Source: Gottschalkia acidurici 9a (lineage in GTDB: Bacteria; Bacillota; Clostridia; Tissierellales; Gottschalkiaceae). Taken from it: a stretch of 32,000 nucleotides of DNA. The notes below the pieces were generated by a model. The model was not told the origin of the DNA. It did not search any database and worked only from the letters and a program-made list of their open reading frames with translations. Positions 1 to 32,000 of the stretch are shown here, in pieces. Position numbers and translations under genes: made by a program. Where the stretch lies: assembly GCF_000299355.1 (NCBI RefSeq), contig NC_018664.1:1440380-1472379 (forward strand), in the 5' to 3' direction. Within the stretch, counting starts at the first letter, position 1; every line of letters starts with the position of its first letter.

Positions 1-728
1 TAATTTCAACTAAGTCTTATTCATATTCTAAAGAGACTGCAGAAGTAAGTTTAAAAAAAGCATTAGATGGAATAGGGACAGACTATATAGATATATTTCT
101 CCTTCATGAGCAAGAAAGTGAATATACTATAAAGGGTCACTATGAAGCTATAGAATACTTTTTAAAGGCCAAAGAAAAAGGTATAATAAGAGCCTTAGGA
201 ATATCTACACATAATGTGGCAGGAGTTAATGCTATATGTAAATATGATGAATTAGACATAATCCATCCGATAATAAACAAAATAGGAATAGGAATACAAG
301 ATGGTACAGTAGAGGATATGCTAAAAGCTATCAAAGCAGCTTATGATAAAGGCAAAGGAATATATGCTATGAAACCTTTAGGTGGAGGTCATCTTATAAA
401 AGATGTTGAATCGTCATTTAACTACGTGAGAGATATACCTTTTATACATTCAATAGCAATAGGAATGCAGTCGTTAGAAGAAATAGATGGAAATGTAAGC
501 CTTATAAACAATGGATATATACCGAATGAAATAAAGAAGAAGATAGATAAAAAGCAAAGAAGACTTCAAATTGCAGATTGGTGTATAGGCTGTGGAGCTT
601 GTGTAAGCACATGTAAAAATGATGGAATAGAGATAATTGATGGTAAGGCTCAACCTATAAAAGGAAAATGTATATTCTGCGGATACTGTGCACCTAAATG
701 TCCAGAGTTTTGTATAAAGGTAATATAA
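1..728 (+). CDS. Aldo/keto-reductase-like oxidoreductase with C-terminal 2x[4Fe-4S] ferredoxin domain (5' end outside window)
   Basis: Frame 3 is open from base 3 (..[24 protein letters not shown]..) and continues into listed ORF 216..728. The C-terminus has two Cys clusters, [11 protein letters not shown] and [12 protein letters not shown]. Confidence 0.7.
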
Positions 729-742
729 TTTTGGAGGAAATA

Positions 743-1156
743 ATGAAGAGGATAATGGGATTAGATGTGGGAGATAAAACTATAGGAGTTGCTGTTTCAG
801 ATCCACTTGGGATAACATCTCAGGGAGTTACTACTATTAGAAGAAAAGGTATAAAGTCAGATATAGAAGAATTAAAGAGTATAGTAGAGGAATACTGTAT
901 AGAAAAAGTAGTAATTGGGCTTCCTAAGAATATGAATAATACTATAGGACCTCAAGGTGAAAAAGTTTTAAAGTTTTCAGAAAAGTTTAAAGAAAAGTTT
1001 GAATTGGAAATAATATTACAAGATGAAAGATTAACAACTGTATCTGCTGAAAGAGTGCTTATAGATGCAGATGTAAGTAGAAAAAAAAGAAAAGATGTGA
1101 TAGATAAAGTTGCAGCAACTTATATACTGCAATCTTATTTAGACAGATCTAAATAA
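743..1156 (+). CDS. ruvX: Holliday-junction resolvase-like / pre-16S rRNA nuclease YqgF (RuvX)
   Basis: GGAGG lies 8 nt upstream of ATG 743. The N-terminus [20 protein letters not shown] is the YqgF signature. The listed start at 698 overlaps the upstream gene and lacks an RBS. Confidence 0.9.
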
Positions 1157-1170
1157 AGGAGCGACAAAAA

Positions 1171-1428
1171 ATGTCAGAAGAAGAAAACATAATTAAGTTA
1201 ATAGACGAAGATGGTAAAGAACAAGACTTTGAGGTTATAGCAACGTTTGATGTTGAAGATGATGAATATGCAGCGTTACTTCCACTAGGTGAAGAAGAGG
1301 AAGAAGTGTATTTATTAAAAATAGAATATGATGAAAATGGAGACGCAACTTTAAGAAATATAGAGGATGAAGAAGAATTTAGTGATGTAGCTGCAGCATA
1401 TGAGGCTATAGTAGATGAAATAATATAG
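1171..1428 (+). CDS. DUF1292-family small acidic protein
   Basis: 85 aa, very acidic, with IKLIDEDGKEQDFEVIATFDVEDDEYAALLP. Sits directly after ruvX, as is typical in Firmicutes. AAGGAG RBS. Confidence 0.8.
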   Translation: MSEEENIIKLIDEDGKEQDFEVIATFDVEDDEYAALLPLGEEEEEVYLLKIEYDENGDATLRNIEDEEEFSDVAAAYEAIVDEII

Positions 1429-1491
1429 TTTTAAAATTATTGACTTTTACACTTTATAATTATAGACTATAAGTATAGAGCAGGTGGGAAA

Positions 1492-1938
1492 ATGGAGAAA
1501 ATTTCAGATGATTTAAAAATTAAATTAAAAGAAAAAGGATATAAACTGACTACACAAAGAAAGGCTATAATAGACGTCTTTTTAAAAAATCAAAGTAGTC
1601 ATCTAAGTCCTGAGGAAATATATGATAATGTTAGGAATAGCTATCCTGAAATAGGGTTAGCTACAGTGTATAGAACATTACAACTATTAGAACAATTAAA
1701 TATAGTTTACAAAGTTAACTTTGATGATGGATGTAGCAGATATGAACTGAATCTTGATACTGACGATCACCAACATCATCATCTTATATGTATTAAATGT
1801 GGTAAGGTAAAAGAAGTTAAGCTAGACTTATTAGAGAATCTAGAGTCAGAAATAGAGAAAGAGGGAGATTTTAAAGTAGTTAATCACAATGTTAAATTTT
1901 TCGGATACTGTAAAAATTGTGAAGACGAGTCCTATTAA
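1492..1938 (+). CDS. Fur-family metalloregulator (Fur/PerR/Zur type)
   Basis: Winged-helix N-terminus (LATVYRTLQLL), a His cluster (DDHQHHHLIC) and two CxxC pairs (CIKCGK, CKNCE). Confidence 0.85.
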   Translation: MEKISDDLKIKLKEKGYKLTTQRKAIIDVFLKNQSSHLSPEEIYDNVRNSYPEIGLATVYRTLQLLEQLNIVYKVNFDDGCSRYELNLDTDDHQHHHLICIKCGKVKEVKLDLLENLESEIEKEGDFKVVNHNVKFFGYCKNCEDESY

Positions 1939-1942
1939 AAAT

Positions 1943-1969
1943 AAATCCCATTATGGGATTTATTTTTTT
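1943..1969 (+). terminator. Intrinsic terminator after the fur-family gene
   Basis: Hairpin aaatccc-attat-gggattt followed by a T-run. Confidence 0.75.
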
Positions 1970-2103
1970 ATTATATAAATGTTATACAAAATTACTTTCT
2001 TGGGTAAATTAAATCTATAAAGTAAAAATATCTAAAGGTTTGAACGTGTTTGGAAAAATTGCAAAAATAAAAACGGTAAAAATACAAAAGGGAGTGTGAT
2101 AAG

Positions 2104-3765
2104 ATGTCTAAGAAATCACCAAAATTAAGAATAATTCCTCTGGGAGGTCTGTATGAGGTAGGTAAAAATATAACGGTAATAGAATATAATGATGAAATAA
2201 TAGTTATAGACTGTGGACTGACGTTTCCGGAAGAAGAAATGTTAGGTATAGATGTGGTTATACCAGATATAACATATCTTCTAAAGAATAGGGAAAAAAT
2301 AAAAGGAATAGTATTAACTCATGGGCATGAAGACCATATAGGCGCGTTACCATATGTTCTTAAAAGAATAAATGTTCCTGTATATGGAACAAAATTAACT
2401 CTAGGATTACTAGAGAATAAATTAAAAGAACATAATATTCAGAATGCAAAGCTTCATATTATAAAAGCATCACAATCTATGGAAATAGGACAATTTGGAT
2501 TAGAATTTATAAGAACTAGTCATAGTATACCAGACACAGTAGCAATAGCAATTCACACACCTGTAGGAACTATAGTTCATACAGGAGACTTCAAAATAGA
2601 TTTTACTCCAATAAATGGAGAAGTAATGGACTTTTATAAATTTGCTGAACTAGGAAGTAAAGGGGTATTGCTACTTTTAGCAGATAGTACTAATGTAGAA
2701 AGAGCAGGATACACTATGTCTGAAAAGACAGTTGGGGATACTTTTAAAGATATATTCATGACAGCTAAGCAAAGAATAATAGTGGCTACTTTTGCATCAA
2801 ATATACACAGGGTTCAACAAATAATAAATGCAGCAGTAATTTTCGATAGAAAAGTAGCTGTATCAGGTAGAAGTATGGTAAATGTAGTAAATGTAGCTAC
2901 TGAATTAGGATATTTAAATGTACCAGAGGGAACTCTTATAGAATTAAATGATATAGGAAAATATCCAGATGATAAAGTGGTAGTTATTACTACTGGAAGT
3001 CAGGGAGAGCCAATGTCTGCATTAGCTAGGATAGCTTCTTCAGATCATAAAAAGATGGATTTGAGACCGGGAGATTTGGTTATAATATCAGCTAGCCCTA
3101 TACCTGGAAATGAAAAAACTATATCTAAAGTTATAAATAAGTTATTTAAAAAAGGTGCAAATGTAATATATGAAGCACTAGCAGATGTCCATGTATCTGG
3201 TCATGCTTGCCAAGAGGAACTTAAATTAATTCATAGCTTATTAAAACCTAAATACTTTATACCTGTTCATGGAGAGTACAGACACTTAGAGCAACATGCT
3301 AAGCTAGCAGAGGATCTTGGTATGCCTAGAGAAAATATTTTCTTGGCTGAAAACGGTTCTGTTTTAGAATTTACAGAAGAGAGTGGAAATATAGTAGGAA
3401 GTGTACCATCAGGAAATATTTTAGTAGATGGCTTAGGTGTAGGAGATGTAGGTAATATAGTACTTAGAGATAGAAAACACTTGTCAGAAGATGGTTTAAT
3501 AGTTATTGTTGTAACGATTAGTAAAGAAGACGGTAGTGTCATTGCAGGTCCAGATATAGTTTCAAGAGGATTCGTATATGTTAGAGAGTCAGAAGATTTA
3601 ATGGAAGAAGCCAAAAGGGTAGTAAGAAATGTGTTAATGGAATGTGAGAAAAATCATATAACTGATTGGGCTACTTTGAAGTCTAGCATAAGAGATGCAT
3701 TAAGAAGTTTCCTTTGTGAAAATAAAAGAAATCCTATGATATTACCTATAATCATGGAAATATAA
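2104..3765 (+). CDS. rnj: Ribonuclease J
   Basis: 553 aa. Metallo-beta-lactamase motif LTHGHEDHIGALP, beta-CASP core (ADSTN.., HVSGHA) and an RNase J-type C-terminal domain. GGGAG RBS. Confidence 0.92.
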   Translation: MSKKSPKLRIIPLGGLYEVGKNITVIEYNDEIIVIDCGLTFPEEEMLGIDVVIPDITYLLKNREKIKGIVLTHGHEDHIGALPYVLKRINVPVYGTKLTLGLLENKLKEHNIQNAKLHIIKASQSMEIGQFGLEFIRTSHSIPDTVAIAIHTPVGTIVHTGDFKIDFTPINGEVMDFYKFAELGSKGVLLLLADSTNVERAGYTMSEKTVGDTFKDIFMTAKQRIIVATFASNIHRVQQIINAAVIFDRKVAVSGRSMVNVVNVATELGYLNVPEGTLIELNDIGKYPDDKVVVITTGSQGEPMSALARIASSDHKKMDLRPGDLVIISASPIPGNEKTISKVINKLFKKGANVIYEALADVHVSGHACQEELKLIHSLLKPKYFIPVHGEYRHLEQHAKLAEDLGMPRENIFLAENGSVLEFTEESGNIVGSVPSGNILVDGLGVGDVGNIVLRDRKHLSEDGLIVIVVTISKEDGSVIAGPDIVSRGFVYVRESEDLMEEAKRVVRNVLMECEKNHITDWATLKSSIRDALRSFLCENKRNPMILPIIMEI

Positions 3766-3768
3766 AAA

Positions 3769-3797
3769 AGTCGTAGTTAAACTACGACTTCTTTATT
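3769..3797 (+). terminator. Intrinsic terminator after rnj
   Basis: Hairpin agtcgtag-ttaa-ctacgact followed by a T-rich tail. Confidence 0.75.
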
Positions 3798-3839
3798 TGA
3801 TAAAGAGGATATTAAGTGTTACTTAAGGAGTGTGATCGT

Positions 3840-4316
3840 ATGAATACTAAATACTTAACTAAGGCCAGTATTATAGCCGCTATTTATGTAGTTTTGGTTC
3901 TAGTTGAGATTCCACTTGGGCCAATAACATATGGTCCTATACAAATAAGAATATCTGAAGGGCTTGCCTTACTTCCCCTAGTAGAAGCAGCAGCTATACC
4001 TGGTGTTTTTATAGGATGTTTAATGGCAAATTTAATATTAGCATTTTTATCAGGATTTGGATTAGTAGATGTACTAGGTGGAAGCTTAGTTACACTCTTA
4101 GCTGCCTATATGACTAGTAAAATGCCAAACAAAATATTAGGAGTTTTACCGCCAGTAATATTAAATGGGCTTATAGTTTCTATATGGGTATCAAACTTTA
4201 TGGGTGTTCCTTATATTGTTACAGTTGGTACTATAGGACTGGGAGAGCTTATAGCTGTATCTGTATTTGGTAATATAACTTTATATATTTACAATAGGAT
4301 TAGAAAGCACATTTAG
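3840..4316 (+). CDS. queT: Queuosine-precursor transporter QueT
   Basis: Polytopic membrane protein. The N-terminus TKASIIAAIYVVLVLVEIPLGPITYGPIQIRISEGL fits the QueT family. AAGGAG lies upstream of ATG 3840; the listed start 3816 has no RBS. Confidence 0.8.
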   Translation: MNTKYLTKASIIAAIYVVLVLVEIPLGPITYGPIQIRISEGLALLPLVEAAAIPGVFIGCLMANLILAFLSGFGLVDVLGGSLVTLLAAYMTSKMPNKILGVLPPVILNGLIVSIWVSNFMGVPYIVTVGTIGLGELIAVSVFGNITLYIYNRIRKHI

Positions 4317-4424
4317 CTAAATTTAAATGTTGAAAGTTGTAATTGGTTAAATTAAACCTTGTAAATAAATGATTTAAATTGTATAATTTAAGAAAATGAA
4401 GAAACTTAAGAGGAGAAAACTCAT

Positions 4425-5483
4425 ATGGAAAAATCTTTTCTTATAGAAGAAAAAAGAAGAAAAAAAAGAAAAACATTTATTAAATTTCTAGTACTAATAG
4501 TAGTTTTAGTAGGAGCACTTATATTTATTAAAGGTTATATTGAAAGTGCTAAGGGATCAGTAGCTAAAGGTAGTATAATAGAAAAATCTATAGAAATTCC
4601 AAGTGGTAGCTCTACAAATGATATTGCTAGAATTTTAAAGCAAAATAAGCTCATAAAAAATGAAAGTATATTTAAGTTATATTCTAAGTTAGAAAAAAAA
4701 GATGGAAAATATAAAGCAGGTATATACACATTAAATAATGGAATGAGTCAAGAACAAATAATGAATAAGCTTATAGAAGGTGGAGCTTTAAGCAATGCTG
4801 TCCAATTTACCATACCAGAAGGTTTTGAATTAGAACAAATAGCTGATAGATTAAGTAATGCTGGAATAGTAGATAAAGGCAAATTTATGGATTTGGCATC
4901 AAATGCTTCTGGATTCGAGAATGAATATGACTTTTTAAAAGGGTTACCAGAAGGATCTTCTTTAGAAGGGTACCTTTATCCAAATACTTATGAAGTATAT
5001 AAAGATGCTACTGAGGAAGAAATTATAAAAAAATAGCTAGATAATTTTAATATGATTTATACGAAAGAAATACAAGAAAAAGGCGAAAAACTAGGACTTA
5101 ATACTAATCAGATTATAACTCTTGCATCTATTATAGAGAGAGAAGCTATGGTTGAAGATGAAAGAGCTATAATGTCAGGAGTATTTCACAATAGATTAAA
5201 AATAGACATGCCTTTACAATCTTGTGCAACAGTTCAATATGTATTAGGAGAAAGAAAACCAGTACTCAGTAATGCAGACGTAGAAATAGACTCTAGCTAT
5301 AACACATATAAGAATAAAGGTCTACCACCAGCACCAATAGCATCACCTGGAATTAAATCTATAGAAGCAGCGGTAAATCCTAAAGATGTTGATTATCTTT
5401 TCTTTGTTAGAACTGGTAAAGATGGATCACATACGTTTTCTAAAACTTATGAAGAGCATTTAAAAGCTAGAAGTGAGAATTAG
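4425..5483 (+). pseudogene. mltG: Endolytic murein transglycosylase MltG (YceG family) interrupted by an in-frame TAG at 5034-5036
   Basis: ORFs 4425..5036 and 5052..5483 are in the same frame and read ..EEEIIKK*LDNFNMIYTKE... The first part has the TM anchor and LysM-like domain. The second part has the YceG catalytic region (ASIIEREA, QSCATVQY, YNTY..GLPPAPIASPG). Confidence 0.85.
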
Positions 5484-5508
5484 ACTCAGATAAGAATAAA
5501 GTACCGTC

Positions 5509-5553
5509 AATAAATAATACGTGGGAAGCTACCACGTATTATTTATTGATTTT
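5509..5553 (+). terminator. Intrinsic terminator after mltG
   Basis: 16-bp stem aataaataatacgtgg / ccacgtattatttatt followed by gattttt. Confidence 0.8.
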
Positions 5554-5573
5554 TAAAATAAGGAGAGATAGGT

Positions 5574-6224
5574 TTGGGTAATATAAATAGAAAATATATA
5601 GAAGACTATATAAGAAGTTTAATACCTAATAAGAAAGATTTTATATCGGAAATAGGACAATATGCGCTTGAGAACAATGTGCCGATAGTTCATCCAGAAG
5701 TTGCTCAACTTCTGAAGGTGTTGGTTAGAATGAATAAACCTAAGAGAATATTAGAAGTAGGGACAGCAATAGGATACTCAGCGTTAGTAATGGCTAAATG
5801 CATGAATGATGGAGAAATAGTTACAATAGAGCGTAACGATGATATGATAAAGATTGCAGAAGATAATATACAGAAAAATGGATTTAAAGATAGAATTAAA
5901 ATTATAAAAGGTGATGCCGAAGATGTTTTAAAGAATATAGATGGTAAGTTTGACTTTATATTTTTAGATGCATCAAAAGGACATTATAAAGATTTCTTTT
6001 TTTACTTTATAGATAAATTGACTGAAGGTGGAGTAGTAGTATCAGACAATATATTGTTTAAAGGAATGGTAGCAACAGATGAACTAGTAATTAGAAGAAA
6101 AAAAACTATAGTTAAAAGAATGAGAGATTACTTAGAATTCATATCTAATAATGAAAGTCTTGAAACAAGTATAATACCAATAGGAGACGGAGTAGCCATT
6201 AGTTATAAGAAGGAGGATGCTTAA
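5574..6224 (+). CDS. SAM-dependent O-methyltransferase, YrrM/TrmR family
   Basis: Class I methyltransferase motifs ILEVGTAIGYS and FDFIFLDA. TTG start with GGAGAG RBS. Sits between mltG and the U32 peptidase as in B. subtilis yrrL-yrrM-yrrNO. Confidence 0.85.
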   Translation: MGNINRKYIEDYIRSLIPNKKDFISEIGQYALENNVPIVHPEVAQLLKVLVRMNKPKRILEVGTAIGYSALVMAKCMNDGEIVTIERNDDMIKIAEDNIQKNGFKDRIKIIKGDAEDVLKNIDGKFDFIFLDASKGHYKDFFFYFIDKLTEGGVVVSDNILFKGMVATDELVIRRKKTIVKRMRDYLEFISNNESLETSIIPIGDGVAISYKKEDA

Positions 6225-7452
6225 TGAAAAACCAGAACTTTTAGCACCAGCAGGAGATTTAGAAAAACTAAAATTTGCAATAGCTTATGGAGCAGATGCA
6301 GTATATTTAGGTGGTTCAAAATTTGGACTTAGAGCTTCAGCTAAAAACTTTACAATAGAAGAAATGGAGCAGGGTGTTCTATATGCACATGAAAGAGGAA
6401 AAAAAGTATATGTTACTTTAAATATGATACCTCACAATGAAGATCTAATAGGAATGTCAGAGTATGTTAAAGAATTAGAAAGAATAGGTGTAGATGCAGT
6501 ATTAGTGGCAGATCCTGGTGTACTAGAAATAGTGAAAGAGAGTGCACCTAAATTAGAAATACATTTAAGTACTCAAGCTAACACTACAAACTATGTAGCT
6601 GCAAACTTTTGGTATAAGCAAGGAATAAAAAGGGTAGTAGTTGCTAGAGAGCAGTCATTAGAAGAAATAAAAGAACTTAGAGATAAAGGAAATAAAGAAT
6701 TAGAAATAGAAGCTTTTGTTCATGGAGCTATGTGTATATCTTATTCGGGAAGATGTCTGTTAAGTAACTATATGACTCATAGAGATGCAAATAGAGGAGA
6801 ATGCGCACAGTCATGTAGATGGAGATACTACCTTGTAGAGGAAAAAAGACCTGGCGAATATTTTCCAATAACAGAAGATGAAAAAGGAACATATATATAT
6901 AATTCTAAGGATCTATGTATGTTAAATCACATACCTGAGCTTATAGAAGCTGGAATAGATAGCCTTAAAATAGAAGGAAGAATGAAGAGTCCATACTATG
7001 TAGCTACGGTAATTAGAGCATATAGAATGGTTATAGATGAATATCTTAAGGATCCTCAAAACTATAAGATGGATAATAAGTGGTTAGAAGAAATAAAAAA
7101 AGCTAGCTATAGGGACTTTACAACAGGATTTTACTTTGAAAAGCCAGATCAAAATGAGCAGTTATATGATACTAATTCATATATAAGAGGATATGACTTT
7201 GTGGGATTGGTATTGAACTACGATGAAAAGAACAAGATAGCTACTGTAGAACAAAGAAATAGGATATTTGTAGGAGATGAAATAGAAATATTTGGACCTA
7301 ACAAAGAATATTTTACTCAGAAAATAGAAAAAATGTGGAATGATAAAGAGGAAGAAATCGATGTAGCTCCTCGTGCACAACAAAAGATAAAAATAAAAGT
7401 AGATCATCCAGTTGAAAAAATGGATATATTAAGAAAAGAATTAAATATATAA
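6217..7452 (+). CDS. Peptidase U32 family protein (YrrO/TrhP-like)
   Basis: N-terminus KPELLAPAGDLEKLKFAIAYGADAVYLGG is the U32 signature, and the internal E..H..MC.SYSGRC motif is present. Overlaps the upstream stop by 8 nt, suggesting translational coupling. Confidence 0.88.
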   Translation: MLNEKPELLAPAGDLEKLKFAIAYGADAVYLGGSKFGLRASAKNFTIEEMEQGVLYAHERGKKVYVTLNMIPHNEDLIGMSEYVKELERIGVDAVLVADPGVLEIVKESAPKLEIHLSTQANTTNYVAANFWYKQGIKRVVVAREQSLEEIKELRDKGNKELEIEAFVHGAMCISYSGRCLLSNYMTHRDANRGECAQSCRWRYYLVEEKRPGEYFPITEDEKGTYIYNSKDLCMLNHIPELIEAGIDSLKIEGRMKSPYYVATVIRAYRMVIDEYLKDPQNYKMDNKWLEEIKKASYRDFTTGFYFEKPDQNEQLYDTNSYIRGYDFVGLVLNYDEKNKIATVEQRNRIFVGDEIEIFGPNKEYFTQKIEKMWNDKEEEIDVAPRAQQKIKIKVDHPVEKMDILRKELNI

Positions 7453-7515
7453 ATAAGAATACCCCTACTGAAAGTTGGAAATAATTTTAATAAAGACTTT
7501 AGTGGGGGTATTCTT

Positions 7516-9192
7516 ATGGGAAAATATGAAAAAGATAATACATATAAAAGAGCTAAAATAATTGCATCGTTTATGGTAAGTATATTTCTATCGTTAATGG
7601 TAAGACTTTATTTTATTCAAATGGTAAAAGGCGAAAAATATCAAGAATTAGCAATGAATCAACAAATATTTAATATTGAGAGTTCTCTATCAAGAGGAAT
7701 AATATTTGATAGGAATGGAAAAAAGTTTACAAATCAAGATGAAGAAAAAGTCTTATATATTTTTAAAAAGAATATAAAAGATAATAAAAAAAATATTGAA
7801 GAATTGAAAAAAGCACTAAAATATAGTAATAAAGAAATTGAGAAATTACTAAATAGTTCTGATTCAGTTATAGAAATTTCTCTAGATAATAAGGATGTTA
7901 ATTTAGATAAATTATCTAACATAAAGGATGTTGTCATAGTTGATAAACAGAAAAGAAATAATGATAAAAACATTTTAGCACATGTTATAGGTTATATTAA
8001 TGAAAAGGACAATATAGGATTAAGTGGAATTGAAAAAGCATTTGATAAAGAGCCATTGAAGGCTAATATAAACCATGGCAAAACTCCTATATTTGTAGAT
8101 GCTAAACAAAGAGTAATTCCTGGTGTAAGTGCAGATATAGGTAGAGGAGAGGTAACTGGAATAGCTAATAGTTTAAAATTAACTATAGATTACGATATAC
8201 AAGAAAAAACAGAAGAGATACTAGATAAAAGTAGAAAAAAAGGGGCTGTAGTTGTATCTGAGGTTGATAGTGGAGATATAATAGCGATGGCAAGTAGACC
8301 TAATGTGGACTTAACAAATATAAAAGAAGAGTTAAATAAACATGATCAAAGATTTTTTAATAAATCATTAGAATTGTCATATCCACCAGGATCTATATTT
8401 AAAGTACCAGTACTATTAGCAGCACTTGAAAAAGATGAAGTATCATTAGAGGATAAAATTTTTTGCAAAGGCTATGAAGAAGTAGAGAATACAATTATTA
8501 ATTGCAATAAAAAGGGAGGACATGGAGAGATTACTGTATTTGAAGGACTTTATAATTCATGCAACTCTACATTTATCCAAATAGGCAAAAAGATAGGAGC
8601 AGAAGAGATAGTGAAAACTGCTAAGGTTTTAGGATTTGGAGAAAAGATAAATATAGGTTTAGAAGATGAAAGTAAAGGAAATCTTCCAAAAGGGAAGGAC
8701 TTAGTAGGTCCCGCAATAGGTAACATATCTATAGGTCAGGGTAATATTGAAGTTACGCCATTACAAGTGACTAATATGATGATGATTGTCGCTAATGGTG
8801 GAGTAAAGAAAGATATGTCTATAGTAGATAGTTATGTTACGGCACAAGGTGCACATGGGAAAAAAATAAGAAGAGAGAGTGATCAAAGAGTTTTATCAGA
8901 GGATTTGGTTAATATGGTAAAAAAGGGATTAGACGAGGTAGTTCAAAGAGGAACAGCTAGTAATATAGAAATGAGAAGTATAGGTGGGGGTGGAGGAAAA
9001 ACAGGTTCGGCTCAGGCTGTACTAAATGGAAAAGAAACCGTACATGCATGGTTTACTGGGTACTTTCCCAAGGATAAGCCCAAATATGTAATAACTGTAT
9101 TCATAGAGAGCGGCGACTCAGGTAGTACACAGGCTGCACCTGTTTTTGAAAAGGTTGCAAAAGAAATATATAAGATTGAGAATAAAAAATAG
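7516..9192 (+). CDS. Class B penicillin-binding protein (transpeptidase; PbpI/SpoVD-like)
   Basis: N-terminal TM anchor plus SxxK (SIFK), SxN (SCN) and KTG (KTGS) motifs. By position it corresponds to B. subtilis yrrR (pbpI). Confidence 0.88.
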   Translation: MGKYEKDNTYKRAKIIASFMVSIFLSLMVRLYFIQMVKGEKYQELAMNQQIFNIESSLSRGIIFDRNGKKFTNQDEEKVLYIFKKNIKDNKKNIEELKKALKYSNKEIEKLLNSSDSVIEISLDNKDVNLDKLSNIKDVVIVDKQKRNNDKNILAHVIGYINEKDNIGLSGIEKAFDKEPLKANINHGKTPIFVDAKQRVIPGVSADIGRGEVTGIANSLKLTIDYDIQEKTEEILDKSRKKGAVVVSEVDSGDIIAMASRPNVDLTNIKEELNKHDQRFFNKSLELSYPPGSIFKVPVLLAALEKDEVSLEDKIFCKGYEEVENTIINCNKKGGHGEITVFEGLYNSCNSTFIQIGKKIGAEEIVKTAKVLGFGEKINIGLEDESKGNLPKGKDLVGPAIGNISIGQGNIEVTPLQVTNMMMIVANGGVKKDMSIVDSYVTAQGAHGKKIRRESDQRVLSEDLVNMVKKGLDEVVQRGTASNIEMRSIGGGGGKTGSAQAVLNGKETVHAWFTGYFPKDKPKYVITVFIESGDSGSTQAAPVFEKVAKEIYKIENKK

Positions 9193-9204
9193 AAAATTGT
9201 ACTT

Positions 9205-9233
9205 GCACAAAAGTTAAGTAAGTCTCATATAAT
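9205..9233 (+). promoter_or_regulatory. Candidate sigma-E-type promoter of sigK
   Basis: GCACAAA-N14-CATATAAT compared with the B. subtilis sigma-E consensus (T/G)(A/C)ATA(A/T)(A/T)-N14-CATACA(A/C)T. Lies about 45 nt upstream of the sigK start. Confidence 0.4.
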
Positions 9234-9277
9234 CTTATATATAACTTTTTCTCATAATTCTGGAGGTGCAAGACTTA

Positions 9278-9619
9278 ATGATAACTTCATTAATATCAAA
9301 TTTAACTTTTTTAATAGAACCTATTTTGTTACTAGTAGGATATGTTTCTAATAATAATTCTTTTCCGAAACCTTTATCGCAAGAGGAAGAAAGTCATTAT
9401 CTTATTCTATATGAGCAAGGTGATGAGAATGCTAAAAATATATTAATAGAGAGAAATCTTAGACTAGTAGCACATATAGTTAAAAAATATAATAATACAG
9501 GAAGAGAAACAGACGATCTTATTTCAATAGGAACAATAGGGCTTATTAAAGCTATAAATACATTTGACAGGAATAAAAAAGTAAGATTGGCTACATATGC
9601 AGCTAGATGTATTGATAAT
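9278..9619 (+). CDS. sigK: sigK 5' segment (pro-sigma-K residues 1-114), interrupted by the intervening element
   Basis: GGAGG lies 11 nt upstream of ATG 9278. The segment has a pro-sequence-like hydrophobic leader, then YVSNNNSFPKPLSQEEE, then region 2 (NLRLVAHIVKKY, DLISIGTIGLIKAI, LATYAARCIDN). After base 9619 the frame reads 14 unrelated codons (PIITFRNEFAIAQK) and stops. Confidence 0.93.
9609..9619 (+). repeat. Left copy of the 11-bp direct repeat (attL core)
   Basis: GTATTGATAAT, identical to 21167-21177. Encodes ..C-I-D-N of sigK. Confidence 0.9.
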
Positions 9620-9678
9620 CCAATCATTACTTTTCGGAACGAATTTGCCATAGCACAAAAATAAGCCCAGCCTTTCCA

Positions 9679-11319
9679 TTACCTTTTTTCATATTTAGCA
9701 CCAAACATAACTATATCTATATTTTCTCCATCCCATGTAATTCTGTCTACTAAATTTCTAATTAGACTTCTCTTTTCATCATCTTCGGCATCATCAATCG
9801 TATTCTTAAAAATATTTATCATACGGTTCATTATTTCAAAATTTTCTTCTAGAGAGTGCTTGTCATCAATGCTTTCCCTTAAATCTAATAACTTTTCTTT
9901 AAGATTAGCATTTTCACTTTCGAGTTTATTAATTTGATCTAATATGTGCTTAGCTGCAAGACTTCCTTCTCCTTGTGCTAGAGCATTGATTAAGTTAGCT
10001 ATAGACTTGTTGTTAGATTCAATGTTTTTTTTAAGTATATCAATTTCAGACTCTATATTACTTTGAGATGTTTCTACAGCTACTTTATCATCTTTAATTT
10101 TACTATGAAGTCTTGATTCTTGAGAGGATAATCTTTTAAGTTCTTCTATAACTAATTTATCTAATTTATCACCTCGAATATTCTTGATGTTACAGTTCTG
10201 CCCACGACTCTTTTCTTTTAACTCACATAGATAATAGTATGCTATAGATTTATCTTTGTTAACTCTAGTAGCACCTTTTCTCATGAAACTGCCACAGTTT
10301 TCACAAATCAGTATTCCACTTAATAAAGCATTTGTATTTATGTATCTCTTTCTTAATCCTTTGTCTCTATTCATTTCCATTATTTCATTAGCTTTAATCC
10401 ACATATCACTTGAGATAATACCTTCGTGATCCCCAACAGATATTATCCAGTCTGATTGGTCTCTATTTCTATCAGTAGTACCTTTTACTTGTGTAGTCTT
10501 ATTGTAAGCCATGACTCCATGCTCTCCATCAAAATCAGTTTCATCGGCAAATATTGCATGGCCATTGCCTATAAGATAATTGTAAAGCTTTTTATCTGCT
10601 GTAGCATATACTGGATTCTCTAAGATTATTTTTAAAGTATGTACATAGAAGTTAGCACCATTTTTTGATTTTATATTATTTCGTAGACAATAAGTTTCTA
10701 ATCCAGTAAGAGATTTGATCTCAATATACTTATTATATAACAATTTCACTAACTCAACTTCTTCTTGTACAGTTGATAATTTGTATGCTTTTCTTTGTTT
10801 TCCATTTTGATCCAACATTATAATTTCCTTAGAGATAAATCCGGTAGGAGTAATACCTCCTAGCCAGCGCCCAGTCTTAGCTAATTGTTGCAAGTTATCT
10901 CTTATTCTTTCCGCTATAGTTTCTCTCTCTAGTTGAGCAAATACACTAGCAATGTACATCATAGCTCTACCCATAGGGGTAGAGGTGTCAAACTGCTCTC
11001 TTATAGACACAAAAGAAACATTATAGTTTTGTAGCTCTTCTATAAGTACGGCAAAGTCTGCTATATTTCTGCTTATTCTATCTAACCTATAGCATATAAG
11101 TACGTCAAATTTCTTTTGCTTAGCATCCTTTAACATAAGTTGAAATTGAGGTCTATCAGTAGTCCCACCAGAAAAACCTTCATCTTCATATACTGTTATA
11201 TCGTCATTTGAAATATTAAAATGATTATATGCGTACTCTTTACACATTTGTACCTGATTCTCAATAGATTCACCTTTACCGGTAAATTTTGATTTACGTG
11301 AATAGATTACAGCTTTCAT
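9679..11319 (-). CDS. spoIVCA: Large serine recombinase (SpoIVCA-like sigK element excisionase)
   Basis: 546 aa. Resolvase catalytic domain (AVIYSRKSKF..ENQ, ..LICYRLDRISRN), recombinase domain, zinc ribbon (CENCGS..YYYLC) and a long coiled-coil tail. AAAGGGG RBS. The 3' end lies 60 bp from the left junction. Confidence 0.93.
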   Translation of the reverse strand: MKAVIYSRKSKFTGKGESIENQVQMCKEYAYNHFNISNDDITVYEDEGFSGGTTDRPQFQLMLKDAKQKKFDVLICYRLDRISRNIADFAVLIEELQNYNVSFVSIREQFDTSTPMGRAMMYIASVFAQLERETIAERIRDNLQQLAKTGRWLGGITPTGFISKEIIMLDQNGKQRKAYKLSTVQEEVELVKLLYNKYIEIKSLTGLETYCLRNNIKSKNGANFYVHTLKIILENPVYATADKKLYNYLIGNGHAIFADETDFDGEHGVMAYNKTTQVKGTTDRNRDQSDWIISVGDHEGIISSDMWIKANEIMEMNRDKGLRKRYINTNALLSGILICENCGSFMRKGATRVNKDKSIAYYYLCELKEKSRGQNCNIKNIRGDKLDKLVIEELKRLSSQESRLHSKIKDDKVAVETSQSNIESEIDILKKNIESNNKSIANLINALAQGEGSLAAKHILDQINKLESENANLKEKLLDLRESIDDKHSLEENFEIMNRMINIFKNTIDDAEDDEKRSLIRNLVDRITWDGENIDIVMFGAKYEKR

Positions 11320-11348
11320 TTTAAAACCCCTTTATGTTTATTATGTCA

Positions 11349-11357
11349 ATTATATCA
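11349..11357 (-). promoter_or_regulatory. Candidate extended -10 (TGATATAAT) upstream of the recombinase gene
   Basis: The minus strand reads tttGATATAATtgac about 30 nt upstream of the start. There is no convincing -35 and no clear CATA-type mother-cell -10. Confidence 0.3.
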
Positions 11358-11427
11358 AATTTTGAAATAATAAAAAGCTAATAAGTTAATAATAGATTCA
11401 ATATTTATTATATTTATTTAAAAACAT

Positions 11428-11464
11428 AATAAGAGGCCGAATATAAAGTAGTCAGCCTCTTATT
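11428..11464 (-). terminator. Hairpin terminator after the Coat_F gene pair
   Basis: 10-bp stem aataagaggc / gcctcttatt with a 17-nt loop. On the minus strand it is followed by a T-rich tract. Confidence 0.55.
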
Positions 11465-11478
11465 GTGTAAAACTATAA

Positions 11479-11772
11479 CTATTTTATTGTATCTTGAGAT
11501 TCACTATAAGCATCTAGTAATTGTTGAGTAGGCGTATTATAAGGTTTTTCCCATCCTTTTTGAACAGATAGTTCTGTTACTGCAGTATGTCCGCCTAATA
11601 CTTGGTTTAAGCTTGCTAAATACATTGCTCTTAATTCTGGAGTAGTGGCAGCCATACTAGAAGTAAGATATGCTGTTGCACCAGCAGAAGCACTAGAAAT
11701 CATGCTGTTAGCTATAACTTCATCACTTATATTTGTAGTATCTTTTACTTTATTAGTAAGAAAAGAAGCCAT
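11479..11772 (-). CDS. Spore coat protein, Coat_F-domain family
   Basis: GGGAGG lies 8 nt upstream of ATG 11772; the listed start 11811 overlaps the upstream gene. ISDEVIANSMISS..TPELRAMYLASLNQVLGGH..QKGWEKPY fits the Coat_F pattern. Confidence 0.75.
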   Translation of the reverse strand: MASFLTNKVKDTTNISDEVIANSMISSASAGATAYLTSSMAATTPELRAMYLASLNQVLGGHTAVTELSVQKGWEKPYNTPTQQLLDAYSESQDTIK

Positions 11773-11773
11773 A

Positions 11774-11992
11774 TTATTGTACCTCCCTTGTTGGTGTAAC
11801 TTGATTTTCATTAATAAACTGTTGAATTCCTTTTATTCTTCCCTCTGTTGCTAGAATACCAGCTTCAGCTTGTCTTTTTAAATCTTCATCTGTAATTAGT
11901 GTCTGCATAGCTTTAGAAACTATTAGACCATCTTTCTCCATCTTTAATAAGCCTGTTAGTGATAATAATTCACTTTCCGTAAGTTTTCTCAT
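11774..11992 (-). CDS. Small spore-coat-protein-like partner (Coat_F-related)
   Basis: 72 aa with a GGAGG RBS. LTESELLSLTGLLKMEKDGL..DEDLKRQ resembles the short coat protein usually encoded directly upstream of Coat_F genes. Confidence 0.55.
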   Translation of the reverse strand: MRKLTESELLSLTGLLKMEKDGLIVSKAMQTLITDEDLKRQAEAGILATEGRIKGIQQFINENQVTPTREVQ

Positions 11993-12042
11993 CTTTTAAC
12001 CTCCAACTTGAAAATTAATTTTGATAACATCAATAGTATGTC

Positions 12043-12072
12043 AATTTTAGGACATAACATTCCAGGAACTAA
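12043..12072 (-). promoter_or_regulatory. Candidate mother-cell (sigma-E/K-type) promoter of the coat gene pair
   Basis: The minus strand reads GAATGTT-N15-CATACTAT, about 45 nt upstream of the start. Confidence 0.35.
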
Positions 12073-12331
12073 ATACCAAAAAAAGAATCAATCAAGCAGG
12101 ATTTATATAGATATGAAATAATTGAAACAGAAGAATAACTTTTTATATACAGAAGTTTAAAAAGTCTGTAAGTAACTAGTAAGTTGGAAAGTTAGTGAGT
12201 TTATAGAGATAAAAAAATTATAACTCCTGAAATATTTGAAGAATTAAAAGGATGGAGGGATTAAAGGGAAGCACAGTTGGTTCCCAAATTGGATAGTATG
12301 AACCAACTGCAATTTAGAAATAGCAGATTAT

Positions 12332-12535
12332 CTAACTCATTTTTATACAAGGATAAGAGCCTTTTATATTATCACGATGATACTTACCTTTAGAAGAGGC
12401 AGTTAGTAACCCTTCGTATATATGTTGCGGAATTTCACTATAAGCATATGTGCCGCTATGAAATTCAATTAATAAGTTTTTAGATGAAGGATCATAACTA
12501 ATAGTTTTCAAGTTACTTGAAGATACAGGTATCAT
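12332..12535 (-). CDS. KTSC-domain protein
   Basis: 67 aa with an AGGAGGTG RBS. SSNLKTISYDPSSKNLLIEFHSGTYAYSEIPQHIYEGLLTASSKGKY is the KTSC (lysyl-tRNA-synthetase C-terminal-like) domain pattern. Confidence 0.75.
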   Translation of the reverse strand: MIPVSSSNLKTISYDPSSKNLLIEFHSGTYAYSEIPQHIYEGLLTASSKGKYHRDNIKGSYPCIKMS

Positions 12536-12793
12536 TTAAATACATTCACCTCCTATAAGCAAATATTATTATATGAAAAGAAGTGGATAATTAAACAAGA
12601 AGATACTGGTTAACATAAAAAGTGAAAATTGACAAGAAGCATTAGAGAGTAATATCAGTAATAATATGGGCTATAATTAGCACTAATAAAATCACTAGAT
12701 GATAAAACAATTAGATTAATGACAAAGTTAAAGTTAATAGGACAAAACATATAAGGCATATATATAAACACTAGCAATAAGGAGTTGAGTGTT

Positions 12794-13000
12794 TTGAATA
12801 TCAGAGTACACTTTCCTACGACGGAGGAAGGAATGGAGGAATTACAAGAGAGGATAGATGAAGCACATGCACATTTAATTATGAATCGTATAAATAACCT
12901 TAACTGGAGTTATGAGGACAAAATTGCTTTAGTTAAGCAAATAAGAGGAGAGCTAAAAAGAAGAGGTGAGCAGAAAGTGTCCTTGGAGGCACCTAGTTAG
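12794..13000 (+). CDS. Hypothetical small protein (mobile-element associated)
   Basis: AAGGAG lies 9 nt upstream of TTG 12794; the listed start 12785 abuts the RBS. Helical and charged, about 68 aa. No family assignable by eye. Confidence 0.5.
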   Translation: MNIRVHFPTTEEGMEELQERIDEAHAHLIMNRINNLNWSYEDKIALVKQIRGELKRRGEQKVSLEAPS

Positions 13001-13127
13001 TAAAGAAAAGGAGAGTTCATATATAAATTTAAGAATATCTTGCAAAGCGAGTGAATTATTAACTTCATGAAGTTAATAATAAATGAACTTGGATAGAAAT
13101 TGATATTAACTATATTTATTAAGAAAG

Positions 13128-13315
13128 ATGGTGAATGAGAATGAATTTAAATTACGTAAACACCACGTGAAATATTAGGTTTAAGTAGAAATGACGTAGT
13201 GGGATCACTAGTTGATAGAAAAATAGATATAAATTAAGAGGTCTAACATGCTCTGAAAGAGGAGCAAGGAATCCATCGCCAGATATTATTGTAGAACTTT
13301 TTTAAATATAGAAAG
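13128..13315 (+). pseudogene. Decayed XRE-type HTH regulator remnant
   Basis: Broken frames read ..NEFKLRK / TPREILGLSRNDVVGSLVDRKIDIN* / ..PSPDIIVELF*, which resembles an XRE HTH disrupted by frameshifts and stops. Confidence 0.35.
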
Positions 13316-13513
13316 AACCATTTTAAACTTAAAGAGATTTCAGATATAAATGAAGAATAGGACAAGCATATAGTTATGAAATACTAGATAACATAGATTG
13401 AATAATTTAAGGAACATAGTACTGAAGCTACTACAAGAACATAGAGAATTATATGACGTATTAAGTAAATTACTTACCATAATTACTAATATGAAAGCAT
13501 TCCTAAACTAGTA

Positions 13514-13885
13514 ATGATTGATAAGAGACTTAGTATAGAAATTAAGGCTATATATGTCTACATGGCAAGCTATGCAGGAGCAGAAGACACAGCTTTTCCT
13601 GGAGTTGAATTAATGATAGAGCATTTACGTATAAGCGAAAAAAGATTTTATAAATATAGAAAGGAGTTAGTAGATCAAGACTATGTTTCAATAACTAAAA
13701 CTAGGAAAGAGAATAACATCTATACACTAAATCAAATAATAAAATCTCAACACAGTCAATTTGAATGCGTTCAAAGTGTTGCTACTAATAATAGTAGTAT
13801 TAAAAAACAACACAATAAAAAAATAGAAAAAGTCATGTGTGTGTTAGATAAAAAATTGTTTTTGATAAGGCTAGAAAGATACTAA
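13514..13885 (+). CDS. Helix-turn-helix (HTH_36 / phage replication-initiator N-terminal-like) protein, probably truncated
   Basis: LSIEIKAIYVYMASYAG..AFPGVELMIEHLRISEKRFYKYRKELVDQDYVSITK is the HTH_36-type pattern. There is no RBS, the C-terminal half is low-complexity, and broken reading frames continue to about 14120. Confidence 0.45.
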   Translation: MIDKRLSIEIKAIYVYMASYAGAEDTAFPGVELMIEHLRISEKRFYKYRKELVDQDYVSITKTRKENNIYTLNQIIKSQHSQFECVQSVATNNSSIKKQHNKKIEKVMCVLDKKLFLIRLERY

Positions 13886-14203
13886 AAGTATCTAATGAAG
13901 ACATTGACATTGTAAAAGAGAAATATGAAATTACTAAGATATCTGGGTATAAAATCTAATGATATTCAAGATAAAAGCAATATAAGAGAATAGGTAGATG
14001 CCTATTTCACAGTTTTAAGCAAAGGATAAGTAAATATAGTCTAGAATAATTGGAAAAGACGATACTTGAAAGAAGACAGGAAAGTAATTTAAAAGACTTA
14101 GACTATGTTAGAATAATTCCTTAGTAAAAAAAGTAAGTGGACAAACTCCACTTACCCCAAGTTTAAAAATAAAATAAGGTGCGATTGTTAATATTAGTTT
14201 AAT

Positions 14204-14695
14204 TTAATATATCATATAGTCATCATCATTATAGTCATAAGACCTATCATAATCTTTATGGTTATCACTATGCTTACGACGATCACAATCTTCCAAGATT
14301 TCAAAAGCTCTAGCTACTTTATTTGCAAAATCTATAGGATCATCTATAGAAAAAAAGTGAATATAAAATAATCTTGGCTTGTCAAATAGCCAGTGATTAT
14401 GAAGAGCTGTAACTTCAATGCCTTCTCTACGAAGTTCACTAATAAATGGATTAATTTCTTCTTGCAATATAACAGTTTCTCCTAAGTTTAGAGTTTTACC
14501 TTTACAATCCATTGATTCAAATGAAAAAAGAGCGTTAAGAACAAGTGGACTTTCAGTTCGTATTCCTTCAATGGTTGCTTTAATATTTCTCATACGCGTT
14601 ACTGCACATAGACCATCAGTGGATGTTAAAATCTCACTTTCAAGAATACGTGCGAATCTTCTACACAAGTTAGATGAACTATTATTTGAACTCAT
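14204..14695 (-). CDS. DUF1259-domain protein with acidic Tyr-rich C-terminal tail (putative coat-associated)
   Basis: GGGGGAG RBS. GETVILQEEINPFISELRREGIEVTALHNHWLFDKPRLFYIHF is the DUF1259 (LppY/LpqO) core. No signal peptide. The tail reads HKDYDRSYDYNDDDYMIY. Confidence 0.8.
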   Translation of the reverse strand: MSSNNSSSNLCRRFARILESEILTSTDGLCAVTRMRNIKATIEGIRTESPLVLNALFSFESMDCKGKTLNLGETVILQEEINPFISELRREGIEVTALHNHWLFDKPRLFYIHFFSIDDPIDFANKVARAFEILEDCDRRKHSDNHKDYDRSYDYNDDDYMIY

Positions 14696-14717
14696 TATTA
14701 TTTCTCCCCCTCAATAA

Positions 14718-14744
14718 TATAGTATGTCCAAGGCTTAAAATTGT
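14718..14744 (-). promoter_or_regulatory. Sigma-K-type promoter of the DUF1259 gene
   Basis: The minus strand reads AC-N16-CATACTATA, a full match to the B. subtilis sigma-K consensus AC-N16/17-CATAnnnTA. The -10 lies about 25 nt upstream of the start. Confidence 0.55.
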
Positions 14745-14949
14745 TACTAAAAATTATAAGGAGGTGAATATTTTAATAGATTATATGAGTTATTAGAGGT
14801 GTACTTTAATAGCTAGTGGTGTCTTGTAAAAGCTAAGTATCATAATAAGTGTCCGTGATATAGGATTAGATATTTTATTCTTGGTTCAATCATGGTCTCA
14901 TAAGAGAAAAATAATGGCAGTGCTAGATCATATACTCTCAGATCAGATT

Positions 14950-15455
14950 CACTTCAGTCTTATTCATCATTTAGATCACCAGTAGCATGCAATATTTGGA
15001 CTTTCTAAATATAAACATTTGTATAGTACCTGAGGTAGAATTCTCATAGATATATATTTACTTCTGTCTTTTTTTATATCTTTGTTTTCATAAGCAGCAA
15101 TAAAATTCCATCCACGATCGTTAACTGCTGTTATACGTACAGTTCCTTGTATCATATAAGCCCACTCTGATTGCTGATGCCAATGAACCTCACGTATGCC
15201 ACCAGGTGTCAATCGCTTCCATTGTGGTTGCTACTGGAAGTTCCCTAGCAGTAATCTCACGAGACTGTCCACTTCGTCTTAATACCATAGTAGTATCAGA
15301 AAAAGAAAATTTCAAGTTGGGAATCACACCAGTATCTGTAGCATGTGAGACAAGCATGTTATGATTTCGAAGATCCCGAAGGATATTACGTGGGTCTGCA
15401 TCGGTTGCACCATCTCCATTTTTTATAGGATGTGGTATATATCCAGTAAGTTAGT
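14950..15455 (-). pseudogene. Oxalate decarboxylase (bicupin OxdC/OxdD-like) remnant
   Basis: The minus strand reads [67 protein letters not shown], then a frameshift, then [34 protein letters not shown]. It is colinear with the B. subtilis OxdC N-terminus. The start codon is missing, the frame is shifted, and the gene is truncated within the first cupin. Confidence 0.8.
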
Positions 15456-15555
15456 TACTATTACTCTAATATCTTATTAAGTAAGGATAATATGATTAAC
15501 ACAAATAGCTTGGATAGCATGGATCAATATAAACTAATGAGATGCTCACAGTTAC

Positions 15556-15792
15556 TTTACATTTAGAGAGTACTGTGCAGAATAAATTTAAGGCTCATTA
15601 ACGGACATATTATTTAAGTTGCAATTTAATAAATAGAAATGTTTTTGAAAATTAAATAATACGGTGTTCAAAGGTTGATGAAATTTATGTCGAACCATAA
15701 AATATATGTTACATATGGTATAGTATTAGTATACGTTAAGTTGTAGTAATTAGATATTGTGTCATAGTTCATTTACAAAGGAGAAGGACATA
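15556..15792 (+). repeat. Repeat module R1 (conserved leader/promoter region)
   Basis: Starts tttacatttagagagtactgtgcagaata. Colinear with 16672-16914 by eye at roughly two-thirds identity. Ends at the RBS of the 15793 gene. Confidence 0.75.
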
Positions 15793-16044
15793 ATGAAAAA
15801 AGATATAAATATAAAAAAATTATATTTATTCACATTTCTATCTTTCATTTTAATCTTATTATTTCTTTATTTATTTTCACAGAAAGCTCCATACTTTTAT
15901 ACGGGATTCGATTACCATACAATACCAAATAGATTAAGCAAACTTGCAAACTTCACATTTATAATTTTAATTCTGATTAACTTTATATGTGTATTATTAT
16001 CTATTTTTTATTCAATAAAGATAATATTTAATAAAATTAAGTAA
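15793..16044 (+). CDS. Small membrane protein (2 TM)
   Basis: AAGGAGAAGG RBS upstream of ATG 15793. About 83 aa with two hydrophobic spans. Confidence 0.6.
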   Translation: MKKDINIKKLYLFTFLSFILILLFLYLFSQKAPYFYTGFDYHTIPNRLSKLANFTFIILILINFICVLLSIFYSIKIIFNKIK

Positions 16045-16151
16045 CAGTCTGACTTAGTTTGTTCTACACTAACTGAGTCACAAAATTATTGTTTTATAAC
16101 ATAACTGTTAAAGAATATGCAATAATACGATAGATAATAAGAGGTGAATTT

Positions 16152-16349
16152 ATGGATAAAAGAGATAAACAAGGTAAACACATGATAGGGAAATGTAAAA
16201 AAAATTCTATGATTAATTTGTCAGAGTCAATAAATCGTTCAACAATAGGTGATTTAGGTGAGTTAACAAGATTGGGATGGATCTCCAATATTATCATTAT
16301 AGTTATTATTATTGGAATATTATTTTTTCTCTCCAAATGCTCTAATTAA
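16152..16349 (+). CDS. Small membrane protein (basic N-terminus, single C-terminal TM)
   Basis: AAGAGGTG lies 7 nt upstream of the ATG. 65 aa, ending ..WISNIIIIVIIIGILFFLSKCSN. Confidence 0.6.
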   Translation: MDKRDKQGKHMIGKCKKNSMINLSESINRSTIGDLGELTRLGWISNIIIIVIIIGILFFLSKCSN

Positions 16350-16440
16350 GTTAAATCATAATCATATTAGAGTATTATGATGTAAAAACATATCAGTAAA
16401 CACGCTTGATCTATAATATTTATAACTTGAGGGTTACTTA

Positions 16441-16488
16441 TATTATTCAAAGTTGAATTTTACGGTATTATTATATTTAAATTCAAGT
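16441..16488 (+). repeat. Repeat S1 (conserved promoter-like sequence)
   Basis: tattattcaaagTTGAATtttacggtattattatatTTAAATtcaa matches 18745-18790, with the same 18-nt spacing between the -35-like and -10-like hexamers. Confidence 0.6.
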
Positions 16489-16547
16489 AAAAAGATAAGT
16501 TTAAAGTCAGCAAGATTAGAAAGGAGCTTATGAAATAGAGGTGACAT

Positions 16548-16649
16548 ATGGAAGATAAGAAAGAAAAACTAAAAGAACAAATGAAGGAATATATAGATAA
16601 TTTACTTAGATTAGCAGAAGATGAAGGACGCTGGACTATTTTGAAATAG
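16548..16649 (+). CDS. Possible 33-aa ORF (MEDKKEKLKEQMKEYIDNLLRLAEDEGRWTILK)
   Basis: GAGGTG RBS 5 nt upstream. Lies downstream of the S1 promoter-like repeat. Below the ORF-track length cutoff, with no homology assignable. Confidence 0.3.
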   Translation: MEDKKEKLKEQMKEYIDNLLRLAEDEGRWTILK

Positions 16650-16671
16650 AAGTAAAAAACAATAAAGGTCA

Positions 16672-16914
16672 TTTACATTTAGAAAGTACTATACAGAATA
16701 GGTCTAGAGTTTATTAATAGATAAACTGTTTAAATTACAGCTAAACTCATATAAAAGTTCTTCGAAAATCGAATAATGTGGTGTTTAAAAGTTAACGTGC
16801 TTTTACCTAGCTATAAGATATGTGGAAAATATGGTATAATTTTGATAGTAATTAATTCATAATCGTTAGATATTATGTACAAGCAGTAAGTAAGTCTATA
16901 GGAGGAATTAGTCA
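16672..16914 (+). repeat. Repeat module R2
   Basis: Starts tttacatttagaaagtactatacagaata, is colinear with R1, and ends at a GGAGG RBS. Confidence 0.75.
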
Positions 16915-17250
16915 TTGTATAAGGAAAAAACGAAAATCATCAAACTCATTTTAGAAAAAGATTTAGAGTCTTTATATGTGGGAGTATGATCTCAGCTACC
17001 CTTTTAGGGGTATATGGTCAGGATATTGCTTATTATATAAGTGACCATATAGAAAAATTATCTCCTGTGTATTGTAAGCAATAACACTGATAAGTATAGT
17101 ATTGTTTTTAACTACATCCATATTAATATATATACCCATAAAAAACAAAAACTGAAAAGATTTATTCCATATTTGATTATTAATAGTCTTATAGGTATGT
17201 TGATTTCTATGCTTTCATTATTAGTTATGATTATGTGGTGGGGATAATGG
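16915..17250 (+). pseudogene. Decayed gene downstream of R2 (membrane-protein remnant)
   Basis: GGAGG plus TTG 16915 opens a 24-codon ORF. Hydrophobic segments follow in broken frames (..MISATLLGVYG.., ..FIPYLIINSLIGMLISMLSLLVMIMWWG*). Confidence 0.35.
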
Positions 17251-17316
17251 TAATTACTTTATAATTTTTAGATATAATAAAAATGGGCAAACATTCATGA
17301 AACTGTAAAAGAAGAA

Positions 17317-17523
17317 ATGAATCAAACTATTTTTGTGAAAGATGGCAAGGTAATATGTCATCTACATGGGAATCCTGAAAATACTGGAATAGGGTTCAAC
17401 TTTGGTACATATCTGCTAAATTCAAAAGAAGGCAGATACATTAGTTTTATGTCAAAATCAAAGTTATCATTTAAAATTACGGTCTCAGAGAATGGTATAA
17501 GATATTTTGAATATGTTAAATAA
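17317..17523 (+). CDS. Hypothetical protein
   Basis: 68-aa ORF with a weak RBS and no recognisable family. Confidence 0.3.
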   Translation: MNQTIFVKDGKVICHLHGNPENTGIGFNFGTYLLNSKEGRYISFMSKSKLSFKITVSENGIRYFEYVK

Positions 17524-18039
17524 ATTAATATTCTTCGCAATATTATTTTACGACACAATAGTTAGATAATGCTATATCTGTAATTATGATAGCAGGATAT
17601 GAAAAAAGTTATCTTACTTTTTCGTGATTATTTTTTGAATTGGTGTAAAATCACTTGTTATCTTTCTTTTACCAATACCGAATTCAAAAAGAAATGTATT
17701 TACAACTGACATAAAGATGGTGATAAATCTACCAGATGAAGCAGATTGTGAAGCGATTGTAAGAACTTATACAGCAAAATAATTTAATAAATTTAATATC
17801 CATCAACTCACTAAAATTAAAGATAAAGTAGGAGGAAACATAGAGGGTGATATTCTAGCACTATACTTAAAAGACGGAAAAGGGATTTTGAATTTTTTCT
17901 TTAAAAAAATAAAACTAATGTAAGTTTTGATGATGTTTCGGATGTTAAAATAACTGCTTTTTCTACAATGGGATTGGCCACAGTAGATGAACAGGAAAAG
18001 AGAGTAATCAACGGACAACTTAAATAAGATGAGAAAGGA

Positions 18040-18237
18040 ATGTATTCTTATGAGATCCAACGTTACTATACTCAGTATGAAAAATGGTTTATGGAGTCCA
18101 TTCTTATAGAAGTAAAGTATCAAATTGATGGAAATGGATATGTATCAGTATTTGCAGTAACTACAACAAATGCAGAAGATGGTTCCAATTTCTTTGAAAA
18201 CGAAACATTAAATAATCCTATTGAACCTGAAGAATAA
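18040..18237 (+). CDS. Hypothetical protein
   Basis: 65-aa ORF with an AGAAAGGA RBS. Preceded by a frameshifted ORF remnant (17830-18028). Confidence 0.4.
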   Translation: MYSYEIQRYYTQYEKWFMESILIEVKYQIDGNGYVSVFAVTTTNAEDGSNFFENETLNNPIEPEE

Positions 18238-18325
18238 AATCAGTAAAGTTACAGATATTTAATTTTAAAGGTCAGTATCTATGTTGAGACTTTTTCTATT
18301 CAAAATAAATAGGAGGTGTAGAGAA

Positions 18326-18730
18326 TTGAGTAAGCATAAGGCAGATTTGGATTTAAGATCAAGTATGATTTTAGCTCTTATACTATTAGCTTTATCACTA
18401 ATTGTAAGTCAGATTTCTGATGAAAAGATTAAAATGAATATAATAATTATTTTATTTAGCATTATGACTATTGCACTACTATATAGAAGTTATAAAGACT
18501 TTAAAGATAAGACTTACTCTACTACTATATTTATAGCATTAACTAACATAGCAATAATCATTTTAGGTATATTATATATGTTTGTATTTTTAAGATACTA
18601 TCAAGTTACAGACATTAACCTTATAATAAAGATGAGAAAAACTGAACGTATACTTAGTGTATTTATATTTGCTATGATATTTTTAAAAAACTTTTTAAGA
18701 AGCGAAAGATTTGTAAATAGAGATAAATAG
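18326..18730 (+). CDS. Membrane protein (about 4 TM)
   Basis: AGGAGG lies 9 nt upstream of in-frame TTG 18326. 134 aa with four hydrophobic spans. Confidence 0.6.
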   Translation: MSKHKADLDLRSSMILALILLALSLIVSQISDEKIKMNIIIILFSIMTIALLYRSYKDFKDKTYSTTIFIALTNIAIIILGILYMFVFLRYYQVTDINLIIKMRKTERILSVFIFAMIFLKNFLRSERFVNRDK

Positions 18731-18744
18731 TATTTAAAACACCG

Positions 18745-18790
18745 TATTATTCAAAACTGAATTTTACGATGTTCTTATGTTAAAATTCAA
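18745..18790 (+). repeat. Repeat S2
   Basis: tattattcaaaaCTGAATtttacgatgttcttatgtTAAAATtcaa is a copy of S1, again placed immediately after a membrane-protein gene. Confidence 0.6.
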
Positions 18791-18840
18791 ATGAAAATTA
18801 ATGAAAACATAGGTATGAAGTTAAAAAATTGATAAGAAGG

Positions 18841-18870
18841 ATATACAGAATAGATTTAAGGCTCATTAAT
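18841..18870 (+). repeat. Repeat R3 (partial copy of R1/R2 5' end)
   Basis: atacagaatagatttaaggctcattaa is nearly identical to R1 gtgcagaataaatttaaggctcattaa (15576-15602). Confidence 0.65.
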
Positions 18871-18905
18871 AAATTAATTAATTTTAAAAATTTTAATAAA
18901 TAAGA

Positions 18906-18945
18906 GGCAAATTCCCTTATCTAAATAAGCATAAGGTAATTTGCC
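18906..18945. terminator. Bidirectional hairpin terminator between convergent genes
   Basis: 15-bp stem ggcaaattcccttat / ataaggtaatttgcc with one mismatch. The minus-strand version is followed by a T-rich run. Confidence 0.65.
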
Positions 18946-18959
18946 GTTATATTACAATA

Positions 18960-19505
18960 TTAAGATATAGGATCCTGAATTAGTGTTGCAAATACAATTT
19001 GATGGAAGTGTCCATCATCAAAAGTTGTTCTAGCCTTAACAAAATGAATGTGTTTTCCGTTACCTACATCAATAGCTGGACCAGTTTCAGTACCAAGTTC
19101 ATGATGGTGGTTTACGAAGAAATCAGTATTAGTTAGTAGAGCATGTTTATGGCCACCACCAGGTAGAGGAATTGCCTCACTAGTAACTCCTGCAACACGG
19201 TGATTATGACGATCGTCACACTCTTCCGCTAATTTAGTGCTACCTAAGAATTCATGCACGTGAGATTGAGTTCCTTCTTCATTTTCATCACAATGGTCAT
19301 GACGCTTACGTCCATAATACTCATTTTCTCTATAGTCATCATATTCATTATAATAACGATCTTTATCACAATCGTGTTTATGTTTCTTTTTATCATCTTT
19401 ATTACAATCATGTTCATGCTTCTTTCTATTATCCTTATCACAGTGGTTATGACAAGGGGGATTTATTCTCTTTATGCTTTGAATAATATGACAAAATAGA
19501 CACAT
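18960..19505 (-). CDS. YmaF-family protein with Cys/His/Lys-rich repetitive N-terminal extension
   Basis: The C-terminal 100 aa (HVHEFLGST..HNHRVAGVT..GGGHKHAL..HHHELGTETGPAIDVGNGKHIHFV..DGHFHQIVFATL) match the YmaF HxH repeat pattern. The N-terminus carries 12-aa CDKDNRKKHEHD-type repeats. The RBS is weak. Confidence 0.75.
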   Translation of the reverse strand: MCLFCHIIQSIKRINPPCHNHCDKDNRKKHEHDCNKDDKKKHKHDCDKDRYYNEYDDYRENEYYGRKRHDHCDENEEGTQSHVHEFLGSTKLAEECDDRHNHRVAGVTSEAIPLPGGGHKHALLTNTDFFVNHHHELGTETGPAIDVGNGKHIHFVKARTTFDDGHFHQIVFATLIQDPIS

Positions 19506-19561
19506 CCTTATTATTAATTTATTGGCGAGTATACAATTTTTGTTATATACAAGCTATATTA

Positions 19562-19588
19562 CATTATATGCACCTATCCTTAATGAGT
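19562..19588 (-). promoter_or_regulatory. Candidate sigma-K-type promoter of the YmaF-like gene
   Basis: The minus strand reads AC-N16-CATATAATG (last base G instead of A), about 60 nt upstream of the start. Confidence 0.4.
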
Positions 19589-19715
19589 GACTTGAAAAAA
19601 GTGTTTTACTTAAACATTTAGGAAGTTAAAATTAAAAGAAAAGTTAATTCAAACTTAGAAGAAATGATGTGAAAAAAGTATATAATTAAATAAGTCCTAC
19701 CGAATATACCGACAG

Positions 19716-19756
19716 ACACTTTAGACAAAACTACTAAGATTAAAGTGTATTTTTTT
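19716..19756 (+). terminator. Orphan intrinsic terminator
   Basis: Hairpin acacttta-N17-taaagtgt followed by atttttttatt. It is nested inside an outer cctacc/ggtagg pairing (19694-19769). No plus-strand gene lies upstream. Confidence 0.5.
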
Positions 19757-19967
19757 ATTGTGGGTAGGTTCAACATGAATTACCTTTTGAGGATTAAAAT
19801 AGTTATAGGTTAGGCTATAGAGCTAATTTATAGTTTTTACCTAAATATTATACTATAATCTTCAAATATAGTACTTTGTAAAGTGTTCCTAGAGTCTGGT
19901 AAATATATGATAAAATAAGTGTAATTAATTATATTTACACAAACACAATATCATATGTGTTAAGGAT

Positions 19968-20321
19968 GTGAAGAGAATAGAATTAAGAAAAATAATCTCA
20001 AAAAGTCTACAGGGAGTACTAGGTGTAATAAGTTCAATTCTATTTACAATAAGTTTTCCTTATTTCGGATGGAACTTTGTAATAAATGTTACAAAAGCAT
20101 TTGAAAATATAGGTTTTAGTATTGATCTAGTTGGACGTCCAGGAACTTATGATCCTGGAGCAGTTATTGTATCAGGATTATATTTATTGACAATATTGTT
20201 AGCTTCTTATCTTACTATTAAAAAGACAAAGTATAAACTCTATGGTAAAATAATTTTGTTCAGTGGAATACTCATGACTATCATGGTTTTTGTATTAGTT
20301 AGTTCTATGATATGGTTCTGA
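19968..20321 (+). CDS. Membrane protein (about 3-4 TM)
   Basis: 117-aa hydrophobic ORF. The GTG start has a poorly spaced AAGGA. Confidence 0.45.
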   Translation: MKRIELRKIISKSLQGVLGVISSILFTISFPYFGWNFVINVTKAFENIGFSIDLVGRPGTYDPGAVIVSGLYLLTILLASYLTIKKTKYKLYGKIILFSGILMTIMVFVLVSSMIWF

Positions 20322-20850
20322 TTATACATAATGATAAACTACAGTATGAGTTTTGAATGTTTAACATTAGAGTAAATGAAGATAGTTAATTTAGTGAACT
20401 AAAGGCTGGATCATATCAAGCTATAGAGGTATATTTTTCATGCCTAATATTTACTTAAGCTATATCATATATTTAACCATGTGAAACTTAATTAGAATAG
20501 AAGATGACTATATAATTGAGTTTTAATTATACTTTCTGTTTCAGTGATTTTTATTATTTTTTGACTGTTATTTTGGAAAAAAGTAAGAGTAGATCTTATA
20601 CACAATTATCATTAAAATAACAAAAGATTACGAGATATATGGAAATGCTATGGGAAAGGCGACTTTATCTATAAGAATATTAATTCTGGTTATGGTAATG
20701 ATTTTTCTACTTGATAATTCTGAATTAATTTCAGTAAGGTTTTTATATGTATTCTATTTATTAATATGATATAGAAAAAATATAACGGTAGCATGATCTA
20801 GTTTAATCACAAAAATTATTAAATTGATAAGTAACAATACAAACTGTATT

Positions 20851-20895
20851 AATAGACTAGACTATTGAATGACTCTATATCTAGTCTATTTTTTA
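20851..20895 (+). terminator. Orphan terminator-like hairpin
   Basis: 10-bp stem aatagactag / ctagtctatt with a 20-nt loop, followed by a T-run. Confidence 0.4.
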
Positions 20896-21007
20896 TATAG
20901 AAAACAACAAAATATGTACAATTAAAAGAATTAATATAAAAATCACCTTTTAACTTTAATTTTAAGACTACTAAAAACAACTATAATATTATAAAAAATT
21001 AAGGAGC

Positions 21008-21150
21008 CTAATTGAAATGCATCTCAATTAATTTACTAAAATCTTCTTTAGTTAGATTTAATGATCTTCTCGTGCTTTTTATTATTCTTCCACCTACAGT
21101 ACTAAGGTTATATAAAGACTTTAAGTTATCAACAGTCTTGCTGAAATAAA
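21008..21150 (-). pseudogene. Truncated XRE/cI-like HTH remnant at the right end of the element
   Basis: The minus strand reads ..NLSTVGGRIIKSTRRSLNLTKEDFSKLIEMHFN*, which is an HTH helix-1/2 pattern. It has no start codon and ends prematurely. Confidence 0.4.
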
Positions 21151-21166
21151 ACGTTCCAGATCACAA

Positions 21167-21177
21167 GTATTGATAAT
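21167..21177 (+). repeat. Right copy of the 11-bp direct repeat (attR core)
   Basis: GTATTGATAAT is followed in frame by GAA ATA CTT ATG (EILM), which continues sigK. Confidence 0.9.
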
Positions 21178-21549
21178 GAAATACTTATGACGATACGATC
21201 GTGTAAAAAAACACAATCAGAGGTTTCACTACAAGACCCTATAGGAGTAGACCGTGAGGGTAATGAATTATCACTTATGGATGTACTGGGAACAGACCCA
21301 GATGAAATAACAGATAAGGTTCATCTCAAAATCGAAATAAAAAAGCTTTATGATAAGATAAGCAAGGTTTTAAAAGCGAGAGAAAAAACCATAATACAAC
21401 TTAGATATGGTCTTTTAAATGGTGAACGTAAGACTCAGAGAGAAATAGCTGATATGCTTGGAATTTCAAGGTCATATGTATCCAGAATTGAAAAAAGAGC
21501 TGTACAAAAATTATCAAAAGAATTTAATTATGAAATTAAAGGAAGGTAA
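21178..21549 (+). CDS. sigK: sigK 3' segment (residues 115-237; regions 3-4)
   Basis: In frame from 21178: EILMTIRSCKKTQSEVSLQDPIG..REKTIIQLRYGL..KTQREIADMLGISRSYVSRIEKRAVQKL. This is colinear with B. subtilis SigK ..ENEILMHLRALKK..VSLHDPIG..ISRSYVSRIEKRAL. Confidence 0.93.
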   Translation, partial: EILMTIRSCKKTQSEVSLQDPIGVDREGNELSLMDVLGTDPDEITDKVHLKIEIKKLYDKISKVLKAREKTIIQLRYGLLNGERKTQREIADMLGISRSYVSRIEKRAVQKLSKEFNYEIKGR

Positions 21550-21694
21550 GACATTTGTATCTTTTTTACATTTAACTCAAATAAGATAACATGTTAAATA
21601 AAATCTATAATTAATATTATAAAAATATTAAAATATCAAACAAAGATTTATTAGGCATATTTATCAATATACTAATTTTGAATAATAAACTCGC

Positions 21695-21728
21695 AAAAGT
21701 AGCTATAATTTTCTATATAGCTACTTTT
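21695..21728. terminator. Bidirectional terminator between sigK and the convergent lipoprotein gene
   Basis: 13-bp perfect stem aaaagtagctata / tatagctactttt with an 8-nt loop. A/T runs lie on both sides. Confidence 0.75.
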
Positions 21729-21780
21729 AATGTTTTATATTACAATGAACTTATAACATGAATAGTATGACAAGACATTA

Positions 21781-22350
21781 TTACATGTTAGGAGTTATTC
21801 TTCTGATGATTTCTTCTACTTCATTTCCTAATCCAGATATCGGTTTACCATTTCTTACATCTGTACCTAAATTTTCTACTCTTTTGATTAAATCTGGGTC
21901 AGCTGTTACAGCTACATTATTTATATTACTATCTTCTTCTTTTACTTTAGCCTCAACCCTATTCTTTAAGTCAGTAGTAACTTTTCCTTCGGTATTGTCA
22001 TTCGTATTAATACCAACAAGACAAGTATTACCAGTTAATATAACTGATGCATTTTTAACTTCAGGCAATTCTGTTAACTTGTTAGCTATTCTATCAGATT
22101 TCTCTACCATAGAATTATTATCCGTATTAGTGTTTAAGTTATCATTCGGATATCCATCATTTGGATTATTATACAGATGTCTATCTGTACTTTGATTATT
22201 ACTATCTCTAGGCTCTATTCCATTCGTGCTACGAGGAACAGGTTCGTTAGGAGCTATCTTCTTAGGTGTAGTTCTACAACCTATAGATCCTACAGCTACA
22301 GATAGCGTTAAAATAGATAATAAAGAAAATTTCTTTAAACTTTTATTCAA
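21781..22350 (-). CDS. YhcN/YlaJ-family sporulation lipoprotein
   Basis: GGAGG lies 8 nt upstream of TTG 22350. Signal peptide with lipobox (LSVAVGSIGC). C-terminal ..ELPEVKNASVILTGNTCLVGINT..VTADPDL.. is the YhcN/YlaJ pattern. Confidence 0.8.
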   Translation of the reverse strand: MNKSLKKFSLLSILTLSVAVGSIGCRTTPKKIAPNEPVPRSTNGIEPRDSNNQSTDRHLYNNPNDGYPNDNLNTNTDNNSMVEKSDRIANKLTELPEVKNASVILTGNTCLVGINTNDNTEGKVTTDLKNRVEAKVKEEDSNINNVAVTADPDLIKRVENLGTDVRNGKPISGLGNEVEEIIRRITPNM

Positions 22351-22488
22351 TATTAACACCTCCAGTATCTATTATGTCTATATATAAAAAAAATATTTAT
22401 ATTATATTAACATTAGATACTGGAATTTTTTTGAAATATTTAATGGGAGTAAAAAGTTAAACCTAAAAGTTCTTTAAAACTATAAAAG

Positions 22489-23178
22489 CTATCTATAATC
22501 ATAATAATACATATAAGGGTCGTAATTATAGTTACAGTAATAATTACTCATATTGTGATTATTATTACTGTGTTTAAGCATAAACATTTCAAGTCTTTGA
22601 TTAACAATGTTCCAATCTATATTCTCCATAAAAATATCTATATATTTCTTTCTATCTATCCCGAAGTCGATCATATAAGCATGCTCATATACATCTAAAA
22701 CCAATAAAGGATGTGCCATCCAAATAGAGCCTTTATCATGTTCATCCTGACCGTATATGTGAAGTCTTTTATCAATATGATCTATGGCTAATACTACCCA
22801 TCCTCTCATAGCCAAACCAGTTTGCTTAAACAAATTTTCCCATCGTTCAAAACTATAGAAATCTCTTATTATAAGATCAACTATAGGTCCGAATGGACGA
22901 TTATAATTACTATTTAGGTTTTCAAAATATAACTCATGTAATTTAACTCCATCTAGAGCATAAGTTTCTCCTAGTCTTAGACAACGAAGAGGACTATAAG
23001 TAGGATTTGAGTCATTAAATTCAGGAGTTTGATCAAGTATATCCCAAATTTTATTGATATTTCTGACATATCCTTTATAAAGCTCATAATGTTGATCTAA
23101 TTGATTTCTGGAGATTCCTTTTACATTATTAAAATTAAATTGCTTAATATTGATTGTATTTTTTGAACTATTTTTCAT
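22489..23178 (-). CDS. Fe/Mn superoxide-dismutase-family protein with Tyr-rich C-terminal tail (coat-type SOD-like)
   Basis: SOD family motifs LDQHYELY, GVKLHELYFENL and LVLDVYEHAYM. The tail reads NYYCNYNYDPYMYYYDYR. GAGGTGAG RBS. Confidence 0.75.
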   Translation of the reverse strand: MKNSSKNTINIKQFNFNNVKGISRNQLDQHYELYKGYVRNINKIWDILDQTPEFNDSNPTYSPLRCLRLGETYALDGVKLHELYFENLNSNYNRPFGPIVDLIIRDFYSFERWENLFKQTGLAMRGWVVLAIDHIDKRLHIYGQDEHDKGSIWMAHPLLVLDVYEHAYMIDFGIDRKKYIDIFMENIDWNIVNQRLEMFMLKHSNNNHNMSNYYCNYNYDPYMYYYDYR

Positions 23179-23211
23179 AAACTCACCTCATTATATTAAC
23201 TTAGTTTCAGT

Positions 23212-23239
23212 CATTCTATGCAAGTACATACACATAAGT
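23212..23239 (-). promoter_or_regulatory. Candidate sigma-K-type promoter of the SOD-like gene
   Basis: The minus strand reads AC-N17-CATAGAATG, about 35 nt upstream of the start. Confidence 0.35.
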
Positions 23240-23337
23240 GAATAAAGTTGTTTACAATCTTTAAAGTTTGGAGAATATATGTTATTATAAATTCAAATAA
23301 TATATATTCTTTGGATTACTTAGAAAGAGGTGAAAAA

Positions 23338-24186
23338 ATGATCATAGATGCAAATACAAACTTATATTGCTTAATAGGACATCCTATATCTAAAAGCTTA
23401 TCACCAGAAATACATAACTATAGCTTTAAAAAAAACGGTATAAATGCTAAATATATTGCATTAGATGTATCTACAGAAGATCTAGAAGATGCTGTCAAGG
23501 GCATAAAAGCTTTAGGTATAAGAGGATGTAACGTTACTATACCTCATAAAATAGACATAATTAAGTATTTGGATGAAATAGACGAAGAAGCTGAGCTGTT
23601 AGGTGCAGTAAATACTGTGAAAAATGAAAATGGAAAACTTATAGGATACAATACAGATGGAAGAGGATTTGTACAAGTATTAAAAGATAAAAATATAGAG
23701 ATAAAAAATAAAAATATAGCTGTTCTAGGAGCTGGAGGAGCCGCAAGAGCCATATCTATAATACTTGCAAAAGAAGGAATCAATCAAATAACAATATTTA
23801 ATAGAACTATTGAAAAAGCTAAAATAATAATAGATGAGATAAAAGAAAAGTTTCCAGATGTCACAGGAATGTATTCAAGTTTAGAAAGTAACAAATATGA
23901 CTTAAGTTCGGTTGATATTTTAATAAACTGTACTTCTATAGGAATGTATCCAAATATAGATGAAATGCCAGTAGATCCTAGCATTTTTCCTAGACAAACT
24001 GTAATTTGTGACATAGTATATAAGCCTTTAAAGACTAAACTATTAGAAATGTCAGAGAAAAATGGAAATATAGCTATCGGTGGATTAGATATGTTAATAT
24101 ATCAGGGAATTTTAAGTGAAGAAATTTGGCTACAAAAAAACATAGATAAAGATTTAGTGATAGAATGGATTAAAGAAAAGATATGA
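23338..24186 (+). CDS. aroE: Shikimate dehydrogenase
   Basis: AGAGGTG RBS upstream of ATG 23338. LIGHPISKSLSPEIHN, CNVTIPHK and GAGGAARA motifs. Confidence 0.9.
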   Translation: MIIDANTNLYCLIGHPISKSLSPEIHNYSFKKNGINAKYIALDVSTEDLEDAVKGIKALGIRGCNVTIPHKIDIIKYLDEIDEEAELLGAVNTVKNENGKLIGYNTDGRGFVQVLKDKNIEIKNKNIAVLGAGGAARAISIILAKEGINQITIFNRTIEKAKIIIDEIKEKFPDVTGMYSSLESNKYDLSSVDILINCTSIGMYPNIDEMPVDPSIFPRQTVICDIVYKPLKTKLLEMSEKNGNIAIGGLDMLIYQGILSEEIWLQKNIDKDLVIEWIKEKI

Positions 24187-24360
24187 TAAACTTGTATGTT
24201 GTACTAGTTTGAATAATTAGGACAACATACAATCAAACATATACTAAAAAACAATATATAATTCTTATAAAAGATAAACTCACTTCAAAATAATAATTCC
24301 ATAAATAAAGTCCAAAAATTTCATAAAAGAGTCAAAAAATATTAAATGTGTGTGATAAAT

Positions 24361-24783
24361 ATGTTTAAGAAGTGTTCAAATAATAAAGGACTTACCCTAG
24401 TAGAGGTAATAGTATCTATATTTCTGTTAGGTATAGTAATGATATCTATAGGTACTTTAGTGAATTACAATATAAAAATGAATTCTAAGGCTAAAAATCA
24501 GATAATAGCAACTACCGTTGCTGAAGATATTATAGAGGAAGTTAAATTCTCTAATAAAATCAGTGTAGGAGAAAAGACAATTTTATATCATAATTTTGTT
24601 ATAGATTTAAAAGTAGAAATATTAAATATAGAAAAAGATAAAAATCAAGGTAATAAATATGTAAGAAATTATGATTTATATAGGATAGAAGTAGAAGTTA
24701 AACTAAATGATGAAGTCATTGAAAAATTGATTACTTATAAAACTTCACAGTCAGGAAGTGGTGTTAGTGAAATGTCAAGATAG
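24361..24783 (+). CDS. Prepilin-type N-terminal cleavage/methylation domain protein (minor pilin, PilV-like)
   Basis: N-terminus MFKKCSNNKG/LTLVEVIVSIFLLGIV is the class III signal-peptide motif. Confidence 0.75.
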   Translation: MFKKCSNNKGLTLVEVIVSIFLLGIVMISIGTLVNYNIKMNSKAKNQIIATTVAEDIIEEVKFSNKISVGEKTILYHNFVIDLKVEILNIEKDKNQGNKYVRNYDLYRIEVEVKLNDEVIEKLITYKTSQSGSGVSEMSR

Positions 24784-25368
24784 CAAAGGCTTTACTTTGA
24801 TATTAGTAATAATAATGACATCAATAATACTTTTCATAGGAACATATATGATTAAGCTAACATCTACAAACTATAAGATGAAAAAACTAAATAGTATAAG
24901 TAAAAAAATTTTTACATAGCAGAAGCAGGAATAGAAGAGGCATATATGATTCTGGATAAGCATGTTCAAGAATCAATAAATTATTCATATGAAAAACTAA
25001 ATGAATATCAGAATATAGCAAATTTAGAAGACACAGAAATAGTTAAAGTATACTCATCAGAGAATGAAAAGTATGAGCTTTTTAAGCGAATCTACAAGGA
25101 ACACATGAAAACAGTAGCCAACAAGTTAAAGAATATCAGTCAATATAACTTAAATAAAATAGATGGATATACTTTCCTAGTAAATACATCAATATTACAA
25201 TCAAGCAAAGATGATGAACTTATATTGAACATAACCATATCATATGACAATAAGAAAGTACTAGAAAATATTAGAGTTAAGTACGCCATTAAAACTCCTG
25301 AGTATGGAGTAACTAACAGTAGTGATGATCTTATAAATAAGATAGATTGGCTAAATACAAAGTGGTGA
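24767..25368 (+). pseudogene. PilX-like minor pilin gene, frameshifted in an A7 tract
   Basis: The frame from GTG 24767 reads VKCQDSKGFTLILVIIMTSIILFIG..KLNSISKKIFT*. Listed ORF 24946..25368 continues in another frame. One extra A in the 24902-24908 run gives ..SKKNFYIAEAGIEEAYMILDK... Confidence 0.7.
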
Positions 25369-25373
25369 AATCT

Positions 25374-25946
25374 ATGAAAAAAGTCAAAGATAATAGAGGA
25401 ATGACTCTTATAGAATTGATATTAAGTGTATTTATATCATCAATTATAGTTATTGTTCTGAGTACTATGTCAATTACAAGTATAAAAATATTTGAGCGTA
25501 TTTACAATAGCATAGAAATACAGCAGCAAGGTCATTTTATAATGGATTTTATGACTAATAAAATTATACATTCTAATAAAATAGATTCTGTATTAAATTA
25601 TAATAATATTTCTGTATATAACACTAATAAAGAAGTAAGTCTAGGAGAAATTAAATTTAAAGATGCTTCACTAGAAAGTGGAAAATGGCATGTTTTTTCT
25701 ATCCAAAAAGACTATAAAGTTGAAGGTAGATCCATCAGATATGGAAATCGCTCACCTGCTACTATAGAAGCAGGTAACTATATAGATTCAATTCATATAA
25801 AGCCGCTACCAGAGAAAAGTGCTTACAGTGAAGCTAAAGGTATAAATATTTCTATAACTATGAAAAAAGGTGAAAACAAAATAAAATTATCTAAAAATAT
25901 ATATTTCAGAAAATTTGATATAGAAGATATATTAACAGGGGGATAA
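25374..25946 (+). CDS. Prepilin-type N-terminal domain protein (minor pilin, PilW-like)
   Basis: MKKVKDNRG/MTLIELILSVFISSIIVIVL. Confidence 0.75.
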   Translation: MKKVKDNRGMTLIELILSVFISSIIVIVLSTMSITSIKIFERIYNSIEIQQQGHFIMDFMTNKIIHSNKIDSVLNYNNISVYNTNKEVSLGEIKFKDASLESGKWHVFSIQKDYKVEGRSIRYGNRSPATIEAGNYIDSIHIKPLPEKSAYSEAKGINISITMKKGENKIKLSKNIYFRKFDIEDILTGG

Positions 25947-25947
25947 A

Positions 25948-26367
25948 ATGGGATTAAAAAATAGGGGGATGACCTTAATAGAGGTAATAGTAGTTATATC
26001 AATATTAGCAATAATAACTTCTATAGTTACTCCTAAAAATAATATAAGAACTTATAGACTAAAGTCCTATGCTAGAACAATGACTAATGATATAAGAATG
26101 GTAAGGTATTTAAGAATGACAGAAGGGGAATACTATAGCATCTTATTGCAAGAACACTATTATGTAATTTTAAATGGCACTAAATATATAAAAAAAGTTG
26201 AATTTGGGAAAGATATAAGAATAAGTGATAACCTAGGCAGGGTTATAAGATTTACTTATGCAGGAGTACCTATGGGGGCTGGAAGTATTTTTATACAAGA
26301 TTTAAAAACTAAAGAATACTATGATATAACTATAGTCCCAGCTACAGGCAGAGTATTGCTTAGATGA
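25948..26367 (+). CDS. Prepilin-type N-terminal domain protein (GspH/FimT-like minor pilin)
   Basis: MGLKNRG/MTLIEVIVVISILAIITSIV. The C-terminal ..ITIVPATGRVLLR is typical of GspH/FimT-type proteins. Confidence 0.75.
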   Translation: MGLKNRGMTLIEVIVVISILAIITSIVTPKNNIRTYRLKSYARTMTNDIRMVRYLRMTEGEYYSILLQEHYYVILNGTKYIKKVEFGKDIRISDNLGRVIRFTYAGVPMGAGSIFIQDLKTKEYYDITIVPATGRVLLR

Positions 26368-26508
26368 TAATGTGAATATTTAAGTAGAATATTATTATTC
26401 TATTCAAATAAATAAAATTATGATATTATATTATGGTGTATTTGGCTATTTGAAATACTTAAACAAATAAAACATTAAGAAAATATAATCAATGTAGGAG
26501 GTTCAAAT

Positions 26509-27066
26509 ATGATTTCAGCAGGCGATTTTAGAAAAGGTCAAACATTTGAAATGGATGGAGATGTTTATCAAGTTATAGATTTTCAACATGTTAAACCTGG
26601 TAAAGGAGCAGCTTTTGTAAGAACTAAAATAAGAGATATAATGCACGGTGGGACAAAAGAAGTTTCTTTTAACCCGAGTGATAGATATCCAAAAGCTCAC
26701 ATAGAGACTAAAGAAATGCAGTACTTATATACTGACGGAGAATTATATCACTTTATGGATACAGAGACTTATGAACAAATGCCACTTGAGCATCAGCAAG
26801 TAGAAGATGCTATTAGATATATTAGAGAAAATGACAATGTTGTAATTAGATTCTATAAAGGCAAAGCTTTTGATGTTCAAGCTCCAAACTTTGTAGAGTT
26901 AGAAGTAACTCATACAGAACCAGGAATAAAGGGAGATACAGCTACAGGAGCTACAAAGCCAGCTACAGTTGAAACTGGTGCTATCATACAAGTACCATTA
27001 TTTGTAAACATAGGAGATGTAATAAAAATAGATACAAGAACTGATGATTATTTATCTAGAGTTTAG
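26509..27066 (+). CDS. efp: Translation elongation factor P
   Basis: 185 aa with an [49 protein letters not shown]. Confidence 0.95.
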
Positions 27067-27111
27067 TTAATACTACAAATTGTATAAACTAAACTCTGGA
27101 GGTGAATCAAA

Positions 27112-27390
27112 ATGGAATATTTATATGAAAAAGTATCTTATCTTAGGGGATTAGCTGAGGGTCTTGATATAGAAGAAGATAGCAATGAGGGTAAACTACT
27201 ATTACATATAATAGATACTCTTGAAGACTTTGCAGATGCCATAGTAGACTTAGGTGTTGCTCAAGAGGAAATAAGTGAATATGTAGAAGCTATAGATGAA
27301 GATCTATCAGATGTAGAAGATGAGATATATTTTGATTACGATGATGAGTGTCAAAATTGTGAGGAAGAATTTGTATTTGAAGAAGATTAA
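27112..27390 (+). CDS. Small acidic hypothetical protein
   Basis: 92 aa, highly acidic, with a GGAGGTG RBS and a C-terminal CQNCEE. Sits at the conserved position between efp and spoIIIA. Confidence 0.65.
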   Translation: MEYLYEKVSYLRGLAEGLDIEEDSNEGKLLLHIIDTLEDFADAIVDLGVAQEEISEYVEAIDEDLSDVEDEIYFDYDDECQNCEEEFVFEED

Positions 27391-27396
27391 TTTAGG

Positions 27397-27429
27397 AAAA
27401 AGAGACTAGTATATACTAGTCTCTTTTTT
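27397..27429 (+). terminator. Intrinsic terminator
   Basis: Perfect palindrome aaaaagagactagtat/atactagtctcttttt with a T-run. Confidence 0.85.
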
Positions 27430-27454
27430 ATTTTTATAAAATTTTAAAATATAG

Positions 27455-27482
27455 TCATATTTAAATGAGCTTGTCATATCTA
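27455..27482 (+). promoter_or_regulatory. Candidate sigma-E-type promoter of the spoIIIA operon
   Basis: TCATATT-N13-CATATCTA lies about 60 nt upstream of spoIIIAA. spoIIIA is sigma-E dependent in B. subtilis. Confidence 0.45.
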
Positions 27483-27541
27483 TATATAAAGACAAGTTTA
27501 AAGTAAAAATAAAACTTTAGGACAAGAAGGAGGGAAGTTGA

Positions 27542-28522
27542 ATGAAGCAATCAATAGAATTTCACAATATACTACAATACATTGATCAAAATTTAAAAGA
27601 AATATTAATAAATATAGATAAAAATATAGCTAAAAATATAGAAGAAATTAGACTAAGAATGGGAAAGCCATTAATGATATATTCAAATGGAGTAAATTAT
27701 TACATAGATAAAAAAGGAACTTTATATTCTACACCAATAAACTTACAAAAAAGTTACTTAGTAACTCCTGAAAATATATATAAAACCTTTCAAATAGTAA
27801 GTAATTATTCAGTTTATTCTATACAAGAAGAATTGAAGCAAGGATTTATAACTATAAAGGGTGGACATAGGATAGGGTTAGTAGGTAGAGGAGTCTACAA
27901 TAGAGATAAGCTAGAAAATATAAAAGATATATCATCAATAAATATTCGTATAGCAAGAGAAGTAATGGGAGCATCTAATCACATTATAAAATATGTGATA
28001 AAAAATTCTCATAGTATATATAACACACTAATAATATCTCCACCTAAGTGTGGGAAAACAACTATATTAAGAGATTTAATTAGAAATATAAGTAATGGTA
28101 TAAATAGTTACAACTTTGAAGGGCTAAAAGTAGGAGTAGTAGATGAACGTTCAGAATTAGCAGGAACATATAATGGACAACCACAAAATGACTTAGGATA
28201 CAGGACAGATATATTAGACGGATGCTATAAGCATGATGGAATAATGATATTATTGAGAGCAATGTCTCCAGACGTAATAGCTACAGATGAATTAGGTCAT
28301 CCAAATGACATTAAAGCAATATATGAGGCTATGAAAGGTGGAGTACAGATAATTTCAACAGTTCATGGAGCGAACTTAGATGATGTAAAAAATAAACCTA
28401 ATATAAAAGATATAGTAGAAGAAAAAGTATTTAAGCGAATAGTAGTATTAGACAATTCAAAAGGTGTAGGAACTATAAGTGACATAATAGATGGAGAAAC
28501 TTTTAAATCTATAACTCATTAA
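27542..28522 (+). CDS. spoIIIAA: Stage III sporulation protein AA (ATPase)
   Basis: 326 aa. Walker A (SPPKCGKTT), Walker B (VIATDEL) and the typical N-terminal domain. First gene of a colinear AA-AG set. Confidence 0.9.
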   Translation: MKQSIEFHNILQYIDQNLKEILINIDKNIAKNIEEIRLRMGKPLMIYSNGVNYYIDKKGTLYSTPINLQKSYLVTPENIYKTFQIVSNYSVYSIQEELKQGFITIKGGHRIGLVGRGVYNRDKLENIKDISSINIRIAREVMGASNHIIKYVIKNSHSIYNTLIISPPKCGKTTILRDLIRNISNGINSYNFEGLKVGVVDERSELAGTYNGQPQNDLGYRTDILDGCYKHDGIMILLRAMSPDVIATDELGHPNDIKAIYEAMKGGVQIISTVHGANLDDVKNKPNIKDIVEEKVFKRIVVLDNSKGVGTISDIIDGETFKSITH

Positions 28523-28552
28523 CATTAAGATTAAAGAGAGGTGGAAACTTAT

Positions 28553-29077
28553 ATGTTTACGGTAAAAATATTAGGGTGCTTATTTGTAATTATATCTTCG
28601 ACTATGATAGGTATGGAATATAGTAAAAAATATACTGAAAGATTAAACAACTTAGTGTATGTTCAAAATTGCATACAATTATTAGAAACAGAAATAGTTT
28701 ATTCTTGCAATCCGTTGCCAAATGCACTGGAAAATGTATATAACAAAGGGAACAAGAAAGTATCATTTTTATTTGAAGAAATAAGAAAATATCTTTTAGA
28801 AAACAAAGATAAAACTTTATTTGAAAGTTTTGAATATAGTTTATCTAAGTTTAAAGATAAACTATATTTAGAGGATGAGGATACTGAAATAATATTATCT
28901 TTGGGAAGAGTACTTGGAGTATCAGATAGATTAGATCAAGAGAAGCATTTTAAAACAATATTAGTAAATCTAGAGATGAATCATAAAGATGCCAATGAGA
29001 AGAAAAGCAAGAATGCAAAAATGTATAAGAGCCTAGGTGTACTTTTTGGATTTGCTCTAGTACTTATCTTATATTAG
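28553..29077 (+). CDS. spoIIIAB: Stage III sporulation protein AB
   Basis: GAGAGGTGG RBS upstream of ATG 28553. N- and C-terminal TM segments, correct size and operon position. Confidence 0.85.
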   Translation: MFTVKILGCLFVIISSTMIGMEYSKKYTERLNNLVYVQNCIQLLETEIVYSCNPLPNALENVYNKGNKKVSFLFEEIRKYLLENKDKTLFESFEYSLSKFKDKLYLEDEDTEIILSLGRVLGVSDRLDQEKHFKTILVNLEMNHKDANEKKSKNAKMYKSLGVLFGFALVLILY

Positions 29078-29090
29078 GAGGAGATCTATT

Positions 29091-29285
29091 ATGAATGTAG
29101 ATTTAATTTTTAAAATAGCAGGAATAGGTATAATAGTTGGAATACTTCATACAGTTTTAGATAAAATGGGTAAACAAGAGTATGCCTATATAGCTACACT
29201 AGCTGGAGTGGTTATAGTACTTACTATGGTTATAGATTTAATAGGAAAACTTTTTGACGATGTAAAAGTAATCTTTGGACTCTGA
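29091..29285 (+). CDS. spoIIIAC: Stage III sporulation protein AC
   Basis: 64 aa, 2 TM. IFKIAGIGIIVGILHTVL pattern. Correct operon position. Confidence 0.88.
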   Translation: MNVDLIFKIAGIGIIVGILHTVLDKMGKQEYAYIATLAGVVIVLTMVIDLIGKLFDDVKVIFGL

Positions 29286-29299
29286 GAGGGAGGAAGATT

Positions 29300-29686
29300 A
29301 TGGATATAGTCAAAATAGTAGGCATTGGAATAATAGCTACTACATTGTCAGTAATACTAAAACAACAAAAATCAGAGTTTGCAGTACAAATTAGTATAGT
29401 TACAGGATTAATTATATTCTCATTTATATTAAGTCAACTAGAATATGTTATTGATACTTTAGATAGTTTAGCAAAAAGAGTAGAACTAGATTCTCTATAC
29501 TTTTCTACTGTTTTAAAAGTAGTTGGCATATCGTATATAGGAGAGTTTGGAGCACAAATATCTAGAGATGCTGGAGAGGGTGCTATAGCATCAAAAATAG
29601 AATTAGGTGCTAAAGTTATAATAATGACTATGTCAGTTCCTATATTAATGTCACTATTAGATTTAATAATTAAAATTATACCTTAA
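29300..29686 (+). CDS. spoIIIAD: Stage III sporulation protein AD
   Basis: 128 aa, 4 TM. IVKIVGIGIIATTLSVILKQ..EFA pattern. Correct operon position. Confidence 0.88.
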   Translation: MDIVKIVGIGIIATTLSVILKQQKSEFAVQISIVTGLIIFSFILSQLEYVIDTLDSLAKRVELDSLYFSTVLKVVGISYIGEFGAQISRDAGEGAIASKIELGAKVIIMTMSVPILMSLLDLIIKIIP

Positions 29687-29701
29687 GGTTAGGTGTTTAA
29701 T

Positions 29702-30886
29702 ATGCTAAAGAAAATGACCATGATAACAGTTATTACATTATCAATATTATTAAGTTTAACAGGTATAGTACACTCGGAAGATGAGGATGGAATATTAGAT
29801 AGTTTAGTAAAGAATCAAATAGAAAATTTAAATATAGATGAACTTGAAAAAGTGATAGAAGAAATAAATAAAAATACTAGCGAATTTTTACCCAAAATGA
29901 ATTTAAAAGAGGACATACTATCAATGGTTAAAGGCGAAGACAGTATGGATATTAAATTATTAACGAAAGGTCTTCTGAAATATTTATTTAAAGAAATTGT
30001 CTTGAACTGGGGCATTTTAACCAAAGTGTTATTTTTAAGCATAATATGTTCTATATTAACCAATATGCAGGGAGCATTTGAAGGCAAAACTATAGGAGAG
30101 TTATCGTTTTATGTATGCTACTTAATACTGGTAGCAATGTCTATAAATAGTCTTATGGTAATAATAAAAGTGGCTAATGAAGCAATAGGAAGTATGGTTT
30201 TTCTGATGCAAGCTTTATTGCCAATACTTATAACATTGTTGTTAGCTATAGGAGGTATTACATCATCATCATTATTTCAACCAATAATATTAGGATCTAT
30301 AAGTGTAGTAAGTACACTAATGAAAGATGTTATATTACCTCTAATAATATTAAGTACAATAATAGGTGTAATCAGCAATATATCAAGTAAAGTTCAAATA
30401 ACAAAATTATCAGGATTCTTAAGACGGTCAATATTATACGTTATAGGAATAAGTATAACTTTATTTATGGGTGTTATGTCTATAAGAGGAGCAGTAGGAT
30501 CTAAGCTAGATGGACTAACTATAAGGACGGCAAAATTTGCAGTAGACAAATTTGTACCAGTAGTCGGAAGATTTCTATCCGATACTATGGAAACCGTAGT
30601 AGGATGTTCTATGCTTATAAAAAATGCAGTAGGTATATTTGGATTAATAGCTCTATTTATAATAACTATAGTACCAATAATTAAAATAATATCACTAATC
30701 TTAATATACAAATTTACTATAGTAATTATAGAGCCAATAGCTAACGAAAGGATAGTAAATTGTTTGACAGATATAAGTAAATCTTTAACTTTGGTATTAG
30801 CAACAGTGGCTATAGTAGGTGTACTATTTTTTATGGCTGTAACTATAGTCATAGGAGCGGGTAATGCCACAGTGATGCTTAGGTAG
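29702..30886 (+). CDS. spoIIIAE: Stage III sporulation protein AE
   Basis: About 394 aa. Signal peptide plus polytopic membrane domain. Correct operon position. Confidence 0.88.
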   Translation: MLKKMTMITVITLSILLSLTGIVHSEDEDGILDSLVKNQIENLNIDELEKVIEEINKNTSEFLPKMNLKEDILSMVKGEDSMDIKLLTKGLLKYLFKEIVLNWGILTKVLFLSIICSILTNMQGAFEGKTIGELSFYVCYLILVAMSINSLMVIIKVANEAIGSMVFLMQALLPILITLLLAIGGITSSSLFQPIILGSISVVSTLMKDVILPLIILSTIIGVISNISSKVQITKLSGFLRRSILYVIGISITLFMGVMSIRGAVGSKLDGLTIRTAKFAVDKFVPVVGRFLSDTMETVVGCSMLIKNAVGIFGLIALFIITIVPIIKIISLILIYKFTIVIIEPIANERIVNCLTDISKSLTLVLATVAIVGVLFFMAVTIVIGAGNATVMLR

Positions 30887-30896
30887 GTGAAAAAAT

Positions 30897-31577
30897 ATGG
30901 TCGAATTTCTAAAAGGATGGATGACTAACTTAGTTACATTTATAGTAATAATAACTTTTTTAGAAATGATACTTCCGAATGGCAATATGAGACGATTTGT
31001 AAATATGATAATAGGAATACTTTTAATATTAGTTATAATAAATCCATTCATAAGTTTACTTAAAAGCAACATAGATATAGAGAAAGAAGTATTCATGAAC
31101 ATATCTGAGCAAAACACATATAAACCAAAGGAAGATAAAGAATTTAAAAATATACAAGATAAACAAATTGTCGACATGTATAAAAATCAGATAGAAAAAG
31201 AAGTAAGAAATAGCTTAATAAACAAAACACAATATGTTTTAGAAAAAATTCATATTGAAATTGAGGAAAACAATGATAGCAAAGAGTATGGAAGCATAAA
31301 AAAGATAGAGTTAATAATTAATGAAAACAAAGAAATTAAAGAAAAAGAAAATAGTAAAAATATACAGATTAAAGATATTGAAATAGATGTTAAAACAAAA
31401 GATATAGTGAAAGATAACGAAAGATTAAATAATGAAGAATTAAATAATAAACATACACAGGATATAGATAAGATAACTATACATATATCCGAGCAATTAC
31501 AACTAGACAAAGATAAAATATTTATTATCTTAAAAAACAAAGGAGTAGGAGGGGAAGAAAGTGTTAGAGAAGATTAA
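30897..31577 (+). CDS. spoIIIAF: Stage III sporulation protein AF
   Basis: N-terminus FLKGWMTNLVTFIVIITFLEMILPNGNMRRFVNMIIGILLILVIINP is the SpoIIIAF signature. Has a longer, Lys/Glu-rich C-terminal half. Confidence 0.85.
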   Translation: MVEFLKGWMTNLVTFIVIITFLEMILPNGNMRRFVNMIIGILLILVIINPFISLLKSNIDIEKEVFMNISEQNTYKPKEDKEFKNIQDKQIVDMYKNQIEKEVRNSLINKTQYVLEKIHIEIEENNDSKEYGSIKKIELIINENKEIKEKENSKNIQIKDIEIDVKTKDIVKDNERLNNEELNNKHTQDIDKITIHISEQLQLDKDKIFIILKNKGVGGEESVRED

Positions 31578-32000
31578 AGACAAAATAAAAGAGTTCATGA
31601 ATAAAGATAACTCTAAAAAATTTATAACTAACTTAACTATAGCTATATGCATAGGTATAGGCTTAATAATATTAAGTGATACTCTTTTACCCAATAAAGA
31701 AACAGTATCTAAAAGCACACATGATTTAGACTATGTAGAAGAAGATCAAGAAAATAAAATAAAAAAAAATTTAATAGAAGACTACTCAGATAATATGGAG
31801 TTTAAGCTTAAAGAGATATTAAGTGAAATAAAAGGTGTTGGAGAAGTTAAAATTATGATAAATCTGGAAGATACAGCAGAAATAGTACCAGCATTTAATA
31901 CTACTACAGTAAATGAACAAACAAATGAGAATGATGCACAAGGAGGTGTGAGAACTGTTTCGAGAGACGATTCAAAGCAAGAAGTTGTAACATCTAAAGG
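31561..32000 (+). CDS. spoIIIAG: Stage III sporulation protein AG (3' end outside window)
   Basis: GGAGGGG RBS plus GTG 31561. Open to the window end. TM segment (ITNLTIAICIGIGLIIL), then ..FKLKEILSEIKGVGEVKIMINLED.., the typical SpoIIIAG ring-domain start. Not in the ORF track because it has no stop. Confidence 0.8.
   Translation, partial: MLEKIKDKIKEFMNKDNSKKFITNLTIAICIGIGLIILSDTLLPNKETVSKSTHDLDYVEEDQENKIKKNLIEDYSDNMEFKLKEILSEIKGVGEVKIMINLEDTAEIVPAFNTTTVNEQTNENDAQGGVRTVSRDDSKQEVVTSK

What the first reader, a model, noticed from the sequence alone, without database searches (positions are those of the whole stretch)
9205..21549. sigK is split by an 11.6-kb skin-like element; joining at an 11-bp direct repeat restores a 237-aa pro-sigma-K
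ORF 9278.. encodes sigma regions 1.2-2.4 and ends in ..LATYAARCIDN followed by 14 unrelated codons. The frame entering at 21178 reads EILMTIRSCKKTQSEVSLQDPIG..ISRSYVSRIEKRAV, which covers regions 3-4. GTATTGATAAT occurs at 9609-9619 and again at 21167-21177. Deleting one copy and everything between them fuses the halves in frame (114 + 123 codons), colinear with B. subtilis SigK (..AARCIENEILMHLR..). A 546-aa large serine recombinase lies immediately inside the left junction. This is the architecture known for B. subtilis skin (about 48 kb) and C. difficile skin (about 14.6 kb). This element is smaller, has different cargo, and its junction (within CIDN/EILM) appears to lie upstream of the B. 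subtilis split point as I recall it.
Basis: partly seen in the sequence, partly recalled or inferred. Interest (0 to 1): 0.8.

Follow-up and report, generated by a model that had tools for sequence, protein, structure and literature searches.

The report
Known skin element splitting sigK
The late sporulation sigma-factor gene sigK of Gottschalkia acidurici 9a is split by an 11.6-kb decayed prophage carrying its own recombinase; this is real, but it is the classic "skin" arrangement and this element is already listed in a 2022 survey.

Summary
GTATTGATAAT occurs exactly twice, at the two break points of sigK. Removing 11,558 bp fuses 114 + 123 codons into a 237-aa protein that scores 365.9 bits on the NCBIfam SigK equivalog model (cut-off 298.65). 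A complete 546-aa large serine recombinase lies 59 bp inside the left junction.

The window comes from Gottschalkia (Clostridium) acidurici 9a. Galperin et al. 2022 (Table S7) already list this element as one of 15 skin elements, so its existence is not new.

The split (Asn114|Glu115 in CIDN|EILM) is not upstream of the B. subtilis split. The evidence indicates it is the same codon junction.

- The attP and attB symmetry both centre on the AA of the Asn codon, which is the predicted crossover.
- Nine further elements with recombinases 43-62% identical to this one sit at the same sigK site. They range from 2.1-kb minimal elements to larger elements with phage-like lysogeny and replication genes.
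- A 68-aa acidic ORF (12794-13000) is the only other gene shared with those elements. It carries a conserved promoter (TAGGACAAA-N11-ATATAWAT), which makes it a candidate excision factor expressed in the mother cell.

No excision experiment exists for this organism.

The parts
9204..9233 (+). Putative sigK promoter. The -10 box CATATAAT (9226-9233) is preceded by AC 17 nt upstream.
   Evidence: Best promoter-like hit on the + strand (TGCACA-18-TATAAT). The CATA-type -10 was read from the sequence. The assignment to sigma-E/sigma-K is inference.
9278..9619 (+). sigK 5' segment (spoIVCB equivalent): codons 1-114, covering the pro-sequence and regions 1.2-2.4.
   Evidence: Sigma70_r2 at residues 56-122. 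Aligns from residue 1 to B. subtilis pro-sigma-K, 8vjl_B.
9609..9619 (+). Left copy of the 11-bp direct repeat GTATTGATAAT (core of attL). The predicted crossover dinucleotide is AA at 9617-9618.
   Evidence: repeat. (symmetry centre). (related elements share only AATG at this point).
9620..21177 (.). The intervening element, 11,558 bp (one repeat copy counted): a decayed prophage.
   Evidence: Its GC content (28.5%) is similar to that of the flanks. The only phage-derived gene with a recognisable function is a truncated replication initiator.
9620..9664 (+). 14 read-through codons plus a stop codon, encoded by the element, that end the truncated 5' ORF.
9635..9641 (+). Outer motif of the recombinase-proximal attP arm, CGGAACG. 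It is the inverted partner of CGTTCC at 21152-21157.
   Evidence: CGGAA(A)C lies at the same 15-nt distance from the junction in L081, L082 and L087, and GGAAAC at the same position in L154 and L155.
9679..11319 (-). Large serine recombinase (SpoIVCA equivalent, Curi_c13490), 546 aa, convergent with the sigK 5' segment.
   Evidence: Resolvase, Recombinase and Zn_ribbon_recom domains. The N-terminus reads ..IYSRKS.., with Arg8 and Ser10 in the usual catalytic positions. A 100% identical protein comes from G. acidurici 9a.
11349..11357 (-). Extended -10 box TGATATAAT, 29 nt upstream of the recombinase start codon. Probable housekeeping-type promoter.
   Evidence: Read. No CATA-type box, no GGACAA box and no overlapping skr-like ORF is present. 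Inference only.
11479..11992 (-). Cargo: two adjacent small genes, 72 aa and 110 aa. The second has a Coat F domain.
   Evidence: Pfam Coat_F, E = 8e-17. Each matches a separate full-length PHROG of unknown function.
12332..12535 (-). Cargo: KTSC-domain protein, 67 aa.
12738..12765 (+). Conserved promoter motif TAGGACAAA-N11-ATATATAT upstream of the small ORF.
   Evidence: The motif occurs once in the window. In the 161 fetched loci it occurs only directly upstream of the homologous small ORF: L082, L083, L086/L160, L154, L155, L156, L158, L159, L161.
12794..13000 (+). Candidate recombination directionality factor (Curi_c13520): 68 aa, pI 5.9, predicted helical hairpin.
   Evidence: It is the only non-recombinase ORF of the element with homologues in related sigK elements. 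The family has 38 clusters in 5.8 billion proteins. It lies inside the 2.7-kb and 6.3-kb elements L155 and L154. AF2 model pLDDT 88.
13514..13885 (+). Truncated phage replication initiator or DnaD-like loader: 123 aa against profiles of about 310 aa.
   Evidence: PHROG 7882, 186 and 270 match only profile positions of roughly 25-150. Pfam HTH_36.
14204..14695 (-). Cargo: DUF1259 protein, 163 aa, with CATACTAT 25 nt upstream of its start.
14976..15212 (-). Cupin fragment (gene remnant).
   Evidence: Cupin_1 profile positions 41-80 of 151 only.
18960..19505 (-). Cargo: YmaF-family protein with a His/Asp/Lys-rich N-terminus. AC-N16-CATATAAT lies upstream.
   Evidence: Pfam YmaF, E = 5e-37. Upstream sequence.
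21152..21157 (+). Outer motif of the distal attP arm, CGTTCC.
21167..21177 (+). Right copy of the 11-bp direct repeat (core of attR). The predicted crossover dinucleotide is AA at 21175-21176.
21178..21549 (+). sigK 3' segment (spoIIIC equivalent): codons 115-237 plus the stop codon, covering regions 3-4.
   Evidence: Sigma70_r4 at residues 178-227.
21260..21269 (+). Unoccupied second sigK attachment site, GTAATGAATT, at nt 425 of the restored gene.
   Evidence: It matches 9 of 10 positions of the phiS63 core GTAATGAAAT, which lies at nt 427 of C. perfringens sigK (PMC3442830). Sequence.

Best explanation
This is the sigK-intervening (skin) element of Gottschalkia acidurici 9a. It is an 11,558-bp decayed prophage integrated at the Asn114|Glu115 junction of sigK.

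Proposed mechanism, with the status of each step marked:

1. The element's large serine recombinase is made from what looks like a housekeeping promoter with an extended -10 box (inferred).
2. A 68-aa acidic protein encoded 1.5 kb away is made only in the mother cell. Its conserved promoter combines a SpoIIID-like GGACAA box with a CATA-type -10 box (inferred from conservation).
3. This small protein acts as the recombination directionality factor, allowing the recombinase to synapse attL with attR (inferred by analogy with CD1234 of C. difficile and Skr of B. subtilis).
4. Strand exchange occurs at the AA dinucleotide (9617-9618 and 21175-21176). This point lies at the centre of both the attB dyad (GTATT..AATAC) and the attP dyad (TTCC-N18-A|A-N18-GGAA) (inferred from symmetry and from the 4-bp AATG core shared by related elements).
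5. The element leaves as a circle, and an intact 237-codon sigK is restored behind its own CATATAAT promoter (shown in silico).
6. The product is pro-sigma-K. Its N-terminal pro-sequence aligns with the B. subtilis one, so a second, proteolytic activation step is expected (the alignment is shown; the processing is inferred).
7. The forespore chromosome keeps the element, so it is inherited vertically (inferred from the B. subtilis and C. difficile paradigm).
For: - The fusion is in frame and scores above the SigK equivalog cut-off.
- It is colinear with B. subtilis pro-sigma-K from residue 1 and with 80 uninterrupted sigK genes from related species.
- Both sigK halves are equally well conserved: 77% and 75% identity to the Brassicibacter halves.
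- The recombinase is full length, has all three large-serine-recombinase domains, and has Arg8/Ser10 in place.
- The closest recombinase homologues examined (53-62% identity) lie in sigK at the identical codon junction, as do more distant ones at 43-48%.
- The att geometry is conserved in the window, L154 and L155.
- The organism forms endospores and only one sigK locus is annotated (PMC3519856).
- No intact SigK from this genome appears among the 120 best hits to the fused protein, although the genome is in the collection.
- An intact spoIIIA operon lies 6 kb downstream.
- For the small ORF: it is the only partner gene shared with related elements. It is present in the 2.7-kb element of C. 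ultunense. Its family is very small, 38 clusters. Its promoter is conserved while protein identity is only about 29-47%. Its size and pI (68 aa, 5.9) resemble CD1234 (72 aa, pI 5.5, dependent on sigma-E and SpoIIID) and Skr (64 aa).
Against: - No excision experiment exists for this organism, and none was found in the literature searches.
- The 2.1-kb Brassicibacter element has the recombinase but no copy of the small ORF. Either the small ORF is not strictly needed, or that element relies on something else, or it is a fossil.
- The small ORF has no detectable similarity to any solved structure, Pfam family or PHROG family.
- In the larger relatives with phage-like lysogeny and replication genes it lies in the gene block that follows a Cro-like HTH gene. 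Shared phage ancestry could therefore explain part of the co-occurrence.
- The promoter assignments rest on consensus resemblance in AT-rich DNA. CATAYWAT is only mildly enriched in the window (26 found, 18.3 expected).
- The presence of SpoIIID and SpoIVFB in this genome was not checked here.
Confidence: 0.85

Rival explanations
1. The element and outcome are the same, but the control follows the B. subtilis logic. Excision would be timed by sporulation-specific transcription of the recombinase itself, or by an unrecognised factor. The 68-aa ORF would be only a conserved phage early gene, not the directionality factor.
For: - In B. subtilis, spoIVCA is transcribed from a sigma-E/SpoIIID promoter.
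- The Brassicibacter element lacks the small ORF yet keeps an intact recombinase and both sigK halves.
- In L082 and L157 the small ORF follows a Cro-like HTH gene, next to phage-like replication or recombination genes.
Against: - Upstream of the recombinase there is a TGATATAAT extended -10 box, with no CATA-type box, no GGACAA box and no overlapping skr-like ORF.
- The small ORF survives intact in three strongly decayed elements (window, L154, L155), where almost everything else from the phage has gone.
- Its promoter is better conserved than its protein.
Confidence: 0.25
2. The insertion is a dead end: sigK is a pseudogene permanently inactivated by a fossil element that no longer excises.
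For: The element is heavily decayed. It has a truncated replication gene, a cupin fragment, and stretches of 1.3 kb and 0.85 kb with no ORF of 60 aa or more. No experimental data exist.
Against: - Both sigK halves are free of stops and frameshifts, and together they exceed the equivalog cut-off.
- The repeat is a perfect 11-mer.
- The recombinase is complete.
- The species is described as endospore-forming.
- No second sigK is known.
- The neighbouring spoIIIA operon is intact.
Confidence: 0.05
3. The element is still an autonomous mobile element, such as an inducible satellite or mobilisable island. It would excise on stress rather than in development, and the sigK reconstitution would be incidental.
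For: Related recombinases are carried by larger elements with phage-like lysogeny and replication genes in the same site, for example Tepidimicrobium L082 with repressor, M78 peptidase, Gam, RecT, Rep_O and DnaC genes. A functional phage integrated in sigK, phiS63, is known.
Against: No structural, packaging, lysis, transfer or intact replication genes were found in Pfam, NCBIfam or PHROGs. There is no repressor / M78 peptidase module. The size is 11.6 kb.
Confidence: 0.05

Closest known systems
B. subtilis skin element (spoIVCB - skin - spoIIIC, SpoIVCA recombinase, Skr RDF)
   Same: - Same target gene and, on the evidence here, the same codon junction: Asn|Glu of CI(E/D)N|EILM, with the core containing AAT.
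- The recombinase lies next to the 5' sigK fragment and converges on it.
- The element is a defective prophage.
- The product is pro-sigma-K with an N-terminal pro-sequence.

   Different: - 11.6 kb against 48 kb, with unrelated cargo.
- The identity between the junctions is 11 bp (GTATTGATAAT) rather than the 5-bp AATGA.
- No skr-like ORF overlaps the 5' end of the recombinase gene.
- The recombinase promoter looks like a housekeeping type rather than sigma-E/SpoIIID type.
C. difficile skinCd (CD1231 recombinase + CD1234 RDF)
   Same: - Small size class (14.6 kb).
- Apparently constitutive recombinase promoter (TATAAT close to the start codon).
- A small acidic partner protein of about 70 aa with no database similarity, and a promoter carrying mother-cell-type signals.

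   Different: - skinCd sits at the second sigK site, about 85 nt further downstream, and in the opposite orientation.
- C. difficile sigma-K has no pro-sequence, whereas the G. acidurici protein has one.
The catalogue of 15 skin elements in Galperin et al. 2022 (bioRxiv 10.1101/2022.02.25.481979, Fig. 2, Table S7)
   Same: This very element is entry 15: G. acidurici 9a, CP003326.1, positions 1,450,043-1,461,566, 11.5 kb, 13 ORFs, Curi_c13480/13490/13620.
   Different: - The catalogue gives ORF coordinates only, explicitly without adjusting for the repeats.
- It does not define att sites, the crossover or a directionality factor.
[quoted passage not shown] Within the recombinase clade studied here, one small ORF is shared.
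Prophage-type relatives in the same site (Tepidimicrobium xylanilyticum L082/L083, Desulforamulus reducens MI-1 L084)
   Same: Recombinases 56-60% identical, the same sigK junction, and the same small ORF. Tepidimicrobium carries the exact promoter motif. In D. reducens the motif is a close variant, ATAGGACAAT...CATATACT.
   Different: They keep phage-like lysogeny and replication modules. In D. reducens the recombinase/attP cassette is inverted relative to sigK, with the recombinase next to the 3' fragment.

Membership tests
skin (sigK-intervening) element | Interrupts the coding sequence of sigK, leaving two fragments that are colinear with an intact SigK. | tested here: met
skin (sigK-intervening) element | Encodes a SpoIVCA-like large serine recombinase at one edge of the element. 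| tested here: met
   The stop codon lies 59 bp from the left junction.
skin (sigK-intervening) element | Short identical core at both junctions, flanked by imperfect inverted repeats; a precise deletion restores the reading frame. | tested here: met
   11-bp core. attP and attB dyads centre on the same point. The fusion is in frame.
skin (sigK-intervening) element | Excision during sporulation, restricted to the mother cell. | not testable with these tools
   Needs PCR or long-read sequencing on sporulating cultures. No published data were found.
skin (sigK-intervening) element | A cognate recombination directionality factor under mother-cell control (Skr, CD1234). | tested here: inconclusive
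   The candidate at 12794-13000 is supported by co-occurrence and by a conserved promoter. There is no functional or structural proof, and the Brassicibacter element lacks it.
Large serine recombinase | Resolvase catalytic domain with the nucleophilic Ser, plus a recombinase domain, a zinc-ribbon domain and a coiled-coil. | tested here: met
   Pfam Resolvase 3-152, Recombinase 186-315, Zn_ribbon_recom 332-395. Weak SMC-like coiled-coil matches at residues 319-517. Arg8 and Ser10 are present in the sequence. The catalytic domain matches TP901-1 integrase 3bvp, E = 4e-18.
SigK (TIGR02846 equivalog), pro-protein form | Score above the curated cut-off over the full profile, plus an N-terminal pro-sequence aligned with B. 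subtilis pro-sigma-K. | tested here: met
   365.9 bits against 298.65. The alignment to 8vjl_B starts at residue 1, and ..LLLVGYVSNNNSFPKPL aligns with ..VFLVSYVKNNAFPQPL. Processing by SpoIVFB was not tested.
Functional temperate phage | Structural, packaging and lysis modules plus an intact lysogeny and replication module. | tested here: not met
   None found in Pfam, NCBIfam or PHROGs. The replication initiator is truncated.
Site-2 skin elements (C. difficile, C. tetani, C. perfringens phiS63) | Insertion at the GTAATGAAAT core near nt 427 of sigK. | tested here: not met
   That site (21260-21269) is intact here. The insertion is at nt 342.

The most novel reading that the evidence does not exclude
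The 68-aa helical-hairpin protein (Curi_c13520 family, 38 clusters) is a previously unrecognised family of recombination directionality factors. It would be dedicated to the recombinase clade that targets the Asn|Glu site of sigK in Tissierellia and Clostridia-class relatives. Its conserved AATAGGACAAA-N10-CATATAWAT promoter would be the switch that ties excision to the mother cell, through sigma-E/sigma-K plus SpoIIID. The same recombinase-plus-factor unit would then run from the larger elements with phage-like genes, through 11.6-kb and 6.3-kb remnants, down to a 2.7-kb element that is little more than the unit itself.
Probability: 0.5. Interest if true: 0.45.

Novelty: already known. Interest (0 to 1): 0.25.

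Why it matters
Skin elements are the textbook case of developmentally programmed DNA rearrangement in bacteria. This one adds no new principle, and its existence is already published.

Its modest value is comparative:
- It shows that the B. subtilis attachment point in sigK is also used by a widespread recombinase clade in Tissierellia and Clostridia-class relatives.
- It provides a decay series of elements at one site, running from elements with phage-like lysogeny and replication modules down to a recombinase-only insert of 2.1 kb.
- It points to a small, testable candidate directionality factor with a conserved promoter. Directionality factors are otherwise known for only two skin elements.

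For genome annotation, the practical point is that Curi_c13480 and Curi_c13620 should be annotated together as one sigK.

Tried and rejected
- An exact look-up of the recombinase in the contig index found nothing. The organism was identified from the homologue search instead.
- Rfam found no RNA family in 9000-22000, even at E = 0.1.
- The generic sigma-70 promoter scan gave fewer hits than shuffled sequence (77 found, 86 expected). It is therefore uninformative as a count.
- The search for a skr-like ORF overlapping the 5' end of the recombinase gene found none.
- The 0.85 kb next to attR was searched for a small ORF. Only low-complexity ORFs of 45 aa or less turned up, with no homologues.
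- Foldseek of the AF2 model of the 68-aa protein against the PDB gave no match with E below 4.8. This includes the SprA-SprB entries that surfaced in the sequence search.
- My first promoter pattern had the wrong spacing and matched nothing. The corrected pattern is the one reported.
- Scans of metagenome and viral contigs with the small-ORF profile added only four loci. Two were too short or cut off to show whether a recombinase is nearby.
- CATAYWAT enrichment in the window is weak. I therefore do not claim that the cargo genes belong to the sigma-K regulon.
- I considered a symmetry centre for attP exactly at the junction (offset 0, also 13 of 26 matches). I rejected it because the dinucleotide there differs between attL (TC) and attR (TG).

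Full report
**Observation.** The 11-mer GTATTGATAAT occurs exactly twice in the 32-kb window, at 9609-9619 and 21167-21177. About 0.07 exact copies per strand are expected from base composition. With one mismatch allowed the word is unremarkable: 3 found, 3.0 expected. What makes it significant is where the copies lie. The ORF starting at 9278 encodes sigma regions 1.2-2.4, ends its homology at ...AARCIDN, and runs on for 14 unrelated codons. The frame entering at 21178 continues EILMTIRS... to a stop at 21549. Deleting 11,558 bp joins 114 + 123 codons in frame. The 237-aa product scores 365.9 bits on NCBIfam TIGR02846 (SigK equivalog, cut-off 298.65), covering profile positions 4-227 of 227. 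It scores well below the cut-offs for SigE, SigF and SigG. It aligns without a gap, from residue 1, to the B. subtilis pro-sigma-K chain of PDB 8vjl.

**Source and prior knowledge.** The recombinase is 100% identical to a protein of Gottschalkia (formerly Clostridium) acidurici 9a. The genome paper lists sigK simply as Curi_c13480 and does not mention a split (PMC3519856). The survey of sporulation genes by Galperin et al. (bioRxiv 10.1101/2022.02.25.481979) reports split sigK genes in 15 Firmicutes. Its Table S7 lists [quoted passage not shown]. The element is therefore already catalogued. That table explicitly makes no adjustment for the terminal repeats, and it defines neither att sites nor a directionality factor. 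I found no experimental work on excision in this organism.

**Anatomy.** The recombinase (9679-11319, minus strand) has Resolvase, Recombinase and Zn_ribbon_recom domains. It also has a coiled-coil-like C-terminal stretch and the IYSRKS motif, with Arg8 and Ser10 in the catalytic positions. It converges on the 5' sigK fragment, and its stop codon is 59 bp from the junction.

The rest of the element is not a working phage:
- The only phage-derived gene with a recognisable function is the N-terminal third of a DnaD-like replication initiator (13514-13885).
- There is a cupin fragment.
- Two stretches, 1.3 kb and 0.85 kb long, contain no ORF of 60 aa or more.
- The intact cargo comprises a Coat F-domain gene pair, a KTSC protein, a DUF1259 protein and a His-rich YmaF-family protein.
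- Several cargo genes have CATA-type boxes upstream, but the motif is only weakly enriched. I do not press the point.
- The GC content of the element (28.5%) is similar to that of the flanks.

The left flank keeps the host gene order seen in relatives: RNase J, QueT, YceG, methyltransferase, U32 peptidase, PRK, PBP, then sigK. The right flank carries aroE, pilin genes, efp and an intact spoIIIAA-AF operon.

**Where the split lies.** The evidence points the other way.
- B. subtilis recombines at AATGA (PMC10745906).
- Its spoIVCB ORF is only 129 aa including read-through (Table S7). That excludes the downstream Gly-Asn|Glu site and fits Asn113|Glu114 of CIEN|EILM, which aligns with Asn114|Glu115 here.
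- The literature places skinCd, skinCt and phage phiS63 at a second site (core GTAATGAAAT at nt 427) and skinBs elsewhere (PMC3442830; PMC6957869).
- In this window that second site is intact at 21260-21269 (GTAATGAATT, nt 425 of the restored gene).

G. acidurici therefore uses the B. subtilis site, with the B. subtilis arrangement of the recombinase gene.

**Relatives.** All 80 best sigK loci from other species are continuous across the junction. Most are from Tissierellia and all are 71% identical or less. The 120 best protein hits to the fused SigK are all full length, and none comes from G. acidurici. No intact second copy from this genome is therefore on record.

In contrast, every one of the closest recombinase homologues I examined lies in sigK:

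| Element | Locus | Recombinase identity | Notes |
|---|---|---|---|
| Brassicibacter mesophilus | L081 | 61% | Both sigK fragments in the locus |
| Tepidimicrobium xylanilyticum | L082/L083 | 60% | Larger element with phage-like lysogeny and replication genes |
| Desulforamulus reducens MI-1 | L084/L085 | 56% | Cassette inverted relative to sigK |
| Keratinibaculum paraultunense | L154 | 56% | Both sigK fragments in the locus |
| [Clostridium] ultunense | L155 | 62% | Both sigK fragments in the locus |
| Desulfosporosinus | L157 | 53% | 5' sigK fragment in the locus |

Viral-contig hits down to 43% identity also lie in sigK. Wherever the junction sequence was extracted, it falls at the same Asn|Glu point.

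Four elements have both junctions in hand:

| Element | Length | Identity between the two junctions |
|---|---|---|
| Window | 11,558 bp | 11 bp |
| L154 | 6,250 bp | AATG |
| L155 | 2,662 bp | AATG |
| L081 | 2,094 bp | AATG |

The L081 element holds nothing but the recombinase, and its conceptual fusion gives an intact 233-aa SigK.

**Crossover.** In the window, L154 and L155, the reconstructed attP has the geometry TTCC-N18-A|A-N18-GGAA. The reconstructed attB has the dyad GTATT(GATA|ATGA)AATAC. Both centre between the two A's of the Asn codon. In D. reducens the recombinase-proximal motif is again 18 nt from that centre, although the cassette is inverted. The core shared by all elements is AAT(G), and in the window the identity stops after AAT. 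The staggered cut is therefore predicted at AA (9617-9618 and 21175-21176). An alternative centre at the junction itself scores equally well on symmetry, but it would need a dinucleotide that differs between attL and attR. All of this is inference from sequence.

**Control of excision.** Upstream of the recombinase there is an extended -10 box (TGATATAAT, 11357-11349). There is no CATA-type box, no GGACAA box, and no ORF overlapping the start as skr does in B. subtilis (PMC6957869). This resembles the constitutive CD1231 promoter of C. difficile.

I compared all ORFs of 30 aa or more in the element with the related elements. Apart from the recombinase, only one has homologues at the expected place: 12794-13000 (Curi_c13520; 68 aa, pI 5.9). 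Findings on this ORF:
- Its family has only 38 clusters among 5.8 billion proteins.
- By matching contig lengths between the two hit lists, most members on long contigs share their contig with a recombinase of this clade.
- It is one of three ORFs in the 2.7-kb C. ultunense element, and it is present in the 6.3-kb Keratinibaculum element.
- About 25 nt upstream of its start lies TAGGACAAA-N11-ATATAWAT. This motif occurs once in the window.
- In the 161 fetched loci the motif occurs only in front of the homologous ORF, in nine further loci. Protein identity to the window ORF is only about 29-47%.
- From my own knowledge, GGACAA matches the core of the B. subtilis SpoIIID consensus (WWRRACAR-Y), and CATATA(A/T)AT is the type of -10 box used by mother-cell sigma factors. 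A TAGGACAAG box also lies in the leader of the spoIIIA operon in this window.
- The C. difficile directionality factor CD1234 is 72 aa, has pI 5.5, has no database relatives, and depends on sigma-E and SpoIIID.

I therefore propose that this ORF is the directionality factor, with a probability of about one half.

Reservations on the small ORF:
- The Brassicibacter element lacks it.
- Shared phage ancestry may inflate the co-occurrence.
- The AF2 model (a helical hairpin, pLDDT 88) matches nothing in the PDB.

**Verdict.** The finding is real and correctly interpreted, apart from the remark about the B. subtilis split point. However, it is the classic skin architecture and this particular element is already published. 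The added details are useful but incremental: the att core, the shared site, the recombinase clade and its decay series, and a candidate directionality factor with a conserved promoter.

Noticed in passing
L081 9574-11667 (Brassicibacter mesophilus, JBNPXI010000021.1): A 2,094-bp sigK insert containing only the recombinase (61% identical to the one here). This is smaller than the 2.6-kb minimum in the published catalogue. The conceptual fusion gives an intact 233-aa SigK. The distal attP arm has lost the GTTTCC motif and there is no copy of the 68-aa ORF, so the element may be fixed in place or may depend on a factor supplied in trans.
   Followed up: partly
L155 8123-10784 ([Clostridium] ultunense Esp, LT669839.1): A 2,662-bp sigK insert containing the recombinase, the 68-aa-family ORF with its conserved promoter, and one 126-aa ORF. 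The recombinase matches in two tblastn pieces (residues 1-467 and 501-541) and is called as 485 aa, so its C-terminus may be disrupted.
   Followed up: partly
window 21260-21269: The second known sigK attachment site, used by C. perfringens phiS63 and reported for skinCd and skinCt, is present and unoccupied (GTAATGAATT). Both sites encode Asn-Glu and share AATGAA followed a few bases later by CTTATG. This quasi-repeat inside sigK might have helped recombinases switch between the two sites.
   Followed up: no
window 27450-27530: Upstream of spoIIIAA there is a sigma-E-like pair (TCATATT-N13-CATATCTA) and a TAGGACAAG box just before the ribosome-binding site. It offers an internal example of what mother-cell and SpoIIID signals may look like in this organism.
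   Followed up: no
window 11479-11992, 14204-14695, 18960-19505: The intact cargo of the element looks spore-related rather than phage-related: a Coat F-domain gene pair, DUF1259, and a YmaF-family protein with a His/Asp/Lys-rich N-terminus. CATACTAT or CATATAAT boxes lie upstream of these genes. They could be mother-cell-expressed coat proteins carried on the excised circle.
   Followed up: partly
window 16045-17316 and 20322-21166: Two stretches inside the element, 1.3 kb and 0.85 kb long, have no ORF of 60 aa or more and no Rfam match. They are probably decayed phage genes.
   Followed up: partly
L084 10001-12058 (Desulforamulus reducens MI-1, CP000612.1): Same recombinase clade and same sigK junction, but the recombinase/attP cassette is inverted, so the recombinase is followed co-directionally by the 3' sigK fragment. 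This is consistent with integration polarity being set only by the central dinucleotide. This genome is not among the 15 listed in the 2022 survey.
   Followed up: partly
window 24346-26367: A run of four small ORFs downstream of aroE, three of them with N-terminal methylation (type IV pilin-like) motifs. Keratinibaculum and C. ultunense have the matching region, with T2SSE/T2SSF genes in addition.
   Followed up: no

Follow-up and report, generated by a model that had tools for sequence, protein, structure and literature searches.

Can genes carried on an element that interrupts sigK be expressed only after that element has been excised? The question is raised by a 32,000-nucleotide stretch of DNA from Gottschalkia acidurici 9a (hereafter, the window), in which sigK is interrupted by an 11.56-kb skin element (~9620-21177). 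The preliminary description of this locus had proposed that the intact genes of the element are coat-like cargo with sigma-K-type promoters, transcribed from the excised circle, and that the element is a self-licensing platform for late spore-surface proteins.

Anatomy of the element

The 5′ part of sigK (spoIVCB-like, 9266-~9619, forward strand) ends in the attL core GTATTGATAAT (9609-9619), and the 3′ part (spoIIIC-like, 21167-21549, forward strand, with sigK itself resuming at ~21178) follows the attR core (21167-21177). The two cores are the copies, at 9609 and 21167, of an 11-nt direct repeat (D12). Both sigK halves were recognised by ORF translation and by tblastn against the sigK halves of related loci, and the reading frame after joining is ARCIDN/EILMTIRS, the slash marking the junction. 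A large serine recombinase of 546 aa, SpoIVCA-like, lies at the left edge of the element (9679-11319, reverse strand; Pfam Resolvase 1e-41, Recombinase 2e-18, Zn_ribbon_recom 3e-12) and shares 45-61% identity with the recombinases adjoining split sigK in 80 genomes.

The element also contains a phage DnaD-like replication gene (13514-13885, forward strand; Pfam HTH_36 and DnaD_N) truncated to its N-terminal third, covering only positions 25-144 of the 314-position PHROG DnaD-like loader profile, and an OxdC/OxdD-like oxalate decarboxylase pseudogene (~15447-14976, reverse strand; phmmer, Cupin_1). The latter, rightly described as dead, retains only the first cupin, is frameshifted and lacks a start codon; phmmer aligned residues 7-82 of OxdC in one frame and 87-124 in another, and nothing beyond residues 7-124. 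Three intact, terminator-bounded units remain, namely a split-CotF bicistron of 72 and 97 aa, a DUF1259 gene and a YmaF-like gene. All three had been listed, but two other intact genes had been left out: a KTSC-domain gene of 67 aa (12332-12535, reverse strand; Pfam KTSC 6e-20, with PHROG matches) and a 71-aa gene (12785-13000, forward strand). The 71-aa gene is a candidate recombination directionality factor (RDF) with homologues in nine of the 80 related skin loci. It is preceded by a predicted sigma-E-type promoter (12733-12765, forward strand; sigma-E PWM 12.2), and six of eight homologues have a sigma-E PWM score of 8.6-16.3 about 20 nt from the start. The element is a small decayed prophage remnant within sigK, with a few intact host-type sporulation genes.

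Intact units and their promoters

The DUF1259 gene (14204-14695, reverse strand) encodes an intact protein of 163 aa (Pfam 8.5e-38), 100% identical to a G. acidurici 9a protein, which retains every invariant residue of this strongly conserved family. Its N-terminus is polar, in line with the signal-less protein of the preliminary description, and its tail, as described there, is D/Y-rich; in the alignment, judged by eye, clostridial homologues have short N-termini with no hydrophobic stretch. The AF2 model reached a pLDDT of 87, and no fold match was found in the PDB. The protein may be coat-like. An intrinsic terminator, formed by a 12-bp stem with a T run behind it, closes the unit (14130-14158, reverse strand), and this region is also kept beside the DUF1259 paralogs of the sister species G. 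purinilytica.

The three AC-N16 motifs quoted in the preliminary description were all found where it had placed them, but only the one ahead of DUF1259 was significant by position. This putative sigma-K-type promoter, AGTAACAA-N13-ACATACTATA (14718-14748, reverse strand), lies 22 nt ahead of the ATG, immediately before the ribosome-binding site. Its sigma-K PWM score of 17.0 was the highest among ~64,000 positions of the window, as against 6.1 for sigma-E and 4.5 for sigma-G, on a matrix trained on mapped sigK promoters of C. difficile, which belongs to a different class from the host. A score of at least 17 occurred somewhere in 17% of shuffles, and for the 60 nt ahead of this start the chance of reaching it is ~2e-4. 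Both G. purinilytica paralogs carry the same upstream −35 GTAACA and −10 CATACTAT (sigma-K PWM 14.2 and 12.5). Among 62 non-redundant metagenomic DUF1259 loci, some of them mutually related, 21% had a sigma-K PWM score of at least 12, compared with 0.5% of control windows, which were random windows rather than promoter regions; the corresponding values for the sigma-E and sigma-G matrices at these loci were 2% and 0%. On these sequence grounds, the predicted sigma-K-type promoter of DUF1259 is well supported.

The YmaF-like gene (Curi_c13600, 18960-19505, reverse strand) encodes 181 aa with a complete YmaF domain (Pfam 5e-37) and, in agreement with the preliminary description, a Cys/His-rich extension, which is N-terminal and also rich in Lys and Asp. 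Its 5′ end is irregular: the ribosome-binding site touches the ATG, and an alternative frame from a TTG is closed past a C5 run, a possible frameshift site. A terminator hairpin read from the sequence (18906-18945, reverse strand) is kept adjoining both YmaF copies of G. purinilytica. A possible sigma-K-type promoter, AGTCACTC-N13-GCATATAATG (19562-19592, reverse strand), lies 56 nt ahead of the ATG and scored 11.5 for sigma-K, 8.3 for sigma-E and 8.7 for sigma-G, sigma-K thus exceeding sigma-E by only ~3 bits, with a chance of ~0.02 per gene; the orthologous G. purinilytica site scored 10.9 for sigma-K. Support for control of this gene by sigma-K is marginal.

The other two cases did not hold. 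In the so-called Coat_F pair, the 97-aa protein (11479-11772, reverse strand) does match Coat_F (8e-17); its ORF extends over 11479-11811, and the true start at 11772 gives the length of the homologues. The 72-aa product of the gene upstream (11774-11992, reverse strand) had no match to Pfam Coat_F; it counts as a conserved yraE/yraG-like partner rather than as a demonstrated Coat_F protein. An identical 72+97 layout is found outside skin in three other species. The promoter-like site of this bicistron, TGGAATGT-N15-ACATACTATT (12032-12064, reverse strand), has no sigma-K −35 (no AC) and scored 10.3 for sigma-E, 5.5 for sigma-K and 4.8 for sigma-G; its −10 is kept at equal distance in loci L163-L165, with a sigma-G PWM score of 17.7 in L165. 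The pair is of the yraE/yraD split-CotF type, with a predicted sigma-E/sigma-G-type site. Repeat R1 (15560-15730, forward strand; repeat families D1, D2, D5 and D8) has related copies at ~16441-16850 and 18745-18880. Its motif (15694-15720) scored 7.3 for sigma-K on the forward strand, which is background, and overlaps a sigma-A extended −10, of which the R2 copy carries a perfect version (TRTGnTATAAT; TATGGTATAAT, 16830-16840).

These promoter matches could instead be due to chance, or be read by sigma-E or, at R1, by sigma-A, expression then preceding excision or being independent of it. The preliminary description had itself cautioned that a background count was needed. Within the window, the strict sigma-K motif was counted six times against 2.4 expected, and sigma-K PWM matches of at least 11.5 showed no excess (13, versus 14.6 in shuffles). 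Moreover, sigma-E and sigma-K recognise near-identical −10 elements, the YmaF −10 holds a perfect TATAAT, sigma-E-type sites are found at the YmaF homologues adjoining DUF1259 in Bacillus-type loci, and in B. subtilis ymaF is transcribed together with miaA-hfq from a promoter of early sporulation. Nevertheless, we consider this explanation unlikely, albeit the most serious of the alternatives. The exact placement of the DUF1259 site before the ribosome-binding site, its low sigma-E and sigma-G scores, its retention in paralogs and the family-wide enrichment for sigma-K-type sites only all argue against it, as does the sigK dependence of CD3620, the spore-associated YmaF-like gene of C. difficile, whose expression drops to 0.04 in a sigK mutant.

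Origin of the cargo and dependence on excision

The DUF1259, YmaF-like and CotF cargo was present in none of the 80 related skin loci, and 17 complete related elements contain unrelated metabolic genes. In G. purinilytica, it is the chromosome that carries the same DUF1259 and YmaF-like genes, each behind the same promoter, and they adjoin recU, miaB, mutS, mutL and miaA. Since this neighbourhood recalls the ymaF-miaA-hfq region of B. subtilis, the chromosome is likely to be the ancestral site. The two genes are neighbours in G. purinilytica and in 12 of 80 metagenomic loci, which favours sigma-K control of the YmaF-like gene as well. Absence from the 80 skin loci, together with the chromosomal location in G. 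purinilytica, suggests that the arrangement consists of relocated host genes and is not a dedicated platform.

The account that we favour, and regard as somewhat probable, is that of a decayed skin element with captured host late-sporulation genes, whose dependence on excision is incidental. The decaying element would have taken up a host block comprising the ymaF-like gene, the now-dead oxdD-like gene and DUF1259, the latter keeping its ancestral sigma-K-type promoter and the YmaF-like gene, less certainly, doing likewise. During sporulation, the serine recombinase, directed by the candidate RDF, would join the two GTATTGATAAT cores, which would restore sigK and free the element as a circle. 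This circle probably cannot replicate, as the sole replication-related gene found on the element is truncated; in other species, excised skin and gin circles persist through late sporulation. Because SigK cannot be produced before excision, the excised circle would be the template for every gene of the element that genuinely depends on sigK. This logic of the preliminary description stands, and would apply well to DUF1259 and weakly to the YmaF-like gene, both then silent until excision and transcribed from the circle in the mother cell; it does not extend to R1 or to the CotF pair, whose sigma-E/sigma-G-type site would make it independent of excision.

A selected platform, with cargo kept on skin because expression from the circle is advantageous, appears improbable. 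Three intact sporulation-type units do remain amid pseudogenes, and DUF1259 and YmaF have, in common with a host SOD encoded nearby (22489-23178), Tyr/His/Asp-rich extensions of the kind that typifies coat proteins; from the match lists, the element may also hold the only DUF1259 and YmaF copies of the G. acidurici genome, which would favour keeping it. However, besides the distribution described above, no sigma-K site precedes the CotF pair, the oxdD-like member of that captured block is a pseudogene, dependence on sigK was seen for none of the 19 C. difficile skin genes (CD1234 alone responds to sigE/spoIIID), and a published survey found the recombinase to be the only gene common to skin elements. 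The claim of a self-licensing platform as a property of skin elements lacks support. It is just as doubtful that the cargo is itself decaying, as leftovers of a captured chromosomal block whose expression no longer matters: the dead oxdD-like gene directly upstream of DUF1259, the irregular YmaF 5′ end, the 4.2 kb between the DUF1259 and YmaF genes, filled with repeats and short ORFs, and the pseudogenised second YmaF copy of G. purinilytica point that way, but DUF1259 retains its invariant residues, promoter, ribosome-binding site and terminator, YmaF has its full domain and the CotF bicistron keeps the exact layout of other species.

Under the captured-gene account, one gene, perhaps two, looks driven by the sigma factor whose gene the element interrupts. 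Such dependence is a by-product of the landing place and not a conserved skin-element function; excision-dependent cargo is a neat, testable curiosity rather than a general design of skin elements.

Comparison with known systems

The closest parallel is skinCd of C. difficile 630, which likewise is small, prophage-like and inserted in sigK, has a large serine recombinase (CD1231) at its edge and gives a circle on excision. Its RDF, CD1234, is a small acidic protein of ~72 aa with a sigma-E promoter near its start, to which the 71-aa gene would correspond. The G. acidurici element differs from skinCd in carrying DUF1259 with a putative sigma-K-type promoter, the YmaF-like gene and the split-CotF pair. 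C. difficile sigma-K has no pro-sequence, whereas the N-terminus of the G. acidurici sigK 5′ part resembles one by eye, with B. subtilis pro-sigma-K as the comparison.

The element shares with the skin of B. subtilis 168 and the elements of Galperin et al. the interruption of sigK, a SpoIVCA-like recombinase at the edge and a prophage origin and, like the surveyed elements, has no gene content in common with other skin elements. In contrast to the B. subtilis 168 skin (48 kb), it measures 11.6 kb, its phage genes are nearly all gone and the intact remainder is of host sporulation type. In Bacillus, mother-cell-specific excision of SP-beta from spsM and of the gin element from gerE likewise restores a late sporulation gene, and the excised element persists while no phage is made; these papers concern sporulation control of the recombinase and RDF genes of the elements, not structural spore genes needing the interrupted factor.

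The cargo also has known counterparts. In the yraG-yraF-adhB-yraE-yraD region of B. subtilis and at the C. difficile cotF-like gene, a small protein corresponding to the N-terminal moiety precedes a Coat_F protein of ~100 aa, under sigma-G control in B. subtilis and sigma-E control in C. difficile; the G. acidurici pair, with its predicted sigma-E/sigma-G-type site, differs in lying on a skin element. B. subtilis OxdD (YoaN) is a sigma-K-controlled coat oxalate decarboxylase, and the G. acidurici fragment is of the same bicupin type, although a pseudogene. Finally, the YmaF domain is common to the G. acidurici protein, B. subtilis YmaF and CD3620, a strain homologue of which binds E-cadherin on spores, but only the G. 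acidurici protein carries the long His/Cys/Lys/Asp-rich N-terminal extension.

Boundaries and gene content of the skin element

The sigK gene was found in two parts, both of which match sigK in related loci: a 5' part at 9266-~9619 and a 3' part at ~21178-21549. When joined, the two halves read ARCIDN|EILMTIRS, which restores a complete sigma-K frame and thus defines an element of 11,558 bp. An 11-nt direct repeat, GTATTGATAAT, is present at both junctions (9609 and 21167) with a spacing of 11,558 nt. The left edge of the element is occupied by the gene of a 546-aa recombinase of the large serine type (Resolvase, Recombinase, and Zn_ribbon_recom domains), which ends 60 nt from attL. This protein is 45-61% identical to the recombinases flanking split sigK in 80 other Firmicutes, and an exact-sequence look-up returned no identical sequence on record; the DUF1259, YmaF-like, and Coat_F proteins of the window were identical to Gottschalkia (Clostridium) acidurici 9a proteins. 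The element is a skin element of a known kind. According to a published survey, such elements are known in 15 species, including Tissierellia, and only the recombinase is common to them; its location at the element edge is the rule among published skin elements.

A phage DnaD-like replication gene (13514-13885) has decayed to its N-terminal third. The oxalate decarboxylase gene, reported as dead in the preliminary description, is indeed a remnant (about 15447-14976): of OxdC, only residues 7-124 are represented, split between two frames, the start codon is absent, and the two intact cupin domains in one frame that are expected of a bicupin are missing. Approximately 4 kb of the element consists of repeats and short ORFs. 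A unit of ~400 nt is present three times, partly truncated (15560-15730, 16441-16850, and 18745-18880); within it is a TRTGnTATAAT extended −10 motif, and it sits upstream of small ORFs, one of which (15793-16044) encodes an 83-aa protein predicted to span the membrane twice. A search of Rfam found no known RNA on the element or its repeats, and a sigma-70 scan was uninformative (64 sites vs. 69.9 in shuffles). The intact genes also include two that were omitted from the preliminary description, a KTSC gene (12332-12535) and a gene encoding a 71-aa protein (12785-13000, plus strand).

Predicted promoters of the cargo genes

Sigma-K promoters had been proposed for the cargo on the basis of three motifs, all of which were recovered at their positions. 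A sigma-K site was defined by a −35 AC (GTAACA in C. difficile) and a −10 CATA---TA, with an AC-to-CATA gap of 15-18 nt, just upstream of a gene, and sites were scored with two-block weight matrices (PWMs) built from mapped C. difficile sigma-K, sigma-E, and sigma-F/G promoters (Saujet et al. 2013, Tables S6 and S7), that is, from another class than that of Gottschalkia. The strict consensus AC-N16-CATANNNTA occurred six times in the window vs. 2.4 expected, a difference too weak to be retained as support for the sigma-K claim; the N17 version occurred once vs. 2.4. Sigma-K PWM hits scoring at least 11.5 numbered 13 in the window vs. 14.6 in dinucleotide shuffles. Since there is no window-wide enrichment, the argument rests on the position and conservation of individual sites. 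The maximum score in shuffled windows was 15.7±1.4, and the argument that a site is the best hit in the window was abandoned because a score of at least 17 arises in 17% of shuffles.

The predicted sigma-K dependence of the DUF1259 gene (14204-14695, minus strand) is well supported. This gene is intact, as had been described, with a complete DUF1259 domain (PF07485, 129.3 bits), the residues of all 49 columns that are invariant among 30 single-domain homologues, and a strong terminator at 14158-14130. Its putative promoter (14748-14718; AGTAACAA-N13-ACATACTATA) is the top sigma-K hit of ~64,000 window positions, scoring 17.0 with the C. difficile-derived matrix, against 6.1 for sigma-E and 4.5 for sigma-G. 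Its downstream end is 22 nt from the ATG, immediately ahead of the ribosome-binding site, and the chance of such a score at that position is ~2e-4. Two DUF1259 paralogs of G. purinilytica, 81% and 77% identical, both retain the promoter (e.g., AGTAACAAATTTAAATCTTGTACATACTATG; sigma-K scores 14.2 and 12.5), lending further support to the sigma-K match.

Among 62 non-redundant metagenomic DUF1259 loci, 21% showed a sigma-K score of at least 12 upstream of the gene vs. 0.5% of random control windows; the sigma-E and sigma-G matrices, used as composition controls, gave 2% and 0% in the same loci. The −10 is located 31 nt before the ATG in several of them, exactly as in the element gene. This enrichment suggests that single-domain DUF1259 proteins with polar N-termini form a sigma-K-regulon family. 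A second group of metagenomic loci (in the set L083-L162) was observed to carry TTGTCC ~21 nt upstream of a CATACAxT −10, together with a divergently oriented YmaF gene whose own site is of the sigma-E type. No function for DUF1259 was returned by NCBIfam, a PDB sequence search, or Foldseek against the PDB, the structure model being confident (pLDDT 87) and matching no fold in the PDB.

The YmaF-like gene (18960-19505, minus strand) encodes a complete YmaF domain (PF12788; 126.7 bits, profile positions 2-97 of 97) preceded by a His/Cys/Lys/Asp-rich extension and has its own terminator hairpin. The domain and the motif were thus as previously described, but the promoter itself is less secure: its sigma-K score is only 11.5 with a weak −35 (AGTCACTC), vs. 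8.3 for sigma-E and 8.7 for sigma-G, all with C. difficile-derived matrices, and the chance of such a site is ~0.02 per gene. The lead of sigma-K over sigma-E amounts to only 3 bits. The intact G. purinilytica YmaF gene keeps TGTCACAC-N13-TAATATAATG (sigma-K 10.9). YmaF adjoins DUF1259 in 12 of the 80 metagenomic loci, and the YmaF genes in these Bacillus-type loci carry sigma-E-type sites. In C. difficile, expression of the YmaF-like gene CD3620 drops to 0.04 when sigK is mutated, and its product is spore-associated; a strain homologue of CD3620 is a spore-surface E-cadherin ligand. Sigma-K dependence of the YmaF-like gene is possible from its sequence.

The 5' end of this gene (19440-19510, minus strand) is irregular. 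The annotated ATG follows the ribosome-binding site AAGGA with no spacer, and a well-spaced TTG at 19494 opens an alternative frame (MSYYSKHKENKSPLS*) similar to the G. purinilytica N-terminus, which closes just past a C5 run (GGGGG at 19456-19460 on the plus strand). Such a pattern points to a frameshift or to a sequencing error in the homopolymer.

The CotF bicistron (11479-11992, minus strand) consists of intact 72-aa and 97-aa genes. The true start of the Coat_F gene is at 11772, as in the 97-aa homologues, and its product is an intact Coat_F protein (PF07875, 61.6 bits vs. a cut-off of 25.7); the preliminary description of a Coat_F pair holds for this protein, but not for its 72-aa partner, which gave no Coat_F hit in Pfam and no NCBIfam family. 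The partner (11774-11992, minus strand) was found to match the PHROG family phrog_30315 (71 positions, 3e-29), and therefore has relatives in viral or prophage sequence sets. Tissierella, C. cylindrosporum, and Inediibacterium all have the identical 72+97 layout, in each case at a site outside skin.

Control of the bicistron by sigma-K is not supported, as the AC −35 is absent and the best sigma-K score upstream is 5.5. The conserved site there is GGAATG-N17-CATACTATT, and across species the element reads (G/A)(A/C)AT(A/G)-N17-CATACTA, with no AC −35. The sigma-E matrix gives the highest score in the window and in the Tissierella locus (L163), and the sigma-G matrix in the two others (L164 and L165), reaching 17.7 in Inediibacterium. 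The CotF promoter therefore scores as a sigma-E/sigma-G type, and since neither sigma factor requires excision, CotF could be expressed without it. This site type agrees with what is known of split CotF homologues elsewhere: yraG-yraF and yraE-yraD of B. subtilis are under forespore sigma-G, and a C. difficile cotF-like gene is controlled by sigma-E.

The sigma-K promoter proposed for repeat R1 was not retained. Its score on the plus strand (7.3) is background, the motif overlaps TATGGTATAGT, a sigma-A-type extended −10 that copy R2 shares, and the conserved core, TATGGTATA(A/G)T, is a textbook sigma-A extended −10, of which R2 has a perfect version (16830-16840). The oxalate decarboxylase pseudogene lies ~230 nt downstream of the fourth-best sigma-K hit of the window (15681-15713, 14.4), which is on the minus strand of R1 and whose −35 is not kept in R2. 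The second-best hit (20830-20859, plus strand, 16.1; AGTAACAA-N12-TAATAGACTA) is directed at attR and the 3' part of sigK and probably arose by chance, its −10 lying inside a terminator-like hairpin. The third-best (10233-10263, minus strand, 14.9) lies within the recombinase gene.

Just outside the element (22489-23243, minus strand), a host Fe/Mn superoxide dismutase gene encodes a Tyr-rich C-terminal tail (NYYCNYNYDPYMYYYDYR) and shows a sigma-K-like site, ATTCACTT-N14-GCATAGAATG, of score 11.0, 33 nt before its start. It adjoins a YhcN/YlaJ sporulation lipoprotein gene (21781-22359).

Origin of the cargo

In G. purinilytica, the DUF1259 and YmaF genes are chromosomal, beside recU, miaB, mutS, mutL, and miaA, with no recombinase nearby. 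They form a tandem-duplicated DUF1259 and YmaF block (3474-10735 of locus L081, LGSS01000005.1), in which the second YmaF copy is a pseudogene and proteins of both families bear His/Asp/Lys/Cys-rich extensions. As ymaF of B. subtilis also adjoins miaA-hfq, the chromosome seems to be the ancestral location of these genes and the skin element a derived one. A phage origin of DUF1259 was rejected, since no match was found among 50,697 phage records.

The element had been presented as a cargo platform for spore-surface proteins, and this view does not extend to skin elements at large. When all element proteins were used in tblastn searches, CotF, DUF1259, YmaF, and the cupin were absent from the 80 recombinase-related loci. 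The 17 complete elements among them (L001, L014, L005, and 14 others) span 2.07 to 11.5 kb, and the recombinase adjoins either sigK half. The smallest, from Brassicibacter mesophilus (2.07 kb), contains hardly more than the recombinase, and the larger ones encode metabolic functions, not phage genes: NiFe hydrogenase small subunit, HycI, HypD, panB/panC/panD, ABC transporters, melibiase, and MsrA/MsrB. Of the 68 families that Pfam analysis matched in the 77 ORFs of these 17 elements, the 25 most frequent included no spore family. Moreover, of the 19 genes of skinCd (C. difficile 630), only CD1234, encoding a recombination directionality factor (RDF), is affected by sporulation regulators, and none depends on sigK. 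Spore-related cargo is not a general property of skin elements.

Excision, overall reading, and comparison with skinCd

The 71-aa gene likely encodes an RDF analogous to CD1234. Homologues are present in 9 of the 80 related skin loci, and the protein family also occurs in an Oscillospirales phage, close to serine recombinase genes. In this gene (12733-13000 region) and in six of eight homologues, the start is preceded at ~20 nt by a sigma-E-type site. The predicted RDF would let the recombinase excise the element, and excision would restore sigK; the excised circle could then serve as the template for sigma-K transcription of the DUF1259 gene and possibly of the YmaF-like gene. Excised circles of such elements persist in other species. 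Under this scheme, whose steps we infer, the dependence on excision would follow from the place where relocated host genes landed.

The preliminary observation is thus partly confirmed and its interpretation partly supported: what remains is a species-specific skin element on which sigma-K dependence is well supported for one gene and possible for another. We tentatively propose, as a reading that may well prove wrong, that the decayed element is the sole carrier of the host DUF1259, YmaF-like, and split-CotF genes, that at least DUF1259 is read by sigma-K from the excised and probably non-replicating circle in the terminal mother cell, and that DUF1259 represents a widespread, previously unrecognised sigma-K-regulon family, probably of coat proteins, in Clostridia. 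If the element is the sole carrier, its loss would cost the host these genes, which would explain the persistence of a dead prophage in sigK. That the cargo proteins belong to the spore coat is suggested indirectly, by analogy with the spore-associated CD3620 and by their polar N-termini and Tyr/His-rich tails, features judged by eye from the sequence.

A literature search of incomplete coverage found no description of sigK-dependent structural genes on a sigK-intervening element. If confirmed, these would be the first described structural late-sporulation genes on such an element to depend on the sigma factor that it interrupts, with an excised episome in a terminal cell as their only possible template. 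They would also offer a simple reason for the long retention of decayed skin elements and a natural test of transcription from excised circles. The effect would be species-specific and its mechanism would follow from known rules; it is a useful curiosity with no new principle. A further prediction, which does not hinge on the element, comes from the promoter signal across the family: single-domain DUF1259 proteins, frequently encoded beside YmaF, should be late mother-cell sporulation proteins. It can be tested directly in tractable clostridia.

For the excision step, the closest comparison is with skinCd, in which CD1234 encodes a 72-aa protein from a sigma-E promoter, with transcription starting 14 nt before the start codon. 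In size and in the position of its predicted sigma-E promoter, the candidate 71-aa gene of G. acidurici resembles CD1234.
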